Part shown: positions 1 through 63,686 of the stretch, in pieces
How the letters are laid out: each line of letters opens with the position of its first letter
Numbering within the stretch: position 1 is the first letter of the stretch
Virus genome (UHGV): UHGV-0312038
Length of the DNA stretch: 63,686 nucleotides
Direction: 5' to 3' (one strand)
Source of the DNA: a virus
The notes under the pieces: generated by a model
The model's input: the letters and a program-made list of their open reading frames with translations, nothing else
The model's database searches: none
Told to the model about the DNA's origin: nothing
Translations under genes and position numbers: made by a program

Positions 1-864
1 ACCGGCGGCGACCGTATTGCCGGAGACGGCATTGCCCAGCGTATCCGTGACGTGGAACGGGCGTATCATTCCTGTCTGATATATCTGATGCGCAATGCCG
101 CCAACGCCTCTGCCCCTATGTGCGAGGCCGATTACAGGCGGCTTATGAAGTATATGAAGGATACTGACCTTGGTACTATTGTACCGGGGACGATGTATCT
201 TTCTGACTCCGACCCGTCAGGCGGGAGCAATCCGGCCCTGAGGTTTTTCAATATCCCCTCCAATCTTCCGGCTTATTCACAGCTTCTGGAGATGTTTATC
301 CAGCTTGCTGACAGAGTAACGAACATTCCGGCCGCTCTGCATGGTGAGGCTGTAGGCTCGGGCGCGATGCGCACATTCCGCGGCATGTCTCTTCTTCAGG
401 GCAATGCGACACGGGCTCTGCATGCGGCAGTGGGGAATATTGACAACAATGTGTTCGCTCCGCTCGGTGAGCTCATGTACAACATAAACATGTTGTACGC
501 ATCCGACTCGTCCGTAAAGGGTGATGTACAGATAGTCACCAAGGGTGCTGAAGGCCTGCTCCAGAAAGAGACGGAAAAGCAGAACGCTATGGAGATGCTT
601 CAGGTTATAGGCGCTGTGGGCAGTTCCCTCTCCGGTGCTGTTAATCTGACCCCTGTCGTAGGCTGGGCTGTAAAGAAGCTCTTCGGAGCGATGAATATTC
701 CGGATGATGTTCTTGAGCAGATGAACGCTCCTGTACAGGGAGCGGCCCCGCAGACGGGCTCCGGACAGGGTAACGGTATGATGCCGAACTCTAATCCCGC
801 GCCGGACTCTCCGGCCGGGGCTGGTGTCGCGCAGGATACAGGAGGGCATGTTGAGGCTTATTAA
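1..864 (+). CDS. 3'-partial CDS entering from upstream (frame 1 open from base 1). Probably the C-terminal part of the portal protein, continuing the end-of-window ORF if the genome is circular.
   Basis: Open frame from position 1 with no start codon. Sits upstream of the scaffold/capsid module. The frame is continuous with the ORF running off the window end. Confidence 0.4.
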   Translation, partial: TGGDRIAGDGIAQRIRDVERAYHSCLIYLMRNAANASAPMCEADYRRLMKYMKDTDLGTIVPGTMYLSDSDPSGGSNPALRFFNIPSNLPAYSQLLEMFIQLADRVTNIPAALHGEAVGSGAMRTFRGMSLLQGNATRALHAAVGNIDNNVFAPLGELMYNINMLYASDSSVKGDVQIVTKGAEGLLQKETEKQNAMEMLQVIGAVGSSLSGAVNLTPVVGWAVKKLFGAMNIPDDVLEQMNAPVQGAAPQTGSGQGNGMMPNSNPAPDSPAGAGVAQDTGGHVEAY

Positions 865-1108
865 ACCATGGACTCCCGCTCCCGGAGAACGCGGGTACAG
901 GTTTGTCAAATGGTTCTGTGACAATGTCAATTTTTGCCACGGGTACTATTACGGCACGGATACCCCGAAGCCGGAAAACAGGGTTTACAATTTCCTGTAC
1001 AAGTATTGGACTTTCCCGTTCGAACAGCCGGACTGTATCTGCTGTAACACTGTCAGAGGGCTGATTTACGGGGGTATTATCGGATTTATTCTGGGGAGAC
1101 TTATATGA
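824..1108 (+). CDS. small Cys-rich protein with C-terminal hydrophobic segment
   Basis: 94-aa ORF. C-terminal LIYGGIIGFILGRLI looks like a transmembrane segment. Overlaps the upstream gene end. Confidence 0.3.
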   Translation: MSRRIQEGMLRLIKPWTPAPGERGYRFVKWFCDNVNFCHGYYYGTDTPKPENRVYNFLYKYWTFPFEQPDCICCNTVRGLIYGGIIGFILGRLI

Positions 1109-1554
1109 ACAAACTCTGGCAGAAGAACAATCACACTATGTACTCCAGTGTTTTCAATGTGCCTGCCGGTTACTGCGTCACATTGTTTGCTACTGGTCTG
1201 CTGGATGAGAAAGTCAGGCAGTCAGCTGAGGAGTTTACTGTACCGCAGATTGTGTGTGTAAGACGCATGGTTCATGAATATGAAAAGGCACAGACAATTC
1301 CATGCGAGGGGTGCTGTGGTTACATTTTCGACCTTGCTAATGTAAGGGCTGATACAATTAACGATGAACTTGTTTCAACCTGTGGCCGTCCGTGGCAGCT
1401 TGACCCCTGTCGTAATATTGGCATAATTGGTGTACCGGGTACATATAGACTGCATATCAATGACGCAACGGCAGTTGGTGTAGCTCAGGTATATGCGGAT
1501 TGGTACAGAGCCAGTCAGATTCCCTCACAGGTTGAAAGCCTGTTCTTTATTTAG
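1105..1554 (+). CDS. hypothetical protein (head module)
   Basis: 149-aa ORF. Start overlaps the previous stop (ATGA). Confidence 0.5.
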   Translation: MNKLWQKNNHTMYSSVFNVPAGYCVTLFATGLLDEKVRQSAEEFTVPQIVCVRRMVHEYEKAQTIPCEGCCGYIFDLANVRADTINDELVSTCGRPWQLDPCRNIGIIGVPGTYRLHINDATAVGVAQVYADWYRASQIPSQVESLFFI

Positions 1555-1565
1555 GAGATATATAT

Positions 1566-1940
1566 ATGGGTAACGCTTGTGGTGAAACGAAATACGCCGA
1601 AGACGGCGTTATTAACAGAACTACACTGACCAATTCGCAGGTCACTAATTCTGATATACAGAACTCTACGCTGACTGCCTGTACCATCAAAGAGCTTACA
1701 GCTATTGATGATGCTTCTGCTGAGAAAATAGCTGACGCTATTTCCGGGCTGGACAGCAAACAGCTTCTGAGTCTTGCGTCCGCTATACAGGATGCCTTTG
1801 CTCCTGTTGAAGGAGACGAGCCGGATTCCATTTCCGGGCCGGAAGTGCCCACTACTATTATTGGGCTTAGGGACGCCCTGCTTGGCAGGCCGTCCGGCTG
1901 GGGCCGGTTTGGCTCGTATGTTGTACCGCTGTATAAGTAG
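1566..1940 (+). CDS. hypothetical protein
   Basis: 124-aa ORF. AGGAG ribosome-binding site 7 nt upstream. Confidence 0.5.
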   Translation: MGNACGETKYAEDGVINRTTLTNSQVTNSDIQNSTLTACTIKELTAIDDASAEKIADAISGLDSKQLLSLASAIQDAFAPVEGDEPDSISGPEVPTTIIGLRDALLGRPSGWGRFGSYVVPLYK

Positions 1941-2133
1941 GAGTAATAATCATGGCAGTTAAGGAGAGGAAGAATGGCAAAGTATCAGAAACCGAAAGTA
2001 AGCGGGGCGAAAAAGTCTCTCCCTCCGTTTATGAAGGGAAAGAAAAGCCAGCTGAAAAAGTCGAAAAAGTAACCAGACACAATCATATGCGTTCTATCCT
2101 TAAACAATATTACAACTATTAGGTTATTACGCT

Positions 2134-2358
2134 ATGTCTGTTATAATCGACCTTTCGGCAAACAGGAATTATGAGGCGAAAATCGCCGACCCGAAGATGA
2201 CTCTTCAGAACAATCCGCTGGCTCAGCCAGCTGACCCCATGCGGGGCATCAAGGATTATAATTTCGACCGTCTTATGAAAGACGCCAGGCTTCGTTCGTG
2301 TCCGGTACGGGGTAAAGAATACTCCGCTATTATGGATACGAGATACAAGGGAGAATAG
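2134..2358 (+). CDS. hypothetical small protein
   Basis: 74-aa ORF. Confidence 0.4.
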   Translation: MSVIIDLSANRNYEAKIADPKMTLQNNPLAQPADPMRGIKDYNFDRLMKDARLRSCPVRGKEYSAIMDTRYKGE

Positions 2359-2361
2359 TTA

Positions 2362-2520
2362 TGGCTTGTTCCCGTTGCGGTGGAAACCGCGTCACCCGTC
2401 AGACTCCGCCCCCATCTGTTACTTCCCGTCCCGGTACTGTGGCCCCCAATCCCGGACGCAAAACGGCGAAGGAAATTATCACAGGTGTGAAGTATGTTCC
2501 TACCCGAGGCGGAAAATAGT
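2362..2520 (+). CDS. small CxxC (zinc-ribbon-like) protein, 52 aa
   Basis: Below the track cutoff. ATG with AAGGGAGAA ribosome-binding site. Sequence MACSRCGG... The overlapping 93-aa ORF 2366..2647 is R/S-rich junk. Confidence 0.3.
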
Positions 2521-2739
2521 CCTATCCGTGAGCTTGCCCGTCAGCTCAAGTCAGACGCGTATCTCAAGGAAACGCTCCTTGCGTTCCTTGCGCATATTCG
2601 TGAGGGACTGGAGGCGGATTTCGTCCTTGCCGCAAAGACTGGCGTGATGCACCCGGATAAACTGCAAAACGCCGCCATGCAACTTGGCAGGGTTGACGAG
2701 GTTAGATCCTTGGAAGAAATGATTTACGGTATGGAATAA
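2494..2739 (+). CDS. hypothetical protein
   Basis: 81-aa ORF. Confidence 0.4.
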   Translation: MFLPEAENSPIRELARQLKSDAYLKETLLAFLAHIREGLEADFVLAAKTGVMHPDKLQNAAMQLGRVDEVRSLEEMIYGME

Positions 2740-2751
2740 TAAGGAGCGTTT

Positions 2752-3732
2752 ATGTCAGGATTCGGCAAAGTACCCACTAATCCCTATCAGGAAAGGGCCG
2801 AAGCATTCAGAAAACAGAATGAGCCGGGTGGAACCAATCCTCCGACCCAGACGACAGACCAGCAGACCGCCCCCGCGCAGCCCGCGGGTGTCCAGCCTGC
2901 CCCTGTACAGCAGCCGGTTAATCCCCCGTCTGCCCCTGTACAGCAGCCTGCCCCTGTACAGCCTGTAGCTACTCAGCCTCAGAATGCCGGCACTTACTAT
3001 GACCCTGCTCTTATCCAGAATCTGGCATATGAGCGTGACCAGCTCAGACAGCAGCTTGCCGCTGACCAGCAGAAGATGTCAGACCTTCAGAAGTCTGCTG
3101 ATGAGCTTAACGACCTCAGACGCAGGGCCAGTATCAGGGCTGACATCCAGCAGCAGGCCATTGACAATCTGGAGTCTGTGAGCCCTGAGGATTACACGGC
3201 TATTGTTGAATCCGCTACCAATCTGGCCATGGCTCAGACAGAGCCGCTCAAGAAAGAGCTTGAACAGCAGAGGAAAGAGCTTGAGGAGCGTACCCGGTAT
3301 AATCAGCAGATGCTCGAGAATACCCGCAAGGACCTTCTCAACGCCCGTATCTTTGCCGCTCATCCCGACTTTGCCCAGATGGTCAACACTCCCGAGTACC
3401 GGAACTTTATGGCCCAGCGTGACGGTCTCAGCTCTGAAACCCGAGACGCCCGTGCCAGCCGGGAATACCTCAACGGCAATACTGACTACGTTATCGACCT
3501 CCTGAACCAATTCAAGCAGAGTCGTAACAATGCCGTAGGTGTTGCTACTGTACCCCCCGTGCAGGTGGCTCCCGGTGCCGCACCTGCGGCGGCGCAGACT
3601 ACTCCAACCCGCTACACCCTGCGGGAACTCAACAACCTGTTTCAAACGAGGCAGATTTCCGCTGAAGAGTACAGGAAACTTCTTCCTGAAGCCCGCAAGG
3701 CAGCTGTCGAAAGTCTGTCATCCATGTCTTAG
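2752..3732 (+). CDS. putative scaffolding protein
   Basis: 326 aa. Pro/Gln/Val-rich N-terminal linker (PVQQPAPVQ repeats) then a long coiled-coil-like region. Sits directly upstream of the major capsid gene. Confidence 0.5.
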   Translation: MSGFGKVPTNPYQERAEAFRKQNEPGGTNPPTQTTDQQTAPAQPAGVQPAPVQQPVNPPSAPVQQPAPVQPVATQPQNAGTYYDPALIQNLAYERDQLRQQLAADQQKMSDLQKSADELNDLRRRASIRADIQQQAIDNLESVSPEDYTAIVESATNLAMAQTEPLKKELEQQRKELEERTRYNQQMLENTRKDLLNARIFAAHPDFAQMVNTPEYRNFMAQRDGLSSETRDARASREYLNGNTDYVIDLLNQFKQSRNNAVGVATVPPVQVAPGAAPAAAQTTPTRYTLRELNNLFQTRQISAEEYRKLLPEARKAAVESLSSMS

Positions 3733-3743
3733 GAGAATAACTT

Positions 3744-4697
3744 ATGCCTATGTTTCCCAGTGCGTCCGGCTATACCGGAATGGAAGCAACCCCGCTTGCC
3801 CGAATTGGGTACAGCGACATTATCCTTTCCAAAATCTATGAGGAAGACTGGCTTCCCCGTATTACCAACTCTGAGCTCCTTGAGCCTGTTACGCAGTGCA
3901 ACCAGATTATTCAGCTTATGCGCGCTCCGGAAGTCGGGCCTATGCGTTCCTATCAGAAGAACCAGCAGCTTGTTCCCAATACCGTTACTACGGAAGCGCG
4001 CTGTCTTCAGATTTGCTTCGCCTCTTATCAGGATATTAAGTTCGACTCTCTCGATGTTAGACAGGCCTGTGACCGCTGGGCTGCTTACGAAGCGAAGCTC
4101 CTCGAAGCTATCTACCAGTCCTACGTTGACGAACAGAGGCGTTTCGTTCTCGGCCGCATGATGGCTCAGGTTTCCCCTCTTACCTCTCTCAGCGTCGCTG
4201 GCCGTCTCCATGACATCAACCTTGGCGCTCCGGGTAATCCTGTGCATGTCACCCCGCAGAATCTGCCTGTGGTGCTCGCCAATCTCCAGCGTGCCCTGAT
4301 TGAGCAGAAGCGTTGGGTTGACGGTGATATGTTTATTATCGTGCCGCCTATCCTCCGTACCTACCTTGCCATGAGTAATTATGCCAACTCCGAATGGAGC
4401 TGTAAGTGCGGCGGTATTGTCTCCGGTATGTGGGACCATGAGCTCTTTGGCTTCCAGCCCATTGAGTCCATTCATGTTCCGGTTCGCCGTGACGAATCCG
4501 GTGCCCTGTCTTTCTACATTATCGCTGGCAACAAGGACGCTACCGCCTATGCCAGCAATATCATTGAGTCCCGTCTGATTACCAACGACCCGAACAGCTT
4601 TGGTATCCGGTATCAGTTCCTCGCCGCTTGGGGTGCGGAAGTTATCTATCCCGAAGCCCTCGCTATGGGTTATTGGACTTTCGACCCTATTAACTAG
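3744..4697 (+). CDS. major capsid protein (HK97-fold, putative)
   Basis: 317 aa with AGGAGA ribosome-binding site. Lies between the scaffold and further head genes. Size and composition are typical of HK97-like capsid proteins. Confidence 0.6.
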   Translation: MPMFPSASGYTGMEATPLARIGYSDIILSKIYEEDWLPRITNSELLEPVTQCNQIIQLMRAPEVGPMRSYQKNQQLVPNTVTTEARCLQICFASYQDIKFDSLDVRQACDRWAAYEAKLLEAIYQSYVDEQRRFVLGRMMAQVSPLTSLSVAGRLHDINLGAPGNPVHVTPQNLPVVLANLQRALIEQKRWVDGDMFIIVPPILRTYLAMSNYANSEWSCKCGGIVSGMWDHELFGFQPIESIHVPVRRDESGALSFYIIAGNKDATAYASNIIESRLITNDPNSFGIRYQFLAAWGAEVIYPEALAMGYWTFDPIN

Positions 4698-4712
4698 TAG
4701 GAGTAGTGAATT

Positions 4713-5438
4713 ATGGCAGTTATTAATCTTGCCCGTGGCGGTATGCCTGATTTCAAAGGCTGGTTCTGTGATGGCCAGTCTGCGGAATTTACCCCGCCCT
4801 ATGACGCCCCCCATGCGGAGTTTACCCCGCCTTTTGACTCTCATGCTGATGCCGCTATGGGTCAGGGGTTCCTCAACCTCCAGTTCCCGCTGGTTCCGAA
4901 TCTGAATGATACCGTTGGCCACCGCTGGATGCAGAACCTGCTTAAGGGCGTTAAGGCCGTGGGTGATGTGGTTCTGACCAACTGGGTTCCCCAGCGTGCT
5001 TATCTGGACTCCGTGTATTACGAAGTCACTAAAACCGATGCTTCTCTCAATGGTGTGTATCTCGCTCCCGTTGCGAAACGCGCTGTCTGGAACTTCACTA
5101 CCGAGGAGTGGGAATACCAGGACGTGGCTGAGTTTACTAATGCCATGACCACGGCTAAGATTACTCAGTTCCCTGTCGGTACTCCGCAGGACGGCGATAA
5201 GCTGTACGGGTTTACCCGTCTGACGGATCCGCTTGCTACCTTCGGCCACAATATTGTCAAGCGTGATGCTACCGGAAAGCCCACCGCTGGTTATGATGAC
5301 TTTTTCGGTACTGTCCTGCTTGGTTTTGAGGTTGCCGCTGGCGACACTGCCAAGATTGCCACCCTGTGGAAGTCCACGTTTGCCCTGTACTTCTCTTCCA
5401 AGCTGCTGGCTTTTGAGGGCAGTACTCAGATTGGCTAA
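4713..5438 (+). CDS. head-associated hypothetical protein
   Basis: 241-aa ORF. Confidence 0.5.
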   Translation: MAVINLARGGMPDFKGWFCDGQSAEFTPPYDAPHAEFTPPFDSHADAAMGQGFLNLQFPLVPNLNDTVGHRWMQNLLKGVKAVGDVVLTNWVPQRAYLDSVYYEVTKTDASLNGVYLAPVAKRAVWNFTTEEWEYQDVAEFTNAMTTAKITQFPVGTPQDGDKLYGFTRLTDPLATFGHNIVKRDATGKPTAGYDDFFGTVLLGFEVAAGDTAKIATLWKSTFALYFSSKLLAFEGSTQIG

Positions 5439-5449
5439 GGGGGTTTGTT

Positions 5450-5683
5450 ATGGCGCGTACTTATACGGGCCCGGCTTCCAAAGATACCGTGAAAGGCGGG
5501 AAGAAATTCCCACTTAAGAAGGTTGGAAGCGACCACAGTATTGACCTGACCATGACCAACGGTACTGACAAGGCGCGTGGTATTATTATGCGCACCAAGT
5601 GGAGTCAGGGCGTCCATGGTGGTTTCACTCCTGCCACGGAGAAGTCTGTCAAGGGACAGAGGCCCAGTTCCGTGGCGAAGTAG
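5450..5683 (+). CDS. hypothetical small protein
   Basis: 77-aa ORF. Confidence 0.4.
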   Translation: MARTYTGPASKDTVKGGKKFPLKKVGSDHSIDLTMTNGTDKARGIIMRTKWSQGVHGGFTPATEKSVKGQRPSSVAK

Positions 5684-5705
5684 TATATAATAAGGAGCGG
5701 TAGTC

Positions 5706-6173
5706 ATGAATCAGAACGCAACTACAGTTGGGAATCAGGACGTTTCCACTGTGTTCAATCTCAATTCCGAAGAACGGGCCGGTTTTCTTGAACATCTCGG
5801 GGTTAAGAACGCCACACCTCCGCTGGCGCATTCTCCCTGTCTGAAGAACAAGAAGACCGGCATTATCCTCCCGTGGAACCCGATGCTTGCAGAGCAGAGG
5901 GATATACTGGAATGCTGTGATGAGCAGGGCAATACTGACCCTGCGGCATGGCAGGACAAAGTACAGGAAGACAGTTCCGAGGATGAAAGGGAACTCATGG
6001 CTGCCGCCCTTAATGAGGCTACATCCCGTCAGAATAAGATTGCGCAGGAAAAGATGAGCTCGTTTCGTTCTACTATGAAGAAGATGGACCAGCCTGAGCA
6101 ATCCGACCAGTACGGGGACGAAGCTGTGCCTTATGAAGATATTGAGAAACTGATGTCGAAAGCGGAGTTCTGA
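5706..6173 (+). CDS. acidic hypothetical protein
   Basis: 155 aa, strongly D/E-rich C-terminal half. Confidence 0.45.
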   Translation: MNQNATTVGNQDVSTVFNLNSEERAGFLEHLGVKNATPPLAHSPCLKNKKTGIILPWNPMLAEQRDILECCDEQGNTDPAAWQDKVQEDSSEDERELMAAALNEATSRQNKIAQEKMSSFRSTMKKMDQPEQSDQYGDEAVPYEDIEKLMSKAEF

Positions 6174-6874
6174 TGACAGTACAGGATATAATCGGGGATG
6201 TCTCCCGTGACCTGAATGATCAGGAACCGGGGTATGAATACACACGCTGGTCTGTTGCTCAGCTTCAGTCCTATCTCTCTGAAGCGCTTATCAATGACAG
6301 CTACCTTCTCAAAGATCTGTTCCATACAGAGAAAATTGTGCGGCTCATGCCCGGCGGTGACTGGCAGAATGTCTGTGACTGCTCCGAGATTATCCGTATT
6401 GTTGGGGAATGTACTGAGACCGGTGAAGTGTACCGGTATCTCACCCGTACATATGACGATGAAAGGCTCAACTGGCCGGGGTCTGTATATCCGAACTGCA
6501 TAAACCCTGAGACAGATGAGCCTTTCTCATATGTCATAAGCTCAGTAGACATCAGCAGATTCAAAGTCATGCCTCCGGTTGCTCCGGGGCAGAACCGGTA
6601 TGTTCTTGTGCAGTGCTACACAATGCCGACCGGGCGTTCTCTTAGTGAATCAGTACCGGATGAGATGGTTGCTATTGTCAAGCAGTGGATGCTTTACAGG
6701 GCGCTTATCATGGATTCCGAGAACTCACCCACTATCAGTACCATAGCCGGAACGCATCTGACTACACACGACAACTTGCTGAAACGGGCTGTAGACCGCA
6801 GAGAGAAGGAGAAAGCTGAACGTGAGCGAGACGCGGATAATTTACGAGCCGTTCAAAACCAGACCGCTCGATAG
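6173..6874 (+). CDS. hypothetical virion protein
   Basis: 233 aa. Start overlaps the previous stop. Confidence 0.5.
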   Translation: MTVQDIIGDVSRDLNDQEPGYEYTRWSVAQLQSYLSEALINDSYLLKDLFHTEKIVRLMPGGDWQNVCDCSEIIRIVGECTETGEVYRYLTRTYDDERLNWPGSVYPNCINPETDEPFSYVISSVDISRFKVMPPVAPGQNRYVLVQCYTMPTGRSLSESVPDEMVAIVKQWMLYRALIMDSENSPTISTIAGTHLTTHDNLLKRAVDRREKEKAERERDADNLRAVQNQTAR

Positions 6875-7481
6875 TTTTCTGGAAGAGCTCCGGTTTGAGT
6901 ATCCTACTCTTCCCGCCCAGCTCTTTCAGTTCTACTTACTGAAAGCCGCAAGAAACATGGCCCGTCAGGGCAACCTGATACGCCGTCGCGCGGCAGTTAA
7001 TCTGGAACCATGTATCACCAGATACCGGCTGGAATCCCCGGATGGGTTGGAGATATGTGGTATCCTGCGTTCATATATCATTCCGTGCGGCTGTTGCGGC
7101 GGACATGACGCCAGAGAGACTTTCACTCTGCCGCAGGGGTGCACTCCCTGCGGCAGGGAGATTGTCTGGTATGATGACCTTGAGAAGGTACTGCACGTCA
7201 GACACCCGAACAGCCCCGGCCGTCTTCTTGCGGAGCTGGCTGTTATGCCGGGACAGGATGCCTGTGAGCTTCCTAACGTCCTGTACACTGACTGGCTGGA
7301 TACTCTGCTTATGGGCGTGCGGGCTTACATAATGCTTATACCGGCCCGGCCATGGACAAACATCCAGATGGGACGGGCGTATATGACTGAGTTTGAGAAA
7401 CGCACATCAGCCGCCGCTATGGAGACAGCAACGCATAAAATGCGCGGAAGTATCCATATGCAGTTTGGGAGAGTAATGTAA
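6822..7481 (+). CDS. hypothetical virion protein
   Basis: 219-aa ORF. Confidence 0.45.
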   Translation: MSETRIIYEPFKTRPLDSFLEELRFEYPTLPAQLFQFYLLKAARNMARQGNLIRRRAAVNLEPCITRYRLESPDGLEICGILRSYIIPCGCCGGHDARETFTLPQGCTPCGREIVWYDDLEKVLHVRHPNSPGRLLAELAVMPGQDACELPNVLYTDWLDTLLMGVRAYIMLIPARPWTNIQMGRAYMTEFEKRTSAAAMETATHKMRGSIHMQFGRVM

Positions 7482-8719
7482 TGTCAGACTGTACCCCCAG
7501 AATCACGCCTCAATGTGACGGAGAGATTACTTCCGCGAAAGAGGAAGGTGCCTGTCCTGACTGGAGTATGTGTCTTCCTTTCGGGGGCAGAATGTATTCC
7601 CGTGAAGGATGCGTCCGTGTGGAGAAAGGCACCCCTCCCGCAGATGGTGTGTATGACCGTGTTGTCATACAGAACGGATGTATCGTTTCTCTGGAAGGCA
7701 AACAGCTCCCTATTTATAATCCCCCTACCTGCGCTCCCGAGCCCTGTTCCTGCTCTGACAGCGGGGGCGGGGGGTCTGTCAGTATCTCCTCTCAGGCGGG
7801 GAACCTGACACGGGAAGATACAACAGGGGCGCTTCTGACCACACTCAGCGCTCAGGCTGGAGATGGTATCGCGATACAGGGTACAGGAACCCAGCGTGAC
7901 CCGCTGATTATATCCTCCAACCCTGACCCGTCTGAAGCGTTTGTTGTCAGCGCTGGCAACTCCGGTATCAATGTGTCCGGTTCCGGTACAAGGGGAGACC
8001 CTGTTAAGGTGTCCCACTCCGAGGAAGGCTATGAGGGTTATATCAACGGGATGTCATTCGACCGGTACGGGCATCTCACCGGTTATACCGCTCCCTCCAC
8101 GGTCAGTACGGTCAACGGCGTTATTGGTCAGGGGCACATTCAGGCTGACCTTGCCACGTCCACGGGTGTTGTTACGCTTAATATCGCTGACCCTATGTAT
8201 AACCGTGCTGGTGAGTACAGGCTCGGCGGTTTTGACGTCACCCTTGATGACAAGAACTTTGTCACGAATATTGTACAGAAAATATCAGTAACGCCCGGTG
8301 AAAGATACATGGGCGTACAGCGTGTGACTCTCACAGAGTCCGGTACGCTTACTGAAATAGTAGATACATCGGCATCTGAGATACTTGTCTATGACCATGC
8401 GTCCAAGCGTTTCCCCTCGGGAACGAAAGCAGATGCCTATATCATATCATTTGACCTTGCCCGTATCGGCTCTTTCCGTATCCGGTACAGGGACTGCAAG
8501 CGCCCGACTACAAGCGACTCTTCCGGAAAGACCACGGTTACGCCTATCAGCGGTACTATCTATGTTGACGGCAAAGCCGTTGATACTGATATAGTTATGG
8601 ATAATGAACTTACAGCCCTGACTACGGCCCGTTACGGACTCGGTAGTCACACAGTACAGGTTATCGGGGACATGGACGGTGTGGGTTATATGGACATTGA
8701 AGTTGTGACGGCCTACTAA
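7481..8719 (+). CDS. structural (tail?) protein
   Basis: 412 aa with a Cys-rich N-terminus. Start overlaps the previous stop. Confidence 0.5.
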   Translation: MSDCTPRITPQCDGEITSAKEEGACPDWSMCLPFGGRMYSREGCVRVEKGTPPADGVYDRVVIQNGCIVSLEGKQLPIYNPPTCAPEPCSCSDSGGGGSVSISSQAGNLTREDTTGALLTTLSAQAGDGIAIQGTGTQRDPLIISSNPDPSEAFVVSAGNSGINVSGSGTRGDPVKVSHSEEGYEGYINGMSFDRYGHLTGYTAPSTVSTVNGVIGQGHIQADLATSTGVVTLNIADPMYNRAGEYRLGGFDVTLDDKNFVTNIVQKISVTPGERYMGVQRVTLTESGTLTEIVDTSASEILVYDHASKRFPSGTKADAYIISFDLARIGSFRIRYRDCKRPTTSDSSGKTTVTPISGTIYVDGKAVDTDIVMDNELTALTTARYGLGSHTVQVIGDMDGVGYMDIEVVTAY

Positions 8720-10350
8720 TGCAGACAGCAATTACACAGTTTGGCGGTATTGTCCCGCGTACTCCGGAGCATAGTCTGGCTGTCACGCAGGCCACGCTGG
8801 CGCTGAATGTCAATCTGCGCAGGGGACAGCTCGAACCTTGGCGTGAGCTCTGTAAGTACAAGGACGTACCCTCCACAGCCGTGTCTCTGTATATGTACGG
8901 GCACTGCCTGTATACATGGGACAGTGTTGTTTCCGTAGCTGAGCTTTCTCCTGAATGGCAGAGGCTATACATCACAGGCAACAGTGACAGCCCACAGGTG
9001 ATGGTGCGCGGCAGTTGCTGTGATATGACCTACTACAGGCTCGGGGTTCCTACCCCTCCTGTACCTCCTCACGCTTCCGCAGAAGAGATGTGCGGCCGTG
9101 CTTCAGATACCCGTTCCTATGTGTATACATGGGTTAACCAGTGGGGAGAAGAATCAGCCCCGTCTCCTGCCAGCAATTTGGTTATGGTTGCTGACGGGAC
9201 TTCTGTTTCTGTGACAGGCATATCCCTCCCGCCTGACGGGTATGGGATTGTCAGTGCCAACCTGTACAGGAGCTCTACCGGCTTCCGCCCTGTAGACGGC
9301 AAAACCCAGACCCCGCTTACTGACTATTTGTTCGTAGCGACTATCTATTTCCCGTCAGTATCCTATACCGATACGGTTCTCACAAAGAAGCTGGGCATGC
9401 CGCTTGATACTGTGGATGTCACACCTCCGCCGGACAGACTTCAGAATATCACGGCCGTTGAAGGTGTTATTCGTCTGGCCGGTTCCGTAGCTAACAGGGT
9501 ATATCTCTCAGAGAACTTCCAGCCTTACAACTGGCCTGTCAAATACGAGCTGACTCTGGACAGCAGTATCATCCACATGAAGTGCCTTGACCAGAAGCTC
9601 TACGTAACGACATCTACGACACCCTACATTATTGACGTATCCAGCTGTGACGATACGAAGTGTACTCCTGTAACTGACATTGGCAGACCGCTCCCGGATA
9701 TATCCTGCGGGCATTATAACAGCGCCATCATTACACCGTTCGGACTTATCTATTCATCCGACCCCGGCGTTATCCTGATTGACCCATCCGCACGCTGGCA
9801 TATCCTGACGTCCAAATGGCTCACTGCTGAGCAGTGGCATCAGCTCGCTCCTGAGACAGCACGGTTTGAGTACTGGAACGGATACCTTTTCATCATCACA
9901 GACGAGACAAGTTTCATCCTTGATATAGACGGCGACCCATACGGGGACGTCAGGGGCATGGAGCTCTCCAATATCTCCGATGCTCCTATAGCTATGCAGG
10001 CCACCAATACGGGACAGCTGATGTTCCTACAGGACAGCGCGGTATGGTTCTGGGATAAGAGCGACACATTCAGACCGTTTGAGTGGAAGAGCAGAGAGCT
10101 ATACAGTCCCGGTACTGAGACTATAAACAAGCGTTCATTCTACAGTCCTGCCGCGCTCCGTCTCCGTTCTGTACAGACATTTGTACGTGTGGAAGATGAC
10201 CATGGCCATACAGTGTATGAGCGTACTATCTCGGGCGACAAGCCTGTAAGACTCCCCAAATGCGGAAGGCACCTCAGTTACAGGCTATACTTTACGGGTA
10301 CAGAGACAGTAGAGTTCGCCGAACTCGGAACGGCTATAATCGCCAAATAG
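8719..10350 (+). CDS. structural (tail?) protein
   Basis: 543 aa. Start overlaps the previous stop. Confidence 0.5.
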   Translation: MQTAITQFGGIVPRTPEHSLAVTQATLALNVNLRRGQLEPWRELCKYKDVPSTAVSLYMYGHCLYTWDSVVSVAELSPEWQRLYITGNSDSPQVMVRGSCCDMTYYRLGVPTPPVPPHASAEEMCGRASDTRSYVYTWVNQWGEESAPSPASNLVMVADGTSVSVTGISLPPDGYGIVSANLYRSSTGFRPVDGKTQTPLTDYLFVATIYFPSVSYTDTVLTKKLGMPLDTVDVTPPPDRLQNITAVEGVIRLAGSVANRVYLSENFQPYNWPVKYELTLDSSIIHMKCLDQKLYVTTSTTPYIIDVSSCDDTKCTPVTDIGRPLPDISCGHYNSAIITPFGLIYSSDPGVILIDPSARWHILTSKWLTAEQWHQLAPETARFEYWNGYLFIITDETSFILDIDGDPYGDVRGMELSNISDAPIAMQATNTGQLMFLQDSAVWFWDKSDTFRPFEWKSRELYSPGTETINKRSFYSPAALRLRSVQTFVRVEDDHGHTVYERTISGDKPVRLPKCGRHLSYRLYFTGTETVEFAELGTAIIAK

Positions 10351-10393
10351 ACATGTTCTGGGTATTTTAATATTATGCTGTCAGGAGCAGATT

Positions 10394-10867
10394 ATGAGAG
10401 TAGACATTCTTGAACCTGATATAGACCTTAACAAAGCCATTGATACTCTGGGCCGTGTACTGGGGCCCATGCTCGGAAAAGCATGGGAAAACAAGCGTAA
10501 GGCCTATGACGACAAGCCGTTCAATCTCAATGTCAATGTGTTTACCCAGCTCTGGATAAACAAGGACATGAAGATTTTTGTCGCCTATGATGATAATGAC
10601 AACAATAATGTTGTCGGGTTTCTCACCGGTACTGCGTACCGGCCTATGCAGTACAGCGCCCGTGTTTTCCAGATACAGGACTGGTACACCGGCAACAGAC
10701 CTGAAGTAGAGAAGGCCCTGTTCAGCTTCCTCTCTGAAGCTGTGAAATTCCTTGGGACTGATGAAATCCTTATCTCCAATACTGAGGGTGAGGGAATCCC
10801 GAATATTCCGGGAAACTGGAAAGAAGAAACTGTCATTACAACGCGCAGGTTCGTTAAGGTGCAGTAA
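10394..10867 (+). CDS. hypothetical protein
   Basis: 157-aa ORF. Confidence 0.45.
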   Translation: MRVDILEPDIDLNKAIDTLGRVLGPMLGKAWENKRKAYDDKPFNLNVNVFTQLWINKDMKIFVAYDDNDNNNVVGFLTGTAYRPMQYSARVFQIQDWYTGNRPEVEKALFSFLSEAVKFLGTDEILISNTEGEGIPNIPGNWKEETVITTRRFVKVQ

Positions 10868-11655
10868 TGTACGCCGATGACCTTGAATGCAATCCGAAGC
10901 ACGGTACGAACGACCAGCAGTATGGGCTGTTCGCTAATATCCTTGCTGACGCCGCTATTCTTTCAGCGGCCTACAACTCCGCACGGGCTGTAGATATTGC
11001 AACAAAGGAATGGAACATGGCCAAGAAGTACTGGCGCATCGCCCGTAACTGGCTTGACCATTACAAAGATTACTACGCTCCTGTTGAAGATCAGGAGATA
11101 AACGAAGCGCTTAATATCCCGGCTGAAACGCCCCAGTATGACGCTACCGAAGGACGCGCCAGAACCGCGGCCATGCTTCAGTTCCGCGGCCAGCTTAAGA
11201 AGAGCATGCGCTGTACCTCCCGGTACTGTACAGGGCTCCGTAAGGATATGCTTACCAATATTCTTTCCGCTCAGGCTGACGCTCTGAGCCTTGCTGAGGG
11301 TCTTGGGTACAGGAATGAGCGTGCCTATCTGGAGTCTCGTGATGACGTGCGGTTCAGCAAGATGCTGAACACGGCCAAGCGTGGGCGTGATATTATAGCT
11401 GACAATGTGTCCCTGATTAAGACTTCCGCCGGTATCTATGGCAACCTGTACAATCAGGCGTGGGAAGGACTGGCCGGAGCAGGACAGTATCTTGGATACT
11501 CTGCCAACAGAAACACACCGTCTTATCCTACGGAGTACCTGTCCCGTACTGACATTAACCTTGGCTACACACGCGGTGCCATAAGAGGTGAAGTACGGGG
11601 AGCGATTGAGGATACAGCCGCTGCCAATGAGTCACTGCTGAAGGAGAGCTTCTAA
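10867..11655 (+). CDS. hypothetical virion protein
   Basis: 262 aa. Confidence 0.45.
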   Translation: MYADDLECNPKHGTNDQQYGLFANILADAAILSAAYNSARAVDIATKEWNMAKKYWRIARNWLDHYKDYYAPVEDQEINEALNIPAETPQYDATEGRARTAAMLQFRGQLKKSMRCTSRYCTGLRKDMLTNILSAQADALSLAEGLGYRNERAYLESRDDVRFSKMLNTAKRGRDIIADNVSLIKTSAGIYGNLYNQAWEGLAGAGQYLGYSANRNTPSYPTEYLSRTDINLGYTRGAIRGEVRGAIEDTAAANESLLKESF

Positions 11656-12620
11656 TGCCTGAATGTACATGTGCAGACCCTACCGCTGTATCCAATGCTA
11701 TCAATCAGCAGAGCAGTAATCTCTCTTCCAGTGTCAACGCTCATGGCCAGACGCTTGACCAGACTCTCTATGGTCAGACGCTCCGTGCCGGTACTACAGG
11801 GGGCAACTCCCGTTCTACTGGTACAGGACAGGCCAGCCACGGCGCTATAGGGCCGCTCCGGTTCTGTAACTGGGCCGCTCCTGAATATGGCCCTGAAGGT
11901 GAGAACCTCCGTACTCTGGCGTTTAAGGGCGCGGCTCTGGCTATTGCCATTGCTAATGGCATAGCACAGGGACAGATAGCTGACATGCAACAGGACTTGG
12001 CTAATTCCTATTATGATATGGCCAAGTACAAGTGGGACAGGTTCAGCAGGAAATATGTGCCGCTGGAAAAGAAACTGCTCAACGAGGTAAGCTCCGAACC
12101 TGTACGGACACTCCAATGTGGCAGTGCGCGCAACAGGGCTGATTCCTCTGTGAACAGCGCTTACAATGAAGCGGAGATATACCTGTCGCAGAAAGCGAAG
12201 CAGTTCCATCTGTGCATGGACAGCTCATTAATGGGCAGTTTCAACCACAGAAAGGCGCTGGCTCTGGCGGATACGGCGAATTATAACCTTGCTGATGACC
12301 AGTGGTATACCGACTACAAGAACGATAAGCGCTGGAACCGCCGCAGTTCTGTACTCAATCTTGGCCGCAACCTTGGTTCTGAAGCGACCAGTTACGGTGA
12401 TGTGGCGCGTTCCCTTATGGGCAACGTCAGCTCCCAGATTGAGAATGCCGCCAAGGGCCTGATGTCCGCTCTTGGATATTACGGCGCCCGTAATGACACA
12501 TATTACCCAACTTCATATCTGGGGCAGACAAACGCCCCGCTTGCTAATATAGGCACTATGGCCGGCAATGGCGCGCAGTCCGCTCTGGACGCCAGCTCGG
12601 CTCTGGATGCCAGCCGATAA
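11655..12620 (+). CDS. hypothetical virion protein
   Basis: 321 aa. Confidence 0.45.
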   Translation: MPECTCADPTAVSNAINQQSSNLSSSVNAHGQTLDQTLYGQTLRAGTTGGNSRSTGTGQASHGAIGPLRFCNWAAPEYGPEGENLRTLAFKGAALAIAIANGIAQGQIADMQQDLANSYYDMAKYKWDRFSRKYVPLEKKLLNEVSSEPVRTLQCGSARNRADSSVNSAYNEAEIYLSQKAKQFHLCMDSSLMGSFNHRKALALADTANYNLADDQWYTDYKNDKRWNRRSSVLNLGRNLGSEATSYGDVARSLMGNVSSQIENAAKGLMSALGYYGARNDTYYPTSYLGQTNAPLANIGTMAGNGAQSALDASSALDASR

Positions 12621-12630
12621 GGAGACAGTT

Positions 12631-13107
12631 ATGGCTTTTCTCGGCAGTCTCGGTTCAGTAGTCGGAGCGCTTGGGTCTCTGCTTCCCGGCTATATGCAGG
12701 GTGAGCGTCAGGCTGTACAGGACAACTGGGCTGACCTTAACTATTACAACAAAGCTCAGGCCGGACAGCTTCAGAATATGTATGACGAGCGTGTGATGAA
12801 TGACCGCATTAATATGGCTCATGACAACGCGCTCATGCAGAGCAACGTTCGGGCAAACTCTGACCTTACTCTGTTCAATAACTATCTGTATGAACCCTAC
12901 ACAATCAGACGGGCTCAGTGGGATACGGCATACGCCGACCAGCTCAATAACGCCCGCATCGGGCTGACACTTACCGGAGCGAACATGGCAATGAGTAACC
13001 CAATGACCCTGCTTGGCTCCATGGGTCTGGGCGGTATGGCTGGTAATAATATGCCCATTGGTGCAGGTGGTATGCCCGGGGTTAACTTATACCCCAGCAG
13101 AATGTAG
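12631..13107 (+). CDS. hypothetical virion protein (Gly/Met-rich C-terminus)
   Basis: Internal ATG of the listed ORF 12568..13107. Hydrophobic N-terminus. Confidence 0.4.
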   Translation: MAFLGSLGSVVGALGSLLPGYMQGERQAVQDNWADLNYYNKAQAGQLQNMYDERVMNDRINMAHDNALMQSNVRANSDLTLFNNYLYEPYTIRRAQWDTAYADQLNNARIGLTLTGANMAMSNPMTLLGSMGLGGMAGNNMPIGAGGMPGVNLYPSRM

Positions 13108-13116
13108 GAGAAGATA

Positions 13117-14169
13117 ATGGCGCGAAATATTTATGAACCTGTTAATGCCAATGGACAGGTGATACGGGTACAGACTACCCCCACTCAGCAGATGCAGGGT
13201 GCAGTGGTTCAGCGACCGGCGGGATTTACTGCCCCGGCCCCGCGTCCTGTTGTTCTGAATAATGGGTACAACTATTCTCTCCCCGGTTCTTACGAAGGAT
13301 ATACTCAGGCTGGTATTCCACCGATTATGGGGCAGGTCAGCCCGTACGCACGCATAGGCCTTACCCGTCAGATGAACGGCGCTGTCACGCCGCTTATCGG
13401 GTTCCCCTCTGTGTATCCTCATGTTGTTGACGGGAATTACTATGACTACAGTCAGCCGCTCGTCCTGTCCGCTCTGGCCGCCGCTATGGCTAACTGGAGC
13501 CCGATTCCCGTAATGGGTGCTGGTGGACGCGGCGCTACCCTTGCTGGTGCTGTAAATCATGGAGGCGGCACTGGAGGCGGGGCTCCCCGTACAGAAGGAA
13601 CTCCTGCTCCTGTAGCTATGCCTTCCCAGCCTGCCCCTGCTTACGGCGGCGCTGGTCTCCGCCTCGGCCCCCGTCAGCAGACGCTCCCCGGTGTTGCGTA
13701 CAGGACTACTCCTGCCGAAGAACGGATGCCGCGATGGGGCGCCAACCAGACTGACTACTGGGGTGGTATCACAGGCAACGGCAATTACGCAGTGAATAAT
13801 CAGACTCTCAGCGATACGGTCTTCCCGCCTCAGAACGGCGGGCTTCGTCCTGACGTCCTACAGGCACAGGAAAGATACAGCGCCGCTATGGGGCTTTCCG
13901 ATTATCCCGCACAGCAGAGCGTCCCCGTACAGCGCGCCGCCACTGCACAGGATGAACCCGTGAGAGTAGCACCCCAATTATCGAATCCTTTCCAGAATCC
14001 CTCTGTACCGCGGTATAATCTGACAATGCCTCAGGTCAGTCAGAGTGTCCCTGCCGGGGCAGACTACGCTCCTCAGCGTCTCCCGCCTCTGTACGACCCC
14101 GCGCGCATCAGTCCTTTCATGGATGCCAGTGACAGGGGTTTTGCCAGAATGAATCCGTTCTCTCGTTAA
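13117..14169 (+). CDS. virion protein carrying one copy of the RPDVxQAQERY-AAMGLSDYP module
   Basis: 350 aa. Shares a roughly 40-aa module with the next gene. Confidence 0.5.
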   Translation: MARNIYEPVNANGQVIRVQTTPTQQMQGAVVQRPAGFTAPAPRPVVLNNGYNYSLPGSYEGYTQAGIPPIMGQVSPYARIGLTRQMNGAVTPLIGFPSVYPHVVDGNYYDYSQPLVLSALAAAMANWSPIPVMGAGGRGATLAGAVNHGGGTGGGAPRTEGTPAPVAMPSQPAPAYGGAGLRLGPRQQTLPGVAYRTTPAEERMPRWGANQTDYWGGITGNGNYAVNNQTLSDTVFPPQNGGLRPDVLQAQERYSAAMGLSDYPAQQSVPVQRAATAQDEPVRVAPQLSNPFQNPSVPRYNLTMPQVSQSVPAGADYAPQRLPPLYDPARISPFMDASDRGFARMNPFSR

Positions 14170-14182
14170 GGAGTTAATATCA

Positions 14183-15070
14183 ATGGCTACCAGAGGAAGA
14201 AAACAGTCTATATCCGCTCAGGATATTCTCCTGATGATGATTAACGATGCTATCAATGATGTCAGCGATGGCAATTATCTTGGCCGTGTCGCGTCCGGAC
14301 GGGAGGAAACAGCACCAGCTCATGCTCCTTCCACATACGGCTATTTACAGGCCGCACGCGCGGCGGCTCCTGCGGCACCGGCGGAATCCGCCGCTCCTGC
14401 CACTCCTGCCGCTCCTGTGATTAATACTGCTCCGGTAATAAGGCAGATGCCGGATGCCTACCAGCCTATCCATGTTGGTCTGCCCCCGCTCAGTACGTAC
14501 ATGCCTTCTCCTGCACAGCAGAGCGCCCCCGTGCAGTCGTTCTCTCCTCTGAGCACGGAAGTTCGTCCGGATGTGGTACAGGCGCAGGAAAGATATAATG
14601 CCGCTATGGGGCTCTCCGATTATCCTGTAGGGCCAAACGCCCCCCTGCGGTTCCTCCCTAACCCCCTGAACACAGCGGTTCGTCCGGATGTGGTGCAGGC
14701 GCAGGAAAGATACGGTGCCGCTATGGGGCTTCCGGATTATCCCGTACAGCAGAGCGCTCCTGTACAGATGCTTCCTAATCTCCTGAACACAGAGGTTCGT
14801 CCTGATGCGGTGCAGGCACAGGAAAGATATAACGCCGCTATGGGTATCTATGACTATCCTGTACAGGAGGAAGCCGGTTTCCGTTTCACTGCGCCTATCC
14901 CCATTCCTTACCCTGCGACAACCGGCCCCGTTGCTAACAGTAACGCTCTTCTCAGCACGCATGCTCCGGCCACAAATGGCGGTACTCTGGCAGATTCTAT
15001 CCTCCGCAATGGGTATGACTACATCCAGAGCGTCGATAACCGCAGTCCTGTACAGATTACAACCCGGTAA
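14183..15070 (+). CDS. virion protein with four tandem copies of a roughly 40-aa repeat (VRPDVVQAQERYNAAMGLSDYPV...)
   Basis: 295 aa. The repeats are visible in the translation. The antisense ORF 14345..14962 is a repeat artefact. Confidence 0.5.
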   Translation: MATRGRKQSISAQDILLMMINDAINDVSDGNYLGRVASGREETAPAHAPSTYGYLQAARAAAPAAPAESAAPATPAAPVINTAPVIRQMPDAYQPIHVGLPPLSTYMPSPAQQSAPVQSFSPLSTEVRPDVVQAQERYNAAMGLSDYPVGPNAPLRFLPNPLNTAVRPDVVQAQERYGAAMGLPDYPVQQSAPVQMLPNLLNTEVRPDAVQAQERYNAAMGIYDYPVQEEAGFRFTAPIPIPYPATTGPVANSNALLSTHAPATNGGTLADSILRNGYDYIQSVDNRSPVQITTR

Positions 15071-15076
15071 TGACCC

Positions 15077-15325
15077 ATGTTAGAAGATATTCTTCTGTCC
15101 AATGACAAATCAGAAAGTCCGGCGGTGGATGTTGTCCTTCCGGTAATGGACCGGATTGAACTCCAGAACAGGTATCAGCCTATGTCCCCCGAGGATACGG
15201 CACGTACCCGTCTTTTGCTAATGGCGGCGCAAAATGCTATTAATCCAGTAACGGCTCCGAAAGAGTATCCTACGGATTATGATAACGAACTTCGGGACCT
15301 TATAGATTCAGTAAATGTGGAGTAG
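15077..15325 (+). CDS. hypothetical small protein
   Basis: 82 aa. Confidence 0.4.
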   Translation: MLEDILLSNDKSESPAVDVVLPVMDRIELQNRYQPMSPEDTARTRLLLMAAQNAINPVTAPKEYPTDYDNELRDLIDSVNVE

Positions 15326-15330
15326 CATCC

Positions 15331-18300
15331 ATGGCCTTTGACATCCCCCGCGTATCAGGCACAGTCCAGCCTAACAAATTAATAGACGACACCCAGCTTA
15401 TCAGTGTTCTGGCCAGACAGATTCTTGCGTCCCGTCTGGCTCAGGCACGCGCCGCCGCTGGCGGGGGCCGGCGCGGCAGGGGACGCGGGAACGGTTCATC
15501 CGGTAAAGTTACATACGCCAACGTCCTTGACCCGAAAACAGGGAAGTACGTACAGGTTCCCATTACCGGTAACTCCAAAGATGAGCGCAAAGCCAACCTT
15601 CAGGCTTTGGAGCATAATCAGACAGTTGACAGCGTGCGCGCTGACCCTGCGCTTGGCAAGCTCGATGCTGTACTGAATGACCCTAAAGCCAGTAACGAGA
15701 CAAAGCGTGAGACGCTGGCGTCAGTCCGTAAGGAACTCAATCAGAAATACGGAGGCACTGATGATGCCTCCGCTATTATCGCGCGTGAACTGGCCGGAGC
15801 CAACAATCAGGTCAAGACTGAGAAGAAGGCCATTGACGACACCAGCGGTTTCTCCAGTCTTATCGATAGCGCCCGTATCGGAGCGGAGTCCCTGTCTAAC
15901 TGGATTAGCACGCTTGGCGATGACGACAGAACCCGTGACAGAAAAGACCAAGAATCGCAACAGCGTATTCAGGCTATCATAGACAGCAACCCCGACCTGA
16001 AAGAGACTGACCTTCGCACCAGAGAGGGCCGCGGTCTTACTGACCGTAATGATGATTTCATAGGTACCGCGCGCAGCATGGTGAATACCATGGTACAGGA
16101 CCCCGGTACTGCTTTACAGACAATCGGTACAGCGGCTGGTGTTCTTGGCGCGTCCGCCCTGACAGGAGGTACGGCCGCTGTTCCGCTGGCCGGATTAATC
16201 GGAGGTACGCTGGCAGGGGCCGCAGGTAACGCTGTCAGCGGTGATGTCGGTCTTCGTCAGCGTCTTGCCGAAGACGAGACTCTTAACGAAGACCAGCGCA
16301 TCGCCGCGTATAATGACGCTAAATACAGAGAGGCCGCAATGAACGCCGCCATAGGCGGCGCGTCCGGCCTTATCCCCGCCGCGGCATCCCGTATCGGGGC
16401 TGGTCTTATCCGTTCCGGTACAGGAAGCGCGGGACGTGAAGCCCGCTCTATGGCGGAAGATATTGTCGATAAGACCCTGACAAGCAGAGCCGCCGCCCGG
16501 CAAAGCGCTGAGGTTCCGGCAGAGGCCATAACCAGTGCTGAAAGACAGCAGATGGTTAATCAGGTTATGCGTGATGAAACGGCACCGTATATCATCCAGA
16601 GGGAAGTGCTCAACAGACCTGTGAAGTACGGCGCCGTACCTGCTGTAGCGGAAGGAGCCGCGTCTAACGCTGTTAATACTCTGGGCAGTAACGCTAACTA
16701 TAATGCCGCTACCGGAGAGAATAACAGCATCACTAACGGTATTGGTGAGTCTGCTCTGTACGGCGGTCTTATGGCTGGTGCCGGCGGTGCTCTTGGTCTG
16801 GCGGGACGGAGAATCCTTAACAGGAACAATACCACGACACCGGAAGCTCCTGCTCCTATGCAGTACAGAGCGGAAGATTTTACGGCAGAGAAAAAAGTTG
16901 AAACTCCGGCGGCCGCAACAAACCCGGCCGCTCCGGAGACCACTGCTTCCACCGCCACTCCGGAGACCCCGGCCACTCCTACCGCTCCTGAGGCTCCTGC
17001 TTCCACTGTCACTCCGGAAACTCCCGCTTCTCCTGCCACGACGGAAACGCCCGCTTCTCCTGCACCTGAAGCGCCTATTGCTCCTGTACAGGAGAACATT
17101 GCCGCCCCCGCTCAGGGAACGCCGGCCATGGCTTCTTCTGTACAGGAGCATCCGGTAGCCCCTTCCGCTCCCATGGAAAGAGTCGAGACGCCTCTGTCCA
17201 GCCTGATGGCGCAGACCCAGAGGTCTGCGCTTGATACCAGTACGGGACTTCTCCCCGGTATTACTCCTGACATGGTGCCGGCTGGAACTGCGAAAAGAGC
17301 CAGACAACAGAGGACTGCCACATCTGGAAGAAAGAGGAAGTCCGCCGCCCCGCAAAACAGGGATATGGTTCTCCTTGATTTGATTAATGAGGACAGAGCC
17401 AGACAGGCTCTTCCGCCCATTACCACGAATACTGCACCGGTAAATATCAGCCCCGCCGGAAAGAGAAGACGTAGTGGAAACACGAAGCGCAATCAGACAA
17501 ACATACAGGGAACGCAATCAGTTACCCCCGATGGAACTGTTGGACAACTCAGAGAAGGAACAGTTAATCCGCAGGATACTAACGTTAATAGCCCAGTGGC
17601 AGCCAATACCGCAGGAATTATTGAACCCATTACCAATAGAAACCCTGCGGAAAATAGAGCAGATAATCAGGGAAATCAGACGGCAGGGAGCGGCAGGTGG
17701 CCCAATGAAAACGCCCCTGCGCCTGAAAATTATGCGGTCAATGCTGGAGAACAGGGGAGTACCGCAGGAAGACCAGAGCCGGCTGACCGAGGACGAGGTA
17801 CTGAACCAGCAACCGTTGGAAATGCAGAGTCAGGTCAGAGCGCAGGAAGCCTTGGGACAGAAAGAGGCACAGGCCAGAGAAGCCCTGATACTGGAGAAAA
17901 GCCTAAGCCGCTGACAAAAATCCAACAGCAGAAGATGCACGACTCCCTACAGGACTACTTCTCCAGTACCGGTACGGAGAAGCTCTCTAATGAACAGGCA
18001 GCTGATATGCTCAACTCCCTGTTCCTGAGACAGGATGACGCGGCTTTATCTACTGCTAAATCAGCGCCTAATCTCAGGTCCCTGATTTATATACGGGGCC
18101 GGTATGCACTTGGCAGGAAAGCCCCCAAGAGCATTGGACAGATGTTCCCGAAAGAAGTCGGTAATATTATCACTGACAGAATGAACCGGTACAAGGAATC
18201 AAACGGACAGGACAGTAGTGCATTATTCACCGCTGATGATGTGGATGAGATTAAATATCTCTCCGATATGCTGAACAGCGACAGAGCGCACAGCAACCTT

Positions 18301-18390
18301 AGCGCCGATGCTGTCTCCCCGGAGAAGCTCTCCTCTCAGACAGAAAAGGCGAAGAAGGCATTTGATGGGGACAACGACTGTATTTCCTAG
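15331..18390 (+). CDS. large virion protein with a Pro/Thr-rich (TPETPATP) low-complexity linker. Possible internal/ejection or tail protein.
   Basis: 1019 aa. PT repeats at about aa 520-590. Confidence 0.55.
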   Translation: MAFDIPRVSGTVQPNKLIDDTQLISVLARQILASRLAQARAAAGGGRRGRGRGNGSSGKVTYANVLDPKTGKYVQVPITGNSKDERKANLQALEHNQTVDSVRADPALGKLDAVLNDPKASNETKRETLASVRKELNQKYGGTDDASAIIARELAGANNQVKTEKKAIDDTSGFSSLIDSARIGAESLSNWISTLGDDDRTRDRKDQESQQRIQAIIDSNPDLKETDLRTREGRGLTDRNDDFIGTARSMVNTMVQDPGTALQTIGTAAGVLGASALTGGTAAVPLAGLIGGTLAGAAGNAVSGDVGLRQRLAEDETLNEDQRIAAYNDAKYREAAMNAAIGGASGLIPAAASRIGAGLIRSGTGSAGREARSMAEDIVDKTLTSRAAARQSAEVPAEAITSAERQQMVNQVMRDETAPYIIQREVLNRPVKYGAVPAVAEGAASNAVNTLGSNANYNAATGENNSITNGIGESALYGGLMAGAGGALGLAGRRILNRNNTTTPEAPAPMQYRAEDFTAEKKVETPAAATNPAAPETTASTATPETPATPTAPEAPASTVTPETPASPATTETPASPAPEAPIAPVQENIAAPAQGTPAMASSVQEHPVAPSAPMERVETPLSSLMAQTQRSALDTSTGLLPGITPDMVPAGTAKRARQQRTATSGRKRKSAAPQNRDMVLLDLINEDRARQALPPITTNTAPVNISPAGKRRRSGNTKRNQTNIQGTQSVTPDGTVGQLREGTVNPQDTNVNSPVAANTAGIIEPITNRNPAENRADNQGNQTAGSGRWPNENAPAPENYAVNAGEQGSTAGRPEPADRGRGTEPATVGNAESGQSAGSLGTERGTGQRSPDTGEKPKPLTKIQQQKMHDSLQDYFSSTGTEKLSNEQAADMLNSLFLRQDDAALSTAKSAPNLRSLIYIRGRYALGRKAPKSIGQMFPKEVGNIITDRMNRYKESNGQDSSALFTADDVDEIKYLSDMLNSDRAHSNLSADAVSPEKLSSQTEKAKKAFDGDNDCIS

Positions 18391-18405
18391 GAGCCAGAGA
18401 CAGCT

Positions 18406-21400
18406 ATGAGTGATTGTTACGGGAGTAAAGACGTAGAAAACGAGATGAAACAGGACGGCGGCGGTTTCACTCAGGGCAGTTTCAATAATGCCGCTGATAC
18501 GGATACAGCAGAGCCCTCTGTTCCTGACGCTGAAGCGGACGTTATCTCGCAGAAGGTTAATACGGCGAACAGTATTAACGAGAATATCGGCTCCGCCCCC
18601 GCCGGAGGAAGTGTCCGTCTCACCCAGACAGACGAGAAAGCTATTGGCAGAATGGCCTCAGCTTACATTAAAGAGGTCAATAAGTATCGTGAGAATGAAG
18701 AGAAGGCCGTAGTCAGCAACTTCAAAAATCTCACGGGACGCATTGCCAAAACAATGAACCTGTACACCAGAATCTCCAGCGGTCTGGCCCGTAAATTCAC
18801 GGACAAGATGGCCCCCGTGTACATGTTCCTTGCCCGTACCTTTCCTGTACAGGGGCGCTCTGTTATGGAGCACCCTGTTGTAAGTGCTATACAGGACGGG
18901 CTCCGTACTGTCTCCGGGCTCCGTTCCGGATATTCTGAACAGCTTGATAATATACGCAAGCTCACCAGAAAGTACCTCAGGGACAGCGCTATCTCTACCA
19001 ATAAGGCCCTTGAGCTTATAGGCGACAGGCTCAATCTCTCCCAGATGTCTGTACATACTGACATTATCCTGCGCAACTGGGACAGGCGGATGCAGGAGAT
19101 TAAGAAAATCGCGGAAGATGAGCAGTTCGAGATACAGAATCCTGACGCCAATAAGCGGCATATTGACCTTAGTGATGAGTACGAGAGATTACTGGTCAAC
19201 TATGAATGGCTCACAGCCAACCGCGACAGCACAGGCCCATTCATCTATGATGAGAAGCACCCTACAGCGGGACTGCTTGATAATGACGCCGCTATCCGTG
19301 ACGGCAAAATCAAAGACCTGCTTGTTCAACATGGCATAAGCGAACAGCAACAGCAGGAAATCATGAGCAAGATGGCCGGTGTAATCCGGTCTTCCATGAC
19401 TGACCTGTCAAAGGCCGGACAGGTTTTCCCCGAGCAGATCCGGTACTTTGCTGATTATGATGACTTCGTTCCGTTCGCGTCAAACCGGGACAACATCAGC
19501 AGACCAGTAACAGATACCGATGCGTACCTTCCCGGTAACTTCCATCAGGCTCAGGGTATGGTGAACCCGCCTGTCAGCGCGTGGTATACCATACAGCATT
19601 TCGCCAACAGGGCCGCCGCGCGTGTCGGTATGTCCAAAGCGGCTATAGCCATGTACACTGCACAGCAGGCCATGAACTCCAACCGCAGGATGCTCAGCAG
19701 GCTTAAAGCCTACAACGAGGTTGTTAAACAGGGTATCGACCCGTTCAGTAAAGACGCTGACAAAAACATAAATGCCCGTTTCAGGAACTTTACAGCTGAT
19801 GATTTGGCTAAAGCCAGAGACCTTGAGAAAAGAACGAAGCAGGGCGGGAAAGATACCAATGACTATGCCATGACGCATAACCCGTTCTACTCTGTAAGGT
19901 GGGACAGGCTTATGCGTATGCAGTTCAGCTGGAGTGAAGCTGAACGGAACATGTACTACGCCATTACAAGCTCAGCCGCGCATGGCGGCGGCCTGTCTTT
20001 CATCGCTCCCAGAATTAATTCCAATGGCAAATATGTCCATGACAAAGACGGCAACGTATCCTACGCCCGTATGTTCATACAGTTCAACGCATCGTACAGT
20101 GATGAGAAGAGCAACATCACAGGCACCAAACTAAATGATGCCCTGACCTCTGTACTGCGTAACGATGAACGGCTGAATTACCTTGCCAAAGCTACAGCCC
20201 TGATGGGCCATTCCTGTACAAGCCTCAACATTGGGTTCGCTCCCTGCAACGGCGCGCGTGACCTTATGGAACGCGGCGTTAATATGGCTAACCGTGACTA
20301 CGTTGACAGCTATGGTCAGCATGTTCCCGGATATAAACTGCTCGCCGGCTATGTAAGCCAGCTCCCCAAGGCCTTTAACGCAGTGATACATCAGGTCACA
20401 GGCAGGCTTGACCCCAACAGTGAGTACGGGAAGTATTTCAAAGAGTTTACTGACACTGGTCTGCACTACACTTACTCACGTGCTATCGGTAAGGAGAGCA
20501 CCTCCCTTATCAATAACATTGATAACCTCAACAAGATCTATGCCGATAAGAAGAACGCCCAGACGGAGAAGACAATAGACCGTATCGCCTCCCGTTTTGG
20601 CGAGATGCGTGGGATTGTTTCCAAATGGATATATGCATGGAATGACGTCTGGAACCTCACTCCATCACTGGCACAATACGTGGCCATGCGCAAACGCAGT
20701 ATTGAGCCATCCCAGACAGCCAACGCTGTATCGGAAGTTATGGACCAGAGCCAGACAGGCCAGTACACAAACGCTCTGCGCATGTTCTTCCCTTTCACCA
20801 ACCCTACACTTCAGGGCGCGCGTGCCATGCTTCGTACCGTGGGGCTCGCTCCGGGCGCGGACGGTGGTTTCCATATGTCATACAGGGGTATGGCTACGTT
20901 CGTAGGCCTTACCGCTGTGGGCAACATGCTGTACAGCTTTGCCCGTGAATCTTTGGGACAGGATGAGGATACAGGCGCGTATCGTATTGACTCACTGCCT
21001 ATCAGCGACCTGTGCCGGTATATCCCCATACCGACAAACGACAAGGGTGACTATTTCAAAATGCCCATTGGCTTCGGTATCGCCCAGCTTGCGTCCAGTA
21101 TGGCAATAGCCATGGACAGAATGGAACGCGGCATCGCGTCCGCTGAGGATGTCATGCCTGAATTTATGGCCGCTATTGCCAAGCAGATGTCCCCCGCTGA
21201 CGCCCCCAGCTATAACTTCTCCATGTCCCCCGCTACGTGGCTTATGCAGGTTCTCTCCCCCGCGCTTCTCCGTCCTATAGAAGATGTCGCTGTTAACCGT
21301 AGCTATAAGGGACGGCCTATTACTTATTACAGCGCCAGTGAAGGCGCCTATACTTCAGCGGCGGATTCCGGATGGGCGACTACTGCCCCAGTATATAAGA

Positions 21401-21975
21401 ATCTCGCTAAGGAAATTCTTCAGACTACCGGTATCGATTTCGCTCCGGAACAGCTCAAAGCCCTGCTTCGCGGATATGCCACGGGCTTCCTGAGATTCAT
21501 CCCCTCATATATCGATGCTGAGAAGAACCCTGCCAACAATCCTGAAAAGGGCATGTACAACAAGCTCGGCCCTGTGGCCTTTGGTCTTGGCGGTACTATG
21601 TACAGAGGTGAGATTACTGACGTAGGCCGCAGTCTGTATGACAGATACAAGGCAGAGATTATGTCCCGTGTCAGACAGGAAGGCGTTGTCCTCAAGACGG
21701 GCAACAGGAAGATTACAGCCAAGCCTGAGAAATATAGAGCATGGCGTATCAGTCAGCTTCGCAATGCCGGATGGGATGACCCTGATATTATAAAGGTTCT
21801 GACTATTATGGATACTGACAACGAAATCAAAAAGGCCCAGCAGGGAACCAAGGAAAAGATTGCCCGTCTGATTGACCTTGACGATGACGAAGGCTTGAAA
21901 GAGCTGTTCCGTGTCCGGTATGAAAATCAGAACAACGCATATAATAGAGCAGTTGCGATACTGTCACAGGAATAA
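18406..21975 (+). CDS. large virion protein (internal/ejection or tail protein)
   Basis: 1189-aa ORF with ribosome-binding site. Confidence 0.55.
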   Translation: MSDCYGSKDVENEMKQDGGGFTQGSFNNAADTDTAEPSVPDAEADVISQKVNTANSINENIGSAPAGGSVRLTQTDEKAIGRMASAYIKEVNKYRENEEKAVVSNFKNLTGRIAKTMNLYTRISSGLARKFTDKMAPVYMFLARTFPVQGRSVMEHPVVSAIQDGLRTVSGLRSGYSEQLDNIRKLTRKYLRDSAISTNKALELIGDRLNLSQMSVHTDIILRNWDRRMQEIKKIAEDEQFEIQNPDANKRHIDLSDEYERLLVNYEWLTANRDSTGPFIYDEKHPTAGLLDNDAAIRDGKIKDLLVQHGISEQQQQEIMSKMAGVIRSSMTDLSKAGQVFPEQIRYFADYDDFVPFASNRDNISRPVTDTDAYLPGNFHQAQGMVNPPVSAWYTIQHFANRAAARVGMSKAAIAMYTAQQAMNSNRRMLSRLKAYNEVVKQGIDPFSKDADKNINARFRNFTADDLAKARDLEKRTKQGGKDTNDYAMTHNPFYSVRWDRLMRMQFSWSEAERNMYYAITSSAAHGGGLSFIAPRINSNGKYVHDKDGNVSYARMFIQFNASYSDEKSNITGTKLNDALTSVLRNDERLNYLAKATALMGHSCTSLNIGFAPCNGARDLMERGVNMANRDYVDSYGQHVPGYKLLAGYVSQLPKAFNAVIHQVTGRLDPNSEYGKYFKEFTDTGLHYTYSRAIGKESTSLINNIDNLNKIYADKKNAQTEKTIDRIASRFGEMRGIVSKWIYAWNDVWNLTPSLAQYVAMRKRSIEPSQTANAVSEVMDQSQTGQYTNALRMFFPFTNPTLQGARAMLRTVGLAPGADGGFHMSYRGMATFVGLTAVGNMLYSFARESLGQDEDTGAYRIDSLPISDLCRYIPIPTNDKGDYFKMPIGFGIAQLASSMAIAMDRMERGIASAEDVMPEFMAAIAKQMSPADAPSYNFSMSPATWLMQVLSPALLRPIEDVAVNRSYKGRPITYYSASEGAYTSAADSGWATTAPVYKNLAKEILQTTGIDFAPEQLKALLRGYATGFLRFIPSYIDAEKNPANNPEKGMYNKLGPVAFGLGGTMYRGEITDVGRSLYDRYKAEIMSRVRQEGVVLKTGNRKITAKPEKYRAWRISQLRNAGWDDPDIIKVLTIMDTDNEIKKAQQGTKEKIARLIDLDDDEGLKELFRVRYENQNNAYNRAVAILSQE

Positions 21976-21978
21976 ACC

Positions 21979-22590
21979 ATGATTGTCTACCTTACTCAGG
22001 GAGTATCCCGTATAGCGTTCCGGATAAAAACATACGACCAGTCCCAGCTTGTGGACTGGCACGGGCTTCAGCTTCTCATCATAGCAGGCGAAGCAGGACA
22101 GCCCTGTGACTGCGGCGTTGGAGGTTCACCATGGTTCTTCTATGGATGCTGGCCCGGAGTCCGTACAGGAGAAGACGTAGCCAACACCAGACCGGCGGAC
22201 GTTCCTGTAATGTGTTTCCCTGCGTTCAATACCAACAACGAAGGACGCGTGATATTCCGCATCGGTGACAAACTCAGTACTATACCCCCCGGCAGATATA
22301 CCGGGATTATCCGGCTCGTACCTAAAATGAAACCTCTTAGTATGGTTCCATTGTACTCACTCGGTAAATCCCCAGAACCGGAGAAAGCCATACTGCCCCC
22401 TGAATTTGCGTTCGGGGAAATAAGCTGTTCCGATACACCGGAGCCCAGACCAAAGCCCAGAAAACCGGAGCCTGCCTGCTGTACTCTGGCGGTATTTGAT
22501 ATAGACCTCGGCCCTGAGTGCTCTGACCATTTCATTGACCAGACCGCTGTCACGCTGATGCTTAACAACTGCACCATGGAGATTCAATAA
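21979..22590 (+). CDS. hypothetical protein
   Basis: 203 aa. Confidence 0.45.
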
Positions 22591-23138
22591 TGGCCATCCA
22601 TAGTAAAGATATAGAAGGATGCGGCATCTGTACCGAAGGATGCTCCACCCCGTTTGTCATCCCCACTGGAGCCGAGCCCGGTCAGGTTTTGACCTACGAC
22701 CCTGACAGTATCTTCCAGCTCAAATGGAGTGACGCCATCAAAGGCGAGAAAGGAGATAAGGGAGATACAGGCAAAGAGGGTGCCAAAGGAGACAAAGGCG
22801 ATACGGGAGAACAGGGTGTACAGGGAGTGCGCGGGGAACGTGGAGAGCGTGGCCCTGAAGGAACCAGAGGCCCGCAGGGAGAGAAGGGGGAGAAGGGAGA
22901 CAGGGGCCCTGAAGGAGCCAGAGGCCCGAAGGGAGATAAAGGAGATACAGGCCCGCAGGGACCGCGGGGGCCGATAGGAGAGACAGGGCTTATGGGCCCG
23001 CAGGGAATCCCCGGGGAAAGAGGAAAGCAGGGCCCGGCAGGACCGCAGGGACTTCCGGGAAAAGACGCTGACACATCTGCACTGGAAGCACAGATACAGG
23101 AACTTGAAGCCCGTGTCACTGCGTTGGAGAATAAATAA
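22590..23138 (+). CDS. collagen-like (Gly-X-Y) repeat protein, probable fibre/appendage
   Basis: 182 aa. Uninterrupted G-X-Y triplets over about 110 residues ([25 protein letters not shown]...), then a short coiled-coil tail. Confidence 0.7.
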
Positions 23139-23743
23139 TGAGTATGACGTCAGAATTTTTCACAGCATTTCTCACCGCCCCGCTTGAGGAAAGTGGGAAA
23201 TATATCACGCTCACAAAAGAAGCCACGTCTGACCTTGCCTCTATACTGAAAGACAGCGGCTCATACATTTATCTGACATTGCGGGATGACGCGAATATAG
23301 AGACAGTACGGGCTCATCTGGAACAGGGCATCCTTATAGTTGACAGGGGCCTGTCCGGTACTGAAGCAGTAAAACATCCTATCGGTACGTGCGTTTCCTC
23401 TGTCTCACCTACAGTCATAGCGGCGATTAAAGACCTGATATGCAACTATGACTGTTGCGAAAGCGGCGACTGCCCCAAGACTCCCGCTGAATTTCTGTCC
23501 GTTTATACGCCGTCTGGCTCTACAGGTACCGCTTATCGTGGTACCATAGATTTCACAGGCACTGACCCTGTACAGGTCACTGTATCAGGCGCGCCAGACT
23601 GGCTCACTGTTACCCGAACTGGAAGCAGTCTTGTACTTAGCGGTACTCCAGCGTCCTCTGGAGATGTCACGTTCAGTATTGCCCTGACCAATCTGAACGG
23701 GACAAAGACCGCGGTTAAGACAATCACTTTCAGCATCGGGTAA
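23138..23743 (+). CDS. Ig-like (He_PIG-type) domain protein
   Basis: C-terminal APDWLTVTRTGSSLVLSGTPASSGDVTFSIALTNLNGTKTAVKTITFSI is a textbook putative-Ig-domain pattern. Confidence 0.55.
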   Translation: MSMTSEFFTAFLTAPLEESGKYITLTKEATSDLASILKDSGSYIYLTLRDDANIETVRAHLEQGILIVDRGLSGTEAVKHPIGTCVSSVSPTVIAAIKDLICNYDCCESGDCPKTPAEFLSVYTPSGSTGTAYRGTIDFTGTDPVQVTVSGAPDWLTVTRTGSSLVLSGTPASSGDVTFSIALTNLNGTKTAVKTITFSIG

Positions 23744-23772
23744 GCCGCCCCGCCCTGCGGCTTTATAATAGT

Positions 23773-23813
23773 CCCCCGTACTGGTTCCGGCTCCTCCAGT
23801 ACGGGGGATTTTT
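23773..23813 (+). terminator. rho-independent terminator closing the structural operon
   Basis: Perfect 12-bp stem (cccccgtactgg / ccagtacggggg), 11-nt loop, then A TTTTT. Confidence 0.7.
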
Positions 23814-23824
23814 AGGAGACTGAT

Positions 23825-24316
23825 ATGAACATAAGACTTGCTGGTCTCATCCCCGACAGCATAACTGACGGCCCCGGTATCCGCTATGTCGTATTCGTTC
23901 AGGGGTGCCGGCACAACTGCCCCGGCTGTCACAACCCCAAAACCCACGATTACGCAGGCGGGTTTGATATGCCGTTGAAAGAGCTGTACGAGAGAATAGC
24001 GCACGCCTACCTTATAAGCGGGGTCACTTTCTCAGGCGGCGAACCGTTCGATAAGGCGCTCCCTCTCACTCTTCTGGCCCGTGCCATCCATCGCAAACTG
24101 CATCTGCCGATTATATGCTATACGGGCTACACACTGGAAGAGCTTGTACAGAAAGCCCGTACCCGTACAGATATAAGGGGTCTGCTTACCAGTATAGATA
24201 CACTGATAGACGGGCCGTTCATTCAGGAGAGGAAGAGCCTTGACCTTGAGTGGCGTGGGTCATCCAATCAGAGGATAATTTCAGCCGCGGAGATTATGAC
24301 TTCCCTGAAGGCGTGA
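23825..24316 (+). CDS. nrdG: anaerobic ribonucleotide reductase activating protein (radical SAM)
   Basis: N-terminal VQGCRHNCPGCHNP cluster matches the NrdG GCxxxCxxCxN motif. 163 aa with ribosome-binding site. Confidence 0.8.
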   Translation: MNIRLAGLIPDSITDGPGIRYVVFVQGCRHNCPGCHNPKTHDYAGGFDMPLKELYERIAHAYLISGVTFSGGEPFDKALPLTLLARAIHRKLHLPIICYTGYTLEELVQKARTRTDIRGLLTSIDTLIDGPFIQERKSLDLEWRGSSNQRIISAAEIMTSLKA

Positions 24317-27218
24317 TATAATCCAGCCGGTCAAGGTCATCCTTGTCAAGACGCCACACTCTGATGCGGGCTGACGGGATGGTAGATACACCCTTGCCGA
24401 GATTAATCCGTTCTTCCTTTATGTGGAAGCCGTCAACGCGCAGAGCTTCAAGCACGGTGCCGGGAGATGCGTTATTCTTCTGGCACCATTCTTTTACAGC
24501 CTTGCTGGATATGTACAGCACTCTGTTACGGATTTCATAGCGTGACAGGATAACCCCGTTACTAGGCCTGTACTTCACATACTTGTCAGGCATGACAAGA
24601 TTGCCGGGGTCTGGCTCATTAGGAAGCCTGTTAGCACCGGAGACAACCAGAGTACTGCGGCTCATATCCTGTATCACATCGCCGAAAGCAACAGCCCACT
24701 TCGTTTCAGCTTTGCATGTAGCCTTGCGGTTGTACGGGACAAAATCTCTGAGAACCCACTTCTCAAGAGCGTCCATATCGTAGTCAAGAAGGCCGAACTC
24801 TACGGCCCAGCGTCCGGCTTTCAGGGCTATGGCAAGAGCGTTCGACATGAAACGTTCCTCCTGATAAAAGCCGTTGCGGCGTCCCCAGTCTTCAACATAA
24901 TTACGCAGGGATACCAGCCGTTCAGGATACTGGAAGAGCTTGATTAGAAATTCCGGCCCGGCGATACCGTAGTTCTCATCATACAGCTTGGCGCATTTCT
25001 GGATGAACTCACGAATCTTGGGGTTGTCATATCTGGAGAAGTTGCACCGGTACTCCATGATACGCTGAAGCGTGGCGCTTGTATCAGTATGATAACGGGC
25101 AAGGCATTCCTTTACTGATTTATTAGCAGTCAGGAACGTGCATGTAGCCCACCGCCCTGTACGGATAAACTCAGCGCCCGATGCACGGAGCTTGTTCTTC
25201 TCCTTACCGGAAGAAATAACAAAGGCCAGATTGGAGAGGTCTTCGTCAGTAAGGTCAGTAACCTCATCCATACAGGCAGGCAGGTTGCTCAGCACGGACA
25301 TGCGCCGGCATCGCGCGGTAATGGACTCATCCTTAGAGAAGAACATCTCTTTCGGATTACCCCATACAGAAGCGCATGACTTCAGAAGCTGAGACTTACC
25401 ACAGCCTGTTTCGCTTGACCATATGGACAGCATGCAGTTATTGGCATCACCGCCGCCTATCTCCATGAGAGGAGCGGCGAAAGAAAAACACATGGCTAAC
25501 TGACCTAGTTTCTGGTCCAGTGCCCTATACATCTTCGGGACAAAAGACCACTTCTCCACAGTACCGGCATGGCCGCACATCTGCGGGATAGAGGTACGCG
25601 CAATACCGCCAAAGGCCACAGGGTGAAGCCCCGTAGACATCACGGCACCGGCTCCGGTTACAAACCCTTTATGCTTCTCTTTGGATACAGGGTCAGTAAT
25701 ATCCTGCCATCCCAGATGGTCATATGATATACGTTCCTTCGGGTCAGTTTCCACTTTGGATAGATAGGCATTTATCAGCATATTCATAACCCGTGTGTCA
25801 CAACGCGGAGTGAGCGGAGCTATACCGGCGTTGAGAAACCACTTATTAACATTCTGTCCGCTGTCCTTATCGCAATCGAAATGGACAGTCTCACACCATC
25901 CGGAAGGGCGTTCCACCCTGAAGACGTGCATACGATGCGGACGCTCGGCGTCATCTATATAGACTTCGCTTCGTATGTAATAGAGGCGGCTCTGGAATAT
26001 CCGCACATCTTCAATGACCTTCTCTTTCGGGTCAAACGGATACCAGTGAATCCCGTCATCCAGTACAGAGAAGTGGGAGTGGTCATCAGCGTCATTAAGA
26101 GCCGTATAACCACAGTCCTTATCCCAGTCCGGAATAGTGATATGACTGTCATTCTGCGGGGGGACAACAGGCTTTGATATTTCCGCCTGCCTTGAATGCA
26201 GGATACGGTGTAAAGACGCCGGAGAATTTAGAACAGCGGCATACTTGCACCCTTTGCACCCATCAGGATTGTTCACCCTGAATACATCGCAACGGGCCGG
26301 TCTGTCAGGATAAGCCTCATAAAAGCGCTTCTCGGTATCAGCCTCATTATACTTCTCGGGGCATGCACTGGACAGAACCTTAGCCACGGCAAGACCGTTC
26401 TTACAGCGGCGAAGAACAGACATAGCGGCGAACCAGTTTGGATATGACTGGCTCCCCATTGTCATTATCTGATTGCAGTTGCGCGCAATCTCTACGCCGT
26501 CATACACGGGCTCTTCAGGCCCCATACCGAAAGGGTCATCCGGTACAGGAGCTTTCTTCCGTACCGGAGCCGGAGCTGAAACGGGAACGGCGATATTCCC
26601 GAAGGCTTCAGGGTCATATGTTTTGCCGGTATTCAGAAGTACAGATACCGTGGTTCCGGACTTCTGATGTATCGTTCCGGGGATACGGAGAACGCTCGAA
26701 ATATCCCTAGCCCTTGACCTGTCTACATCCAGATTGTGCTCGGTGCAAAGCTGGAGGAAATTACCCGCAAGCTGTTTCCACTCCGCTGAGTTCACATCCT
26801 TGTTAAGCACCCAGTAAACATGCAGGCCCTTTCCAGAGGACACTATGATACTAGGCTTAAGACCTGTATCTTTACTGAACTGCACCAGTGTCTGAAGGGC
26901 TTCCTCTCTGGTCTGATACCGGCAGCCAGCTTTGGCTATATCAAGGTCAGCCCAAAGACACCTTGCACTGCGGGCATTGTTAGCCTTCCGCCCCGGTACA
27001 TAAATATCAAAGGATGCCATGGCCATATAAGTATCATAGCCATCGGCACACAGCTCACTGCTTTGTTTGACTATAGCACCAACGCTATCAGCCCTGAGCG
27101 ATACACGCTCGTTGTCCCCTCTGAGCCCCAGAATATAATACGTCTGTTCCGGCCCAAATATCCCGCTCTTTATTGGGGGGAGTATCGCCGAGAGAAATTC
27201 TGTACTGTTCATAAACAC
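24294..27218 (-). CDS. bifunctional primase-polymerase / SF3 (D5-like) helicase
   Basis: 974 aa. N-terminal AEP/prim-pol-like region (GKGLHVYWVL). C-terminal Walker A GCGKSQ and SF3-like motifs. Confidence 0.7.
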   Translation of the reverse strand: MFMNSTEFLSAILPPIKSGIFGPEQTYYILGLRGDNERVSLRADSVGAIVKQSSELCADGYDTYMAMASFDIYVPGRKANNARSARCLWADLDIAKAGCRYQTREEALQTLVQFSKDTGLKPSIIVSSGKGLHVYWVLNKDVNSAEWKQLAGNFLQLCTEHNLDVDRSRARDISSVLRIPGTIHQKSGTTVSVLLNTGKTYDPEAFGNIAVPVSAPAPVRKKAPVPDDPFGMGPEEPVYDGVEIARNCNQIMTMGSQSYPNWFAAMSVLRRCKNGLAVAKVLSSACPEKYNEADTEKRFYEAYPDRPARCDVFRVNNPDGCKGCKYAAVLNSPASLHRILHSRQAEISKPVVPPQNDSHITIPDWDKDCGYTALNDADDHSHFSVLDDGIHWYPFDPKEKVIEDVRIFQSRLYYIRSEVYIDDAERPHRMHVFRVERPSGWCETVHFDCDKDSGQNVNKWFLNAGIAPLTPRCDTRVMNMLINAYLSKVETDPKERISYDHLGWQDITDPVSKEKHKGFVTGAGAVMSTGLHPVAFGGIARTSIPQMCGHAGTVEKWSFVPKMYRALDQKLGQLAMCFSFAAPLMEIGGGDANNCMLSIWSSETGCGKSQLLKSCASVWGNPKEMFFSKDESITARCRRMSVLSNLPACMDEVTDLTDEDLSNLAFVISSGKEKNKLRASGAEFIRTGRWATCTFLTANKSVKECLARYHTDTSATLQRIMEYRCNFSRYDNPKIREFIQKCAKLYDENYGIAGPEFLIKLFQYPERLVSLRNYVEDWGRRNGFYQEERFMSNALAIALKAGRWAVEFGLLDYDMDALEKWVLRDFVPYNRKATCKAETKWAVAFGDVIQDMSRSTLVVSGANRLPNEPDPGNLVMPDKYVKYRPSNGVILSRYEIRNRVLYISSKAVKEWCQKNNASPGTVLEALRVDGFHIKEERINLGKGVSTIPSARIRVWRLDKDDLDRLDYITPSGKS

Positions 27219-27450
27219 CCCTTTTGCCAGTTGGAGATACTGGCCTGCCTGATGAGAGTCCCGCTCCGAGAAGTCTCCAGCGCATTAGTCCGGGAAGAGG
27301 TGCACCCATGACTATGCTCATCTCGGGGCGGGACTCTTAGCAGGCAAACCCTTGTGTGTAAGAAACCTATCAGGTTTGCATGGGAAAGACAAGAGGGTTG
27401 TGTAATTTTCCGGCCAGTCCGGAGCAATCGGACTGGCCGGCATATATCAG

Positions 27451-28569
27451 TTAGAAGCTCAGCTCGTCAAGGAGCGCCTGCACATTGTTCGCAACAGGCC
27501 CTTCGTCAGGAGCCGGAGCAGCCTTTGCCGTATTGCGGGAGACAGTCGCAGTCTTGCCCTGACTCATAGCCGCCTCGGCCTGATCCAGCAGACTACGCAT
27601 GGCCGCGTCCTTGACAGGCTCGGCATGGGGAACATCAGCCTTCACTTCCTTCTGTACAGGAGCGGGTTTGCGTTCCTGCACCGGAGCGGCAGGCTTGCGT
27701 TCCTGCACCGGAGCGGCGGGTTTGGGCGCAGGCTTGTGTTCCTGTACCGGAACAGCATTCTCATTATCATCACCGTAAGTAAGCTTCTCCCTGATAGTCA
27801 GAAGCTCACGGGTTCCTTCAGAACAGGCCGTCTCATAGACCTGCGACATAATATCAGGATTAAGGAATGCCAGATGGTTGTTCCTGTCGAAGTAGGGACG
27901 GAACATTACCACACCCGACACAGAGACAGTCGGGTCAAGGACAATCTGCGTCAGGAACATGCTAGGCGTGACCTGAATATTACCAACCGAGTACTGCTGA
28001 CACAGGTCACGAAGCCCAGACCACTTGAACATGTTCTGCTGAGGGAGCCCGTTCCCGTACAGGGACATGGCCGTCACATCCAGAATATAAGGATGGTCAC
28101 AGTCCAGAACATTCGTTCCGTTGAAATTGCGGAGAAGCACGAACGCAAGCCTTTTGCGAATCTGGAAACCCCAGCGGAGCTTGCCGCCACGCATGACCTT
28201 ATGCCTGTATTCTTCAGGCAGGGCATCGGGGAAAACAGTACAGGCAGAGTCAATTTCCCAGATAAGGTCAGGCGCTTCAGGTTCCTGACCGGGGGCATAA
28301 TCACGCTCATACCAGACAGCATAGTTGCTCTTTGCCGCGCCGACAAAGACACCAGCAAGTTCATTTGCCGGAATAGCAGTCGAAGAACCGCCGTCAAGCA
28401 GTTCAAAATCCGTCTTGCGAATCCTAATCCTACGCTGTCCGGCACCGCCCATACCGGCGAAAGCATCCTCATATGACGCCGCAAAGGTCTTGGTAATCTC
28501 TTCAGGGAGCTGAGAAAGACTGGAAGAACTGACGAACATGGAATCCATGGAAACGGGAAGATTAGCCAT
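27451..28569 (-). CDS. putative ssDNA-binding / annealing protein
   Basis: 372 aa. PAPVQE-repeat linker and acidic C-terminal tail ending in aromatic F (LLDELSF), like SSB/gp2.5-type tails. Adjacent to a Gp157-like gene. Confidence 0.3.
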   Translation of the reverse strand: MANLPVSMDSMFVSSSSLSQLPEEITKTFAASYEDAFAGMGGAGQRRIRIRKTDFELLDGGSSTAIPANELAGVFVGAAKSNYAVWYERDYAPGQEPEAPDLIWEIDSACTVFPDALPEEYRHKVMRGGKLRWGFQIRKRLAFVLLRNFNGTNVLDCDHPYILDVTAMSLYGNGLPQQNMFKWSGLRDLCQQYSVGNIQVTPSMFLTQIVLDPTVSVSGVVMFRPYFDRNNHLAFLNPDIMSQVYETACSEGTRELLTIREKLTYGDDNENAVPVQEHKPAPKPAAPVQERKPAAPVQERKPAPVQKEVKADVPHAEPVKDAAMRSLLDQAEAAMSQGKTATVSRNTAKAAPAPDEGPVANNVQALLDELSF

Positions 28570-28583
28570 TATAAACTCCTTAA

Positions 28584-29045
28584 CTAAGCCTTGGTTACAG
28601 AGAGAGCATCCTTATCCACATAAGCGATACCAGCCCCGGCGCATGCGGTATTGTACCCCTCATCCTCGGGAGAAATGTTCAGCGCATCGTGCATGTACGC
28701 CTCAATATTCTCCTTGCTCGGACGGCGCTGGAACATCAGTCCATCAGAAATATTCCGGCCTGACTTCAGCGCCAGAATCATCTGCTTGAACATGGTCATG
28801 GATAATGCCTCAATATCTGTTATTTCATAGTGGTGAGTAGTCCGTGTAGTCAACCGTGCTACTCCGGGGATGTTACAGGACTTCAGACCATCAGCACTCA
28901 TAAGCGCCATAATCTGGTCCGTCAGTTCCTTCTCTTCCCCATTCCTGATTTCATCTGCCTGACTTTCAAGCTCAAGCCTTCTGGCTCTTACCTGTACGAG
29001 ACGCGCGGCAAGTTCATTCAAACCTGACATAGTATAACCCTCCAC
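28584..29045 (-). CDS. Gp157-like (siphovirus Gp157 family) protein, putative
   Basis: 153 aa with N-terminal coiled coil. The position next to the annealing/SSB gene fits the family context. Confidence 0.3.
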   Translation of the reverse strand: MEGYTMSGLNELAARLVQVRARRLELESQADEIRNGEEKELTDQIMALMSADGLKSCNIPGVARLTTRTTHHYEITDIEALSMTMFKQMILALKSGRNISDGLMFQRRPSKENIEAYMHDALNISPEDEGYNTACAGAGIAYVDKDALSVTKA

Positions 29046-29055
29046 AGAAATTCAG

Positions 29056-29301
29056 TTACTTAAAGTTTAAACAGAAATACTCCACAGCCCAAGCGATAAA
29101 GTCCTCCTTCTTGTAGCAGACCTTCCTTCCTACCTTTACTATAGGGGGGCCCATTTTCTTGAAGTCAAGATTAGTCATAGTCCTGTAGCTGATAATCCCA
29201 TTAGTCAGCTCCTTGATACTGGCACGGGGGAAAAGAGGCGGTAGGTTTTTCTCAAGAAATTCCTTCAACTCTTTTCCTGAGTCTTTAGCTGTTGTGCTCA
29301 T
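29056..29301 (-). CDS. AlpA/Xis-like helix-turn-helix DNA-binding protein
   Basis: 81 aa. The SIKELTNGIISYRTMTNLDFKKMGPPIVKVGRKVCYKKEDFIAW pattern resembles the AlpA family (...stiyrl...gkfP.pvklg.r.v.W...dv..W). Confidence 0.45.
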   Translation of the reverse strand: MSTTAKDSGKELKEFLEKNLPPLFPRASIKELTNGIISYRTMTNLDFKKMGPPIVKVGRKVCYKKEDFIAWAVEYFCLNFK

Positions 29302-30904
29302 TCTTCAACTCCTCAAATAGTGTAGATACTGTTTGCCCTAGTTCTTTACCTTCGTCAAGACTTTTGAAAGATTTTTCTTCCTCCGGAGAGGATAAAATCC
29401 GGATGACTGAAATCTTCGGCGCCTTCTGTTTGGCAGAGCTCAGGCGTTCAAGCGCCTGTGCATAGATGAACCCGCCCAGCATCGGCGGCCCGTTGAAAAT
29501 CATGGTGTCAGCGGCGGAAAGTTCCACGCCGAAAGCTGTTGTCGTAGGATGACATATCAGTATCCTAGGGTCAGATGCGTACTGAAAGTTGTGCAGAAGC
29601 TCGGCCCTGCTCTTCGCCGACACACCGCCATCTATGATACCCACGGAGAACCCGGCGTTCCTCAGCTCTTCCGCTAACAGGTGGTTTGAAAATACAAAGA
29701 CCCCAAAGATAACAACCTTATGGCTTGTCTCATTGATGCAGTCGATTATTGTGTCAGTACGCTGTTTGTGCTGTAACGGTACAGGCATGCCGTCTATCGT
29801 CACAAATCCCTGTGCCATCTGCATCATCTTCTGGAAAAGCACGCCGCCGTTCGCCGCTGTAATTGTAGCGCCGCTGTCCAGTATAGCCACAGCCTCGGCC
29901 TTCAGGTCATCATGGACTTTCTTCTGCTCGGCGCTCATGGAGCATCGGCGGGTCTGAGTGACAACAGGCGGCAGGTCAATAACACTGGACTTCGCGAACC
30001 GTATCGCCGGTTGCAGTGTCTCATATATACGGGACGCGGCATTGGGAGACGGCTTCCGCATGAAAGGTTCAGGCCCATACTGATATGTCACAAGGTCAAG
30101 CCAGCCCGTTTTAGTACGACATGGCAGCCTACTCCGGTTAATCATCCGTGCCATACCATATACAGCCTCAGGATTGTCAGCGGGGGAACCTGTAACTCCT
30201 ACCGCATACCGGAGGTTCAGCTTGTTAACAATGTTGTCCAAAGCTTTGAAACGCTGACTTGATGAATTGCCTACATGGGTCAGCTCGTCAATGACAATAC
30301 CGCCGATGCGTTTCTCCAGTACTGCCTTTGTAAACGCTTTCCCTGAAATCCTGATACTGTCATAGTTAGTGATATAGAAATCAGCCGGCGTCTCCAAAGC
30401 ATGTTCTCTTCCTTTGCCATGCACTCTGACAATCCGCGCGCCCGGAAGAGTCTGCTCAATACTGTCTATCCACACACTGTCTATTGTTGTTACAGTAGTG
30501 ACAATGAGAAACCCGCCTGTTACCTCAGCGTGCCGTTGGAGATAGTCCATAGCCAGAATCAGACTTCCGGTCTTTCCTGTACGGGGGTCTGACAGAACGT
30601 AGCACCTCGGGTGAAGAGTAATGAACGAAGCAGTCTTCAGCTGATGCTTCATCGGGTTGTACCGGCCCTCGATTAGTGGGTGTCTGTCAGACACGAAAGG
30701 CGTAATGTCAGTAACATCAGCACCGAGATTAGCGGCTATCATACAGCCGTCACCGGTATGGGGGACAGCGAAAAGCGTCTTGTCAGTATAATCTTTATAA
30801 ACGATACCCGGTACTGACTTGCCGGTCTTTATTATTTTTGGGTCACTGACTCCCAGATATATCCAGTTGTCATCACTAAGAACTGTTATATCAGACGTCT
30901 CCAT
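29285..30904 (-). CDS. SNF2-family (SF2, DExH) helicase
   Basis: Walker A DPRTGKTGS and DExH box VIDELTH. C-terminal helicase domain. 539 aa. Confidence 0.75.
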   Translation of the reverse strand: METSDITVLSDDNWIYLGVSDPKIIKTGKSVPGIVYKDYTDKTLFAVPHTGDGCMIAANLGADVTDITPFVSDRHPLIEGRYNPMKHQLKTASFITLHPRCYVLSDPRTGKTGSLILAMDYLQRHAEVTGGFLIVTTVTTIDSVWIDSIEQTLPGARIVRVHGKGREHALETPADFYITNYDSIRISGKAFTKAVLEKRIGGIVIDELTHVGNSSSQRFKALDNIVNKLNLRYAVGVTGSPADNPEAVYGMARMINRSRLPCRTKTGWLDLVTYQYGPEPFMRKPSPNAASRIYETLQPAIRFAKSSVIDLPPVVTQTRRCSMSAEQKKVHDDLKAEAVAILDSGATITAANGGVLFQKMMQMAQGFVTIDGMPVPLQHKQRTDTIIDCINETSHKVVIFGVFVFSNHLLAEELRNAGFSVGIIDGGVSAKSRAELLHNFQYASDPRILICHPTTTAFGVELSAADTMIFNGPPMLGGFIYAQALERLSSAKQKAPKISVIRILSSPEEEKSFKSLDEGKELGQTVSTLFEELKNEHNS

Positions 30905-31202
30905 GCTCTACCTCTTTCAGTATATTGTCCAGCTCACCAAGGTTATGCTCGTTAATGACAAGCACAAACGCTCCGGCGGAGCGCATCCGGCTATGCTCTA
31001 ATGACTGCAAAGCCGTTGGCTTGTTAGTCCCTGCCTTGGCTTCTATCCCAATTAATCTGCCATGGAGACAGGCGATATAATCAGGGATCCCAGACCGGCC
31101 AAAGGTTGTACCGCGCGGCATGAAGTACCATACGTTGTGGGCCTTAAGCCACGCGGTAATCTTCTGCTTCACTCGTCCCTCAGGGGTCATTTCAGTCCGC
31201 AC
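30891..31202 (-). CDS. VRR-NUC domain nuclease
   Basis: GIPDYIACLHGRLIGIEAKAGTNKPTALQ matches the VRR-NUC PD-(D/E)xK core. Adjacent to the SNF2 helicase, as is common. Confidence 0.7.
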   Translation of the reverse strand: MRTEMTPEGRVKQKITAWLKAHNVWYFMPRGTTFGRSGIPDYIACLHGRLIGIEAKAGTNKPTALQSLEHSRMRSAGAFVLVINEHNLGELDNILKEVEHGDV

Positions 31203-31861
31203 TCCGTCTTGCCATTGAAATCACAGAAGCGGCAGAACCTGTTCCTGACTGGCAAGAAGCAGTTATCCCGTATGGCAGCTTTCATATCCCTCATGGTATC
31301 AACCACATCCTGTACAGGAAGAAGTCCACGGGACATATCAACGACACCCTCGACACGCTCCCCAATATCAACATACTCATATGAGTACCTGATGACATTC
31401 TTCCCATAAATGAGATGCACAAGCAGGGCTTCAACCCGAAGCTGGAAGTCTTCCGTATCCCATTTCTTCCCCGTCTTAATGTCAATAAGCCACGGGTCTC
31501 CCTCATCAGGAATGATAAGCGTGTCTGCCTTTGCCCTGAGAAGAGCATGGGCATCCCACCAGTCAGTGGACGGCTTGAACTTGTCCGTAACGACAAGCTC
31601 TTTCTCTATGAAGAGCTCGCCTTTTATGCTTCTCACTGTGTCAATAAGACCAGATACATAAGCGGTATCAAGTTTGTCATCCCAGTGCGCCACAGCCTGA
31701 TGACCTTTACGGAAAGCCTTTTCAATATCCCCATGGACCATTGTACCACGGGACTTCTGAGTACTTGCCTTCCACTTGATTTCTTTCGTGATGGACTGTG
31801 CCTGAAACCTGCGGGGGCAGGTACGGAACGAGATCATGTTACTTGGGGAAAAAACAAACAT
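31187..31861 (-). CDS. Cas4/RecB-like PD-(D/E)xK exonuclease with 4-Cys cluster
   Basis: N-terminal Cys (RTCPRRF), core IDIKTGK, and C-terminal CFLPVRNRFCRFCDFNGKTEC. Confidence 0.65.
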   Translation of the reverse strand: MFVFSPSNMISFRTCPRRFQAQSITKEIKWKASTQKSRGTMVHGDIEKAFRKGHQAVAHWDDKLDTAYVSGLIDTVRSIKGELFIEKELVVTDKFKPSTDWWDAHALLRAKADTLIIPDEGDPWLIDIKTGKKWDTEDFQLRVEALLVHLIYGKNVIRYSYEYVDIGERVEGVVDMSRGLLPVQDVVDTMRDMKAAIRDNCFLPVRNRFCRFCDFNGKTECGLK

Positions 31862-31869
31862 CTTGCCTC

Positions 31870-34800
31870 CTAAGCTATGCAGTAATCCTTCCCTATCTCA
31901 GCTTCACATGCGACGGGAAAATCCCCCAGCCAATCCGGTACACTGGACATACAGGACTCCATTACGGACTTCGTATGCTCTGCTTCGTCTTCCGGACAAA
32001 TGGCAAGGAATGAGTCGTGGATATTGGCGATAAGCCGTATCCCCTGTTCTGTCATACGACAAGCCTGCCATTGCAGCAAGGCAAAAGCAAGATACTGACA
32101 CAGATTTTCCGCAAGCGCCCCGCCGTATATCTTTGTCTTCAGCTCCGACTTCCCCTTCACTCTGGTATAATAATACTCCTCCCTGTTGTTCTTCTCAGAC
32201 ACCTCACAGGAAAGTTTGAAATACCTCAGAGTATAATTATTCGGTCCAATGATAGTAGGTACATCGTCCCTCCCGCATATAGGGGCTACGCTGTACTGGA
32301 AGATATTATCATTGGGGCCGCCGAACTCTCCGGAGTACCCAAGGTACATCGCCTTAATGACCGTCTGACACGTATCCCAGAAAGCCACGATGTTCGGATT
32401 ACTGGCACGGTAAACATTGTGAGCATGATGGGCCATCTCATAATGCTGGTCAATGTCACTGCTCAGACGCACACCCTGACGGAGCAAAGTATCCGCGTAC
32501 TTCCTCCAACTAACACCATAGCCGCAATTATGAACTACAAGTGCGCCATGTTTGGTTCGTATGGTAAACCTATGATTCGGCCCCGCATTCAAGAGATCGT
32601 ATACGAGCTCTGAGTTTTTCAACCTCGGCTTGCAGTTCACTGACACGCCGCCTATTGTAGTTATTCTGAGACTTTGTAACAAACCGGAGATTACCCACTT
32701 CGTAGTTGCCATTATTGTCGATACGGTCAAGGTCGAAGTCCGGATTATCCCAGCCATCCAGTGATACAAGGTAGGCAAGAAACGCTCTACGGTCAGCAAA
32801 CTTGCATTGGATTCCACGCCCCCCGTAGTCTTTATATCTTCTACAGTGGGGGTTGTTACAACGCTGCTCAACAGCGGCAATTCTATTGAGCAAGCGTCTC
32901 CTGTGCGCAGGTTCCGGGCAAACGTCCGCGTAAGAGGAGTATAACTTAACATAGCTTTGTGATGACTTCTTCTTGGCGCAGGTGTTACACCGTGTAGTCC
33001 GTCCATTGTGGAGGTTGCTGAACAAGACCCAGTATGGTTCTGCCCCACAGGAACACTGCACCAGAACCATTCTTTCAATACGTTTCGTACCATGTACTCG
33101 TAATCTTGCGGAACGAATGACAGTGAGCTCACCAATCTTTGCACCCGGCTCATAATCTGCATAACGTGGCCTGAAAAACTTGAGATGGCTGGGGTCCCTA
33201 ACGGAGCAATGCTGGCAGGCATCAGTCGGGATTCTCCGTAAAGAGTAGATGCTAATCCATCGTAAAGCTCCACACTTGGAGCATTCGCATAAGTATCGCC
33301 CCCGTCCCCTATCATCGAACGCCATATCTCTAATGATGCGGCCCCTGTACAGAGTGCCCGGCTCAAGTATGAGCGTGTCTGAACGCACTCGCTTGCCTGC
33401 TTCCATGAAGAACCGCTTAAGATCATATGGTCTGGGGTCATCCTTACTCCATCCACATCTATTGTGTTCTTCTCGCCATTGCATATAAGTCCTTGATGAG
33501 TTACCCATTGTACACCATCCCACAATTTATCATCTTTCGACACCATAACTATGGGCTTCCACCCATTATTTGTCAATACCTCCGTATCACCTGCAAGGCA
33601 GGAAAGAATACCAGTTTTGCCAACGTTCCTGTACGCTTTCAGTTTCTTGTCTCCGGACTTAGCGCCCTTATGAATCTTCTCACTCGGAATCTGGAAAATC
33701 TTTTCAGCAAGGTCAGCGTAAGGGTCAGCCCCTCTCCTGAACGCGTCAACCAGCTCAGTCTCGTTAGCGACATAAGCAAGAATGCGCGCTTCAATCTGGC
33801 TTGAGTCGCAGGCCACAAGAGACATCCCCTCCGGTGCCTGTACTGCTTTCCTCAAAGTAAGCTGACTCGGGTCACGCTTGCTCAGGTTCTGAAGATTGAG
33901 CTTGTCACTGCTCCCCTCGGAGTTGCCAGCCGTATAACGTGACGTGTGAGCCTTGAACGCATTGAGCATAACGGGCATCGCCCTGCCGCTTTTAGCCAGA
34001 GCATGGAACGTCTCAGCCCTTGACCTCTGGATACTGGAGTTGTTCTCCAGTCTCGTCCGGACAAGAAGAGCCACGCACTCATCAGCGTCAGAAGCCATGG
34101 CCACGAAATCCAAATCAGACTTAGCCAGAGCCGGAGTATAAACCGCGTAATCCTCTTCGCTAAGATTAGTCTTCCCCTCGGCTTCCAGCTTTTTCCGCTT
34201 CGTCTCTGACTTCGCCACGCTGTATTTCATCGGCGGCTTGCGCCCGAGAAGCTCAAGCATCTTAACGAAAGAGGCGGAAGAACGAATCGCCTTCAGGAAG
34301 TCCTCATCCGATTTGAACATGAACATCCTGTTAATATCATTACGCGCCTTAGTGACCTTATCTGAAAGCTCGTTCAGGTACGCGGTAAGCATATCATCAT
34401 CAAGCCTGAGTACAGGATTGCATGCCATCTTGGCAGTTATAGAACTGAAGAGCAGGGCATCAGCAGTCACGAAAGGAAGCATGGCTTTAAAGCTCAGGAA
34501 ACATTGCTCCGTATCATTGCGGCAGTACTGGATGAATGCTGTACGTTCGTCAGGCGTGAAATCGTCCGGCCACTTCCGGCCGTCTGAAATCACCGTACCT
34601 TCCACCTTCTCGCCACACTGGAAAAATTTTGCCATGGATTTCAGTGACTCATTCTGGATTCGTGATACCCCTGTCCACCGTTCCATGCACATGGTATCTA
34701 TAGCAATCCTCGGAACCACATGGTAAATCTCGGAAAGAATAAGGAAGTCAAACCCATTCCCATTGTGGGCAACAGTCACCACGTCCGGGGCATCGAGCTT

Positions 34801-35004
34801 AAGAGCAGCAAGCACGGCGGGGATATTATCGTGTTCCGCTACCCGTACCTTATCGTATGTCATCGTACTGGCATCCGTGACAATATAACTCATGAGCTGA
34901 GCGGAAAACCTGCTGTCCCTGATATATGATATGGGGCCGATTTTTGACAGTGTATAATTTTTACTGTCCCAGTACGTCTCAAAGTCCAGTACAACAATTC
35001 TCAC
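31870..35004 (-). CDS. family-A DNA polymerase with 3'-5' exonuclease domain, interrupted by an intein (precursor 1044 aa)
   Basis: Exo I motif VLDFETY. Motif A LVACDSSQIEARILAY. Motif B KAYRNVGKTGILS / CGYGVSWRKYA split by the intein. Motif C IANIHDS. Confidence 0.8.
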   Translation of the reverse strand: MRIVVLDFETYWDSKNYTLSKIGPISYIRDSRFSAQLMSYIVTDASTMTYDKVRVAEHDNIPAVLAALKLDAPDVVTVAHNGNGFDFLILSEIYHVVPRIAIDTMCMERWTGVSRIQNESLKSMAKFFQCGEKVEGTVISDGRKWPDDFTPDERTAFIQYCRNDTEQCFLSFKAMLPFVTADALLFSSITAKMACNPVLRLDDDMLTAYLNELSDKVTKARNDINRMFMFKSDEDFLKAIRSSASFVKMLELLGRKPPMKYSVAKSETKRKKLEAEGKTNLSEEDYAVYTPALAKSDLDFVAMASDADECVALLVRTRLENNSSIQRSRAETFHALAKSGRAMPVMLNAFKAHTSRYTAGNSEGSSDKLNLQNLSKRDPSQLTLRKAVQAPEGMSLVACDSSQIEARILAYVANETELVDAFRRGADPYADLAEKIFQIPSEKIHKGAKSGDKKLKAYRNVGKTGILSCLAGDTEVLTNNGWKPIVMVSKDDKLWDGVQWVTHQGLICNGEKNTIDVDGVRMTPDHMILSGSSWKQASECVQTRSYLSRALCTGAASLEIWRSMIGDGGDTYANAPSVELYDGLASTLYGESRLMPASIAPLGTPAISSFSGHVMQIMSRVQRLVSSLSFVPQDYEYMVRNVLKEWFWCSVPVGQNHTGSCSATSTMDGLHGVTPAPRRSHHKAMLSYTPLTRTFARNLRTGDACSIELPLLSSVVTTPTVEDIKTTGGVESNASLLTVERFLPTLYHWMAGIIRTSTLTVSTIMATTKWVISGLLQSLRITTIGGVSVNCKPRLKNSELVYDLLNAGPNHRFTIRTKHGALVVHNCGYGVSWRKYADTLLRQGVRLSSDIDQHYEMAHHAHNVYRASNPNIVAFWDTCQTVIKAMYLGYSGEFGGPNDNIFQYSVAPICGRDDVPTIIGPNNYTLRYFKLSCEVSEKNNREEYYYTRVKGKSELKTKIYGGALAENLCQYLAFALLQWQACRMTEQGIRLIANIHDSFLAICPEDEAEHTKSVMESCMSSVPDWLGDFPVACEAEIGKDYCIA
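32527..33600 (-). mobile_element. class-1 intein (358 codons) inserted in polymerase motif B
   Basis: N-terminal CLAGDTEVLT (block A), TPDH (block B). C-terminal VYDLL...ALVVHN followed by +1 Cys. The flanks rejoin into a canonical motif B. Confidence 0.65.
32570..33523 (-). CDS. HNH homing endonuclease encoded out of frame inside the intein
   Basis: 317 aa in a different frame from the polymerase. Several CxxC zinc knuckles and DRIDNNGNYEVGNLRFVTKSQNNYNRR (HNH_3-type signature). Confidence 0.7.
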   Translation of the reverse strand: MGWCTMGNSSRTYMQWREEHNRCGWSKDDPRPYDLKRFFMEAGKRVRSDTLILEPGTLYRGRIIRDMAFDDRGRGRYLCECSKCGALRWISIYSLRRIPTDACQHCSVRDPSHLKFFRPRYADYEPGAKIGELTVIRSARLRVHGTKRIERMVLVQCSCGAEPYWVLFSNLHNGRTTRCNTCAKKKSSQSYVKLYSSYADVCPEPAHRRRLLNRIAAVEQRCNNPHCRRYKDYGGRGIQCKFADRRAFLAYLVSLDGWDNPDFDLDRIDNNGNYEVGNLRFVTKSQNNYNRRRVSELQAEVEKLRARIRSLECGAES

Positions 35005-35058
35005 GGCGTCTCCTCCAAGCCGGTTAAGCAGCGATGCTTAACCGGCTTATATTATAAT

Positions 35059-35292
35059 CTAGTCATTACTATCCGGGACTTCTTCCTTACGGGGACGTCC
35101 GCGTCTCCGCTTCTCCTGCATATGCACAAGCGTTGACTCAAGCATGTTCAGGCGTTCCACATGGTCATCAAGTTCGGCCACCATATCCTGTATCTGCTGA
35201 AGAATATCAGCATCGCTTTTCTTGAGCGCGTTCATTCCTGAAATGATGCGGGGAAGAACCACAGTCATCATCTGTTCCTGAAATGTTGCCAT
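35059..35292 (-). CDS. small protein with basic RRRGRPRK tail
   Basis: 77 aa. Confidence 0.4.
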   Translation of the reverse strand: MATFQEQMMTVVLPRIISGMNALKKSDADILQQIQDMVAELDDHVERLNMLESTLVHMQEKRRRGRPRKEEVPDSND

Positions 35293-35294
35293 AA

Positions 35295-35936
35295 TTACAC
35301 CTCCTTAAAAATAGCCTGAAGACAACTCGGCGTACTTTTGCGTACCGTCTCACAGAACTGACACCATTCAGGCAGACGGTGATGTTTCCTCTGCCTGTAG
35401 ATGTTCTTCAGAACAGCGTAGTTTGCCGTCCACATCCGCCGCTGGAGCCAGCCTGATGGAAGAATATTTTTAAGCATCATGAAATCCACATCACTATGAG
35501 AAACCCTGTATCTGTTGAGTACAATATTTAACTCATTAAGGATTCCATCCGGAATATTACGCTCAAACATATCCTGAGTAATCTTGGGTACAGAGCCAAG
35601 GCTGTGCATGGTACTCTCACTCTGAGCCGTAGTACCAACCTTATAAGTATCCATCTCGGACCACCAGTACAGGGGAGCCTGTATGTTATAGCACACGGGA
35701 ATCTGACGGAGGAACTTGTCCTCACCATTGCCAATACCCGCGAGCCTGTCCATCACACTCGCTAGTCTTTTATCCAATTCCCCGGAAATATCGTCTATAT
35801 TTTTCCCGGACGTCAGCCCATATGACAAACCCAGTCCGTATTGTGCGTAACGCATCCAATACTGACCATAATCGATAACATCAATCTGCACTTTTCCTCT
35901 CCTTTCCCAGCCGGTAACTTGCTGACGCAATGTCAT
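35295..35936 (-). CDS. ThyX-like (flavin-dependent thymidylate synthase family) protein; RHR signature not evident
   Basis: C-terminal ILPSGWLQRRMWTANYAVLKNIYRQR...EW resembles ThyX (VLP...TMNAREL.HF..LR...QWEI). The RHR-x7-S motif is not seen. Confidence 0.4.
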   Translation of the reverse strand: MTLRQQVTGWERRGKVQIDVIDYGQYWMRYAQYGLGLSYGLTSGKNIDDISGELDKRLASVMDRLAGIGNGEDKFLRQIPVCYNIQAPLYWWSEMDTYKVGTTAQSESTMHSLGSVPKITQDMFERNIPDGILNELNIVLNRYRVSHSDVDFMMLKNILPSGWLQRRMWTANYAVLKNIYRQRKHHRLPEWCQFCETVRKSTPSCLQAIFKEV

Positions 35937-36606
35937 ACCCTACGAACATCCGCTTGGGAAGCCAGCGTCCGCATTCATACCGTGCCATACAGCGCATGAG
36001 TTCCGGAAGCCTCTCCAATACATGGAACGGTTCGTTTACCCCGAGCTTCATCTGATGCGACAGGAAGACAGTATAGTCTTTCTGGTCTGATGTCGAGAAT
36101 CTTTTTACTATTTTTGCCAGTGTGTCTTTGTCATGCCTGATATAGTATGCCGTTAATATGTGGGCGGCGGCACGTATGCCGTACTCAGGCGAAGAGAAAA
36201 TGACAAACCCTCTTCTGTCCACACCAACCTGCCCTTTCCATTTCTGCCCGCCCGGCAGAGCTTTGATGTTCAGGAAGTTGACGTTCTTATCAGCCAGCTT
36301 GTTGTCAGGTTTGAGCCCGTCATGCTTAGCGATATAAACAGGGACTTCCTTAATCTCAGTATGGATGCGCTCCACGACAACGGGCTTTCTCGCTTCCGCA
36401 ACAGATGAGTCCTGTACCATTATGGCTATGATACAGATTGTCAGAACAAAAGCCAGAAGCCCGAGTTCACAGGCCACCTCCAGTTTGGTAAGCGGCATCT
36501 TAAGGTCTGCAATAAACTCTTTAATCATTCTCATCATCGCACTCCTCCCACTCACCGTTGTTATTCTTACGGACTTCGACAAGCAGATCGAACGGGTCAA
36601 ACTCAT
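35881..36606 (-). CDS. membrane-anchored hypothetical protein
   Basis: 241 aa. N-terminal transmembrane segment LLAFVLTICIIAIMV. Confidence 0.45.
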   Translation of the reverse strand: MSLTRSICLSKSVRITTVSGRSAMMRMIKEFIADLKMPLTKLEVACELGLLAFVLTICIIAIMVQDSSVAEARKPVVVERIHTEIKEVPVYIAKHDGLKPDNKLADKNVNFLNIKALPGGQKWKGQVGVDRRGFVIFSSPEYGIRAAAHILTAYYIRHDKDTLAKIVKRFSTSDQKDYTVFLSHQMKLGVNEPFHVLERLPELMRCMARYECGRWLPKRMFVGYDIASASYRLGKERKSAD

Positions 36607-36730
36607 CCGACCCCCACTCTTCCTCTGACATACTGCGCCAGTCTCTGACCCAGTTTTCCTCCGTGTCGATGGAACCCGTGGCCGTGTTCATAAGATACTT
36701 TTTCATATCGTTTGCCTCCTTTTGTTTCAC
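36521..36730 (-). CDS. small highly acidic protein
   Basis: 69 aa. D/E-rich (EEEWGSDEFDPFDLL...EWEECDDEND). Confidence 0.35.
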   Translation of the reverse strand: MKQKEANDMKKYLMNTATGSIDTEENWVRDWRSMSEEEWGSDEFDPFDLLVEVRKNNNGEWEECDDEND

Positions 36731-36780
36731 TTATTTCATATCCCGTTAGGTGTCAACACCTAACGGGATATTTATTTACT

Positions 36781-38511
36781 TTAGATACGCAGAGCTTCCC
36801 CAAGCAAACCAAGCAGAGCCGCCGGAATCGCACTGTTCTGACGAACTTCTCTGAAATGCTTCCTGCCCATGACGCCACCGATATAACTACCGCTGTCTCC
36901 AATGCCGAGGCCATACACCTCAACGGCATTTTGTTCCGCCCTGTCCAGAGCAGAAGACAGAATAGGCAGGTCATCAGCCATGCCGTCAGTCAGTATGATA
37001 ACAACATGACGACGTGCCTTCTCCGTGAAGCAGTCCAGTACACGCATCAGCGCGCTACCGAGGAATGTGCCGCCGTTCGCCTCCATCCTTGCCAGTCGTA
37101 CCGGAGGCACCGAAGTATGCATATCTTTTACTGACTCCATAGTCGAGTTGAAAGACATGATACCCACAGCACAGCCACGGATATTCTGTGTGGCCTTCAC
37201 GATAGCATACACGGTCTGGTTAACCGTAGAGATACTGTCCCCGTACATTGACCCGGACGTATCCACAAGACATATGATTTCCACATCCGGAGTCCGTCCC
37301 GGTATATCATGACGGAAAATACGGGCATCACCGACAGCGGGACGATACAGCCTATGGTTATCAATCCTTGTTCCTACTGACCCAGTGCCACGTTTGACAA
37401 GAGAACGGGTCTGAAGAACGGACGACATCCGGCTGGCAAGCTGGACAGCCATTCTGTCACCGAAGACAATATCATCCTGCGACAGCGGATTACAACCAGC
37501 AGCCTTTCTTATAGTCATACTACGACATCCCGTATATTTATAGACGTCATTACTTGGAGCAATCTGGTTAGCGATAGCCTTACCAATATCAAGCTTACGC
37601 TGTATGTCCTCCACTCCAGAACTATAATAGCCATGACCAGCGTTAATACTCGCGGCCATATCCTTCTTCATTATCTCCCACATTTCTCCGGGGGTTATAT
37701 TATCGCTGCCAACCTGCTCTTTTGCTATCTTGTTGATGGCCTTATCAAGCTTCTTCTTTAACGAAGCGGCATACTTCTGCTCTGCCTTAGTGAGCGGTTT
37801 ATGACCAGACTGACTGTCCTGACCCTGACCAGACTGACTGTCCTGACCCTGACTATCCTGCTGACTCTGCTTCTCGCCATACTCCTGCTTATAGGCAGAA
37901 AGAATAAGAGCCTCCATTTCTTCAGCAAGGGACAGGCACTCATCTGAGTTTTTCGTCACAGCCGAACGGGCTATAAGCTTATCAAGTTCAGGAAGAATAC
38001 TGGGCCACGGGAACGCGTCCCGCAGAACCGCCGCCTCCGGTCTGAGTTCCTGTACGGGAATACTCCTGCACCCATACAGGATATAACTCAGTGCCTGTTC
38101 AAGCACAGGCTCACTGGTAGTGGGCTCTATCTTCCCACGGAACAGTATGATAGCAATACGCCGTAAGTTCTGCCCGCACCCCCTGAACGCCGCAGACATA
38201 CGGCGTTCTATATACACATCCTCGCAGATGTTCCAGAGAGTCTTCACAAGATAGGCTTGCTGCACTCTGACGTTAGTAAATATTTTTCTGTTCGTATACC
38301 GGACATGCCCAGCCTCATGGTCAATATACCCACGAAGCAGCACCTCCTGACCACGCTCAGCAGTGACAAGCGGCAGATTAATTATAGGACTCTTACCGCT
38401 GTAATCTGTAAAGGCACCTGTGCCTGACACCTGTACCTTAACGCCGTATCTTACCCCCAACATGGACGCAAGCTTTGACATTGATGTTATAAAAAGGCCA
38501 TTCTCTGACAT
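36781..38511 (-). CDS. vWA-domain protein with N-terminal HExxH (zincin-like) motif. CobT/NorD-like partner of the AAA+ ATPase.
   Basis: C-terminal vWA with MIDAS motifs (LVDTSGSM, GGTFLGSA, ILTDGMADD). N-terminal HEAGH with a downstream Glu (NICEDVY). Q/S/G-rich linker. 576 aa. Confidence 0.65.
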   Translation of the reverse strand: MSENGLFITSMSKLASMLGVRYGVKVQVSGTGAFTDYSGKSPIINLPLVTAERGQEVLLRGYIDHEAGHVRYTNRKIFTNVRVQQAYLVKTLWNICEDVYIERRMSAAFRGCGQNLRRIAIILFRGKIEPTTSEPVLEQALSYILYGCRSIPVQELRPEAAVLRDAFPWPSILPELDKLIARSAVTKNSDECLSLAEEMEALILSAYKQEYGEKQSQQDSQGQDSQSGQGQDSQSGHKPLTKAEQKYAASLKKKLDKAINKIAKEQVGSDNITPGEMWEIMKKDMAASINAGHGYYSSGVEDIQRKLDIGKAIANQIAPSNDVYKYTGCRSMTIRKAAGCNPLSQDDIVFGDRMAVQLASRMSSVLQTRSLVKRGTGSVGTRIDNHRLYRPAVGDARIFRHDIPGRTPDVEIICLVDTSGSMYGDSISTVNQTVYAIVKATQNIRGCAVGIMSFNSTMESVKDMHTSVPPVRLARMEANGGTFLGSALMRVLDCFTEKARRHVVIILTDGMADDLPILSSALDRAEQNAVEVYGLGIGDSGSYIGGVMGRKHFREVRQNSAIPAALLGLLGEALRI

Positions 38512-38522
38512 GATACACCTCC

Positions 38523-39614
38523 TTAAAACTCCTCCTCATCGTCATCGTAGCCCAAAATAATGGGCTGGTTTCGCCCAGGTTCCTGTACAGACTCAGGTTC
38601 GGGTTCGGGTTCGGGTTCCTTCTTACCAAGCTTCTCCTGAAGCTCTGCAAGCAGACGCTCAAGCTCAGTCCGCCTGTCTTCCACAGGTTCCGGTTCAGGT
38701 TCCTTCACAGGTTCCGGTTCAGGTTCCTTCACAGGTTCCTGTACAGGTTCCTTCACAGGTTCCTGTACAGGGACAGGGACAGACATGACCCCGCCAGAAG
38801 AAAGGAACGTATCCAATGACGCAGGGTCAGACATAACATTAAGCAAACTCTTAAGGTCATTAATCCCCTCGTTGCTGTTACGCGCCTTCTTCACAGCGTC
38901 ATCCAGAGCGGCAATGACAGGCCCCACAAGGGGAAGTGTAATCCTGTACCCCTCAAGCTTCCCCCGCAGGGACTCCATGCCCTTAAGCTTGAAGCCAAAC
39001 ACGCTGGACTTCGGCTCAATAATCTCATACTGCCGCTTGGCAAGAGCGGCAATCTCATCAGTGAACGCGCTGGACAGCACCCTGCCAAGCGGCGCACTGC
39101 CGTTGTTACATGCCTCCGGGTCAAGAGCGTACTCGTACCAGTCATACGAGTACCGGGAAGCAATGTCCCCAGCCGTAGGAATGGCGGAAGAGATAGCGAA
39201 CTTCCACTTGTCTGGCGTCTGTGCCAGCCACTCCTCAACAGCCTTGGGAAGACCGCTGAGAATAGCCCTGACAGCCGCTTCAAAGTCAGTCTTGTCCGCA
39301 TGCAGGAAATCCTCCACCTCCTGTATACGAACCTTAGGAATCAGGAACCCGCCGAGGAAGTGCGTCCCGACACGCACAAGGCTGTTCCATGTACGTGAGC
39401 GTATAATCCCAGGCTCACGCAGATAGTCCTTAGGCAGGAGCTGTTTGCTCCCGAGCTTCGCCAGATAGTCTGGCGGCAGATTCTTCTGTACTTCCGGGGG
39501 GAAGTCGCCCGCAGTAAGCTTTGACATGCCTGTCCAGACCTTAATCTCAGGCATGATAATCACAGAAGAAGAGACAACATCTTTAATATTTACAATCATT
39601 TTAAACCTCCACAC
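38523..39614 (-). CDS. acidic-repeat protein encoded between the AAA+ and vWA genes
   Basis: 363 aa. PVQEPVKEPEPEP repeats and a DDDEEEF C-terminus. Confidence 0.5.
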   Translation of the reverse strand: MWRFKMIVNIKDVVSSSVIIMPEIKVWTGMSKLTAGDFPPEVQKNLPPDYLAKLGSKQLLPKDYLREPGIIRSRTWNSLVRVGTHFLGGFLIPKVRIQEVEDFLHADKTDFEAAVRAILSGLPKAVEEWLAQTPDKWKFAISSAIPTAGDIASRYSYDWYEYALDPEACNNGSAPLGRVLSSAFTDEIAALAKRQYEIIEPKSSVFGFKLKGMESLRGKLEGYRITLPLVGPVIAALDDAVKKARNSNEGINDLKSLLNVMSDPASLDTFLSSGGVMSVPVPVQEPVKEPVQEPVKEPEPEPVKEPEPEPVEDRRTELERLLAELQEKLGKKEPEPEPEPESVQEPGRNQPIILGYDDDEEEF

Positions 39615-40633
39615 TACTCAAGCACGTCATCATCAGAGCCAGACCCGGACTTACCATCCGCCGTGCCCATAACGTCTTCACCAAATATACGGGACGCCAT
39701 CTCCAGTATGGCAACCCTGTCTGACACGGAGCACGAGTTCAGTAACGCGATGTCCAGCCCGGTACGGAGAGGACTGGGGCCGTTCGGGTCAGCCATGGAT
39801 GACACGGCATTTGTCCATTCGGCCCATTGCACGAGTGTTCTCGTGCTGAATGTCTTGGCAACGGGCACGCCTTCCCCCGTACCGACATTCGCCGCCCTTA
39901 CCGATGCCGCAAGGGAGACCATATTCCCGACAACATCGTCCGGAATACTGCCCTTATGGTGGGAAACAATAGATACTTCTGTATCCTCATCGAGATACCC
40001 GGCCTTAATGACCGAGAACCGGTCAATCAACGCCATGTTCTGAACGAGTACTCCGGTATACATACCGGAGTCATCACCGCCGCCATTACTGTTAGCCGTG
40101 GCGATGAACCGGAACCGCTTGTGCGGACGGATAATCTCACCCCCATTCTCAGGGATAATGAGAGGCGACCCATCTAATATAGTGTTAAGCCCCACCGCAA
40201 TAGAGGGGTCTAACAAATCAATCTCGTTGAGCAGGAACAGCCCGCCGTCTCTCATCGCGAGAGACAGAGGCCCGTACTGGAAAGACATACTCCCATCTTT
40301 CATCATGGACAGATGCCCGATAAGGTCAGCCATTTCAAGGCGCCCGTGAGCGGTACACTCATACACGGGCCAATTAGCCCTTGCCGCCACCTGCCTGATG
40401 GCGGACGTCTTGCCACATCCGGAGGGGCCAGTAACGTACAACGCTCCTAACCGGGCACTGAAACGGAGCCACTGTGCAAAGTATTTCTTCGCCCAATCGG
40501 GCAGAACGTAATCCTGCCTGACCTCGGGCGTATAATCCCCCGGCTTGTCATACCCGGGGAACTTCTGACCGTTAGGCTGACCATTCAGCACAAAACCCAT
40601 ATCCAAATAACAGGCGCGAACTTCATTAGTCAT
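39614..40633 (-). CDS. MoxR/CobS-type AAA+ ATPase (AAA_5 class)
   Basis: Walker A GPSGCGKTS. Walker B-like LFLLNEIDLL (Asn in place of the Walker B Asp, Glu retained). RFRFIATANS. 339 aa. Confidence 0.75.
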   Translation of the reverse strand: MTNEVRACYLDMGFVLNGQPNGQKFPGYDKPGDYTPEVRQDYVLPDWAKKYFAQWLRFSARLGALYVTGPSGCGKTSAIRQVAARANWPVYECTAHGRLEMADLIGHLSMMKDGSMSFQYGPLSLAMRDGGLFLLNEIDLLDPSIAVGLNTILDGSPLIIPENGGEIIRPHKRFRFIATANSNGGGDDSGMYTGVLVQNMALIDRFSVIKAGYLDEDTEVSIVSHHKGSIPDDVVGNMVSLAASVRAANVGTGEGVPVAKTFSTRTLVQWAEWTNAVSSMADPNGPSPLRTGLDIALLNSCSVSDRVAILEMASRIFGEDVMGTADGKSGSGSDDDVLE

Positions 40634-40650
40634 TTTACTTACCTCTTAAT

Positions 40651-41445
40651 TTAGAATGCTATTATTTTTGTTGCGTATGCGGCCATGGGATGGCCGTATT
40701 TTCTCAGGCTGCGCAGAAGCGAGTACAGCGCCAGTACGTAATTACAGTTTGCAAATGTAGTGCTTCTGATAATGTCCCGAAGATCCACCACCGTAAGAGA
40801 CAGACCCTCACGACCCACAGTAGTAATGCGGGCCAGCGAGTCACGGTTATTACGGAATGGAACTGTACAGGAATACTCTGGGAACACCCTGTACAGATGC
40901 TCCAAGTCCCGCAGGCTCATTTGTCCATAACCGTACCCGTACAGCAGATGCATAGCCATGAACCAGTTGTACCGGGACGTATCTTCCATAGCGTCCTTAT
41001 TAATACTCATTGGCAAACTGAGCATGACCATCATCTCAGCGACACGGACAAGCCCCTGCTCGCTGGTCACAGCTGAATGATAACGGGCCCTCAGATACTG
41101 GAGCAGGGCAATACCCCGTACCTTCGCAATGCCCTTGTCATTACGGAGATAGGATGTGAACCTGTCTGCCATCTCACGGGTTAATCTGCCAGCCGTTACA
41201 GGCCTGAACCTGTCAGACCCGACCGGGCTCTTAAGCCAGTCGAGCATACTCCTAAGAACGGTAAGCGGATACTTCGCATGATACCTATCAAAGATGAGTT
41301 CAAAGAATGCAGCAGGGAGAAGACAGCGGTCTTTGAACATAAAGTTCAAAGCCCATGCAAACGCAATCCTCTTGTACCTGCTCCCGGTTTTCCCCCTGTT
41401 GCACACGAGCCAGTGAACAGGGAAATGTTCAGAATCAGTAATCAT
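40651..41445 (-). CDS. hypothetical protein, paralog B of a tandem pair
   Basis: 264 aa. Shares AWALNF, IALLQY, SRYNWFMA and LYSLLR.L.K..PMA.YA.K motifs with the upstream gene. Confidence 0.5.
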   Translation of the reverse strand: MITDSEHFPVHWLVCNRGKTGSRYKRIAFAWALNFMFKDRCLLPAAFFELIFDRYHAKYPLTVLRSMLDWLKSPVGSDRFRPVTAGRLTREMADRFTSYLRNDKGIAKVRGIALLQYLRARYHSAVTSEQGLVRVAEMMVMLSLPMSINKDAMEDTSRYNWFMAMHLLYGYGYGQMSLRDLEHLYRVFPEYSCTVPFRNNRDSLARITTVGREGLSLTVVDLRDIIRSTTFANCNYVLALYSLLRSLRKYGHPMAAYATKIIAF

Positions 41446-42218
41446 CTCACCATCGCTTTAATGGCATAAAATGCCATTGGGTTGTCTGTTTTGTATAACG
41501 CCCGCAGCAGAGAGTACAAAGGCAGGGCCCTGTCCGCATCTGTACGGGTCATGATAAGCATAGCCTCCTGTACATCAGCGGTGCTCATGCCAAGCGCCTG
41601 ATAGCCAGACACAATCAGCTTACTGACCTTTTGATAATTGGCACGTACAATGTCCAGCTCCCTCCACTTCCGAGGCAGAAGAGCATACCGCCGTTCCAAA
41701 TCCCTAAGGTTCAGCGGCCTTGTCTCATCCGCATACAGAAGCTGTAAGGCCATGAACCAGTTGTACCGGGACACGTCCTGTACAGCAGACGACACGTTGT
41801 CAGTATTGTAGTTGTTATCAAACCGTACAAGCAGGTCAGCCAGAACAGCCCTCCTGTCCGCGGAGATAATTGAGACGTGAACCCGATACCGGAAGTACTG
41901 AAGTAGGGCAATCTCCATACCGGAAGCGATGCCTGTACAGTTGAAATAGACACTGGTTATCTCCGCTTTCTCTCGGGTTAAATCATTATCCAGTACAGAC
42001 GCAAACGCGCCCGCCCCTTCCGGGCGGCCAAGCCACTCCTTAACCGCCTGTACCCGCTCACTTGGATACGTATATCTGTACCCCATTGGGTCGGGGTACA
42101 GCCTGTAGCCACTGAACAAAAAGTTCAGCGCCCATGCGTTGGCTATACCCCTGTAGAATACCACGTCCGTTTCTCCACGATGAATGAGTTCGTGGATTGG
42201 GTACTGGCTTACTCCCAT
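41442..42218 (-). CDS. hypothetical protein, paralog A of a tandem pair
   Basis: 258 aa. 4-nt overlap with the downstream paralog. Confidence 0.5.
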   Translation of the reverse strand: MGVSQYPIHELIHRGETDVVFYRGIANAWALNFLFSGYRLYPDPMGYRYTYPSERVQAVKEWLGRPEGAGAFASVLDNDLTREKAEITSVYFNCTGIASGMEIALLQYFRYRVHVSIISADRRAVLADLLVRFDNNYNTDNVSSAVQDVSRYNWFMALQLLYADETRPLNLRDLERRYALLPRKWRELDIVRANYQKVSKLIVSGYQALGMSTADVQEAMLIMTRTDADRALPLYSLLRALYKTDNPMAFYAIKAMVR

Positions 42219-42574
42219 ATCGTGTACCTCGTCTTAGAGATGGAGGACGCTGTGGCCGTGATAGATACACGGTCTAAACAGCGTTTTAATATTCGTATGC
42301 TTATCCATTCTGGCGGATAGCCCAGGTCTACCGCCTGCGTTTCTATTGTACAATCGCGGAAGGTCGTGCTCCTCCATGTAGTACAGCCCCTGTGGGGTGA
42401 TACCTACAGTGGCGCCGCTGACTATCAGCGCGCCAGCCTGACCCGTATCCTGTACGACACGGGCCCCAAGCACAACGACTCATAGAACCCAAGATTGCAG
42501 GGCGTTATATACAGCTCCGTAATCTCGGGACAGTGTTTAATTAACATCCTGTTTAATCGCGCATCTTACACCTC

Positions 42575-42901
42575 CTAATTCACAGTGAACGCCGCGCACC
42601 CAAGAATGGTTCGCCTGTCCGCCGAGCGTACCGTCCATGTCGGCACCAGCAGGTCATGCCGGTCGGGGCATGCCTCCTGTACCGCACGGGACACGACGTA
42701 ATACGTGCCAGCCCTAGGCTTAGGCAGGTCCTGTACAGTACCTGCCTTAAGGATGACCAGCGGGATGCCGTCAACTTCTCCGGCAGCTGTCTCCTGCTGA
42801 TACACCCGGGCCACGATGCCGGATACCGGTATAGTACGGACTACTCTGCCGGTCATGTTATCTATGATGTTTATGTCATGGGGTGTGAGATTAACGAGCA
42901 T
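42575..42901 (-). CDS. hypothetical protein
   Basis: 108 aa with ribosome-binding site. Confidence 0.4.
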   Translation of the reverse strand: MLVNLTPHDINIIDNMTGRVVRTIPVSGIVARVYQQETAAGEVDGIPLVILKAGTVQDLPKPRAGTYYVVSRAVQEACPDRHDLLVPTWTVRSADRRTILGCAAFTVN

Positions 42902-42943
42902 AATTGTCTCCTTTCGATTCGTGTTGATTCGTAGTTACTAAAG

Positions 42944-43189
42944 TTAAACCCGGCACGTTGGGATGCGGTCGCTCATGTGCTTCTTCCCAACAAGCCGGAA
43001 GTTGACGGGACTCGCCGGCCCCCAGTCACGTGACACAGCCACATATACGTAGTTTGCGAGCTTGTTGACATGGCGGGAAAGGAACCGGATAAGCCTACGA
43101 CGGTTGTATACTCTATCGAGCACCGCCACGGCGAACTCATCAGGGCATCCATAGATAATGACAGTATACATTCTTCCTCCTTGATTCAT
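42944..43189 (-). CDS. hypothetical protein
   Basis: 81 aa. Confidence 0.35.
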   Translation of the reverse strand: MNQGGRMYTVIIYGCPDEFAVAVLDRVYNRRRLIRFLSRHVNKLANYVYVAVSRDWGPASPVNFRLVGKKHMSDRIPTCRV

Positions 43190-43298
43190 GTTGATTGGGA
43201 AGCGCGCCCCTTACACCGGGCCTATGGGTTATACCGCTGTATGCAGGACAGGGGCGCAGACCCTGACATACATCACTCGGTCCGGTATGGAAATCTTA

Positions 43299-43739
43299 TT
43301 AATGGTTCTCTCCGTCCACTTCCTTCCAGTCACGAAACGTGTTCTGAATATCATAGGCGTAGTACGCCGAAAACCTGTGAGCTAATGACTCCGGAGTGTC
43401 AGCCCCCTCAGCCGTGAGCGGAGCTGACTCCCAAGTCCATGGCATGCACCATGGCAAGCCGCCGGACAGATCGTCTTCCTGTACATATTCTTCCGGAGCC
43501 GAATCGGCAAACGCCGCGATGAAACGCATGACGTCCGCATCTGTATACATAATATCGAAGAAGTGGGCGTAAGGTAAAGCGTCCGCGCCTTTGCGGACAC
43601 GGCGTAAGATGGTCTTTACCGTGTCTTCCCTAACCACGGCGCAATGCCCGAGAATCTCAGGCATAACAAATGCCTTCTTGGAAAACGCCGCCTTGCGGAG
43701 AGCGTTAAGAATATCAAACGTGCGGGGATTAATGTGCAT
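43299..43739 (-). CDS. first gene of the leftward early operon; possible winged-helix regulator
   Basis: 146 aa. AGGAGG ribosome-binding site. Lies immediately downstream of operator-like direct repeats. Confidence 0.45.
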   Translation of the reverse strand: MHINPRTFDILNALRKAAFSKKAFVMPEILGHCAVVREDTVKTILRRVRKGADALPYAHFFDIMYTDADVMRFIAAFADSAPEEYVQEDDLSGGLPWCMPWTWESAPLTAEGADTPESLAHRFSAYYAYDIQNTFRDWKEVDGENH

Positions 43740-43751
43740 AATTTCCTCCTG

Positions 43752-43825
43752 TATTTTTGTTTGGGAAAAATCCTATATTTTTGTTTAGGAAAAATCGACT
43801 ATTTTTCCCTGCGGAAAAAGAGGGA
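43752..43825. promoter_or_regulatory. operator/promoter-like direct repeats upstream of the leftward operon
   Basis: Two 22-bp direct repeats (tatttttgtttgggaaaaatcc / tatttttgtttaggaaaaatcg) plus a degenerate third. Each has ATTTTT...GAAAAAT dyad symmetry. Confidence 0.4.
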
Positions 43826-43842
43826 AATATGTGTGGACTGTC

Positions 43843-44020
43843 CTGTACTGGACACTGGACGGGACAGCTCGGGGCAGTGGACAGTGGACAGAGGGACTGT
43901 CCAATAGTGGACAACGGGACACTGGACGGGCCATCCTGTACTGGACAGAAGCGGCTCGGGACAGTGGACACGGCGGCTGGACAGTGGACGGGACAGAGTG
44001 GACAGAAGTACTGTCCCTAC
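43843..44020. repeat. iteron-like array of about 20 copies of (G)TGGACAG
   Basis: For example ggcagtggacagtggacagagggactgtcc... The same 8-mer recurs through 44040-44160. Confidence 0.7.
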
Positions 44021-44169
44021 TCTAGAATACTAAGAGTAACTCTTGCCTCTTTTTAGTGGACAGAAGAAGTCCAATAATTTCAAGGGGTTACAAGCTCTCT
44101 GTCCAGCCCTGTCGTGGATTGCCAATTAAATCAGCGGGTTACGCGAACGGGTGGACAGAGCTCCGGAAA

Positions 44170-44280
44170 ACACACATATATATTTATATAATATATTTAT
44201 ATGTTTTCCCCCTCCTCCTGACCCCTCTATATTATATATATATTTTTTTTACTGTCCAAATAAAATAAATATATAGTAAT
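44170..44280. repeat. AT-rich tract, candidate DNA-unwinding element
   Basis: cacacatatatatttatataatatatttatatg ... ctctatattatatatatatttttttt. Confidence 0.5.
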
Positions 44281-44400
44281 TAGAGGGAAAAAAGTACAGG
44301 ATTTCAGCCACTTAGAAAATCACTGAATTTTTCCCAAGTGGCAATACTGGACAGAGTCGAAAAGAGTAAGTGATAACCCCTTGATTTCATTGAACTTTTT

Positions 44401-44476
44401 TTGTCCAAGGTGGACAGACTTCTGTCCACTCTGTCCACTTGCTCTGTCCACCCGCTGTCCACCCATTGTCCAGCGC
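44401..44476. repeat. five tandem CTGTCCAC iterons in inverted orientation relative to the left array
   Basis: ttctgtccactctgtccacttgctctgtccacccgctgtccacccattgtcc, with roughly 10-11 bp spacing. Confidence 0.7.
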
Positions 44477-44640
44477 AAAAATAAATACAGTATTTATTTT
44501 TCGGGCGTGAAAAATACCAGAATTAATTTTGCCACCCAGAAAAAATACCGTATTTATTTTCAGGCTGGAAAAATACGCCAATTAAAAATATCAGAATTAA
44601 TCCCGCCACCCGAAAAATACCTGATTTATTTGGACAGTTC
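44471..44640. repeat. alternating palindromic (AAATAC-N-GTATTT) and roughly 28-bp direct repeats
   Basis: aaataaatacagtatttattt; aaaaataccgtatttatttt; and two copies of aaaaatayCagaattaatyyygccaccc. Confidence 0.55.
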
Positions 44641-44774
44641 CGGTACAGAGATGCACCGGAACTGTCCCGCCCGTTTTGGCAGTCGGGCAAATGATGAATT
44701 TGCCGGTGCACTCATCCCAGTTACTGGCACACATGTGGACACGTGTATGCCTTTAGATTAAGAGCTAATTAAAT

Positions 44775-44796
44775 GGATAGGGTATATACCCTATCC
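44775..44796. promoter_or_regulatory. perfect 22-bp palindrome GGATAGGGTATATACCCTATCC
   Basis: Seen directly. The half-site AGGGTAT/ATACCCT recurs at 45632-45647. Confidence 0.4.
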
Positions 44797-44820
44797 ATTA
44801 CTAGACCACTAATAAATGGG

Positions 44821-44838
44821 TTGGGGATTTCTCCCCAA
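44821..44838 (-). terminator. hairpin (ttgggga-ttt-ctccccaa) downstream of the minus-strand gene 44847..45347
   Basis: 7-bp stem followed on the minus strand by cccatttatt. Confidence 0.35.
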
Positions 44839-44846
44839 CTCATTCC

Positions 44847-45347
44847 CTACTTCATAAGCTCGGAGAGCTTACGGAGGAAGACCGATTGGTCTTCACTTGA
44901 GAGCCTTGCATAGGCTTTCAGAAGAGCTTCTACCTTATTTAAGTTTTTCGCTACGTAGACGAAAATTTCATCCAGCAGCTTGACACGATTCATAAGGTCT
45001 TTCTTCTCGGGTGCCGACGCCTTAAGCTCTTTATCGGTGCGGTGCTCTACATAGTGGAGCATCTTTCCTTTTTTGACTTCCGACTTCTTCTCACCGAAAA
45101 GAAGGAAGGTGAGCTTCTTACGGGATTCGGCAGCTATCTTACCGCCGATAAGGCGGTAAGCTACGCACAGGTCTTCGATATCTTCGACCGAGCCGCGGTT
45201 TGCGATCCGATTGAAGGCCTTGACTTCCGCACGGGTAAAGACACGGGCAAGACCGGCCTGGACCCTTGTGGCGGCGAAAATTTCCGCACCAAACTCCCTG
45301 TTGTGAAATTTCTTTACGAAAGTAGCACGATTTTCAGACTTAGCCAT
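44847..45347 (-). CDS. hypothetical protein sitting between the two repeat-rich non-coding regions (possible regulator)
   Basis: 166 aa, K/E-rich. Confidence 0.45.
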   Translation of the reverse strand: MAKSENRATFVKKFHNREFGAEIFAATRVQAGLARVFTRAEVKAFNRIANRGSVEDIEDLCVAYRLIGGKIAAESRKKLTFLLFGEKKSEVKKGKMLHYVEHRTDKELKASAPEKKDLMNRVKLLDEIFVYVAKNLNKVEALLKAYARLSSEDQSVFLRKLSELMK

Positions 45348-45399
45348 TTTATACTCCTATCTGATCTTTACTTGTTTTTTGTTTTTGCTGTTCTCGGCT

Positions 45400-45870
45400 A
45401 GTTCCCTGCATGTCATAGTGCATCCGTACCGGTAGAGGCTATCGTCTTGTATAGGGGGACATGGGAGTAGTCCTGCCGTGCCTCCTCCGCGGGACGGAGG
45501 GCAAGGGACGGCTAGGGTCTCATATCATATGCAAGAAACCGGAGCCACGGTGATTTTGCGCGCAGTACCGCCTGGGTACCTGCGGGCTTATCGGGTGTCC
45601 GTGTACTCTGATAGCATACAGGCCGTGATACCCTAGAGGGTATGCAGGTCCGTAGTCATACTCATGTACTGCACGGCATGCCATCAGCACGTAGTAGCCT
45701 GCCATCGGCCACCTATGCTGTACCGGCACAGTACGTCCTTCTATCCCTATGGAGCGGGGCGCTTTCACCCGCAGCTCAGCTTATCGCACATCAGTGCCTA
45801 TCCCAGGCACGGGCGATCACCGTATGATAGTGAGCTTATGCACTTGAGGGGACTACCCCTCTGTCTGTAC
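45400..45870 (+). ncRNA. candidate structured non-coding RNA (GC-rich, ORF-free, many palindromes)
   Basis: About 470 nt with no convincing ORF in any frame and dense local inverted repeats. An intrinsic terminator follows on the plus strand. Confidence 0.25.
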
Positions 45871-45871
45871 T

Positions 45872-45916
45872 GACAGTATAGCGCTTTTCGCTTTATACTG
45901 TCAACGACTTTTTTTT
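45872..45916 (+). terminator. hairpin plus T8, intrinsic-terminator-like
   Basis: gacagtatagcg-cttt-tcgctttatactgtc stem, then aacgac and TTTTTTTT. Confidence 0.45.
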
Positions 45917-46010
45917 ACTTTTTACCTCCGGTGTACTGTCTTAGTGGGTGGGGGCTTATCCCCCGTCTTTCGATAGATACTTTATACGCCCATCCATGGG
46001 GTAGGTCAAG

Positions 46011-46050
46011 GACTTTTTTGACTTTTTTCTACTTTTTTCTACTTTTTTCA
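46011..46050. repeat. four tandem roughly 10-bp T-tract repeats (ACTTTTTTCT); predicted intrinsically bent DNA
   Basis: gacttttttg acttttttct acttttttct acttttttca. Confidence 0.6.
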
Positions 46051-46105
46051 CGGTGGCGGGTGGCGGGCGGTGGCGGGCGGTGGCAGGCAGGGCGGGCGGT
46101 GGCAT
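46051..46105. repeat. G-rich roughly 10-bp tandem repeats (GGTGGCGGGC); possible G-quadruplex motif
   Basis: cggtggcgggtggcgggcggtggcgggcggtggcaggcagggcgggcggtgg. Confidence 0.6.
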
Positions 46106-46270
46106 CAGCTTATCTATATATCCACATATTCATATATCTGCATATGTGCATATGTGCATATCGATATATCTGCATATTCACATATTCATCTATTTAAATA
46201 TAAGCATATCCACATATCTGCATATCAGCATATCCACATATCCACATATCCACATATCTGCATATCAAGA
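46106..46270. repeat. about 20 copies of an 8-bp repeat (yyrCATAT), including several DnaA-box-like TATCCACA(T) units
   Basis: catatccacatatccacatatccacatatctgcatat etc. ATATCCACA matches the TTATCCACA consensus at 8 of 9 positions. Confidence 0.6.
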
Positions 46271-46449
46271 TAGCCTTATATAGGGCGGGGCCTTTGGACG
46301 GCCGGCTCGCTTCGCTCGCTAGAGTAGACCTTATATATGTGCGGACACATCTCGGTCCCCCCACCCATATTGGACAGGCCCCCCATATTTATCCAGAAAA
46401 GTCTTGACTAATTTTTTACTATGCTGCACAGTTTCAACAACATTTCCAA

Positions 46450-46704
46450 ATGGAGGAGTACAGGATGCAGAAACGTATTGCCATATCTAAGATTACTGAT
46501 GACCCTGACCTGTTCAGGCGTATTTACAACTTCTGCCTTGGAGGTTACGTGGTTCTTATCCGCGGCTTTGGAACGTTCCGTCTGAAGCGCAAAGCGTCCC
46601 GTATGGGCCGCAACCCCCGTACTGGTGCCAAGTACAGGATTCCGGAGCGTGGGATTCTCGTGTTCAAAGCCTCCCCGAGTATCCGTCTTGAATACGACAA
46701 ATAA
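46450..46704 (+). CDS. hup: HU/IHF-family DNA-binding protein
   Basis: GFGTFRLKRKASRMGRNPRTGAKYRIPERGILVFKAS matches the HU beta-arm signature. 84 aa. Confidence 0.8.
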   Translation: MEEYRMQKRIAISKITDDPDLFRRIYNFCLGGYVVLIRGFGTFRLKRKASRMGRNPRTGAKYRIPERGILVFKASPSIRLEYDK

Positions 46705-46721
46705 TATTCCGGGGGTTCATT

Positions 46722-46961
46722 ATGAAATCGAAAAGTAGCTACTACAGATATTATTATGATGAAGAGTGGGAAGGACAGGAAGGCAGGAAGCGGTTCCGCC
46801 ACAACGGCAGTTCCGTTTACAGTCGCAAATGCCATGACTGCGGAAAGCCGACCAACGACTACCGGTGTCCGAAATGCTGGGCCCGTATCCGCGGTGATTC
46901 TGTGAGTTCCTATTCTGATGTGGACACAGAACCCTACACAGTCTCGCTCTTTAGCCATTAG
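46722..46961 (+). CDS. zinc-ribbon protein
   Basis: CHDCGKPTNDYRCPKCW (CxxC-N8-CxxC). 79 aa. Confidence 0.45.
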   Translation: MKSKSSYYRYYYDEEWEGQEGRKRFRHNGSSVYSRKCHDCGKPTNDYRCPKCWARIRGDSVSSYSDVDTEPYTVSLFSH

Positions 46962-46971
46962 GAGCTTTATA

Positions 46972-47253
46972 ATGACCAGAGCCGAATGTCTCCATACAGC
47001 AGAGGAAATTGTTACGAAAGACCGCAACAGCCAGTACGGGGAACCAGAGGATTGTTTCGCCCTGATTGCGAAACTCTGGACAGCCTATACCGCAGTGAAT
47101 CTGAGCTCTGCCGATGTTGCCGCTATGATGATTATGTTGAAAGTGGCAAGGGTCAGGAACGGTAAGGCGAAAGATGATTCATGGGTTGATATGGCGGGAT
47201 ACGCCGCCTGCGGAGCGGAGTGCGCCGCTTGGGATTCAGGCGAGGAGGGTTAA
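46972..47253 (+). CDS. conserved phage hypothetical protein
   Basis: Internal ATG with AGGAG ribosome-binding site in the listed ORF 46918..47253. 93 aa. Confidence 0.45.
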   Translation: MTRAECLHTAEEIVTKDRNSQYGEPEDCFALIAKLWTAYTAVNLSSADVAAMMIMLKVARVRNGKAKDDSWVDMAGYAACGAECAAWDSGEEG

Positions 47254-47255
47254 GA

Positions 47256-47548
47256 TGGATAGCCGTATAATAATCAATATTACTGACGAGGATAAGCAGG
47301 AAAGTCTGACTGATGATGGGAGGGTTCTTTTCGCTCTCATAAGTCGCATTGCCAAGGCACAGGAAAAGCACCCTGTTTTCGCCGACGGGATGTATCAGGG
47401 AGTCGGTGTTCTTGGTGAGGAGTACGGGGAACTGTGTCAGGCGCTCAATAAAGGCGAGGGGGAGGAGCGTGTCATGGATGAAGCGCTTGACCTCTTGTGC
47501 GTGGCATGGCGTTTCTGCCGTATGGACTGGAAGAAGAAAGGGGAGTGA
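47256..47548 (+). CDS. MazG-like nucleotide pyrophosphohydrolase (small)
   Basis: LGEEYGELCQALNKGEGEERVMDEALDLL fits the EExGE...E..D MazG core. ATG with GGAGGG ribosome-binding site. Confidence 0.5.
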
Positions 47549-47688
47549 CTTTTTTAAGTACAGGGGGCAGGAACCATGCGCGTGTCTGACATACTTGATA
47601 TTCTCTTCTTTATTCTGAGACAGCTTGGGCTCTGCTTCTTCTACACCCTCTTTATTCTCATATGTGCTTTTAGCGGCTGGAGATAGCC

Positions 47689-47907
47689 ATGCACTCCTGT
47701 CCGTACTGCGGGTGCCCCGGGGTTTATCTGGCGGATACTGACGGGGGCGGGCGGACTGTCGCCTGCCCCGCCTGCGGTATGTCAGGCCCTGAGAGTGTTG
47801 ATGGTGATGATACAGAAGCCGAGCGCGGCTGGGAGACGCTGTGCCGGAAGATGTGCCGTCACTGCAACATTCATCTTCTTTCTATTATACGGAAGAAAGT
47901 ATTGTAG
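47689..47907 (+). CDS. Lar-like restriction-alleviation zinc-ribbon protein (putative)
   Basis: MHSCPYCGCPGVYL...VACPACGMSGP...AERGWE resembles the Lar family (CPFCG...C..CG....ea...WN). Confidence 0.4.
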   Translation: MHSCPYCGCPGVYLADTDGGGRTVACPACGMSGPESVDGDDTEAERGWETLCRKMCRHCNIHLLSIIRKKVL

Positions 47908-47909
47908 CT

Positions 47910-48056
47910 ATGGAAACATTTAAGAGCGTACTCATGCGTAAGATAGCGCAGCTGCCGTCTGACGATTTCATTATGGCATGCGTTGTCACTATTATATTTT
48001 TACTCACAGTGGTTTTAGTGCTATTGTTCTCGGTACTGGCATGGCTGGCAAAATAA
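47910..48056 (+). CDS. small transmembrane protein
   Basis: 48 aa. ACVVTIIFLLTVVLVLLFSVLAWL. Confidence 0.3.
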   Translation: METFKSVLMRKIAQLPSDDFIMACVVTIIFLLTVVLVLLFSVLAWLAK

Positions 48057-48117
48057 TGCTCTGGCTGACAATGGTCCTGATTTGCGGCCTGTGGTATATC
48101 TGTATTCTGGAGATTAT

Positions 48118-50193
48118 ATGAATTTCAAATTTCAGGTTATTAAGCGTGATGGCAGGCTTGATGATTTCAGGCCCGAGAAGATAATTGGCGCTGTTTACTC
48201 CGCCGAGCGGGCGATGAACCGCGTGGATGACCACTCTGCGGAGTATGCTACTGAGGTCTGCAACAGGGTTGGCAGGTACGCGGAAGGACAGGAAACGCTG
48301 TCTGTTGAGGACATTCAGACCTGTATACTGGACTATCTGAAGGAACGTGACCCTGAACTTAGGGCTGTGTACGAGAAGTACAGGAATGAGAGGTCAGTAG
48401 TACGGGAACGCAAGGAAAAGATATACAGGCACTTCGGACGCATTCTTTCCTCTGACCCGTCCTGTATGGACATTATGAGAGAGAACGCTAATGTCAGGGG
48501 CGGAACGCCTATGGGCCGCATGCTTCGTATCGGCTCTGAGGCATCCAAATATTACTACCTCAGTAATCCGGATATTATCCCCCACGAGACCACGGAACTC
48601 CACAGGAAAGGGATTATCCACATCCATGACCTTGATTTCTACGGGACGTCCATTAACTGCCTTCAGATTCCTCTCTCTGATATTCTGAAGAGGGGCTTCT
48701 CTACGGGGCACGGCTCGGTGCGTCAGCCGAAAGGGATTCGTACAGCCGCGGCGCTGGCGTGTATTGTGCTTCAGTCCAACCAGAATGACATGTTCGGCGG
48801 GCAGAGTATACCGGACTTTGAGTACGCGCTGGCGCCTTATGTGAAGATGACGTTCGACAGGTACTACGCAGAGTATAACAATGACTTCAACAAAGCGGTT
48901 GAAATGACATGGCGTGAGACCTATCAGGCTATGGAGGCGCTGATTCATAACCTCAACACTATGGCCTCACGCGCAGGGGCACAGGTTCCGTTCTCCTCTA
49001 TCAACTATGGTACAGGTACGACTTTTGAGCAGAGGATGGTTATCTCGTGCATCCTGCATGCTACAGACGCGGGTCTTGGCCATGGTGAGACGCCTATCTT
49101 CCCTGTACAGGTCTTCAAGGTTAAGGCGGGGGTTAACTATAATCATGGAGACCCTAACCGTGACCTGTTTGAGCTGTCCGTTAAAGTATCGGCTAAACGG
49201 CTGTTCCCGAACTGGGAATTTCTGGACGCTCCTTTCAATCTTCAGTATTACCGTCCGGGTCGTATTGAGACGGAGGTGGCTACCATGGGGTGCCGCACCC
49301 GTGTTATGGCTGACAGGTTTGGTAAGGACATAACCCCCGGACGGGGGAACCTGTCGTTTACGAGCATCAATCTGCCCCGCATAGCGCTCATGACCAAAGG
49401 CAAAGGCAAAGGAACGGATTGGTTCTTCTCCAAGCTTGATAATATTACTGGCACAGTAATTGAACAGCTCGTGTCGCGGTATAAGATTCAGGCGTCACTC
49501 AGGGTGAGGAACCTCCCTTTCCTCATGGGTCAGGGGTTGTATGAAGACAGCCGTGACCTTGGCCCTGACGATACCGTGGAGAAGGCCGTAAGGCATGGTA
49601 CGCTGGGTATTGGCTTCGTTGGCCTTGCTGAGGCGCTTGTCGCTCTCACGGGGCATCATCATGGAGAGACCGATGAAGCGGAACAGCTCGGGCTTGATAT
49701 TGTCAGACACCTGCGTCTGAGGGCTGATTTGGCGTGTGAGAAGTACAACCTGAACTTCTCTCTGATTGGCTCTCCCGCGGAGAGTACAGCCGGAGCGTTC
49801 CTCAGGGCGGACAGGAGTGAGTACGGGGTAATCCCCGGCGTGACGGATAAGGAATACTACACAAACAGCCATCACATTCCTGTGAATTTCCACATCTCTG
49901 CATACAGGAAGATTAAGCTCGAGGCTCCTTTCCATGAGCTTGAGAACGGCGGGCATATCACTTACGTTGAGCTTGACGGCGATACGGCGAAGAATCCGGA
50001 GGCTGTTATGAGCGTGGTAAAGTGTATGCACGACTCCGGTATAGGTTACGGAGCTGTTAATCACCCTGTAGACCGTGATCCTGTATGCGGATATACAGGA
50101 GTGATTGGCGACACCTGCCCCTTGTGCGGACGTCATGACGGCGAGGCTGTAAGTGAGGAGAAGCTCCGCCAGATTAAGAAGAATATCCTTTAG
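48118..50193 (+). CDS. nrdD: anaerobic ribonucleoside-triphosphate reductase (class III)
   Basis: N-terminal ATP cone (VIKRDGRLDDFRPEKI). C-terminal glycyl-radical motif (DPVCGYTGV) and CPLCG zinc site. Start taken at the internal ATG with GGAGAT ribosome-binding site. Confidence 0.85.
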   Translation: MNFKFQVIKRDGRLDDFRPEKIIGAVYSAERAMNRVDDHSAEYATEVCNRVGRYAEGQETLSVEDIQTCILDYLKERDPELRAVYEKYRNERSVVRERKEKIYRHFGRILSSDPSCMDIMRENANVRGGTPMGRMLRIGSEASKYYYLSNPDIIPHETTELHRKGIIHIHDLDFYGTSINCLQIPLSDILKRGFSTGHGSVRQPKGIRTAAALACIVLQSNQNDMFGGQSIPDFEYALAPYVKMTFDRYYAEYNNDFNKAVEMTWRETYQAMEALIHNLNTMASRAGAQVPFSSINYGTGTTFEQRMVISCILHATDAGLGHGETPIFPVQVFKVKAGVNYNHGDPNRDLFELSVKVSAKRLFPNWEFLDAPFNLQYYRPGRIETEVATMGCRTRVMADRFGKDITPGRGNLSFTSINLPRIALMTKGKGKGTDWFFSKLDNITGTVIEQLVSRYKIQASLRVRNLPFLMGQGLYEDSRDLGPDDTVEKAVRHGTLGIGFVGLAEALVALTGHHHGETDEAEQLGLDIVRHLRLRADLACEKYNLNFSLIGSPAESTAGAFLRADRSEYGVIPGVTDKEYYTNSHHIPVNFHISAYRKIKLEAPFHELENGGHITYVELDGDTAKNPEAVMSVVKCMHDSGIGYGAVNHPVDRDPVCGYTGVIGDTCPLCGRHDGEAVSEEKLRQIKKNIL

Positions 50194-50341
50194 GAGGTTA
50201 CTATGGAAGAGACCAGAGATTCAGGCATGATTGGTGACGGCATCCATTTCGAGCGTATCAGGCGTGTGACGGGGTATCTAACCGGAGACCTCAGCACGTG
50301 GAATGACGCCAAGCGCGCGGAGGAGAGAGATAGGGTGCGGC

Positions 50342-50989
50342 ATGGGGTTGAAGGAGACGGGCGTGAAGGTAGAGACAGATAAGATAGCCCGTCATCTTGC
50401 TGGCAGGGGGGAGCTCTGCGGGTATTCCCTGCGGGGCTACATCCCCTGCTACGTGAATGATGGCAATCATAAGCGGGTCATTTACTACGGCACGACAAGC
50501 ATTGCTGACGTCACTCCCATAGACCCGGAGAAAGGCATACAGATTGGGGCCGGGTTTGATCTTGGTGCGTACAGGGCCATTGAGCTTAAGAGGCTTGGTG
50601 TCCCTGAAGACCTTCTGCGGAAGCTGTCTCGTTATACAGCGCATGTGGGCGGGGATGCTATGTGCTGGCTCAGGAACAGGCCTTTCTCGGTTACTCCCGA
50701 GCAGGCGTTTCTGTTAACCCGTATCATGGTTGAGGAGTACTGCTGTACAGTTCTTGCCCCGAGGTGGAATGACTTGCAGGATTATAAGACGTTCACCCGC
50801 ATGAGCTGGCAGGAGCAGGCTGTGATATTCGATGTTGCCCATGAGTTTGGCGTTGACCATGTTCTTAGGGATATAGATTGGTACTGCGGCCTGCTCCGCA
50901 GTAAGGACTACACCGCTATATTTGGAGAGCTGGGGGGATGTAAATATGCCGCTTCCGGAGAACATGAAGCACCCGCTGAGGGTTCTTAA
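50342..50989 (+). CDS. lysozyme-like (GH24 / pesticin-type fold) protein, putative endolysin
   Basis: The IQIGAGFDLG...TPEQAFLLTRIMVEEY...SWQEQAVIFDVAHEFG pattern parallels T4 lysozyme (TIGIGH...EAEKLFNQDV...ALINMVFQMG). Start uncertain (ATG 50342 or GTG 50363). A 59-aa ORF with a strong ribosome-binding site at 50203 overlaps. Confidence 0.35.
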   Translation: MGLKETGVKVETDKIARHLAGRGELCGYSLRGYIPCYVNDGNHKRVIYYGTTSIADVTPIDPEKGIQIGAGFDLGAYRAIELKRLGVPEDLLRKLSRYTAHVGGDAMCWLRNRPFSVTPEQAFLLTRIMVEEYCCTVLAPRWNDLQDYKTFTRMSWQEQAVIFDVAHEFGVDHVLRDIDWYCGLLRSKDYTAIFGELGGCKYAASGEHEAPAEGS

Positions 50990-51434
50990 TTATATCGCGC
51001 TTAATTCGAACTGTTGCAGGCGCCGCGTAGGGTGCGTTATCGCCCGTCCGGATGGGATGATTATCTCCTGCGGGTATAATCATAATCCTCACCCCGGGGA
51101 TGCGTGTCCTGTCTGTCCGCGGGAGAAATACGCTTCCGGTGATAGGCTGGACCTGTGTCATGCCCTGCATGCGGAAGCAGACGCGATAGCGCACGCCGCG
51201 ATGACAGGGCTGAGCGTGGCAGGGTGTACAGCGTTCGTAACAGTGTTCCCCTGTCCGTCCTGTACCGGACTGCTGATTGAGTCAGGGATTACCCGTGTTA
51301 TTGTTGTGGGGGATTACGCGAAGGCTCCTGTATCGCAGGAGATTTTCTGCGACGCCGGGTATAGAGTGGAAGCAGTTGACTATAAGGATGATGACGGTAT
51401 TCTGGCATACAGTTTCGACATTACGAGAGAATAA
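50946..51434 (+). CDS. dCMP deaminase
   Basis: CHALHAEADAI (HAE zinc motif) and PCPSC (PCxxC). 163 aa from the internal ATG. Confidence 0.8.
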   Translation: MPLPENMKHPLRVLNYIALNSNCCRRRVGCVIARPDGMIISCGYNHNPHPGDACPVCPREKYASGDRLDLCHALHAEADAIAHAAMTGLSVAGCTAFVTVFPCPSCTGLLIESGITRVIVVGDYAKAPVSQEIFCDAGYRVEAVDYKDDDGILAYSFDITRE

Positions 51435-51602
51435 GGCGAAGCCCCCGTGGAAGTAACATTCCGCGGGGGCTTCTAGGTGGTGGAGGGTCGTAAGACTGTG
51501 TTATGGTTATCTGGAGTAACTATAAGGTAAATATTTAAGGCTTGTCAAGCGGAATTGCAGGCAGTTACGTCTTATGATATGTAACTACTACACGGGGGGA
51601 TT

Positions 51603-52184
51603 ATGTTTATTCCAGACAGAGAAGATATAGTAAGGGTGATGAAGGAAAAGGGTTACGCCTTTTTCGAGAAGGGGTGCAACAATCTCAACATCATAGGCAT
51701 ACGCAATAACCAGCTTATTACGAATGCCTTTGATGACACCCTGTGCTGCATATACAGGAATGTAAACGGATGGGTCACGCGGTACTGGCGTATAACGACA
51801 GACCCGGGGCGTTATTACGCTGAGCATCCCTGTAACGATAATGGCACGGCTGTGCTTGTACCCGGCCAGTACAGGGGGGCGTTTACAATAGGACGGCATA
51901 AGGGCCAGTACAAGGCTCTTGTGCAGTATAAGCCTGTTACTGTTTACCGTGATAACAACAAAGATCACAAGATTGATACCGGCAGAACCGAGACGGGCAT
52001 GTTTGGTATCAACATTCATAAAGCCGGGAGAAAGTCAGTACAGGTAGACCGCTGGAGCGCAGGGTGTCAGGTCTTTGCCGTTGAGAAAGACTTTAATGAT
52101 TTCATGCAGATATGTGAGTATTCCGCTGTTCTGTATGGGCCGGTGTTTACATATACTCTATTGGAACGGAAGGATTTTGGATAA
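51603..52184 (+). CDS. YkuD-like L,D-transpeptidase-fold peptidoglycan enzyme (putative lysin)
   Basis: IHKAGRKSVQVDRWSAGCQVF fits the H...S.GC catalytic motif. Followed by small transmembrane protein genes. Confidence 0.35.
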   Translation: MFIPDREDIVRVMKEKGYAFFEKGCNNLNIIGIRNNQLITNAFDDTLCCIYRNVNGWVTRYWRITTDPGRYYAEHPCNDNGTAVLVPGQYRGAFTIGRHKGQYKALVQYKPVTVYRDNNKDHKIDTGRTETGMFGINIHKAGRKSVQVDRWSAGCQVFAVEKDFNDFMQICEYSAVLYGPVFTYTLLERKDFG

Positions 52185-52393
52185 TGATTGATACACTGCT
52201 TGCCTATCTTAACGCTAACAGTTCTGACAAATATGTCAGTCTTCTGTTCGCTGTGATTGGTGTTTTTTCCGCTATTGCTACTGTTATCCCGGCGCCCAAA
52301 GAGGACTCGTCCAAGGTTTACAAGGCGCTTTACAGCGCGCTCAGCTGGGTAGCCTGTAACTTTGGTCAGGCCCGCAATGCAGGAAGAAAGTAA
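52184..52393 (+). CDS. holin-like small transmembrane protein
   Basis: 69 aa with one strong transmembrane segment. Start overlaps the upstream stop (TAATG). Confidence 0.35.
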   Translation: MIDTLLAYLNANSSDKYVSLLFAVIGVFSAIATVIPAPKEDSSKVYKALYSALSWVACNFGQARNAGRK

Positions 52394-52724
52394 CGAGAGT
52401 CGTGTGTTGGAGCAGTTGGGCGAACTGAAAGCCGCCCTGAGCTTTCTGCGTCAGATGCGGGATGATGACGTGCGGAGCAGGGAGGCTTTAGCTGATGCTC
52501 TTGGGAGAATGCAGGAGCAGATTATTGTGTTTACACGCAAGCTGGATGATGTTCTGTCCCAGAGTGTTTGCAGTTACAGTTCATTGGAATCAAGGGTTTC
52601 CGATATAGAGATGTGGCGTACTGAAGTAGTAACATCTCTTCGTGTCGGACGCTGGGTTATGGGGATTATCTGTACGGTTGTCGGGGCGGTTCTTACGCTT
52701 ACAGCACAATATTTTATGCGTTAG
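52377..52724 (+). CDS. coiled-coil protein with C-terminal transmembrane segment (lysis-associated?)
   Basis: WVMGIICTVVGAVLTLTAQYF. Confidence 0.35.
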   Translation: MQEESNESRVLEQLGELKAALSFLRQMRDDDVRSREALADALGRMQEQIIVFTRKLDDVLSQSVCSYSSLESRVSDIEMWRTEVVTSLRVGRWVMGIICTVVGAVLTLTAQYFMR

Positions 52725-52732
52725 GAGAGTTC

Positions 52733-54736
52733 ATGAGTTATTTCAATCCTGTTTTTCTCTATGACGAGAAAACTCACAAGCCTGCGCAGGAGGGTGATCA
52801 GCTTACTCCTGCGTCTGTGCCGGTTTCCAAGGCAGAAGGTAACGTTCTTAAGACCAGTGACGATGGTCTTGGCGTATCGGTAAATGATATTAAATCCCCT
52901 GCCAGTAACAATGCTATTAAGATTGCCTCTGACGGCGGGCTGTTTGTAGACATTCCGGTCATTCCTGAGGTTTCCAAAGACCGTTTCAACTATCTCAGAT
53001 ACGGGAATGACGGCAATTTCTTCGTCGGTTCCAGTGATGTTCTGTCTAATCTGGACACGAATCTGCTTCATGCCTCTTCAGACGGCCGGGTTATCCTGAC
53101 TGCCAGTGACCTTGTAGACGGCAGTGTACTGGCAAAATTTATCTCCTCCGAGAAAGATAATGTACTGCACACGGGTTCCGACGGCAAACTTGCCGTAACG
53201 CGTGTTGGTATTTCTGCTGAGACTGGCAACTATCTCACTTATGGCAGTGATGGTAAATATTACGTCAGTGGCAGGAATATTCTCTCTACCAGCGATACTA
53301 ACATTCTGCACACGAACAGTGAGGGCAAAGTCACGCTTACAGTTGGTGATGTGGCTTCCAGCGGCGTTGCCCCCCTGCTTGTCTCGTCTGATGCTGGTAA
53401 TGGTCTGGATATTGGTTCTGATGGCAGGCTGGCTGTAACGCTCCCGAAGGAAGCTGCGGTTTCAGCGGATAAGGGGAACTACACGCGCAAAGGTTCCGAT
53501 GGGGGCTTTTACACCGGCGGCAATGATGTTCTATCCAATGCGGATGAGAACATTCTTCATATCTCTCCTGTTGATGACAAGGTAATCCTGATGAAGGAAG
53601 ACCTTCTGCATCTTGGTCTGGCCGCGGCGCTTCTCTCCAAGGATGCCAACAATGCTATTGTCCTTGGTTCTGATAGTGGACTGTATACCAGCGGCAGTAA
53701 CCTTACGGACGATTCTAGAGACAACCTTCTTGATGTTACTGACAAAGGGAAGATTTCTCTTGATAAGAGCGTTCTCCGCGACTATGTGAACTCCTTTATC
53801 AGGGTTGTTTCCACAGACAGCGGGAACCTGATTACGGCTGGTTCTGACGGTGGAGCTTACGCTTCCGCTGATTCGCTCCGCTCTACTGACAGTCTGAACC
53901 TTATCAGCAAGGACAGTTCCGGCAAACTCATTGTTACTGCGGGGGCTATCAGGTCTGACGATGCTGATAACCTTCTCGTACAGGATAAGTCCGGTGCTCT
54001 TAAGGTGACTGCTGAGGGGCTTGTTTCTTCAGAGAAGTGCAACCTTCTCAGGGTTAACATTGACAACAAGCTCTCTCTTTGCCCGTCTGACCTTATCAGT
54101 CAGGTTCCGAACAACGCTCTTCAGGCCGCGTTTGACGGCGGTCTGTATGTGGCTAAGAACTCCGCTTCTGACCTTGTTTCCCCCACGGACAAAATCCTCT
54201 ATGTTGACGACTCCGGCAAACTCGCCTCTGGTTTCACGCTTTCCTTTAATGAAGCTACAGGAACGCTCACTGTCGTTGGCCACAACAATCAGGTTGTTAC
54301 GTCCGTAGCTATTCCGTCTGGTGAAGGTGCCATTCTGAAGGACGCCCAGCTTGTCATTAACCCCGAAGGTCAGGCGGAAGGAACCTACCTGAAATTCACC
54401 TTTACGCTTGCTGATGGTTCCACGAAGGACACCTATGTTAACGTTGACGCCCTTCGTGTCAATTATATTGGCGGCAATGGCATTACTGTCAGCGGGACGA
54501 CTGTTTCCACCCGTATCAAGGATAAGGGTGGTCTGACCTATTCTGATGGTGCGCTGGCTGTTGATACTGCCTCGCTGGTTTCCACGCTGTCGGATAATAC
54601 TATCAAGACAGATAGTTCCGGAGATATTTATCTTTCGGTTGATGCGTTCAATGTTTCCACGCAGGCAGGGAATGCCCTTGACAACGGTGTTGATGGAAAG
54701 GCTTATTTCCCCTATGATTTCGGCACGATGGATTAA
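52733..54736 (+). CDS. tail fibre / tail spike protein with internal roughly 40-aa repeats
   Basis: 667 aa with repeated ...LHTxSDGKLxVT... units. Confidence 0.55.
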   Translation: MSYFNPVFLYDEKTHKPAQEGDQLTPASVPVSKAEGNVLKTSDDGLGVSVNDIKSPASNNAIKIASDGGLFVDIPVIPEVSKDRFNYLRYGNDGNFFVGSSDVLSNLDTNLLHASSDGRVILTASDLVDGSVLAKFISSEKDNVLHTGSDGKLAVTRVGISAETGNYLTYGSDGKYYVSGRNILSTSDTNILHTNSEGKVTLTVGDVASSGVAPLLVSSDAGNGLDIGSDGRLAVTLPKEAAVSADKGNYTRKGSDGGFYTGGNDVLSNADENILHISPVDDKVILMKEDLLHLGLAAALLSKDANNAIVLGSDSGLYTSGSNLTDDSRDNLLDVTDKGKISLDKSVLRDYVNSFIRVVSTDSGNLITAGSDGGAYASADSLRSTDSLNLISKDSSGKLIVTAGAIRSDDADNLLVQDKSGALKVTAEGLVSSEKCNLLRVNIDNKLSLCPSDLISQVPNNALQAAFDGGLYVAKNSASDLVSPTDKILYVDDSGKLASGFTLSFNEATGTLTVVGHNNQVVTSVAIPSGEGAILKDAQLVINPEGQAEGTYLKFTFTLADGSTKDTYVNVDALRVNYIGGNGITVSGTTVSTRIKDKGGLTYSDGALAVDTASLVSTLSDNTIKTDSSGDIYLSVDAFNVSTQAGNALDNGVDGKAYFPYDFGTMD

Positions 54737-54751
54737 GGAGGGTAGTTACTG

Positions 54752-55801
54752 ATGCCTAGAAACACTAAACAGCCTATTCAGTTCTACAGGGGCACGACAG
54801 CCCAGCATTCAGGTTATATGGGGCCTGCGGGTGAGTGCACTGTTGATACAACGAAAAACACACTCATTGTGCATGATGGGGTGAAGGCCGGTGGGTATCC
54901 TCTTGTGAAGGAGGACCACCCTGTTACTGGCGATGGATACGTGCTTGCTAATGGGAGCAGGAGCACGACTATTGGCAGTACGGCTCTTGCCCTGTCTTTG
55001 GATACAGATGCGCTCAAAAACCTGTTTGCAGACCCTTCTGGTACTGACGTAGTATCAGGAAATCTGAAACTTTCAGATGCTGTGGACAGTGAGCTTGACG
55101 CCGCTACTGGCGGTACGGCGGCTACGCCCAAAGCGGTTAAGACTGCTGTTGATGGAGCGGTTAAGAAGACATATGTTGTCAAAGGTGACACCTACATTAA
55201 AGTAGATGGCAAGGTTTCCACGACTCTTGATGACGCTGATGGTCTTGACCTGACGCTTGATACAGCCGCTCTGAAAAGTGCCCTTGCTGACCCCACGGCT
55301 ACTAATGTTGTATCTGGCAACAATATGCTTTCTGACGCTGTGGACAGTGAGCTTGATGCCGCTACTGGTGGTACGGCGGCTACGCCTAAAGCGGTCAAGG
55401 CCGCTTATGACCTTGCCGCCAGCAAGGCCAGTGATGACCTTGTCGTGCACATCCACAATGATGAGACTATTGAGGACGTGAAGACGTTCCTTCAGGGCCC
55501 TTATGGTACCTCAGCGGATTTGACAACTTCGGAGATTGACCTTTCCAAAGGCGTTGTTTTCAGCAAGACTGTCTCTGCTGATACGGTGTTTACTTTCATC
55601 AACGCTCCTTCCGGGCGTGCGGCTACGTTCAACCTCATTATTACCAATGGCGGGTCTGCTACGATTACGTGGCCGGCTTCGGTGAAATGGACAGATGCCG
55701 CCGCACCTACGCTTACTGCTTCCGGTGTGGACGTTCTGACCTTTATGACACCGAATGGTACTACATGGTATGGTACCCTTGCTATTGTTAACGCCGGTTA
55801 G
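54752..55801 (+). CDS. tail fibre protein (conserved N-terminal anchor plus duplicated roughly 95-aa module with ATPKAVK)
   Basis: N-terminal IQFYRGTTAQHSGYMGPAGECTVDT...HDGVKAGG is the common phage fibre N-terminal motif. Two near-identical internal segments. Confidence 0.6.
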   Translation: MPRNTKQPIQFYRGTTAQHSGYMGPAGECTVDTTKNTLIVHDGVKAGGYPLVKEDHPVTGDGYVLANGSRSTTIGSTALALSLDTDALKNLFADPSGTDVVSGNLKLSDAVDSELDAATGGTAATPKAVKTAVDGAVKKTYVVKGDTYIKVDGKVSTTLDDADGLDLTLDTAALKSALADPTATNVVSGNNMLSDAVDSELDAATGGTAATPKAVKAAYDLAASKASDDLVVHIHNDETIEDVKTFLQGPYGTSADLTTSEIDLSKGVVFSKTVSADTVFTFINAPSGRAATFNLIITNGGSATITWPASVKWTDAAAPTLTASGVDVLTFMTPNGTTWYGTLAIVNAG

Positions 55802-55802
55802 G

Positions 55803-55840
55803 CTATTCGAAAGGGCGGTACTTTCCACCCTTTCGAATAT
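55803..55840 (+). terminator. 12-bp perfect inverted repeat (tattcgaaaggg / ccctttcgaata) after the fibre gene
   Basis: Stem-loop with no U-tract. Confidence 0.3.
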
Positions 55841-55856
55841 AATGAGGATTATGCCT

Positions 55857-57302
55857 ATGATTATTCAGCGTATGCTTCTGGGAAGAGGCGTCAGTACGGC
55901 GGGGATGGAGTCGTGGGACTTGTGTTATACGATAGCTAAGGATGCTTCCTCTAAATCTATATATATTCCTATATGGACGAGTCATTACGTAAATACGGAC
56001 AAGGTTATTATAGACTGGGGTGATGGCTCTACGTCTGTTGTCAAAGGGGCATATAGTGGCGATGACCTGCATGATTTGAATCCTGAGTTCGTTCATACAT
56101 ATGCTTCCGCGGGTTCGTACAGGGTGAAGATTTACGCTCTCCCTGCTACGTGGTCTCGTACGGAAGTAGGTCAGAGCGTCAGTCCTACCTATGGACATAC
56201 TACTAATCTGACTACGATATATAATGCTATGCCGGCTATCAGGGGTGCATATGTCACGTACAGTAATTCTGATGCTACCGGTAAGCGTATGGACAATCTG
56301 TTCTATGGAAGTTCGGCGTTGACTTCCATACCTTCAGATTTGTTTAGTAACAATACTGACGCTGAGACATTCAACTCAACTTTTCATGCTTGCAGTTCTC
56401 TCAGCCTTACGAATGACCTGCTTCTTTTCTCTGGGTGCAGTGCGGCCAAAGAGTTCAGATATACTTTTTGTGGTGTGAAAGGCGGCGTGATAAGCACGGA
56501 CTTTTTTGCAGATTGTGTTAATGCCACAAGGTTTGACTGTTGTTTTAGTGGTTTTAGTGCTAGCCAGAGCCCTGTATGGTTCCCGGATGCGGCACCTTCT
56601 AGCGATGGCCTTATGGAGGGTCTTTTCCGGAACACTTCCGCAGAGTCGCTTATGGGGACGTTTGCTTTTTCTTCTGTACCCAATATTCTGGGACTTTTTG
56701 ATGGGTGTTCCAAACTGAAGAATATCAACTCCTGTTTTTATTTTGCCGCTATTGGGGAGTTTTACGCATTCCAGAAACCATATGATGGGCAGCCTGTTAA
56801 GTATAATTGGTACAATCTGTTCGATGACTGCGTGAATCTCATTGATATAACGGGACTTTTCTTATTCGCAATGGTTCCTTCTTGCACATTTGTACTTCCG
56901 GATGAGATTGGCAGGGAAGACAAGTGGCTTTACAAGGCAATGGCATATCCTGTTCTGCGGTTCGCCAACAGTCCGAATATCAACTATGCTGACAATGTGA
57001 GCGGGCTTAATCTGACCGGAGAGACCACGCCGGGACGTGGTACGTTCGATGTCATCTGGCTCAGTACCGGACCCGCTATGTTCGAGCAGAATGCGAATCA
57101 CCCGCTTCAGGGGGAAAATATGCAGGCTGTACCCCCCGGCATTGCTATTCATCTGGCTGGGTCTCCTGTGGAAACACTGTCTGGTAAAAACAAGGCTTTC
57201 ATTGTGGTTCCCTCTGGTTCCAGTATGGAGACTCATTACAAAAATGCTACGATTTCTGCTATGCTGAGTCAGGTAAAAACTATTGAGATTGTGAATGGGT
57301 AA
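55857..57302 (+). CDS. BspA-type leucine-rich-repeat protein with N-terminal DWGDG...VHTY domain (fibre-associated)
   Basis: F..C..L-type repeats (FHACSSLSL, FSGCSAAKE, FADCVNATR...). Start chosen at the ATG 8 nt after the GAGGA ribosome-binding site. Confidence 0.55.
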   Translation: MIIQRMLLGRGVSTAGMESWDLCYTIAKDASSKSIYIPIWTSHYVNTDKVIIDWGDGSTSVVKGAYSGDDLHDLNPEFVHTYASAGSYRVKIYALPATWSRTEVGQSVSPTYGHTTNLTTIYNAMPAIRGAYVTYSNSDATGKRMDNLFYGSSALTSIPSDLFSNNTDAETFNSTFHACSSLSLTNDLLLFSGCSAAKEFRYTFCGVKGGVISTDFFADCVNATRFDCCFSGFSASQSPVWFPDAAPSSDGLMEGLFRNTSAESLMGTFAFSSVPNILGLFDGCSKLKNINSCFYFAAIGEFYAFQKPYDGQPVKYNWYNLFDDCVNLIDITGLFLFAMVPSCTFVLPDEIGREDKWLYKAMAYPVLRFANSPNINYADNVSGLNLTGETTPGRGTFDVIWLSTGPAMFEQNANHPLQGENMQAVPPGIAIHLAGSPVETLSGKNKAFIVVPSGSSMETHYKNATISAMLSQVKTIEIVNG

Positions 57303-57308
57303 CAGACT

Positions 57309-57860
57309 ATGCGTAATACTATCAAGCCTATACAACTGTACCGCGGCACAACGCAGCAGCATAGCGATTATGCTGGGCCTGTTGGGGAGATTACCGTTGA
57401 TACAGAGAAATATATTGTTGTAGTACAGAATGGTGTTACAGGAGGAGTGCCGCTGGCAAGAGAGTCGGATGTGACTGCGGAAGCACAAGCTCGTGAGGCC
57501 GCTGATACTGCTCTTCAGAAGAGCGTTACTGATGAGGTCTCTGCCAGAGTGGCTGCTGATAACGCTCTTCAGAAGAAGGTTACTGACGAGGCTTCCGCCC
57601 GAATGGCTGCTGATACTACTCTTCAGCACAATCTCACCAATGAGGCTTCTGCCAGAGATGCCGCTGATATTACTCTTCAGAACAATCTCACCAATGAGAT
57701 TCACGTCAGAGAGTCCGCTGATACTGCCCTTCAGAAAAGTATCACCGATGAGGCTTCTGCCAGAGAGACCGCTGATAACGCTTTTCAGAAGCAGATTGAT
57801 GACGCATATGCGGCCATTAGCGCGGTATATATAGAAGCAGGAGGTACACTCGATGGATGA
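57309..57860 (+). CDS. fibre-like protein: same N-terminal anchor motif plus 8 approximately 18-19-aa coiled-coil repeats (EASARxAADxxLQxxxTD)
   Basis: MRNTIKPIQLYRGTTQQHSDYAGPVGEITVDT. 183 aa. Confidence 0.5.
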   Translation: MRNTIKPIQLYRGTTQQHSDYAGPVGEITVDTEKYIVVVQNGVTGGVPLARESDVTAEAQAREAADTALQKSVTDEVSARVAADNALQKKVTDEASARMAADTTLQHNLTNEASARDAADITLQNNLTNEIHVRESADTALQKSITDEASARETADNAFQKQIDDAYAAISAVYIEAGGTLDG

Positions 57861-58328
57861 CCATACTCTGCAACAGGTTATTGACTTAGCTGTTAAAACT
57901 GCTGTACTTAAGGCGAAAAAGGGAGCAATTCTGGAATGCCGTCCGATTGGCTCATATTTCTTAACTGAAACTGAGGATGACCCTAATATACTTTTCGGGG
58001 GGGGTGGCAGAAGATGACTGGCCGTTATGTCTTACAGTGTTCTGACGATAGCCATAAGGTCGGTACTACGGTAGAAGCGGGACTACCAAATATCACTGGT
58101 AAGGCTACTTTTCTACTAACTGATGGAATAGACCAAACGAGCTATCCAGACCTTGGTTGCTTTTACTGGGATAATTATAAGTACACCATGACAATGGACT
58201 CCACAAATACAGGCCCTGCGAAGCGAGACCTCGCTTTCAGCGCCTCCCGTTCCAACTCCATATACGGAAACAGTGATACCGTTCAGCCGTCCGCACGTAT
58301 TGTAAATGTATGGAAGAGGGTTTCATAA
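57853..58328 (+). pseudogene. tail-collar-domain gene split by a frameshift at a G8 tract (57997-58004)
   Basis: ORF 57853..58017 (…IGSYFLTETEDDPNILFGGGGRR*) and ORF 58014..58328. Adding one G fuses them into a protein paralogous to 58328..58822 (…VGSIYTSTKPTDPHELFGGTW…). Confidence 0.5.
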
Positions 58329-58822
58329 TGAACCTAGTAGAATACACAACCAAGATGATTAAATTAATCAAGCTCTTAAGCTGGCCAGTTGGGAGCATAT
58401 ACACCTCTACCAAACCTACTGACCCGCATGAACTCTTCGGCGGCACGTGGGAACCCATACAGGATACTTTCCTGTGGTGCGCCGGGCCAAAGCATGCGGC
58501 GGGGACGACTGGCGGCGAAGAGACGCATACGCTGACGGTGGAGGAGTCCCCAGAGCATACACATGATATTTCTTCTACAACTATAACTGGTTCATTCCGT
58601 GTGTGGTGGTCAACGGTAAATAGCACTTCCGGCTGTTTTTGGGGAGATAGTGTAACACATAATCCATCTAAAAACGGTGTTGTAGATAATAGTACTAATT
58701 ATTATGACCTAGTGAATTTCGAAAATACTCACCTTCATAGTATTGGCAACACCGGCGGAAATCAGCCTCATAACAACATGCCGCCTTACAGGTCGGTGTA
58801 CGCTTGGGAGAGAGTAAAATAG
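58328..58822 (+). CDS. tail collar domain protein (short fibre-like)
   Basis: Collar-domain pattern GSIYTS...DPHELFGGTW, EETHTLTVEESPEHTHD, GGNQPHNNMPPY. Start overlaps the previous stop (TAATG). Confidence 0.6.
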   Translation: MNLVEYTTKMIKLIKLLSWPVGSIYTSTKPTDPHELFGGTWEPIQDTFLWCAGPKHAAGTTGGEETHTLTVEESPEHTHDISSTTITGSFRVWWSTVNSTSGCFWGDSVTHNPSKNGVVDNSTNYYDLVNFENTHLHSIGNTGGNQPHNNMPPYRSVYAWERVK

Positions 58823-58842
58823 GAGGACTATAATGGAAGATT

Positions 58843-59232
58843 GGAAGCAGAGAGTGGTCGATGAATACAAACAACTGCATGGGCGGTACGAATGACTGTC
58901 GGTTATGATAGCCAAATATGAAGCTGGCACGCTCCCGTTCACACTGAACTGTCCCATATGTCTCCTGAGAATGCAGGCTGATACCATGCGGAAGTATCTT
59001 GACATCCTTGAGATACGAGGCAAAATTGAGAAAATTAATCTGGTTGATTGGATTGTGCCACAGTGGAATACAGAGGATGATACCGGGTGGCAGTACAGAT
59101 ACGGACAAAATGACTGTTGACTGGGGGGATGGCATTTCCACTATGCTTATTGGCTCCGGTCTCAACCCTCTGTTTGTCCATACGTACAATGTTCCCTTCA
59201 CTGACAACTATACTCTAATATCCGAGGACTAG
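58843..59232 (+). pseudogene. decayed N-terminal fragment of a DWGDG-family gene (frameshifted pieces, no LRR body)
   Basis: Frame A ...IVPQWNTEDD... and frame B ...TDKMTVDWGDGISTM...VHTY together resemble the N-terminus of the 55857 gene. Confidence 0.35.
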
Positions 59233-59367
59233 CATGGACAATCCAGATAATCAGGATTTCCCTTTTTCCACCCTTACAGGACAATTTCCTGATGTTCCCG
59301 ATGAAGAGGAAGAGAAGGAATATCGGGAGTTTCGTAAGTTTCTGGATGAAATTTTCGGAGCATATGA

Positions 59368-60576
59368 ATGATAGTACAGCGTACATTTCTCGGCGGCAGG
59401 CGTTGGACAGGGCCATGGAGAATACGTGTTGACACTATGGCTGGGGGTACATCCAACCGTACGATGACTAACTATATGAATAGTGGTTTCAGTAATAACC
59501 CTATTCTTACTGACTGGGGTGATGGTACTCGTACTGTAGCAAAAAGCATCGCTTCCCATACTTACGCCAGCGATGGCGATTATATTATATCTCATTACTC
59601 ATTAGATGATTTTGCCACAGCCATTCTGCTAGGAGGCAACCATAAAAATATTGTTGAAGTACTCGACCCATTCCCGAGGCTCCCTTCTGTAGGGGGCTCG
59701 TTCCCGTGGTTCGCGACTATTTTTTCTGGGGATAGCTATCTACAGACTATTCCCTCGAATTTGTTCGATAGTAATGCTGATTTTATAACAACTCTAGATA
59801 ACACATTTAGTAGTATACAAGGGGGGCCGCTGCATTTACCAGCTGGATTATTCAAGCGCTTATTCAAACTATCTGATATTAGCAGTACATTCTATAATAG
59901 TGTTCTTGACCATATACCAGATGGGTTATTTGAGGGGATGACTACGATAGAAGACGCGCAAAATACATTTGAAAACACGAAAGCGTCTTATTGTGGTAAT
60001 AGAATTTTTGCCGGTTGCACGGGTCTTACTAGTGTTACCCATTGTTTCTTTAGGGCTAATATTCCAGTTTTTGGCGACGATACATTTAATGGTTGTGCTA
60101 AAATATCATCTAGTAATTCATATACTTTCGAAGGTCTTCGTTATACCAAGAGTGTAGGAGCCAGAACTTTCGCTAATTGCACAGGCATTACATCCTGTGG
60201 ATATAATTTTGACTATTTATCCAATGATGCTAGCCCGGAGCTGGAGTCAATTGGTGATTACACATGGCAGAATTGTACAGCTTTAGAAAGAACTAGCTAT
60301 TTTTTGTCTAATGCTCCCAAGCTCAAGACACTGCCGTCGCATACTTTCTCTGGTTGCACCAAGTTAAAATCCATAGATTCACTTTTTTATAGCGGTGGGT
60401 CAGCACTCGGTGCTATGGATCTGTATCTGGAAAGTTGCCCTAATTTTATTAATTCCAGCGCGTTCAAGACTGTTCCGGATATGACAGCAACCACGCAGCG
60501 TATAATCCATGTACCTTCTGGATGTACAATAACAAGCAGATTCCCCAATAAATACACAGTAGTGGCGGATAATTAA
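59368..60576 (+). CDS. BspA-type LRR protein with N-terminal DWGDG...SHTY domain
   Basis: FAGCTGLTSV, FNGCAKISS, FANCTGITS, FSGCTKLKSI repeats. 402 aa. Confidence 0.55.
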   Translation: MIVQRTFLGGRRWTGPWRIRVDTMAGGTSNRTMTNYMNSGFSNNPILTDWGDGTRTVAKSIASHTYASDGDYIISHYSLDDFATAILLGGNHKNIVEVLDPFPRLPSVGGSFPWFATIFSGDSYLQTIPSNLFDSNADFITTLDNTFSSIQGGPLHLPAGLFKRLFKLSDISSTFYNSVLDHIPDGLFEGMTTIEDAQNTFENTKASYCGNRIFAGCTGLTSVTHCFFRANIPVFGDDTFNGCAKISSSNSYTFEGLRYTKSVGARTFANCTGITSCGYNFDYLSNDASPELESIGDYTWQNCTALERTSYFLSNAPKLKTLPSHTFSGCTKLKSIDSLFYSGGSALGAMDLYLESCPNFINSSAFKTVPDMTATTQRIIHVPSGCTITSRFPNKYTVVADN

Positions 60577-60578
60577 TC

Positions 60579-61028
60579 ATGTTAGCGCAGTATCGCTGGG
60601 CCTCTCTTGCTCAGGACCTTGCCGTTATGCAGGTTCCGGATACACCCATTACGGAACTTGACACTATTTATAATACATATAATATATCCGAAAAAGACCT
60701 CCAGAAGATTCTTATTGTTCCTGAATTTCAGGATATGTACAGGAACTCACTGGAACAGCTCAGAGCCAAGGGAAGCAGAGCCGGGTCTATGTACAGAGCG
60801 GGGACGCTCTCACAGGCGCTTGCGGAAAAGCTCTTCCGGGACGCGGTGAATGAGAACATGAAACCCGCTGAAGCATTGAAGCTCCTTGAACTTCTTTATA
60901 AAGTTTCCGGTTCCATGAATACAGAACAGCAGGTAGTTAATACGCAGGTTAATGTAGGTGTGGCCATCCCTGTACCGGAAGGGATGAAGAACCATAAGCT
61001 CGACCATCTCAGGAGCGCGAATGTTTAA
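60579..61028 (+). CDS. putative terminase small subunit (by position)
   Basis: 149 aa, immediately upstream of and overlapping the TerL start. Confidence 0.4.
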   Translation: MLAQYRWASLAQDLAVMQVPDTPITELDTIYNTYNISEKDLQKILIVPEFQDMYRNSLEQLRAKGSRAGSMYRAGTLSQALAEKLFRDAVNENMKPAEALKLLELLYKVSGSMNTEQQVVNTQVNVGVAIPVPEGMKNHKLDHLRSANV

Positions 61029-62523
61029 CTACGTTCCATCCCCTACAGGTCTGAGATTCCACGAATCTGACAAGTATATAAAGATGCTCTGCGGCCCTTA
61101 TGGCAGTGGCAAGTCCTGCTGTTGCGCCATGGATATTCTTTACTATGCCTGTGCCCAGCCTGTAGCTAAGGATGGAATGCGTTACTCCCGTGTTGGTGTT
61201 ATCCGTTCCACGTATCCTGAACTCACCTCCATGACCCGCAAGTCTCTTCTTGAGGTATTGCCCCGGGAATGCGGTGATATTACTGGTGCAGTAGCTCCTC
61301 TTCGCGGTGTTTATCTTATCCCTTTACAGGATGGCACTACGGTTAATCTGGAGCTCAACCTGTTTGCCCTGAAAGGCCCTGAGGACTGTAGTAAGATTCT
61401 CTCCGCTAACTGGACGTTCGCGTGGATAAATGAAGCAACCGGTGTTTCACCAGAAGTCTTTGCCGCTGTACAGACCCGTATCGGGCGTTTCCCCCCACAG
61501 GATTTAGGGGGTGTAAACTGGGGCGGGATTATCATGGACTTCAACCAGCCTGAGCACGACTCATGGCTGGACGTGTACATGAAGAACCCTGAGCCGAACT
61601 GGCTTGTTGTGAAACAGCCCCCTGCGGCTCTGCGCCGGTTTGACGAGGACGGGAAGAAGTATTTTGATGTAAACCCCGATGCGGAGAATCTCCGTAATCT
61701 GGGTGCCAAGGAAGAAGGCGACCCTGAGGATATGACACCAGAAGAGCGGGGCATGCGGTACTACCGCAACCAGATACAGACCCTGCTCAAGAACGGGCGT
61801 GTTGATGTTGTAGAGAATCAGTATTGTCTTCTTGACGTCCCTGTTGTGGAAGGCAAGCCGGTATTCTCCAACTTCTCCCCCTCCCGCCATATTGCAGACC
61901 ACGAACTCACGCCCATGATGTTTCATGAGGTTGTGCTCGGCGTTGACCAGTCTGGTATTCATCCTGCCGCGGTCATACTCCAGAATCAGGACGGCAAATG
62001 GTGCGTACTGGATGAGCTGTTCGCTGACAATGAAGGGTTTGAGAACTTCCTTTACGGTATGCTGATACCGCTTCTCCGGGGCAAGTATCACACGAATCCT
62101 GTTGTAGCGGCTATTGACCCGTCCAACCAGCGGGACTCATGGACAGGCATTACTCCCCGACAGCGTTTCGAGGAAGCCGGCATACCCGCTGTTACTGAGA
62201 TTACAAACTCTCCGAAGGCCCGTATTCAGGTTGTGGAACATATGCTCAACCTTGATACAGGCGGTCTTCTTATAAGTCCATCTTGCAAGAACGTCATTAA
62301 TGGGTTTACACATGAGTACCGGTACAGGAGGCTGAGAGCCAGTGGTTCTATCGGTACGGTGTATACCCCTCAGCCTGAAAAGAACGAAGCGTCACATTAT
62401 CAGGATGCTCTTCAGTATGCGGCCCTGCTTATACAGAAGGGCATTGATTACACTGATGACGACCTTTCCGATGTAGCCCGTAAATTATCCGAGAGCAGAA
62501 ATGTTCTTCGTAGGATTATCTAA
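61021..62523 (+). CDS. terL: terminase large subunit
   Basis: Walker A CGPYGSGKS and Walker B-like FAWINEAT. C-terminal nuclease region. 500 aa. Confidence 0.85.
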   Translation: MFNYVPSPTGLRFHESDKYIKMLCGPYGSGKSCCCAMDILYYACAQPVAKDGMRYSRVGVIRSTYPELTSMTRKSLLEVLPRECGDITGAVAPLRGVYLIPLQDGTTVNLELNLFALKGPEDCSKILSANWTFAWINEATGVSPEVFAAVQTRIGRFPPQDLGGVNWGGIIMDFNQPEHDSWLDVYMKNPEPNWLVVKQPPAALRRFDEDGKKYFDVNPDAENLRNLGAKEEGDPEDMTPEERGMRYYRNQIQTLLKNGRVDVVENQYCLLDVPVVEGKPVFSNFSPSRHIADHELTPMMFHEVVLGVDQSGIHPAAVILQNQDGKWCVLDELFADNEGFENFLYGMLIPLLRGKYHTNPVVAAIDPSNQRDSWTGITPRQRFEEAGIPAVTEITNSPKARIQVVEHMLNLDTGGLLISPSCKNVINGFTHEYRYRRLRASGSIGTVYTPQPEKNEASHYQDALQYAALLIQKGIDYTDDDLSDVARKLSESRNVLRRII

Positions 62524-62525
62524 TA

Positions 62526-63686
62526 ATGGCAGATGAAACTGTTTCCAGTACAGACAGCAATGGTATAGACTGGCTCAGGGAGATTGAGGATATTCCCTCG
62601 AACGTCTCTGACAGGCTGGGTAAAGAAGTTCTCCGCAGATGGAACGGCGCAGTCCTGTGGCAGAGTACCGAGCGTGTCAACGGCAAAGGGCTCAGGGATG
62701 TGCTCCGTGAATGCTGGGAACAGCAGAACGGAGTTTTGTCCTGTTCAGACCAGCAGATAGCCGATGCCCTCGGGGTTAACGCCATAGTTAACCTTACTGC
62801 GCTTAAGACCGGTATAGCGAATGCCTATCTTAGCGACGCGCTTATCAGCAGTACATTAACTCTTCCGTGGGTTATCATGGCCACGCCGAGGCCGAGCATT
62901 TCTCCGGAGTCACGCGAGATGCTTCTTACCGTTCTGAAGCAGGGGTTCTTTGAGAACCGCTTTCAGGACGGTACGCAGATGGTTGATTTCATCCGCCGTG
63001 GGAAACAGCTTCTTCTGCGTCATGAGAAGGAAGAAGCGGATAAAGCGGCTAATGAAATGATGTCCCTGCTGGAAGACCAGTGTGTCGAAGGCGGGTTTAA
63101 CAGAGCGCTGTCTGACTTCCTACATTATTTTACGGTATATCCTTATTCGATTTTTACCGGCCCGTATATTACAAGAAGCCCCCGTCTGACGTGGGGCAGG
63201 AACAAACCCAGAGTACAGACGGAAGTACTCCCTGTATTCCGTTCTATATCTCCATTTGATTTCGCCTATTCTCCTGACAGTCCGGATACCCAGCGGGGAA
63301 CCTGTGTGTTTACCCGCACGCTCTGGACACGCAAGGAGCTTCTTGATGCGGGCAAGCTCAGCTCCTACATATCTGAGAATGTTCTGGATGTACTGAAGAA
63401 AGCAGATACAAATGATGAGTTCAATCTGAACTGGCTGACCAGAGAGCCTAATTCGGAAAAGAGAGACCTTGCCCTGTGGGCATCCAACGTTGCCCCCATT
63501 GAGGTACTGACTCATTACGGTATCATGTCCGGACGGGAACTGGCTGAATACGGGTTCCACAGTCTTGACCGCAGTGAGTTCTACAACTGCGAGATTTCCA
63601 TGGCCGGGTACAAGGTATTGCAGGTCAAGGTTAACTCCGACCCGCACATGCAGACCCGTCCTATTTACACGTCCAGTTTCTACCGT
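62526..63686 (+). CDS. 5'-partial CDS running off the window; putative portal protein N-terminal part
   Basis: ATG right after the TerL stop. 386 codons with no stop before the window end. Its frame matches the frame-1 ORF at the window start. Confidence 0.45.
   Translation, partial: MADETVSSTDSNGIDWLREIEDIPSNVSDRLGKEVLRRWNGAVLWQSTERVNGKGLRDVLRECWEQQNGVLSCSDQQIADALGVNAIVNLTALKTGIANAYLSDALISSTLTLPWVIMATPRPSISPESREMLLTVLKQGFFENRFQDGTQMVDFIRRGKQLLLRHEKEEADKAANEMMSLLEDQCVEGGFNRALSDFLHYFTVYPYSIFTGPYITRSPRLTWGRNKPRVQTEVLPVFRSISPFDFAYSPDSPDTQRGTCVFTRTLWTRKELLDAGKLSSYISENVLDVLKKADTNDEFNLNWLTREPNSEKRDLALWASNVAPIEVLTHYGIMSGRELAEYGFHSLDRSEFYNCEISMAGYKVLQVKVNSDPHMQTRPIYTSSFYR

Follow-up and report, generated by a model that had tools for sequence, protein, structure and literature searches.

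How a polymerase gene can accommodate a second protein within its own coding sequence is the question raised by a locus in the virus genome UHGV-0312038, a 63,686-nucleotide stretch referred to here as the window. Motif B of a family A DNA polymerase is interrupted there by a long insert that stays open in the polymerase frame, and most of the same DNA encodes an endonuclease-like protein in a different frame. In our reading, which we consider likely, the insert is a mobile class 1 intein whose homing endonuclease comes from a gene of its own, overprinted on the intein in the -1 frame, and not from an in-frame domain. The evidence for each part of this reading, and the alternatives to it, are presented below, and the features are listed in Table 1.

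The insert in polymerase motif B

Re-reading of the minus strand returned the same sequences and coordinates as originally given for the polymerase ORF (31870..35004), the insert (32527..33600) and the nested ORF (32570..33523). The polymerase ORF matched Pfam DNA_pol_A (E = 3.6e-23) and phrog_17 (E = 1e-51), and its own Shine-Dalgarno sequence had a dG of -9.3. A megablast search with the polymerase gene against deposited phages returned 0 matches; the closest isolate extein was that of Pseudomonas phage phiR18 (34%).

In the polymerase frame, the insert carries blocks A and B (CLAGDTEV, beginning with Cys1, and MTPDH), in which C11, T65 and H68 are invariant among 11 related inteins, as well as blocks F and G (VYDLLNAGPNHRF and the terminal VVHN). 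The residue at +1 is Cys in occupied alleles and Ser in Vibrio phage 97.13, and the N-terminal splicing domain is also kept in distant relatives. AlphaFold modelled the polymerase-frame insert with confident HINT ends and a disordered centre (pLDDT 25-45), and the top 39 PDB matches in a Foldseek search with this model were all inteins, BIL or Vint (probabilities 0.30-1.00, best E = 7e-4). The mini-intein form, from which the centre is missing, matched the Neq Pol split intein (E = 0.008), and no Hint or HNH model in Pfam or NCBIfam matched the polymerase-frame insert. The linker, described in the original prediction as S/T-rich, is enriched in these residues (23% vs. 13% in the extein), but only moderately.

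Intein-free relatives restore motif B at the junction, as had been anticipated: with a slash marking the insertion point, the spliced junction RNVGKTGILS/CGYGVS aligns with GKTGILS/AGYGVG in empty alleles and with RHVGKTSILG/LGYGMG in phiR18. The blocks, the structural models and these empty sites identify the insert as a class 1 intein, with predicted splicing activity, that occupies motif B of Pol A. The polymerase mRNA would be translated straight across the 358-codon insert, and the two HINT halves (N, ~85 aa; C, ~34 aa) would fold around a disordered loop of ~240 residues and splice the polymerase via Cys1, the terminal Asn and the +1 Cys.

Table 1. Features of the polymerase locus and of the nested ORF (window coordinates)
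Feature	Coordinates	Strand	Remarks
Family A DNA polymerase precursor ORF	31870..35004	-	1044 aa; GTG start after GGAGG; unbroken through the intein
N-extein	33601..35004	-	Ends ...YRNVGKTGILS, first half of motif B (O-helix); polymerase-frame pN/pS 0.09
Predicted class 1 intein	32527..33600	-	358 codons, polymerase residues 469-826, inside motif B
Intein N-terminal splicing domain	33346..33600	-	Codons 1-85; pLDDT 87-97; overlapped by the nested ORF start from codon 27
Intein linker	32629..33345	-	Codons 86-324; stop-free; protein unconserved in polymerase frame; predicted disordered (pLDDT 25-45)
Intein C-terminal splicing domain	32527..32628	-	Codons 325-358, blocks F and G; pLDDT 86-91
+1 Cys codon (TGC)	32524..32526	-	Ala (GCG or GCT) in empty-site alleles
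C-extein	31870..32526	-	Starts CGYGVSWRKY, second half of motif B; pN/pS 0.07
Nested ORF, PacI-like His-Me-finger ('HNH-like') endonuclease homologue	32570..33523	-	317 codons from GTG, 312 from ATG
Shine-Dalgarno-like TGGGATGGTG	33513..33522	-	From intein LWDG codons; ends 4 nt 5' of ATG 33508
Probable nested ORF start codon ATG	33506..33508	-	CA/A TGG; spans the conserved intein Trp codon
First Cys4 zinc-ribbon-like motif	33206..33289	-	CECSKCG...CQHC, aa 79-106; only in long, window-type relatives
Second Cys4 zinc-ribbon motif	32978..33055	-	CSCG...CNTC, aa 157-182; invariant across the family
Predicted beta-beta-alpha core FDLDRIDNNGNYEVGNLRFVTKSQNNYNRR	32648..32737	-	aa 263-292; D266, R267, Y274, N278 and N290 invariant, R292 nearly so
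C-terminal helix/coiled coil	32588..32644	-	Helix 294-312; the protein's final LECGAES is block F read in the -1 frame
Segment absent, in frame, from natural mini-intein alleles	32631..33269	-	639 nt; L008 (L011 and L094 similar)

Selection in two reading frames

The original proposal that the endonuclease-like gene forms an ORF of its own was borne out: it lies on the same strand in a different frame, with an offset of 2 (-1) from the polymerase frame, and the remaining frame is broken by 37 stops along this stretch. The proposal that this ORF is confined to the linker did not hold, since it overlaps ~55 codons of the N-terminal and ~19 codons of the C-terminal splicing domain. Stops expected by chance in the polymerase frame of the overlap were estimated by holding the nested protein fixed and permuting its synonymous codons, which gave 7.9 +/- 1.8 stops, with a minimum of 2 in 20,000 permutations; 0 were observed.

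Ratios of pN/pS were obtained from four close contigs, whose pairs are not independent of one another, and from one independent pair, Ent1 vs. SO-1. In the four contigs, the polymerase-frame ratio was 0.07 over intein codons 1-25, and both frames were constrained in the 5' overlap (codons 26-85), with 0.22 in the polymerase frame and 0.43 in the -1 frame. Over the linker, the polymerase-frame ratio was 1.77 or undefined (177 non-synonymous and 27 synonymous differences) and that of the -1 frame was 0.10-0.14. In the C-terminal splicing domain, all 15 polymerase-frame differences were synonymous and 0 were non-synonymous (ratio 0.00). The corresponding values along the intein for Ent1 vs. SO-1 (polymerase frame/-1 frame where two are given) were 0.07, 0.38/0.40, 0.93/0.21 and 0.05.

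Selection thus switches frame along the insert, acting in the polymerase frame at the intein ends and in the -1 frame in the centre. The central DNA is therefore selected as protein in the -1 frame, and in the polymerase frame only against stops. Taken with the missing stops, this frame switch supports the dual-coding selection that the original prediction had suggested, in which stop codons are selected against and the polymerase frame stays open as a result. It is a quantitatively supported case in which ~950 nt are read twice, once as an open spacer that is predicted to be spliced out and once, in another frame, as a protein predicted to be folded, with ~55 codons under constraint in both readings.

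The nested protein and its predicted translation

The nested protein matched phrog_374, annotated 'HNH endonuclease' (E = 8e-36), and more weakly phrog_1035, annotated 'endonuclease VII' (E = 9e-4). It has 1092 homologues, and the family comprises ~120,000 cluster representatives. Its members are mostly free-standing, with 69 of the 83 surveyed loci not nested and an in-frame endonuclease domain at 0 of the 83. A Pfam comparison of Hint and HNH_3, by which the two frames were to be told apart, matched neither of them. No HNH or Hint model of Pfam or NCBIfam matched the nested protein or 46 family members, and only PHROG families annotated as HNH did so; weak bZIP_2 matches occurred in 14 of the 46. 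PDB sequence searches with the nested protein and with the family profile yielded chance-level matches only.

The AlphaFold model of the nested ORF had a mean pLDDT of 90.6, and its C-terminal helix is possibly a dimerisation element. The canonical HNH motif originally read in this ORF is not there: the position of the catalytic His of HNH_3-type motifs holds an invariant Arg (D266-R267). Among 46 diverse members, residues of this core do not vary, and the loop Tyr is one of them. The invariant N278 and N290 match the expected structural and metal-binding Asn, with their placement in the fold taken from motif order only. Tyr274 in the loop suggests a His-less, PacI-like variant. A structure search with the nested protein model gave no strong nuclease match, and the best nuclease match was PacI (PDB 3m7k; His-Me finger group 20), which combines a His-less beta-beta-alpha-metal core and a loop Tyr with flanking zinc motifs, the layout predicted for the nested protein. 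Sequence similarity to PacI is not detectable, and the likeness is one of predicted fold and motifs; moreover, PacI is a restriction enzyme, unlike the putative homing endonuclease of the window.

These features bear on whether the nested ORF might instead be a decaying relic or encode a non-nuclease DNA-binding protein, in which case the locus would be a mini-intein with a passenger and homing would have been lost. Such an origin would accommodate R267 where the catalytic His is expected, the mini-intein alleles without the nested ORF and the weak structural matches to nucleases. We nevertheless regard it as unlikely. The pN/pS ratio is 0.10-0.14 over the whole nested ORF and low in the Ent1/SO-1 pair as well, the model has a high mean pLDDT, and residues of the beta-beta-alpha core are invariant, among them the loop Tyr, for which PacI offers a Tyr-dependent, His-less precedent. 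In addition, the presence or absence of the element among near-identical exteins, described below, implies recent mobility. As a homing endonuclease, the product would be a protein of 312 aa in which two zinc ribbons are combined with a nuclease core of the PacI-like beta-beta-alpha-metal type and a coiled coil at the C-terminus. It presumably cleaves intein-free polymerase alleles of co-infecting phages, and repair after cleavage would transfer the intein to them together with the endonuclease gene and the +1 Cys.

Two candidate start codons were compared for the nested ORF. GTG 33523 was rejected and ATG 33508 preferred because the GTG is not conserved and has no Shine-Dalgarno sequence (dG -0.9). 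The ATG, by comparison, is preceded by TGGGATGGTG, whose duplex with the anti-Shine-Dalgarno sequence has a dG of -7.7 and lies in the top 4.8% of polymerase mRNA positions; the duplex is imperfect, and the anti-Shine-Dalgarno sequence used may not be that of the host. ATGGG at the start of the ORF is common to L007, Ent1, SO-1 and Vibrio phage 97.13 (39-47% identity), and the alignment places MG at or near the N-terminus of most nested-type homologues. A search from the start of the intein up to where the nested ORF becomes conserved found no slippery heptamer of the form X XXY YYZ. Given the conserved ATG with its Shine-Dalgarno-like sequence and the missing slippery site, independent translation from ATG 33508 is favoured over frameshifting. 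Both signals of this second initiation would be supplied by the conserved LWDG..W codons of the intein.

The original prediction had also raised programmed frameshifting, in this case by -1, which would produce a fusion of N-extein, IntN and endonuclease, or an in-frame intein-endonuclease in some ribosomes. The nested ORF is indeed exactly -1 to the polymerase frame, and in contig L084 (ENA) IntN runs directly into the endonuclease frame. However, the polymerase region of L084 is fragmented into four separately called ORFs and the frame difference is a single base, so that an assembly indel is the likelier cause; P0119/L084 was rejected as a natural in-frame variant on these grounds. Beyond the missing heptamer and the conserved start signals, a -1 frame stop sits two codons 5' of GTG 33523, and other relatives have the ORF at this site in the opposite (+1) frame or, in one case, as a gene between split intein halves. 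We therefore consider frameshifting very unlikely.

Alleles, relatives and comparable systems

Empty alleles (Ala at +1), mini-intein alleles and full alleles were found at 89-98% extein identity, nearly all of them in one metagenome. The empty site reads ...AAAACAGGAATTTTGTCC/GCGGGATACGGC..., and the corresponding stretch of the empty allele L089 reads ...GGCAAAACAGGAATTTTGTCCGCGGGATACGGCGTAGGC...; synonymous differences in empty alleles concentrate around the insertion site. The deletion that characterizes the mini-intein alleles has AGC microhomology at both breakpoints. Among cultured Jerseyvirus and related coliphages, the site is empty in at least 217 of 380 records.

With empty, mini and full alleles side by side among close relatives, neither a sequencing frameshift nor a group I intron is tenable. 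The latter, with a free-standing HNH gene and removal from the RNA, would fit the GenBank entry for Sodalis phage SO-1, annotated 'type I self-splicing intron', and the frequency of HNH genes in phage group I introns. Yet no Rfam family was found at E <= 1 over 32300..33800, and the polymerase frame is open for 358 codons where ~8 stops would be expected. At both ends of the insert the polymerase-frame protein is strongly constrained by purifying selection and is modelled as a HINT domain, the +1 residue is Cys in occupied and Ala in empty alleles, and the natural deletion derivative stays in frame, which together leave a group I intron highly improbable. That a pair of sequencing or assembly indels displaced an in-frame HNH domain, a concern for a window from an uncultivated source, is hardly credible, because two compensating indels would be needed, the same relative frame recurs in three more independent contigs (L004-L006), in L007 (47% identity), in the finished isolates Ent1, SO-1 and Vibrio phage 97.13 and in ~160 Salmonella and E. 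coli phage records, both overlaps are under dual constraint, and none of the 83 surveyed loci has an in-frame domain.

The overprinted layout had been thought undescribed. It is not new as a kind, since a first description of intein endonucleases in a different frame dates from 1998 and others followed in 2025-2026 (bioRxiv 10.1101/2025.01.02.630785; 10.64898/2026.09.14.751524), and the nested ORF itself is annotated in the SO-1 record. One such case is the cyanobacterial DnaX intein (Gorbalenya 1998, as cited in later papers; Phillips et al., 10.64898/2026.09.14.751524). As in the window, the DnaX intein is contiguous and its centre disordered in the host frame, with inflated dN/dS; the overlapping same-strand ORF is confidently folded, under purifying selection and preceded by a Shine-Dalgarno-like sequence; and empty, mini and full alleles occur side by side. 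It differs in that a LAGLIDADG endonuclease is encoded by a +2 ORF within cellular dnaX, whereas in the window a -1 ORF in motif B of phage polA encodes a His-Me-finger (HNH-like) protein and has its start signals inside a conserved splicing block.

The phage inteins of 10.1101/2025.01.02.630785 also carry an endonuclease of the beta-beta-alpha-metal superfamily, there in 'frame 3', and an unstructured host-frame reading, and they were proposed to have arisen when a free-standing endonuclease gene invaded an intein. Those endonucleases match T4 endonuclease VII (1E7D) over 67 residues and come from actinophages, and HNH was reported only in-frame; the window protein, by contrast, has 312 aa, two zinc ribbons and a PacI-like core, and belongs to phages related to lineages that infect Gram-negative bacteria.

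A further comparison is the homologous polymerase intein of Jerseyvirus and related coliphages (vB_SenS-Ent1, SETP3, SE2; Sodalis SO-1; Shigella EP23). It shares the position in Pol A motif B, the -1 frame, the frame-specific selection and the polymorphism among close relatives, and its nested ORF is homologous to that of the window (~44% identity over aa 117-312). Its insertion point, in contrast, lies 4 codons upstream (GKA/C...HN/CELGLGYEGG), and its nested protein is shorter (~250 aa) and has no first zinc-ribbon domain. The element is present in ~160 sequenced Salmonella and E. coli phages. None of these records speaks of an overprinted endonuclease; the label is either that of a plain intein, 'encoding splicing domains', or that of a group I intron. 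The literature searched contained no description of the Jerseyvirus/SO-1 nested ORF. The polymerase intein of these sequenced phages is mis- or under-annotated, and an endonuclease-like gene is hidden in it.

In other relatives, the two families, intein and endonuclease, also occur together at this site with the gene in the +1 frame, and in the relative L085 the endonuclease gene lies between the halves of a split intein in polA. Together with the coexisting alleles, these other frames and the split form make the locus a good natural series for the gain and loss of endonucleases by inteins. We tentatively suggest, as a possibility we hold to be somewhat less probable than not, that one phage polA mini-intein family was repeatedly colonised by one very large family of free-standing genes for His-less (PacI-like) His-Me-finger endonucleases and that all intermediates are extant. 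The stages might then be the split intein with the gene between its halves, the +1 overprint, the -1 overprint and the deletion to a mini-intein, and the -1 overprint could conceivably have recruited its start signals from the conserved splicing block. Were this the case, it would become directly testable whether bifunctional inteins arose by 'splicing first, endonuclease later', and a new class of Tyr-dependent homing endonucleases would be defined.

The layout of L085 is exactly that of the 'fractured genes' of Dassa et al. 2009 (PMC2677866), which share with the window a mini-intein scaffold and an endonuclease gene whose translation is separate (in the window, by prediction); the window intein is instead contiguous, its gene is overprinted and not intergenic, and the endonucleases of Dassa et al. 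are Vsr-like. A hidden out-of-frame HNH ORF within an open host ORF is also known from the ShiLan-type insertions in phage methylases (PMC11855218), which have no splicing domains, whereas both HINT halves are present and conserved here.

Motif B intein and the reading frame nested in it

We re-read the coordinates, sequence and frames of the polymerase region. The original prediction, an insert in a family A DNA polymerase with an endonuclease-like ORF out of frame inside it, proved exact (see table). The insert opens with CLAGDTEV, contains MTPDH and ends with ELVYDLLNAGPNHRFTIRTKHGALVVHN, followed by Cys, and its third frame holds 37 stops. The claim that the rejoined flanks restore Pol A motif B also held: they fit R-x3-K-x3-(F/L)-x3-YG, the motif pattern of E. 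coli Pol I and T7 gp5, and six empty-site contigs run contiguously across the junction with Ala at the +1 position.

Coordinates of the polymerase region, homologous inteins and the L085 contig (window positions unless a contig is named)
Feature	Location	Strand	Remarks
Family A DNA polymerase ORF	31870..35004	-	1044 codons; Pfam DNA_pol_A E = 3.6e-23; phrog_17 E = 1e-51
358-residue insert (intein)	33600..32527	-	polymerase residues 469-826
Nested ORF	32570..33523	-	317 codons; same strand, offset 2 nt (-1 frame)
PD-(D/E)XK nuclease	31187..31861	-	PDDEXK_1 E = 2.5e-12
103-aa ORF	30891..31202	-	no hit
SNF2-type helicase	29285..30904	-	
Salmonella phage vB_SenS-Ent1 (Ent1), homologous intein	L001 2286-3182		record: intein "encoding splicing domains" only
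Sodalis phage SO-1, homologous intein	L002 2363-3121		record: HNH endonuclease ORF, intron
L085 (Logan ERR2094171 contig), exonuclease part and IntN of fractured polA	2109..3386		
L085, same-family endonuclease ORF	3256..4020		between split-intein halves, overlaps both
L085, IntC and polymerase	4001..5791		has second, contiguous intein
L085, second intein	aa 237-517 of downstream polymerase gene		different site, YGGK/C...HN/CVENxxQA
L085, nested same-family ORF in second intein	4911..5543		+1 frame

In the predicted structure of the polymerase-frame insert, pLDDT was 87-97 at intein residues 1-70 and 86-91 at about 330-358, and 25-45 in the centre (about residues 85-327); the -1 ORF, modelled with 46 homologues as input, reached a mean pLDDT of 90.6. 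When the insert model was compared with the PDB using Foldseek, the first 39 places were all taken by HINT proteins, including the Ssp DnaB, gp41-1, DnaX, NrdJ-1, Npu DnaE and RecA inteins, PI-SceI, and Vint and BIL domains. The natural mini-intein form, which lacks the nested ORF, gave a sequence match to the Nanoarchaeum Pol split intein (E = 0.008).

The GenBank record of SO-1 assigns the element to a "type I self-splicing intron". This annotation is most likely wrong, because protein splicing, and not RNA splicing, predicts two features of the alleles, Cys versus Ala at +1 and a deletion that keeps the frame, and an Rfam scan detected no intron. An artefact was rejected as well, since an uninterrupted polymerase ORF with the nested ORF in the same relative frame recurs in three related contigs (L004-L006; nested proteins 94-97% identical), in L007 (47% identity) and in the finished genomes of Ent1, SO-1 and Vibrio phage 97.13. 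In the phage collection, relatives of the nested protein were found in 767 records; in the best-matching of these, mostly Salmonella/Escherichia siphophages, the match sits under a "DNA polymerase" CDS.

Selection on the two frames and probable expression of the nested ORF

The open polymerase frame across the overlap is not due to chance. With the nested protein kept fixed and its synonymous codons permuted, 7.9 +/- 1.8 polymerase-frame stops were expected over the overlap (minimum 2 in 20,000 trials), against 0 observed. Frame-specific pN/pS, from Nei-Gojobori counts after aligning the window with L004-L006 (no gaps), was 0.07-0.09 in the polymerase frame of the exteins, 0.07 in intein codons 1-25 and 0.00 in codons 325-358, where the -1 frame is not coding. 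Codons 26-85 gave 0.22 in the polymerase frame and 0.43 in the -1 frame, so that the 5' part of the overlap is constrained in both, and codons 86-324 gave 1.77 (27 synonymous and 177 non-synonymous differences) and 0.10-0.14, respectively. The independent pair Ent1 and SO-1 (82% nucleotide identity) repeated this pattern in the segments in order along the intein (polymerase frame vs -1 frame where paired): 0.07; 0.38 vs 0.40; 0.93 vs 0.21; 0.05. Selection therefore changes frame twice, and the dual-coding interpretation put forward initially was correct and is now quantified.

Independent initiation at ATG 33508 is the best reading of how the nested ORF would be expressed. Two codons before GTG 33523 the -1 frame is closed by a stop, and the GTG itself lacks a Shine-Dalgarno sequence (dG -0.9). 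ATG 33508, five codons further on, follows TGGGATGGTG (dG -7.7, which ranks among the best 4.8% of positions along the mRNA; the polymerase gene's own site has dG -9.3). This ATG is built from xxA/TGG over a conserved intein Trp codon, and the LWDG codons supply the G-rich stretch; L007, Ent1, SO-1 and Vibrio phage 97.13 share the ATGGG, and most nested-type homologues in the alignment have MG at or near the N-terminus. Programmed frameshifting, which had been raised as a possibility, is unlikely given these start signals: no X XXY YYZ slippery heptamer was found, and L019, L021 and L023 have the ORF in another relative frame at the same polymerase site.

Endonuclease-like family and known systems

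The nested protein had been called an HNH endonuclease, a name that is only loosely right. It matches PHROG families annotated as such (phrog_374, E = 8e-36; also 3377, 2081, 4578 and 99), but an invariant Arg occupies the position of the catalytic His of HNH motifs, and scans of Pfam/NCBIfam models and a PDB sequence search returned no match. Conserved positions comprise a Cys4 ribbon (C157, C159, C179, C182), RC...YGGRGI and D266-R267...Y274...N278...N290...R292, invariant except for the nearly invariant R292, in a strand-loop-strand-helix layout. Putative PacI-like His-Me finger is thus the more accurate name. Weak bZIP-like matches of the C-terminal helix suggest a role in dimerisation. 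One search recovered 1092 family members at E <= 1e-5, and in a library of 1.84 billion proteins the matching cluster representatives numbered 120,210 at E <= 1e-3 and 70,020 at E <= 1e-10. Among 83 loci examined, 69 were free-standing or otherwise not nested, 14 lay within a longer ORF on the same strand, and 0 were in frame.

The arrangement had been thought undescribed, which is not the case: out-of-frame intein endonucleases are a described, rarely recognised class, and the SO-1 record already annotates the nested ORF. Such endonucleases were reportedly treated by Gorbalenya in 1998 ("Non-canonical inteins"), as cited in later papers. Both the Ent1 and the SO-1 record miss the overprinted arrangement, and in our literature search no paper treated the polA motif-B element as carrying an overprinted endonuclease. 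A cyanobacterial DnaX intein carries a LAGLIDADG endonuclease in a +2 ORF (bioRxiv 10.64898/2026.09.14.751524), with the same selection and AlphaFold signatures as the window element. A survey of actinophages describes inteins in which "frame 3" encodes an endonuclease VII-like protein, and lists HNH endonucleases as in-frame only. Out-of-frame HNH insertions of the ShiLan type, with no splicing domains, are also known (PMC11855218), as are split inteins with endonuclease genes between their halves (Dassa 2009, PMC2677866). The window element is an uncultivated homolog of one common in sequenced enterobacterial phages. Still of interest are the start signals inside a splicing block, the His-less, putatively PacI-like family, and the coexistence of all allele states with several configurations.

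Alleles, configurations and neighbourhood

The close relatives, nearly all of them from the metagenome that also yielded L004-L006, fall into three allele classes. The full element is present in the window and L004-L006; three contigs carry a mini-intein of 145-146 aa, and in L008 an in-frame deletion has removed 639 nt (window positions 32631..33269), its breakpoints sharing AGC microhomology; and the six empty contigs (exteins 89-98% identical) read ...YRNVGKTGILS/AGYGVG..., with Ala in place of the +1 Cys of occupied alleles and synonymous differences concentrated around the insertion site. The nearest isolate extein, from Pseudomonas phage phiR18 (63.5 kb genome, 34% identity), reads RHVGKTSILG/LGYGMG. 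In Jerseyvirus and related coliphages, with Ent1 and SO-1 as examples, the homologous intein is inserted 4 codons further upstream than in the window. Among 380 related records of cultured phages in the phage collection, a 600-nt spliced Ent1 junction was contiguous in at least 217, e.g. Jersey, SETP13 and S119 (96% identity), and interrupted in many of the others, a clear presence/absence polymorphism.

The same intein and endonuclease families are paired in further configurations, as in the related phage L085, and their spread is consistent with the invasion of mini-inteins by free-standing endonuclease genes. In the IMG/VR contigs L019, L021 and L023 (Pol A host ORFs at about 1250-4300), the intein occupies the same motif-B position (K..ELA/C...HN/CGYGG) and the homologous endonuclease ORF uses the alternative relative frame (host = ORF+2), which shows that the element family has no fixed frame relationship. 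Distant members of the second-site inteins (P0122-P0137, about 260-287 aa) seem to share a conserved polymerase-frame "linker", e.g. ASSCEGLHRA.F.LPDG.EV.GD.W. For L085 at least, the likely explanation is a shadow of the overlapping, conserved endonuclease frame and not an in-frame domain. In L084:2131-3117 (ENA ERZ25039473 contig_91067; P0119), the N-extein and IntN are in frame with the endonuclease, and the IntC and C-extein are shifted +1, one base off the usual layout. Because the polymerase region is broken into several called ORFs, this fusion is probably an assembly indel, which we rank above a real truncated or split variant.

Two mini-intein alleles without the nested gene have a free-standing 209-aa same-family ORF directly upstream of the polymerase gene (L008:885-1511 and L011:885-1511; 37% identical to the core, no Pfam hit). 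Downstream of the polymerase, 29285-31861 (-) holds a replication/recombination module with the same gene order in L085 and L086. Between its PD-(D/E)XK and helicase genes, L004:5638-6474 and L005:5638-6474 contain an extra 279-aa ORF (MPKKGTRISRL..., weak HTH hit), which, being absent from the window and L006, may be another mobile insertion.

Follow-up and report, generated by a model that had tools for sequence, protein, structure and literature searches.

The 63,686-nt window analyzed here, the whole available stretch of the viral genome UHGV-0312038, carries at positions 36781-42218 five minus-strand genes, among them a MoxR-class AAA+ ATPase and a vWA protein with a zincin-like motif. 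An earlier reading, made from the sequence alone, took these genes for a five-gene configuration that it did not recognise and proposed for it a host-remodelling or anti-defence role. The locus thus raises the question of which of the five genes belong together, whether their association is new and what it may do for a phage.

Gene content and organization of the locus

The phage origin of the window is supported by its virion and replication genes, which include an internal virion protein, tail-fibre domains, a primase-helicase and NrdD, and by the existence of near-identical viral contigs of 60-64 kb. One of its two largest ORFs carries an LPD38 domain. The five minus-strand ORFs were recovered exactly as previously listed, with all the motifs reported for them at their assigned positions. 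They encode paralog B (41442-42218; 258 aa), paralog A (40651-41445; 264 aa), the ATPase (39614-40633; 339 aa), a 363-aa protein (38523-39614) and the zincin-vWA, or CobT-like, protein (36781-38511; 576 aa), and they are tightly packed, being separated in this order by a 4-nt overlap, a 17-nt gap, a 1-nt overlap and an 11-nt gap. A perfect 15-bp hairpin (36738-36771) lies directly past the stop codon of the last gene. As no T-run accompanies it on the coding (minus) strand, the hairpin does not qualify as a canonical intrinsic terminator of this operon; it may form an RNA structure within the operon or terminate transcription of the opposite strand. The ATPase, 363-aa and zincin-vWA genes, hereafter the triad, form part of a leftward DNA-metabolism operon with DNA pol A, a helicase and a primase, four small genes upstream of DNA pol A. 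From the position of this operon just downstream of a divergent non-coding region (about 43.7-46.3 kb) we infer that it is expressed early.

The two paralogs share 35% identity over their full length (E=2e-42), as expected for the tandem duplicates that they had been taken to be, and the AWALNF, SRYNWFMA and LYSLLR motifs are invariant in the alignment of their family. This family is a lineage-restricted one. Paralog A, a predicted all-alpha ORFan with an AF2 pLDDT of 49, has only 14 matches among 1.84 billion representative proteins and none in Pfam, PHROGs, NCBIfam or PADLOC, and no homologs of either paralog were detectable outside their own phage lineage. In close relatives, all with an intact triad, the pair may be missing altogether, be represented by a single or chimeric gene or persist only as a remnant, with copy numbers from 0 to 2; paralog B, for instance, is present in loci L009 and L014, absent or remnant in L010-L013, and absent in L004, L005 and L015. 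Since their copy number varies while the triad stays, the paralogs are not part of the module; they are accessory genes that occupy a variable slot and can be dispensed with, and the idea of a five-gene unit does not hold. The conserved core comprises three genes, which encode the MoxR-class ATPase, the 363-aa protein and the zincin-vWA protein.

Domain composition of the core proteins

The ATPase matches Pfam AAA_5 (5e-20) and CbbQ_C. Among solved structures its best match is to the AAA domains of Midasin (7e-47), followed at a distance by CobS (6e-29), with CbbQ and NorQ also matched. The pair that it forms with the vWA protein does fall into the MoxR/CobS-CobT-type class. The Walker A motif (GPSGCGKTS, 40406-40432) and the replacement of Asp by Asn in Walker B (LFLLNEID, 40220-40243) are both as first described. 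The same hhhhNE Walker B occurs in the ATPases of a sister phage, of an IncC-type island and of the Allochromatium plasmid pALVIN02, which identifies the substitution as a clade feature rather than noise; the Pseudomonas and pMT1 homologs have DE. Judging from this residue, ATP hydrolysis could be slow or regulatory.

The 363-aa product of the middle gene belongs to the Pfam family DUF3150 (PF11348, E=4e-34). It is made up of a globular domain (about 38877-39563), a disordered Pro/Glu repeat linker (about 38559-38786) and an acidic-aromatic C-terminal tip, GYDDDEEEF (38526-38552), the last two in agreement with the repeats and DDDEEEF tail initially reported. Two tandem repeats, of 24 nt (38682-38771) and 6 nt (38596-38618) and 3.8 copies each, are real at the DNA level. 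In the AF2 model, pLDDT exceeds 85 for residues 10-160 and falls below 50 for most of residues 277-362, save for a short helix at 313-328. An F or W ends the acidic run in 90 of the 112 DUF3150 proteins examined, even though the preceding linkers vary greatly in length and sequence, and such conservation of a C-terminal tail in 80% of a family is an unusual feature. The proteins of a sister phage clade end in GYDDEED, with no terminal aromatic residue, which implies that phages do not strictly depend on the tip. A comparable tail (acidic/polar residue-x-[FY]F) is present in an unrelated protein, here termed X, whose gene follows that of the ATPase at six loci of conjugative elements.

The 576-aa protein combines Pfam matches to VWA (5e-12) and the CobT N-terminal region (2e-7) with matches to PHROGs 1576 and 459 ('peptidase'). 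Its zincin-like N-terminal domain (about 37912-38511) contains HEAGH (38305-38319) and NxxEDxxIE (38206-38232); a Gln/Ser-rich repeat linker with a 24-nt repeat (37802-37853) precedes the vWA domain (about 36892-37281), in which the MIDAS motif DTSGS lies at 37249-37263. In eight homologs of 22-60% identity, residues H65, E66, H69, N94, E97, D98, E102 and G111 are invariant, and the zincin motif (HExxH…NxxED…E) extends to the pMT1 homolog, so that HEAGH is not the unconserved noise that it might have been. The MIDAS residues (DxSxS, T, D) are likewise invariant in six homologs, in keeping with the intact site recognised from the outset.

Distribution and linkage of the triad

The association of these three families is not new. 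The triad is already known from conjugative plasmids and chromosomal conjugative elements, and elsewhere it belongs to the backbone of IncC plasmids and SXT-type conjugative elements. Of the 891 plasmid records that DUF3150 matched, 838 are conjugative. No cultured phage genome was matched among 50,697 GenBank phage records, and the presence of DUF3150 in a phage is in this respect unusual. Every relative examined shows tight linkage of the DUF3150 gene with the ATPase/vWA pair. The three genes are contiguous and in the same order in the window and in all ten related phage loci examined, and they are also contiguous in a Pseudomonas MOBH plasmid. In all nine non-phage DUF3150 loci examined the DUF3150 gene lies directly 5' of the zincin-vWA gene, and an ATPase gene lies upstream in eight, none being found within the 8 kb read upstream in L019. 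A RecT/Bet-YqaJ exonuclease cassette splits the ATPase from DUF3150 in five of these eight loci, with ssb in three, and in pALVIN02 a 107-aa gene follows the ATPase. Neighbours in conjugative elements include ArdA, two Antirestrict (KlcA/ArdB-type) genes and a Toprim gene at one locus, DNA methylases and a NYN gene at another, RadC in pALVIN02, and TraN and TraU in several. In pMT1 and a Rhizobium phage, dnaE is close to or adjoins the related pair.

Between sister phages, the triad diverges far faster than the backbone, which is unusual: the ATPases are 73% identical, the DUF3150 proteins 55% and the vWA proteins 46-48%, against 95-98% for the DNA polymerase exteins and mostly 84-95% for flanking genes. 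This divergence could result from recombinational allele replacement rather than from an arms race.

Possible functions of the triad

A literature search found no paper assigning a function to the module. Beyond the domain identities, motif conservation, gene linkage and distribution across elements documented above, we tentatively favour, by analogy with the MoxR/vWA paradigm of CbbQ-CbbO, NorQ-NorD, CobS-CobT and Midasin, a three-protein mobile-element machine, and not a cobalt chelatase, for ATP-driven remodelling and cleavage of proteins that would act in establishment, replication or anti-defence. The AAA_5/CbbQ_C ATPase would form a ring motor, to which the vWA protein would serve as adaptor, its MIDAS metal site gripping an acidic residue of the client and its zincin-like N-domain, a putative protease, cleaving or processing that client. 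DUF3150 would join them as a dedicated third subunit, be it adaptor, regulator or primary client, presumably docking on a partner through the acidic-aromatic tip of its long disordered linker. The machine would act early, while the DNA of the element is entering or starting replication, and might remodel or remove some host or nucleoprotein factor.

The closest competitor overlaps with this explanation rather than excluding it. As a dedicated anti-defence system, the triad would be directed against a host immune protein, to be degraded or disassembled, and DUF3150 would serve as decoy or sensor. Its place near the start of the leftward operon, the ArdA, KlcA-type and orphan methylase genes that flank it in conjugative elements, its divergence between sister phages and a three-part design resembling that of MoxR, vWA-peptidase and third-component conflict systems (PMC7159879, PMC12839542) all speak for such a role, and the gene neighbourhoods are compatible with the host-remodelling or anti-defence role originally proposed. 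However, the module is not mentioned in a Nature 2024 survey of plasmid leading regions, and the recombination cassette nested in five of the nine non-phage loci indicates DNA metabolism at least as strongly. The triad proteins lack meaningful matches in PADLOC, where the ATPase reaches E values of 0.015 or weaker, the 576-aa protein none of note and DUF3150 a single hit (E=2.5e-4) to its low-complexity linker. A purely anti-defence system is rather unlikely. The sequence-only interpretation is partly supported, its underlying observation being confirmed.

A replication or recombination accessory seems more doubtful still. Here the DUF3150 tail would mimic the C-terminal tip of SSB, recruiting or competing for SSB-interacting proteins on ssDNA, and the AAA+/vWA pair would recycle the complexes. 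The SSB-like layout of DUF3150 (globular domain, disordered linker and acidic tip ending in Phe), the SSB-RecT-exonuclease cassette nested in the module of many elements and the proximity of the pair or triad to replicative polymerases in phages and phage-plasmids are in line with this idea. Nevertheless, the acidic-x-[FY]F consensus differs from the SSB tips of the same elements (DDDIPF or DDQIPF), the DUF3150 model shows neither an OB fold nor a match to any DNA-binding fold, and the terminal aromatic residue is missing in the sister phage clade.

We consider it improbable that the triad is a virion-assembly chaperone or protease, a role proposed by Iyer et al. 2021 (PMC7824862) for the same domain architecture in jumbo phages and put forward also for the MoxR-vWA pair of Acidianus two-tailed virus. 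The N-domain of the 576-aa protein does match a jumbo-phage protein, from Ralstonia phage RsoM2USA, but the triad sits in the DNA-metabolism operon, outside the plus-strand block (about 5.7-24.3 kb) in which the identified virion genes of the window lie, and the triad also belongs to the backbone of plasmids and conjugative elements, which build no virion. Least credible is a genuine CobS/CobT cobaltochelatase pair, an auxiliary metabolic function boosting host B12 synthesis with the host CobN, because in spite of a PHROG 249 'porphyrin biosynthesis' match of the ATPase (1e-55), of TIGR01650 CobS as its best NCBIfam match, of the CobT N-terminal and solved CobS structure matches and of cyanophage and Rhizobium phage homologs annotated as CobS/CobT, the ATPase scores 100.8 bits with the CobS model, for which the equivalog cut-off is 558.55, NCBIfam gives no match to a CobT equivalog, Midasin outscores CobS, neither the conserved zincin motif nor DUF3150 has a role in chelation, the closest homologs, in conjugative elements, are surrounded by ssb, bet, exo, anti-restriction and tra genes, and no CobN-like ORF was found in the window, the two largest ORFs of which have no CobN family match.

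Comparison with known systems

The proposed mobile-element machine has its nearest counterpart in IncC (IncA/C)-type plasmids, related genomic islands and other MOBH/MPF_F-type elements, which carry the same three families in the same order. Identities to the phage proteins are 44% for the ATPase, 26% for the vWA protein (E=4e-29 to the 598-aa homolog of an IncC-type island) and about 21-26% for the DUF3150 domain, and HExxH…NxxED, MIDAS, the hhhhNE Walker B and the acidic-aromatic DUF3150 tail are all shared. The carrier, however, is a tailed phage of roughly 63 kb instead of a conjugative element, the phage triad is contiguous, with neither the nested SSB-RecT-exonuclease cassette nor the tail-bearing X gene, and its linkers are short Pro/Glu repeats, unlike those of the IncC-type set.

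For group 2.2 jumbo phages, Iyer et al. 2021 (PMC7824862) have already described a MoxR AAA+ ATPase paired with an N-terminal-metallopeptidase-vWA protein. That pair is likewise phage-encoded and fuses a zincin-like domain to the N-terminus of the vWA protein, but it has no described DUF3150 third gene and its proposed role is in virion assembly, whereas the triad lies in a DNA-metabolism operon. The aerobic cobaltochelatase CobS/CobT (with CobN) and the so-called CobS/CobT pairs of SSU5, pMT1, Rhizobium phages and cyanophages are alike in combining an AAA_5/CbbQ_C ATPase with a vWA protein of CobT-like N-terminus. The triad proteins nonetheless score far below the equivalog cut-offs, no CobN-like ORF was found in the window, and they are accompanied by DUF3150, which is absent from pMT1 and the Rhizobium phage, where the gene order is reversed (CobT-like, then AAA).

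The ternary MoxR, vWA-peptidase and VMAP (iSTAND) conflict systems (Kaur et al. 2020, PMC7159879; PMC12839542) follow the same three-part logic of MoxR ATPase, vWA-peptidase fusion and dedicated third protein. In the triad, however, the third protein is DUF3150, the fold of which has no detectable STAND-like or VMAP likeness, and the peptidase, a zincin, precedes the vWA domain; VMAP systems serve host defence in multicellular bacteria, whereas DUF3150 triads are carried by mobile elements. Finally, Midasin/Rea1, the best solved-structure match of the phage ATPase, also couples an AAA_5 motor to a MIDAS domain, which extracts a client by gripping one of its acidic residues, but it is a eukaryotic protein that unites six AAA modules in one giant polypeptide, and it lacks both a peptidase and homology to DUF3150.

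Gene organization and genomic context

The five open reading frames (ORFs) that the sequence-only reading had grouped into a single unit were all located on the minus strand, in the order paralog B (41442-42218, 258 aa), paralog A (40651-41445, 264 aa), AAA+ ATPase (39614-40633, 339 aa), a repeat-bearing DUF3150 protein (38523-39614, 363 aa) and a vWA protein (36781-38511, 576 aa). Along the block, the first two genes overlap by 4 nt and the third and fourth by 1 nt, and 17 nt separate the second from the third and 11 nt the fourth from the fifth, a spacing that suggests translational coupling. The proposed five-gene unit does not hold: the last three genes, here termed the triad, are found in all ten of the related phage loci compared (L004 and L015 being the same 60,931-bp contig, retrieved twice), whereas the paralogs vary among them. 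Two paralogs are present in loci L009 and L014, one in L010 and L013, one together with a 44-aa remnant in L011 and just a 15-aa remnant in L012, and paralogs are absent from L004, L005 and L015. The single paralog of some relatives is chimeric (P0219, P0223, P0228, P0230), joining a B-type N-terminus to an A-type C-terminus, which is consistent with the expected product of unequal recombination between tandem copies. Since copy number ranges from zero to two, with remnants and chimeras, while the triad is kept, we regard the paralogs as a variable slot outside the module. Paralogs A and B are 35% identical (E=2e-42) and found no match in Pfam, PHROGs, NCBIfam or PADLOC; when 1.84 billion representative proteins were searched with a profile, 14 matches were obtained, the significant ones all belonging to the same phage lineage or its fragments, and the AF2 model (pLDDT 49) was unusable. 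Within the triad, the DUF3150 gene was never found apart from the vWA gene.

The window is a tailed phage genome, encoding an internal virion protein, tail-fibre domains, a primase-helicase, an SNF2-type helicase, DNA polymerase A and NrdD. Viral contigs of 60-64 kb are near-identical to it, one of them called 'Podoviridae sp. ct2iq11', and a megablast of the block against 50,697 GenBank phage records yielded zero nucleotide matches. With respect to the sister phage (L004 and L005), identity amounts to 95-98% for the DNA polymerase exteins and to 84-95% for most flanking genes, but falls to 72-74% for the ATPase, 55% for the DUF3150 protein and 46-48% for the vWA protein. The divergence of the triad is thus unusually fast, reflecting either accelerated evolution or allele replacement at the locus.

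Several other features of this genome were recorded. A perfect 15-bp hairpin (36738-36771) lies 10 nt past the vWA stop codon; it is not a canonical terminator of the minus-strand operon, because its T-run is solely on the plus strand. Adjoining the vWA gene downstream, a very acidic small ORF of 69 aa (36521-36730, minus strand; …EWEECDDEND) is kept in all related phage loci with 61-100% identity. The DNA polymerase A gene (31870-35004, minus strand) contains an intein of about 358 aa, which starts at a Cys ('CLAGDTEVL…') and ends in '…VVHN', with Cys as the next residue; it is missing from the polymerase of the sister phage (686 aa), and the extein parts flanking it are those conserved at 95-98%. 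Between divergent operons, some 2.5 kb of non-coding DNA (43750-46300), in which GC skew switches sign, harbors GTGGACAG-type motifs (43835-44016), AAAAATACC… repeats with 30-nt spacing (44480-44631), three copies of GGCGGGCGGTGGC (46051-46104) and a ATATNNNC array with an 8-nt period (46102-46297), and is possibly a replication origin or early promoter region. A 372-aa ORF of the replication operon (27451-28569, minus strand) comprises a globular N-terminal part, PVQE(R/H)KPA repeats and the C-terminus ...LLDELSF, a layout that is SSB-like or gp2.5-like; it has no match in Pfam, PHROG or solved structures and was rejected as a DUF3150 homolog, not being homologous despite its similar linker. 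Finally, a 1189-aa ORF (18406-21975, plus strand) with the 'large polyvalent protein-associated domain 38' (LPD38) lies in the same plus-strand block as the internal virion protein, next to a 1019-aa ORF for which no family match was found.

The ATPase and the zincin-vWA protein

The 339-aa protein is an ATPase of the MoxR class, combining an AAA_5 core (72.4 bits in Pfam, cut-off 22) with the C-terminal lid of CbbQ, NirQ and NorQ (CbbQ_C, 28.9 bits, cut-off 20.6). Its best matches among solved structures are the AAA domains of Midasin (7e-47), followed by CobS, CbbQ and NorQ. Walker A is intact and the catalytic Glu invariant. The replacement of the Walker B Asp by Asn, pointed out from the sequence alone, is real and common to the homologs of the sister phage, an IncC-type island and the Allochromatium plasmid pALVIN02; the Pseudomonas and Yersinia pestis pMT1 homologs retain DE. 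Given that it scores 100.8 bits against the CobS equivalog TIGR01650, the cut-off of which is 558.55, the ATPase is CobS-like, but not CobS.

The 576-aa protein matches Pfam VWA in its C-terminal part (46.9 bits) and Pfam CobT in its N-terminal region (31.2 bits). The MIDAS site is intact, as had been claimed, with D417, S419, S421, the Thr of GGT and the Asp of TDG (DxSxS…T…D) invariant in six homologs. The N-terminal HEAGH, for which a zincin-like nature had been suggested, also proves genuine: residues H65, E66, H69, N94, E97, D98, E102 and G111 are invariant in eight homologs of 22-60% identity, drawn from two sister phages, the IncC-type island, pALVIN02, a Pseudomonas MOBH plasmid, a Vibrio plasmid and pMT1. 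The invariance of this gluzincin-like HExxH…NxxED signature argues against HEAGH being noise, and PHROG 459, annotated as 'peptidase', matches residues 63-112. With a conserved HExxH and a downstream acidic third ligand, the protein can be described, from its sequence, as a putative gluzincin-like metallopeptidase. A sequence profile of the zincin N-domain found no match among the sequences of solved structures.

The DUF3150 protein and its C-terminal tail

The middle gene of the triad encodes a clear member of DUF3150 (PF11348), matching model positions 5-236 of 257 with 118.5 bits (E=4e-34, cut-off 24.9). In the AlphaFold model, derived from 87 diverse homologs, the domain is confidently predicted (residues 10-160 with pLDDT >85), and residues 277-362 are mostly disordered except for a single short helix. 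The Pro/Glu repeats reported for this protein are genuine tandem repeats in the DNA. Across the family, the linker preceding the tail is highly variable in length and sequence, and the last residue is Phe in 79 of 112 proteins and Trp in 11 of 112, typically after an acidic run (...DDDGDYFF, ...EDEDAFF, ...DDDDWAW). The window protein ends in ...GYDDDEEEF and those of the sister phage clade in ...GYDDEED.

A similar ending was observed in the product of a gene, here termed X, that lies directly after the AAA ATPase in six conjugative-element loci (L001:8905-9813, L018:4560-5486, L020:2765-3448, L021:1887-2396, L022:4508-5083 and L002:5602-5925). The X proteins are unrelated to DUF3150, and five of the six are homologous to one another; at their C-termini, x-[FY]F is preceded by an acidic or polar residue (...EQEDHFF, ...VEDCFF, ...EPSMFF, ...GDNFYF). 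An HMM of these proteins detected no homolog in the window. The presence of similar tails on DUF3150 and on the unrelated X protein points to a shared docking peptide. It is attractive to postulate, within the mechanism proposed below, that the DUF3150 tail mimics that of SSB, but the consensus of its tip is unlike the DDDIPF tip of the SSB of the same elements, and the predicted DUF3150 model is not an OB fold.

Distribution of the triad among mobile elements

The AAA, DUF3150 and vWA genes are contiguous in the window, and the same three families in the same order define the triad of conjugative elements, as seen in L001, L002, L003, L017, L018, L020, L021 and L022. The three genes are likewise contiguous in the Pseudomonas MOBH plasmid; pALVIN02 carries a 107-aa gene after the ATPase, and the chromosomal conjugative element L017 is laid out alike. 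In five conjugative elements, the IncC-type island included (L001, L018, L020, L021 and L022), a cassette is nested between ATPase and DUF3150 genes; besides a hypothetical gene, it contains a YqaJ exonuclease and either RecT or Bet, and in three of the five loci also ssb. In L019, reading 8 kb upstream of DUF3150 revealed no ATPase. Of the plasmid records, 891 gave a match to DUF3150 (838 being conjugative), 4,634 to the ATPase and 1,903 to the zincin N-domain. The neighbors of the triad in conjugative elements include TraN, TraU, ArdA, two KlcA/ArdB-type anti-restriction genes, Toprim primases, orphan methylases, NYN and RadC; in L017, ArdA and two Antirestrict genes come after the triad, and in L019 DNA methylases precede the triad genes.

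A related arrangement, consisting of a zincin-CobT-like and AAA pair in reversed order without DUF3150, occurs on pMT1 (L008) and in Rhizobium phage RHph_N2_6 (L024), near or adjoining the DNA polymerase III alpha gene dnaE. The pMT1 CobT-like protein bears the HExxH…NxxED motif of the window protein, and the ATPase and zincin N-domain have matches among SSU5 proteins as well. For DUF3150 itself, the sole tblastn match among cultured phages was a Salmonella genomic island wrongly placed in the phage collection. In predicted viral structures, Foldseek identified a small number of remote proteins with the DUF3150 fold, all from uncultured phages, and a scan of IMG/VR with the DUF3150 profile, using restrictive back-translated patterns, retrieved, apart from this phage group, a single short contig of 4.3 kb also coding for a CobS-like ATPase. 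A DUF3150-like fold suggested by Foldseek in Mycobacterium phage Dylan was dropped, because the post-AAA gene of the related phage Finemlucis has no sequence similarity to DUF3150.

Two functional readings can be weighed against this distribution. A role in virion assembly, as proposed by Iyer et al. 2021 for a MoxR and metallopeptidase-vWA pair of jumbo phages (PMC7824862), is unlikely for the triad, since plasmids share the module and the phage copy sits inside a DNA-metabolism operon. Cobalt chelation, suggested by the 'porphyrin/cobalamin biosynthesis' database labels of the triad genes, is also unlikely, given the failed CobS/CobT equivalog scores (the 576-aa protein having as its lone NCBIfam match a weak one to the putative cobaltochelatase TIGR02442, 17.4 bits versus 779), the lack of any CobN-like ORF in the window, the zincin motif and DUF3150 partner of the family, and the DNA-metabolism gene context. 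These labels are probably misleading, and the same label on the pMT1 and Rhizobium phage pair is probably wrong.

Proposed role and comparison with known systems

In CbbQ-CbbO, NorQ-NorD, CobS-CobT and Midasin, an AAA_5 ring acts via a vWA adaptor, the MIDAS of which grips an acidic residue of the client. By analogy, the triad products may form a complex operating as an ATP-driven remodelling machine, in which the vWA adaptor would also act as a zincin protease and DUF3150 would be a dedicated third subunit, docked through its acidic-aromatic tip on a putative receptor. The gene neighborhoods point to a role in establishment, replication, recombination or counter-defence, exerted on a presumed target when the element DNA enters or replicates. 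In its most specific form, which we consider rather improbable, this proposal would turn the triad into an undescribed 'establishment machine' that is widely shared by mobile elements, ranging from IncC plasmids through SXT-type elements to this phage. Such a machine would be a metalloprotease or segregase powered by ATP and guided by MIDAS, with clients or adaptors marked by an acidic-aromatic, degron-like C-terminal tail, and would strip a host factor (e.g. an SSB-associated or immune protein) off incoming or replicating element DNA. Should this be true, its presence in a phage would demonstrate that the function does not depend on conjugation.

IncC-type multidrug-resistance plasmids and related SXT/R391-type conjugative elements carry the triad as a conserved part of their backbone. 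A literature search for a characterized function of the triad found none; in the library searched, DUF3150 is named by one preprint. The intact presence of the triad in a tailed phage, within the replication operon, suggests that it serves a step that all invading DNA shares (establishment, replication or counter-defence), and speaks against its acting in conjugative transfer as such or in the making of vitamins. The zincin motif, the MIDAS site and the acidic-aromatic tail on two otherwise unrelated partner proteins provide experimental handles; for an uncharacterized module of clinically important plasmids, the phage copy and the conserved tail therefore offer testable leads.

With regard to known systems, PADLOC defence-system models gave no meaningful match to the triad (best ATPase E 0.015), and the lone match of the DUF3150 protein falls in its low-complexity linker. 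In ternary MoxR-vWA conflict systems of the VMAP/iSTAND kind, VMAP or an inactive STAND NTPase serves as third component, whereas here that position is taken by DUF3150. Of the sequence-only reading, therefore, the triad and its zincin motif stand as real and conserved, but neither the five-gene unit nor the supposedly unrecognized configuration does, the latter being common on conjugative elements and partly described earlier in jumbo phages (PMC7824862). The triad is a MoxR-vWA ternary system, and what is unusual about it is its carriage by a phage.

Follow-up and report, generated by a model that had tools for sequence, protein, structure and literature searches.

The window analysed here is a 63,686-nt stretch of DNA from the uncultured gut phage UHGV-0312038. 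It contains a non-coding block of approximately 0.9 kb at positions 43747-44667, which we call region A. On both sides of the block the genes are on the minus strand, encoding proteins of 146 aa and 166 aa. A sequence-only reading of this DNA had placed the block at the head of the leftward replication operon, but it is flanked on either side by minus-strand genes, and the strands diverge elsewhere, at a second repeat-rich non-coding stretch (region B, 45348-46465). A DNA search with 43300-45400 against 50,697 phage records gave no match. Rfam searches at both gathering and permissive thresholds, together with a tRNA scan, returned only chance miRNA-like matches on the A/T palindromes. Neither neighbouring protein has a significant match in Pfam or PHROG, the 166-aa protein giving two sub-threshold matches only. 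A GTDB genome scan with the 166-aa protein found no match, and its AlphaFold model (pLDDT 51) is unusable. The gene adjoining region A has 446 metagenome homologues, and judged by that number the phage lineage is abundant.

Region A is built from three motif families that have a common dyad axis, i.e. TGGACAG-type repeats, units containing GAAAAATAC and sites of sequence TCARNGGGTTAY. We note that two of these mirror-symmetric families, the 24-30-bp GAAAAATAC units and the three IHF-like TCARNGGGTTAY sites, were absent from the earlier description.

The A+T-rich core (44165-44287) comprises two imperfect A/T palindromes at 44165-44209 and 44223-44287, split by a short C-rich spacer, with CTGTCCA at the centre of the second (44252-44258). 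It is 78% A+T, as is the AT-rich block of about 110 bp that had been noticed at 44170-44280. Of all 100-bp segments in the window the least stable (44176-44280) lies here, as does the least stable of 50 bp; the calculated duplex free energy per 100 bp is -103 kcal/mol, compared with -111 at the next site. We propose that the core is a candidate DNA-unwinding element. In every one of eight full-length relatives it is bracketed by an inward-facing pair of TGGACAG sites, at -14 and +87.

The repeats have the consensus A-S-T-G-G-A-C-A-G. Exact GTGGACAG occurs 10 times in 43740-44846 and 14 times in the whole window, where 2.26 +/- 1.56 copies are expected; none of 100 shuffles reached 14. For shorter cores the region contains 36 copies of GGAC, 30 of GGACA (10-fold over the remaining window) and 23 of TGGACA (27-fold enriched over the remaining window). 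The figure of about 30 copies previously given for the 8-mer is thus true only of the 5-nt core GGACA. To the left of the core (43833-44160) 20 copies are on the plus strand and six on the minus strand, while to the right (44250-44480) seven are on the minus strand and two on the plus. The two arrays had been described as opposed; the bias is real, but not pure.

The left dense array (43833-44016, plus strand) has approximately 20 (G/C)TGGACAG-type sites, mostly at 5-8 bp spacing, and includes a tandem GTGGACA heptamer. The tandem has 2-2.4 copies here compared with eight in the relative L002, and most of the sites are irregularly spaced. A 22-bp unit of this array is present two or three times in otherwise identical strains. 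Closer to the core on the same strand (44057-44158) are TGGACAG at 44057, TCAAGGGGTTAC at 44080-44091, CTGTCCAG at 44099, TCAGCGGGTTAC at 44131-44142 and GTGGACAG at 44151-44158. The offsets of these proximal sites from the core are identical in all eight full-length relatives.

On the right side the proximal sites (44348-44386) are of mixed orientation, with TGGACAG at 44348 on the plus strand and AATCAAGGGGTTA at 44374-44386 on the minus strand. The right array (44401-44473, minus strand) contains TTGTCCAA, one GTGGACAG on the plus strand at 44410, exact CTGTCCAC at 44422, 44431, 44444 and 44455 and TTGTCCAG at 44466. These last five sites are 9, 13, 11 and 11 bp apart, roughly one helical turn. 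Five phased repeats had been reported here; four of them are exact copies of CTGTCCAC. This array is kept in all relatives, with three to five copies.

The three TCARNGGGTTAY sites are confined to region A and resemble binding sites for IHF. AATCAAGGGGTTA agrees with the IHF consensus WATCAANNNNTTR at every position, and mirrors two left-hand copies as an inverted repeat. A 79-aa protein of the HU/IHF family (Pfam Bac_DNA_binding, E 1.2e-12) is encoded on the plus strand at 46465-46704, and all relatives have its gene adjacent to the non-coding regions. It is a candidate to bind the three sites.

The outermost elements of region A are also related by symmetry. The left outer array (43747-43818) has three 24-bp units, reading TTTTTCC-N5-AAAAATA-N4-GA on the minus strand, the last of which extends into the ribosome-binding site (AGGAGG) that serves the first leftward gene. 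There are two to six copies in relatives. These repeats had been overlooked previously; they correspond, in inverted orientation, to the AAAAATAC units of the right side, and the identity of left and right units is clearest in the relative L125, which has five perfect 24-bp copies. The idea that ACAGGA-containing 24-mers might act as a CsrA sponge was dropped, as the right-hand units lack a conserved GGA. The right outer array (44477-44631, plus strand) has about six units of 15-31 bp built on GAAAAATAC, and gives rise to palindromes in alternation, of the forms AAATAC-N-GTATTT and TATTTTTC-N6-GAAAAATA. The former had been reported to alternate with direct repeats, and are indeed found at 44483 and 44543 between GAAAAATAC units of about 30 bp. 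Both unit sequence and copy number of the right outer array differ among relatives.

Region A is completed by an inverted repeat with a 16-bp stem (44632-44667; GGACAGTTCCGGTACA / TGCACCGGAACTGTCC), in which a compensatory change of TTCCGG/CCGGAA to TCCCGG/CCGGGA is found in two relatives (L089 and L149). Further to the right are two terminator-like hairpins (44775-44839, minus strand) placed directly after the 166-aa gene. These are the perfect 22-bp palindrome at 44775-44796, present as reported, and GTTGGGGAGAAATCCCCAAC at 44820-44839. Sequences of the L125 type have two hairpins of different sequence in the same place, and hairpin changes in relatives are located at the loop centre. The 22-bp palindrome had been counted as part of the origin; as a member of this pair it is probably a terminator, and the hairpins probably lie outside the origin-like element.

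About ten contigs of related gut phages retain the block 43747-44667, among them eight of eight full-length relatives, in which the positions of the sites near the core are fixed. Conservation of the arrays, an earlier suggestion for a check, is thus found. It is independent of the flanking genes; some relatives that retain region A lack the genes for the 146-aa and 81-aa proteins, or the entire segment 41572-43747. This argues against the 146-aa protein as the binder of the repeats, a role for which it had been put forward. Repeat copy numbers change between near-identical strains. In the distant relative L175, whose AAA_5 protein is 55% identical, clusters of TGGACA flank the 100 bp that are richest in A+T and lie upstream of the same operon, although the core-proximal clusters are there in direct rather than inverted orientation. 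A scan of IMG/VR with the AAA_5 protein of the L175 lineage gave no match. No comparable array was found in Pseudomonas phage Rollin, whose helicase is 23% identical.

A candidate initiator is encoded elsewhere in the genome. The minus-strand gene at 24294-27218 specifies a 974-aa primase-helicase, with an AEP PrimPol N-terminus, a DUF927 helicase resembling Cch and SaPI Rep, and a winged-helix-like C-terminus. The DUF927 assignment is a Pfam match. When a profile of the helicase half was compared with all PDB sequences, the only matches were SCCmec Cch (5dgk, E 5e-11) and SaPIbov1 Rep (8tch, E 1e-9). Foldseek with the predicted helicase structure also placed Cch and SaPIbov1 Rep at the top, followed by winged-helix domains that were non-significant (E >= 0.27). 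The overall pLDDT of the model is 47, and the winged-helix assignment concerns about 130 residues at pLDDT 70-93; it is presumably to this confident C-terminal part of the model that the non-significant winged-helix matches align. By sequence the protein is a homologue of the self-loading helicases SaPI Rep and SCCmec Cch. More divergent helicases, with 43-47% identity, are also known (L166-L170; IMG/VR 3300045988_109512, _168214, _167164 and _172979).

The origins of the SaPI elements have 6-12 penta- or hexameric repeats running in opposite directions around an AT-rich centre, which are bound by the winged-helix domain of Rep (PMC9371898). The initiator is an MCM-like helicase of DUF927 type with a C-terminal winged helix, and in SaPI5 a fused primase-Rep (PMC9371898). 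Region A has a similar layout, with about 26 repeats to the left and nine to the right of a 78% A+T core. SaPI origins have at least two opposed repeats on each side, compared with 20 on the plus strand to the left and seven on the minus strand to the right here, and the phage encodes a helicase of the Rep/Cch family with a predicted C-terminal winged helix. There are also clear differences. The repeats of region A are 7-8 bp and number 23-36, rather than 5-6 bp and 6-12, and the region extends over about 900 bp with two additional symmetric motif families. The SaPI origin lies directly downstream of the rep ORF, whereas region A is 16.5 kb upstream of the start of the helicase gene; the 3′ end of that gene (24294) is a convergent junction with no non-coding region. 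Lastly, SaPIs are satellites, while this is a 64-kb phage genome in which no lysogeny genes were detected.

The homology with SaPI Rep and Cch, together with the SaPI-like arrangement of opposed repeats around an A+T core, leads us to suggest that 43747-44667 is a candidate phage replication origin of the kind that uses a self-loading helicase. We hold this tentatively, as the likeliest reading but at a little short of an even chance. We infer that the primase-helicase binds the TGGACAG repeats, and that replication starts at region A. The predicted winged-helix C-terminus of the protein would recognize the TGGACAG sites, and their opposed orientation across the core could place two helicase rings head-to-head, one on each side. 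The core at 44165-44287 would then melt, and the fused AEP primase would begin DNA synthesis bidirectionally. Rep of the SaPI type binds its repeats specifically and melts the origin without ATP, and by analogy the same may be predicted for the phage helicase. The three IHF-like TCARNGGGTTAY sites, possibly with the phage HU/IHF-like protein, and the A-tract-rich outer GAAAAATAC arrays might each bend or wrap the DNA and so aid melting. Several features count against an origin, among them the distance to the helicase gene, the length and number of the repeats, the direct orientation of the core-proximal clusters in L175, the poor overall quality of the helicase model, and the left array, part of which is a contiguous 7-bp tandem that is not helically phased.

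Phage P4 has octamer iterons of sequence TGTTCACC that are bound by the C-terminal domain of its alpha protein, and a second cis-acting site, crr, 4.5 kb away. Region A resembles this system in having an 8-bp repeat in both orientations and a second repeat-rich cis region nearby. In both, primase, helicase and (here predicted) origin-binding C-terminus are combined in one polypeptide, and the origin is not adjacent to the 3′ end of the initiator gene. However, the P4 helicase is of another family, P4 has far fewer copies of its repeat, and its ori and crr share one iteron whereas the repeats of regions A and B are different.

The region had been proposed to be an iteron-type origin with an unwinding element. 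Opposed repeats around the most meltable DNA, conserved together in relatives, are in keeping with that proposal, but the classical form is not found. Like the iteron origins reviewed in PMC4980987 (lambda ori/O, P1 oriR/RepA, pSC101 and R6K), region A has repeats, a proposed A+T-rich unwinding element and an IHF-like bending site, with bent or A-tract DNA nearby. Yet classical iterons are few, 17-22 bp long and helically phased, and the repeats of region A are 7-8 bp, with intervals of about 11 bp in the right array only and of 5-8 bp in most of the left array. Classical origins also have a dedicated Rep encoded next to or around them, and usually DnaA boxes. Region A has no adjacent gene for a Rep-type initiator, and no match to the DnaA box TTATCCACA with one mismatch or fewer was found inside 43740-44846, compared with five in region B.

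Region A might instead be a hub for transcriptional control, which we think unlikely while giving it some weight. The TGGACAG and GAAAAATAC arrays would be operators for a phage regulator, such as a ribbon-helix-helix protein polymerizing on heptads, and both the leftward replication operon and a short transcript to the right would be driven from promoters in the A+T core. TGGACA differs from the -35 consensus at one position, and promoter-like sites in the region use it as such; TGGACA-16-TATAAT on the minus strand (44258-44231) scores 11/12. A second, TTACTG-17/18-TATAgT on the plus strand (44249-44277), is kept in sequences of both the window and L125 types, but L125-type sequences do not share the strongest leftward promoter, and promoter-like matches are no commoner than in shuffled sequence (7 compared with 5.1 +/- 2.4). 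The terminator-like hairpins cut region A off from the upstream 166-aa gene, so that the operon needs a promoter within region A itself, and whichever gene is first has its ribosome-binding site directly against the left outer array. Contiguous 7-bp repeats in mixed orientation are the targets of the omega protein of pSM19035 (PMC9499535). Against this, scanning 59 ORFs with Pfam and PHROG revealed no regulator, whether of the ribbon-helix-helix type or another, and a promoter needs far less than a meltable core of 120 bp, more than 30 sites and three families of motif. The control and origin readings are compatible, and both could be true; origins activated by transcription are known.

Alternatively region B could be the true origin, with region A an accessory such as a replication enhancer, a second site like P4 crr, or a control locus. 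Region B lies where leftward and rightward transcription diverge and at the minimum of cumulative GC skew, and is the second least stable duplex segment, 2 kb from region A. It has 18.6 copies of an 8-bp unit, including five of ATATCCACA (a DnaA box with one mismatch), together with T-rich and G-rich decamer arrays. It adjoins the HU/IHF-like gene, and its right edge is conserved even in L175; a pattern scan for this conserved edge element found only close relatives and one chance match in coding sequence. The GC-skew check that had been suggested is uninformative, since the coding strand also switches at the minimum (45-47 kb), which does not separate two regions 2 kb apart. The AT-rich array of region B is unidirectional and has no separate unwinding element. 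Relatives L041, L125 and 168574 have unrelated units of 33 bp in its place, and it is missing in L145 and nearly so in L149. Such loss is unexpected for an essential origin, given that the winged-helix-like segment of the helicase is about 97% identical between phages that share the region A motif and differ in their region B arrays, its last 65 or so residues being identical apart from the final two. Region A is thus the constant cis element, and we consider an origin in region B improbable. A further idea, that a gene for a 166-aa or 188-aa protein and the region B array form one swapping cassette, was weakened by L145 and L149, which have the 166-aa gene without the array.

Two further readings of region A, as a partition site like a centromere or as a decoy array directed at a host factor, are together highly improbable. 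The sequence CTGTCCAC is similar to DnaA boxes of the TT(A/G)TCCACA family, and TGTCCAC agrees with the DnaA box TTATCCACA at six of nine positions and with the TTGTCCACA variant at seven of nine. The core motif is retained in the distant L175, as would be expected if its binder evolves slowly. However, the repeats have G at position 3 and lack the conserved A at position 9, and the host is likely to be a Firmicute, where the DnaA box is TTATCCACA; the phage NrdD is closest to those of Oscillospiraceae and Bacilli MAGs. With respect to partition, R1 parC has two sets of short repeats flanking a promoter, and the two sets around the promoter-like core resemble it. The heptad arrays of pSM19035 are both operator and parS (PMC9499535); they too are contiguous 7-bp repeats, direct and inverted, close to promoters in Firmicute elements. 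In pSM19035, however, the arrays have 7-10 heptads and opposed sets are not separated by a meltable core, and a ribbon-helix-helix protein and its ParA partner are required, neither of which was found here. Operators or centromeres of the omega or ParR type have at least four 7-bp (or 11-bp) repeats in contiguous array, compared with the 2.4 copies of the GTGGACA tandem in the window and eight in L002. The same scans of 59 ORFs found no ParA, ParM, TubZ, integrase or repressor, so that no partition NTPase was detected and the phage looks lytic.

A packaging signal or genome ends (cos or pac, or heptamer arrays like those flanking the terminal repeats of T7) would be a very improbable reading, despite an IHF-like site amid repeated protein sites that recalls lambda cosB and contigs of relatives that end inside region A (three) or region B (at least nine), since the breakpoints vary from contig to contig. 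A cos or pac site would be expected in or beside the gene for the terminase small subunit, or at mapped ends of the genome, but region A is 16 kb from the terminase genes, which encode the large subunit (61021-62523) and probably the small one (60579-61028). We rejected the clustering of contig ends as a sign of genome termini; the two complete relatives whose ends were tested, 165917 and 168574, start and end with overlaps of 33 and 32 nt, respectively, inside a tandem array, and are thus circular assemblies cut at repeats rather than at true ends.

To our knowledge the replication origins of uncultured gut phages are essentially unmapped. If region A is an origin, initiation by the self-loading helicases of SaPI and SCCmec would extend from satellites and cassettes to bona fide phages, and it might provide a compact origin module for vectors in Clostridia-type hosts. 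The pairing of a conserved cis element with a specific, purifiable candidate initiator domain makes the origin hypothesis directly testable. A bolder form, which we regard as somewhat unlikely, is that this is the first origin of SaPI-Rep/Cch type in a full-size, probably lytic phage, a nested mirror-image machine in which some 30 helicase sites of 7 or 8 bp are combined with IHF-like bending sites specified by the phage and with expandable outer A-tract palindromes. Since copy numbers differ between near-identical strains, the strength of such an origin may be tuned by expansion and contraction of the repeats. In a more exotic variant the arrays might additionally soak up a host DNA-binding protein. 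At a practical level, the repeats account for the breaks in assemblies of these phages at regions A and B.

The window appears to span all or nearly all of the genome of an uncultured phage, without a DNA match among phage collection records. A structural block (+ strand, up to ~24.3 kb) is followed by a replication block (− strand, 24294-45347) encoding a 974-aa primase-helicase, an SNF2 helicase, PolA, a VWA/CobT-like protein, a DUF3150 protein and an AAA_5/CobS-like ATPase. A third block on the + strand starts at 46465, and includes an HU/IHF-like protein, NrdD, dCMP deaminase, lysin, tail fibres and terminase. NrdD is nearest to those of Oscillospiraceae and Bacilli MAGs and the ribosome-binding sites are AGGAGG, so the host is likely to be a Firmicute gut anaerobe. 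The non-coding region A (43740-44846) lies between two − strand genes, encoding proteins of 146 aa (43299-43739) and 166 aa (44847-45347), and is therefore not at a divergence point. The sequence-only reading had it heading the leftward operon; the actual divergence point is the 1.1-kb region B (45348-46465).

An unbiased 7-mer clustering scan found just three repeat-dense places in the window, these being regions A and B and a repeat within coding sequence at 38.7 kb. The consensus repeat of region A is A-S-T-G-G-A-C-A-G. Enrichment over the rest of the window rises with motif length, from 4.4-fold for GGAC (36 copies in region A) through 10-fold for GGACA (30), 15.5-fold for GGACAG (23) and 27-fold for TGGACA (23) to 141-fold for GTGGACAG (10). 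The window contains 14 exact copies of GTGGACAG (2.26 expected), a number attained by none of 100 shuffles. The approximately 30 copies of an 8-mer previously reported are thus correct for the 5-nt core, but not for the exact sequence. Similarly, the opposed orientation of the two arrays is a bias and not pure, with 20 + and 6 − sites on the left, and 7 − and 2 + on the right. Sites of the right array are 9, 13, 11 and 11 bp apart; the left is far denser (mostly 5-8 bp, with a tandem heptamer). The A+T-rich block noted between them is borne out. This core (44165-44287) is 78% A+T, and duplex stability, in windows of 50 bp and of 100 bp alike, is lower there than anywhere else in the 63,686 bases.

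Three motif families of region A share one dyad axis near 44230. The TGGACAG sites point inward from either side. All three copies of TCARNGGGTTAY in the window (0.11 expected) fall in region A, two on the left (+ strand) and one on the right (− strand), the right copy matching the IHF consensus perfectly. The outer arrays are built from GAAAAATAC-based units, three of 24 bp on the left (43747-43818, −) and about six of 15-31 bp on the right (44477-44631, +); in the relative L125 the right array comprises five perfect copies of the left-side 24-mer, inverted. The core consists of two imperfect A/T palindromes with a C-rich spacer between them. The 22-bp palindrome assigned to the origin-like element does exist, but together with a second hairpin it lies directly past the stop codon of the 166-aa gene, where relatives have different hairpin sequences. 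We read both as terminators outside the element.

The block 43747-44667 can be aligned in all of about ten related contigs from IMG/VR and ENA/Logan data, and site positions near the core are fixed. Array copy numbers differ even between otherwise identical strains (the 22-bp unit two or three times, the heptamer two or eight), and the relative L145 is a recombinant between two region-A types. In the distant L175 (AAA_5 protein 55% identical) the same operon is preceded by 1.17 kb of non-coding DNA, in which TGGACA/TGTCCA clusters flank the A+T-richest 100 bp of the locus, the proximal clusters being in direct orientation. The 146-aa and 81-aa genes are absent from several relatives, and 41572-43747 from one. 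The 146-aa gene is not fixed beside the conserved block, which argues against its product as the binder of the repeats. The genes at 41572-43739 are variable cargo, lost or replaced in part or whole in relatives that keep region A.

Region A is not a classical iteron origin. The best-supported reading, which we put forward tentatively, is a helicase-loading origin of the SaPI-Rep type. The 974-aa protein (gene 24294-27218, −) begins with an AEP PrimPol domain, and among PDB sequences a profile of its C-terminal 481 residues matched SCCmec Cch (5dgk, E 5e-11), SaPIbov1 Rep (8tch, E 1e-9) and no others. The same two headed the Foldseek list for a low-confidence AlphaFold model (pLDDT 47), followed by non-significant matches (E 0.27 and above) to winged-helix DNA-binding domains that presumably correspond to the ~130 C-terminal residues, the part modelled with confidence. 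The Reps of SaPIs are self-loading helicases, fused to a primase in SaPI5, whose C-terminal winged-helix domain binds origin repeats, 6-12 short copies divided equally between the two flanks of an AT-rich centre and pointing in opposite directions (PMC9371898). The winged-helix-like segment is ~97% identical between window-type and L125/L041-type phages, its last ~65 residues fully so save the final two; these phages have TGGACAG in common while their region-B arrays differ. This fits a region A read by the helicase, and would fit any other conserved protein equally. Unlike SaPI origins, region A is not adjacent to the rep (helicase) gene, a defining feature, and its repeats are more numerous and longer than usual. 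We therefore say that it would work like the SaPI-Rep origin family, rather than being a strict member.

A serious rival, though on balance unlikely, is that region A is an operator and promoter hub. TGGACA resembles a −35 element, the core has promoter-like sites of which a rightward one is retained in two sequence types, and the leftward operon promoter must lie somewhere in region A because terminator-like hairpins precede the operon. Such a role is compatible with a transcription-activated origin.

It is rather improbable that region B is the origin and region A an accessory. Region B has the second least stable duplex segment of the window, and its 18.6-copy array of an 8-bp AT-rich unit includes five ATATCCACA, each one mismatch away from a DnaA box. 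It lies at the coding-strand switch and the GC-skew minimum. Against this, in some relatives the array has given way to 33-bp units, and L145 lacks it, which sits poorly with an essential origin. A centromere or host-factor decoy is very doubtful, as Pfam and PHROG scans of 59 ORFs detected no partition NTPase, integrase or repressor. Least probable is that region A serves in packaging or marks the genome ends. The ends of relatives' contigs do concentrate in regions B and A, but in two complete contigs start and end overlap by 32-33 nt inside arrays, so these are assembly breaks, and the terminase genes are 16 kb from region A.

The region-B arrays (46012-46266) comprise ACTTTTTTCT (3.9 copies), GGTGGCGGGC (4.6) and the AT-rich unit. 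The array of the last is hypervariable, its place being taken in relatives by other 8-mers or about nine palindromic units of 33 bp, or left empty. In most relatives the assembly breaks in region B. An element at 46283-46365, GGGGCCTTTGGACGG-N43/44-CACATCTCGG-N-CCCCC, is kept in all relatives, even in L175, whose non-coding sequence has otherwise diverged almost entirely. On the + strand, a GC-rich non-coding stretch of ~500 nt that is dense in hairpins (45400-45915) ends in a terminator-like hairpin and T8 run (45871-45915). It has four sequence variants with a few compensatory base pairs and no Rfam match, and is a candidate phage non-coding RNA.

Within PolA (31870-35004) an in-frame insertion of ~360 aa (about 32523-33601) with an endonuclease PHROG match is missing from several close relatives, which suggests an intein or the insertion of a homing endonuclease. 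L145 carries an IS605-type element (893-2430; Y1 transposase and TnpB/Cas12f-like gene) adjoining its HU/IHF-like gene. A tail-fibre-like protein (54752-55801) has an N-terminal Mtd_N (major tropism determinant) domain. In-frame coding tandem repeats occur in the DUF3150 gene (38682-38771, period 12/24 bp), a tail-region gene (57495-57791, 54/108 bp) and a structural gene (14549-14866, 117 bp).

Follow-up and report, generated by a model that had tools for sequence, protein, structure and literature searches.

Introduction

To our knowledge, few natural RNAs longer than 400 nt have a conserved fold of many helices; examples are the ribosomal RNAs, RNase P, tmRNA, self-splicing introns, OLE, GOLLD, ROOL and HEARO. 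Each new large folded RNA has pointed to new biology. OLE RNA (Rfam RF01071) is ~600 nt long, contains many helices that are supported by covariation and is co-transcribed with the gene for a protein partner located directly downstream. ROOL and GOLLD, for which Rfam holds models, usually lie near tRNA genes and are not gene leaders. Both are large 'ornate' RNAs of bacteria and their phages that form homo-oligomeric cages (Kretsch et al. 2025, PMC12286853). A catalogue of 10,006 candidate viral structured RNAs has also been published (Fremin et al. 2023, PMC10690425).

Here we describe a large multi-domain structured RNA, of a family absent from Rfam, in a phage genome (UHGV-0312038; the whole stretch of 63,686 nt that was analysed is called the window), where an earlier note made from the sequence had proposed a phage non-coding RNA. 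Like OLE with OapA, OapB and OapC, the element combines a large, many-helix, covarying RNA with a gene directly downstream, here encoding ORF166. Unlike OLE, it belongs to a phage and not to an extremophilic Firmicute, gives no covariance-model match and is not homologous; ORF166 has no family assignment and is linked to the RNA by adjacency only. It resembles ROOL and GOLLD, which are carried by phages and prophages, in being several hundred nucleotides long, richly structured and of unassigned function. However, neither model matches even at E<=10 on 601 nt. HEARO and the IscB omega-RNA likewise lie directly upstream of a gene, on the same strand and always co-occurring with it, but ORF166 is only 166 aa long with no nuclease or other recognised domain, and the HEARO model does not match.

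Results

Location and relatives of the element

Positions 45400-45916 fall within a 2.7-kb interval that has a leftward replication operon on one side (its first gene ends at 43739) and rightward early genes on the other (beginning at 46450). The structured RNA locus lies between origin-like repeats and two divergent early operons, and the sole credible ORF of the interval is orf166 on the minus strand (Table 1). As had been claimed, the stretch itself is free of credible ORFs: translation table 11 gives just short, overlapping ORFs on both strands, the longest of 52-82 aa. It had also been described as markedly GC-rich and unusually dense in TAG triplets. The GC content of the core is indeed raised (57% versus 51% in the window), but so modestly that 'markedly' does not hold. 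The TAG density stands, with 12 TAG per 470 nt where the window-wide frequency predicts 3.0 (3.9-fold, making TAG the most enriched trinucleotide); that expectation is set mainly by coding sequence, and the excess would chiefly reflect the absence of coding constraint.

Table 1. Features of the locus (positions in the window)
Feature	Position	Strand	Description	Basis
Terminator-like hairpin	44820..44839	minus	ends the leftward unit; GTTGGGGA-GAAA-TCCCCAAC then CCATTTATTA	terminator scan
orf166	44847..45347	minus	166-aa clade-specific protein, downstream of the RNA	third-position bias, homologues
Spacer	45348..45398	minus	variable, A/C-rich, with the orf166 Shine-Dalgarno AGGAG	poor alignment between relatives
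Structured RNA core	45399..45868	minus (probable)	~470 nt, ~20 helices	covariation, conservation in 8 relatives
3' domain	45405..45648	minus	closed by Hm; stem Hn, Ho; two arms, Hp-Hq and Hr-Hv	
Helix Hm	45648-45641 with 45412-45405		long-range helix	
Arm Hp-Hq	45608-45542		3' domain	
Arm Hr-Hv	45536-45445		3' domain	
Helix Hv	45484-45500		hairpin named in the earlier note	
Local hairpin	45628..45643	minus	AUACCC-UCUA-GGGUAU, overlaps Hm by 3 nt; named in the earlier note	
5' domain	45666..45861	minus	hairpin Ha, branched arm Hc-Hf, hairpin Hg, long arm Hi-Hl	
Long arm Hi-Hl	45734-45666		5' domain	
Hairpin Hg	45772-45754		5' domain	
Branched arm Hc-Hf	45822-45777		5' domain	
Hairpin Ha	45861-45846		5' domain; named in the earlier note	
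Palindrome	45862..45908		hairpin containing P1; on plus, a terminator-like hairpin abutting U8	
P1, promoter-like	45875..45904	minus	-35 TTGACA 45904-45899, 18-nt spacer, -10 TATACT 45880-45875	
A8 tract	45909..45916	minus	ends 4 nt upstream of the -35, UP-element position; the T8 of the earlier note	
Small hairpin	45950..45964	minus	GGGGG-AUAAG-CCCCC, between P2 and P1	
P2, promoter-like, weaker	45981..46009	minus	TTGACC, 17 nt, TATAAA; preceded by phased A-tracts, 46011-46047	read from sequence

Relatives were found by searching with an alignment of ORF166 homologues, which gave 4 IMG/VR and 6 metagenome contigs. These 10 related loci amount to 8 distinct sequences, which together with the window form the nine-sequence alignment used throughout and represent one clade. 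The nearest virus record, a 63,605-bp IMG/VR contig (G001), matches 44300-46161 at 88% identity, covering query positions 1-1862 of 2151. The conserved block is present in all 10 related loci, each time directly upstream of orf166, with a BLAST identity of 75-88%. It begins sharply at ~45399, past the variable 51-nt spacer, and extends through the palindrome to ~45923; the structured core makes up 45399-45868. No other part of the locus is as poorly conserved as this spacer, which contains neither a hairpin followed by a U-run nor a promoter-like site. In each of the 8 distinct relatives the 470-nt core is more similar to the window than is the neighbouring orf166 coding sequence (79-92% versus 71-87% identity in the same loci). 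The region also includes better-conserved sequence, namely the rightward early genes, which are 91% identical in L016.

No copy of the element was detected in INPHARED or the GenBank phages, nor in 185,579 reference genomes searched by DNA pattern and by protein. Two further DNA patterns run against IMG/VR returned only contigs already known from the ORF166 search; the 6 metagenome loci came from a single scan. The structured RNA appears to be specific to one clade of uncultured phages with genomes of ~61-64 kb, for which a gut origin is suggested in part by an anaerobic NrdD gene.

A conserved fold with compensatory changes

The nine-sequence alignment was folded for each strand, and the helices common to both predictions were kept, giving 140 pairs in 23 helices. 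Standard pairs occupy 93.6% of cells, compared with 33-41% when the partners are slid by 1-3 columns. At 41 of the 140 pairs both sides have changed, against 23.4±3.0 in shuffled alignments (none of 500 as high) and 3-8 in the slid controls. The covariation score was 0.218 versus 0.132, and RNAalifold run in the minus orientation returned 139 pairs, 39 of them compensatory. Compensatory changes thus exceed the controls, and 45399-45868 is a conserved structured RNA. The earlier note had also suggested a scan of Rfam. Here, the 4227 models of Rfam 15, which include ROOL, GOLLD, OLE, HEARO, group I and II introns, RNase P, tmRNA and riboswitches, gave no match at the gathering score in the whole window or in 7 related loci, and none even at E<=10 when the element was searched within 2.3 kb or 601 nt.

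The fold consists of two domains. The 3' domain is closed by the long-range helix Hm, in which 8 pairs, 3 of them compensatory, are formed across 240 nt with 100% of cells paired. Within the 5' domain compensatory changes occur in Ha, Hc, Hd, Hf, Hg, Hi, Hj, Hk and Hl, and hairpin Hg displays an almost invariant 9-nt loop, UGAAAGCGC. Three hairpins singled out from the sequence alone all exist, each with compensatory changes in the relatives; they correspond to helix Hv, the local hairpin and helix Ha. One column of the local hairpin covaries with both of its possible partners in L013 and L018, and the local hairpin and Hm pairings may therefore alternate. Long invariant runs are located in junctions and loops, for example CUAUCAGAGUACACGG and CCAUAGGGAUAGA on the minus strand. 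A search for pseudoknots, as covarying stacks not contained in the nested fold, yielded only one alternative to helices already in the fold. The 25 longest inverted repeats listed for 43700-46500 have no arm inside the core, and no tandem or direct repeats were found inside 45399-45868.

Two further observations concern individual parts of the fold. Relative L017 lacks 12 nt in the long arm Hi-Hl (columns 302-313 of alignment A2; ~45675-45686 in the window), so that part of the arm seems dispensable. The minus-strand motif GAUAAGC or CAUAAGC occurs four times (45586-45592, 45780-45786, 45832-45838 and 45955-45960); in two copies UAA forms a small internal loop between helices, and the motif may be a recurring structural module.

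A palindrome that is promoter-like on one strand and terminator-like on the other

The earlier note read the palindrome at the right-hand end of the block as an intrinsic terminator of a discrete plus-strand transcript; on this model a non-coding RNA of ~510 nt would start near 45399. The hairpin followed by T8 is present, with a folding energy of -18.3 kcal/mol (z -6.3) and the base of its stem against the U run, and the relatives have hairpins of the same design that are weaker (-9.9 to -15.4 kcal/mol). A stable, A/U-rich stem of 11 bp ends 6-7 nt before the T run, which in the fold is reached by a 5-bp basal extension containing a bulge and an internal loop. The terminator scan tool does not list the hairpin.

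On the minus strand the same palindrome holds the promoter-like sequence P1, which scores 11/12 in the window; TTGACA-18-TAT(A/G)(C/G)T, scoring 10-11/12, is found at the same place in all nine sequences. In the ~1 kb scanned of the nine sequences, no other sigma-70-like site keeps its position. Judged by its consensus match, a spacer within the 16-18 nt range and its conservation, P1 is a predicted sigma-70-type promoter from which transcription would start at about A45868. The claimed terminator is real as a hairpin, but its arms are the elements of a putative opposite-strand promoter and its T8 occupies the position of an upstream A-tract. A 'hairpin plus T-run' may thus be a promoter of the other strand preceded by an A-tract.

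Substitutions within the palindrome bear on both readings. The top pair is C-G in five sequences and G-C in four, the change of the stem top from AGCG/CGCT to AACC/GGTT amounting to two compensatory pairs, and at the stem base three sequences have a C-G pair and five a U-A pair. The compensatory changes at top and base each derive from one split in the tree. Alternatively, they could stem from an RNA hairpin carried by transcripts that start further upstream, at P2, or from a symmetric site at which a protein binds over the promoter. All sequences share the first T of TTGACA, while the base opposite it in the hairpin changes (U-A in five sequences, C-A in one, G-A in three), which argues for selection on the hexamer and not on the pairing.

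The architecture of P1, an A-tract followed by GTnn and TTGAC, is repeated ~100 nt upstream at P2, a weaker candidate. Its TTGACC and position are kept in 5/9 sequences (the window and four relatives), the other four having a TTTACA-like hexamer; the -10 lacks the final T, hence the scan tool does not list it. The stem of the small hairpin between P2 and P1 varies and yet pairs (GGGG/CCCC, GGGTG/CACCC and GGGAG/CTCCC, read by eye). The interval between the leftward promoter-like sites (45917-46010, alignment A4) exists in two versions. In five of the nine sequences, the window among them, it contains TTGACC...TATAAG with a short hairpin; the other four have TTTACA...GA(C/T)TCT and an insertion of 14-20 nt that forms extra hairpins. 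In L018 (230-390, corresponding to ~45860-45960 of the window) the module of A-tract and TTGACA...TATAGT palindrome occurs twice in tandem, 122 nt apart, and each copy has the small upstream hairpin region.

Strand of the RNA

Folding energies and substitution patterns leave the strand neutral. Over the nine sequences the mean folding energy is -180.9 kcal/mol for plus versus -174.4 for minus, the z-scores are -2.6 and -2.9, and the structure-conservation indices are 0.76 and 0.79, respectively. Fitch counting over the strand-neutral helices gave 33 events that are G.U on plus versus 39 that are G.U on minus, along with 43 other mismatches. Weaker indicators lean to the minus strand. Its fold contains 166 G.U and 38 A.C cells, versus 103 G.U and 49 A.C for the plus fold, even though the plus strand is the richer in G+T (52%). 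In 3/9 sequences the central pair of the local hairpin is a G.U on minus and an A.C on plus. Among the columns that neither strand's prediction pairs, A makes up 37% on the minus strand and U makes up 37% on the plus strand; known RNAs have A-rich loops.

Transcription signals favour the minus strand. On the plus strand, the ~600 nt to the left of 45399 contain no conserved sigma-70-like promoter in any of the nine sequences. For orf166, no promoter-like site other than P1 and P2 was found (~1 kb scanned, nine sequences). If orf166 is expressed from a sigma-70-type promoter, the element would have to be transcribed on the minus strand as its leader.

The discrete plus-strand RNA proposed in the earlier note is, on this evidence, unlikely. 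It would account for a stem that reaches the U run, for its stability in the window and in the relatives, and for the compensatory changes at its top and base, and the plus strand does fold slightly more stably on average. Moreover, a promoter by itself does not explain the covariation at the stem top, except where selection came from a symmetric protein-binding site or from transcripts that start at P2. A plus-strand transcript would, however, start next to the poorly conserved 51-nt spacer, with no conserved plus-strand promoter to its left, and would end in a hairpin formed by a minus-strand -35 that does not vary and a -10 close to consensus. The central A.C mismatch in the local hairpin and the U-rich loops also speak against it, and the covariation at the stem base stems from a single split in the tree.

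Transcription of both strands would combine a leftward leader with a mirror-image rightward antisense RNA, the two interacting via hairpin loops as in ColE1 RNA I/RNA II and CopA/CopT, with both folds under selection. The equal frequency of G.U-type and A.C-type departures (33 versus 39 events) would be expected under such an arrangement, as would a palindrome with opposite signals on its two strands. Nevertheless, the plus-strand promoter is missing and 'other' mismatches are as common (43 events), so the symmetry may mean only weak selection on single pairs among close relatives. We know of no antisense pair that spans 470 nt of multi-branched structure, and we consider transcription of both strands very unlikely.

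Single-stranded DNA and protein-coding accounts

The fold might instead act in single-stranded DNA, for example as a priming or strand-initiation signal of the origin-like region (43740-44846), and not as RNA. In favour of such a role, the element lies ~550 nt from the origin-like repeats and its mismatches are without strand asymmetry. Known single-strand initiation signals are much smaller, simple sets of hairpins, whereas ~20 helices are present here, including a covarying helix that spans 240 nt. The element also sits between a conserved promoter consensus and a gene on the same strand, and the phage encodes its own primase-helicase and polymerase. A DNA-level function thus has only a slim chance of being correct.

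The chance that the stretch is a protein-coding gene with a reassigned stop (TAG as sense), or a decayed gene, is negligible. Reading TAG as Q does open a plus-strand frame of 188 codons in the window (45307-45873), and the same strand is open over 143-148 codons in three relatives. In the other relatives, however, the longest run lies on the other strand or in another frame, and whether the standard code is used or TAG, TGA or TAA is treated as a sense codon, the longest stretch without a stop switches strand and frame among relatives, so that no reassignment provides a frame open across them. Because the open frame is inconsistent between relatives, the 188-codon frame is a chance feature. 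Compared with the window, each relative carries 5-10 indels that are not multiples of 3. Variable columns of the core are distributed evenly by phase (68/62/68, p 0.83), whereas the first 108 nt of orf166 display the third-position bias of a real gene (15/15/33, p 0.006). The large genes of the window are intact under the standard code, and ARAGORN reports 0 genes (tRNA, tmRNA, tRNA-like) in the window, hence no suppressor tRNA. A conventional gene at this position in related genomes, which the earlier note had named as a finding that would overturn its proposal, does not occur in the eight relatives, and the alternative-code translation it had suggested leads to the same answer. Covariation, frame-breaking indels, the absence of codon periodicity and the lack of a consistent open frame strongly support the element as a structured non-coding RNA; a gene in the standard or a recoded form fails on frame, indels and third-position preference alike. 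The ARAGORN result also disposes of a tRNA, tmRNA or tRNA-like element.

ORF166, the protein encoded downstream

ORF166 has 446 homologues in public metagenome protein sets, from which it follows that the phage clade is common; the 120 listed are 74-100% identical. The family is nearly confined to the clade, comprising one 50% cluster and fragments, with two weak relatives (E 1e-5 to 3e-4). ORF166 has no match in Pfam, NCBIfam or PDB sequences, and a weak match to a PHROG 'transcriptional regulator' (E 7.8e-4). An AlphaFold2 model is mostly helical and unreliable (pLDDT 47.7), too poor for a fold search, and in the ESM Atlas the best score, 0.79, is below the useful range. Between the window and G001 the N- and C-terminal thirds are conserved and the middle of the coding sequence (~44950-45090) is much more divergent. 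The terminator-like hairpin beyond the gene differs from that of G001 by one stem substitution.

A type III toxin-antitoxin system of the ToxIN kind was considered, in which an antitoxin RNA of ~34-47-nt tandem repeats and a terminator precede a toxin gene of ~170 aa. It was rejected: 45399-45868 has no tandem or direct repeats, and there is no terminator-like site before orf166.

Discussion

The element has a conserved fold with covariation, is non-coding, retains a promoter consensus beside it and co-occurs with orf166 in every locus found. We favour, with moderate confidence, the view that it is a structured RNA of ~470 nt transcribed leftward from a conserved sigma-70-type promoter as the 5' leader of the orf166 messenger. 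Transcription would most likely proceed from P1 inside the palindrome, with the A8 tract upstream, and the weaker P2 may add transcripts that begin ~100 nt further upstream. The transcript would run through the RNA into orf166 and the unit would end at the minus-strand terminator (44839-44820). Since there is no terminator or promoter between the RNA and orf166, the RNA would constitute the leader of that messenger.

Structured 5' leaders such as riboswitches, T-boxes and autoregulatory leaders likewise occupy the stretch from the promoter to the start codon of a single gene and have highly conserved unpaired nucleotides in junctions and loops. In contrast to these, the element is three to five times the typical leader size, the 51-nt segment by the ribosome-binding site is variable and no riboswitch model matches. 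Neither a terminator/antiterminator nor a helix that would mask the Shine-Dalgarno sequence was detected. Together with the variable segment on the side of the ribosome-binding site, this makes control of the simple riboswitch type unlikely. In our view the folded RNA acts in its own right, because its nucleotides are better conserved than those of the gene that it precedes, and its role probably goes beyond tuning translation. The RNA could associate with ORF166, either to form a ribonucleoprotein or to allow autoregulation; alternatively, it could be released as a stable non-coding RNA. Our best guess is an ornate leader or non-coding RNA that works with ORF166, an association suggested by their adjacency.

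A bolder proposal would make the element a new class of large 'ornate' RNA with its own dedicated partner, the 470-nt fold, either released or within the orf166 messenger, forming a ribonucleoprotein with the clade-specific ORF166. We regard this as quite unlikely. The RNA is located at the phage's control hub, with origin-like repeats on one side and the two divergent early operons on the other; if the proposal were true, this position would suggest that the complex could control the start of replication or the early switch. The strict pairing of the RNA with one small protein, ORF166, yields a direct, testable hypothesis, and at 470 nt the RNA is of a size suited to chemical probing or cryo-EM.

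The RNA II pre-primer of ColE1 is a structured RNA of ~550 nt that is transcribed from a strong promoter toward the replication origin. The element described here would similarly be a promoter-driven, structured RNA of comparable length directed toward an origin-like region. However, orf166 and the terminator-like hairpin intervene between the RNA and the origin-like repeats, and no sign was seen of a short antisense partner driven by a separate promoter.

Several sequence features were noted in and around the origin-like region. A half-site within the element, ATACCCTA, had been linked in the earlier note to a palindrome at 44775, but the link does not go beyond chance, as the window contains 4 copies versus 1.8 expected and 12 of 100 shuffles reach 4. 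Just beyond the orf166 terminator, the palindrome GGATAGGGTATATACCCTATCC (44772-44799) shows 96% identity over 28 nt in each of L016, L013 and L020, far more than the sequence around it, and might serve to bind a protein at the border of the origin-like region. Further to the left, both strands contain promoter-like matches that overlap TGGACA repeats in the origin-like region (43999-44028 and 44229-44277); on the minus strand, for example, TGGACA-16-TATAAT scores 11/12.
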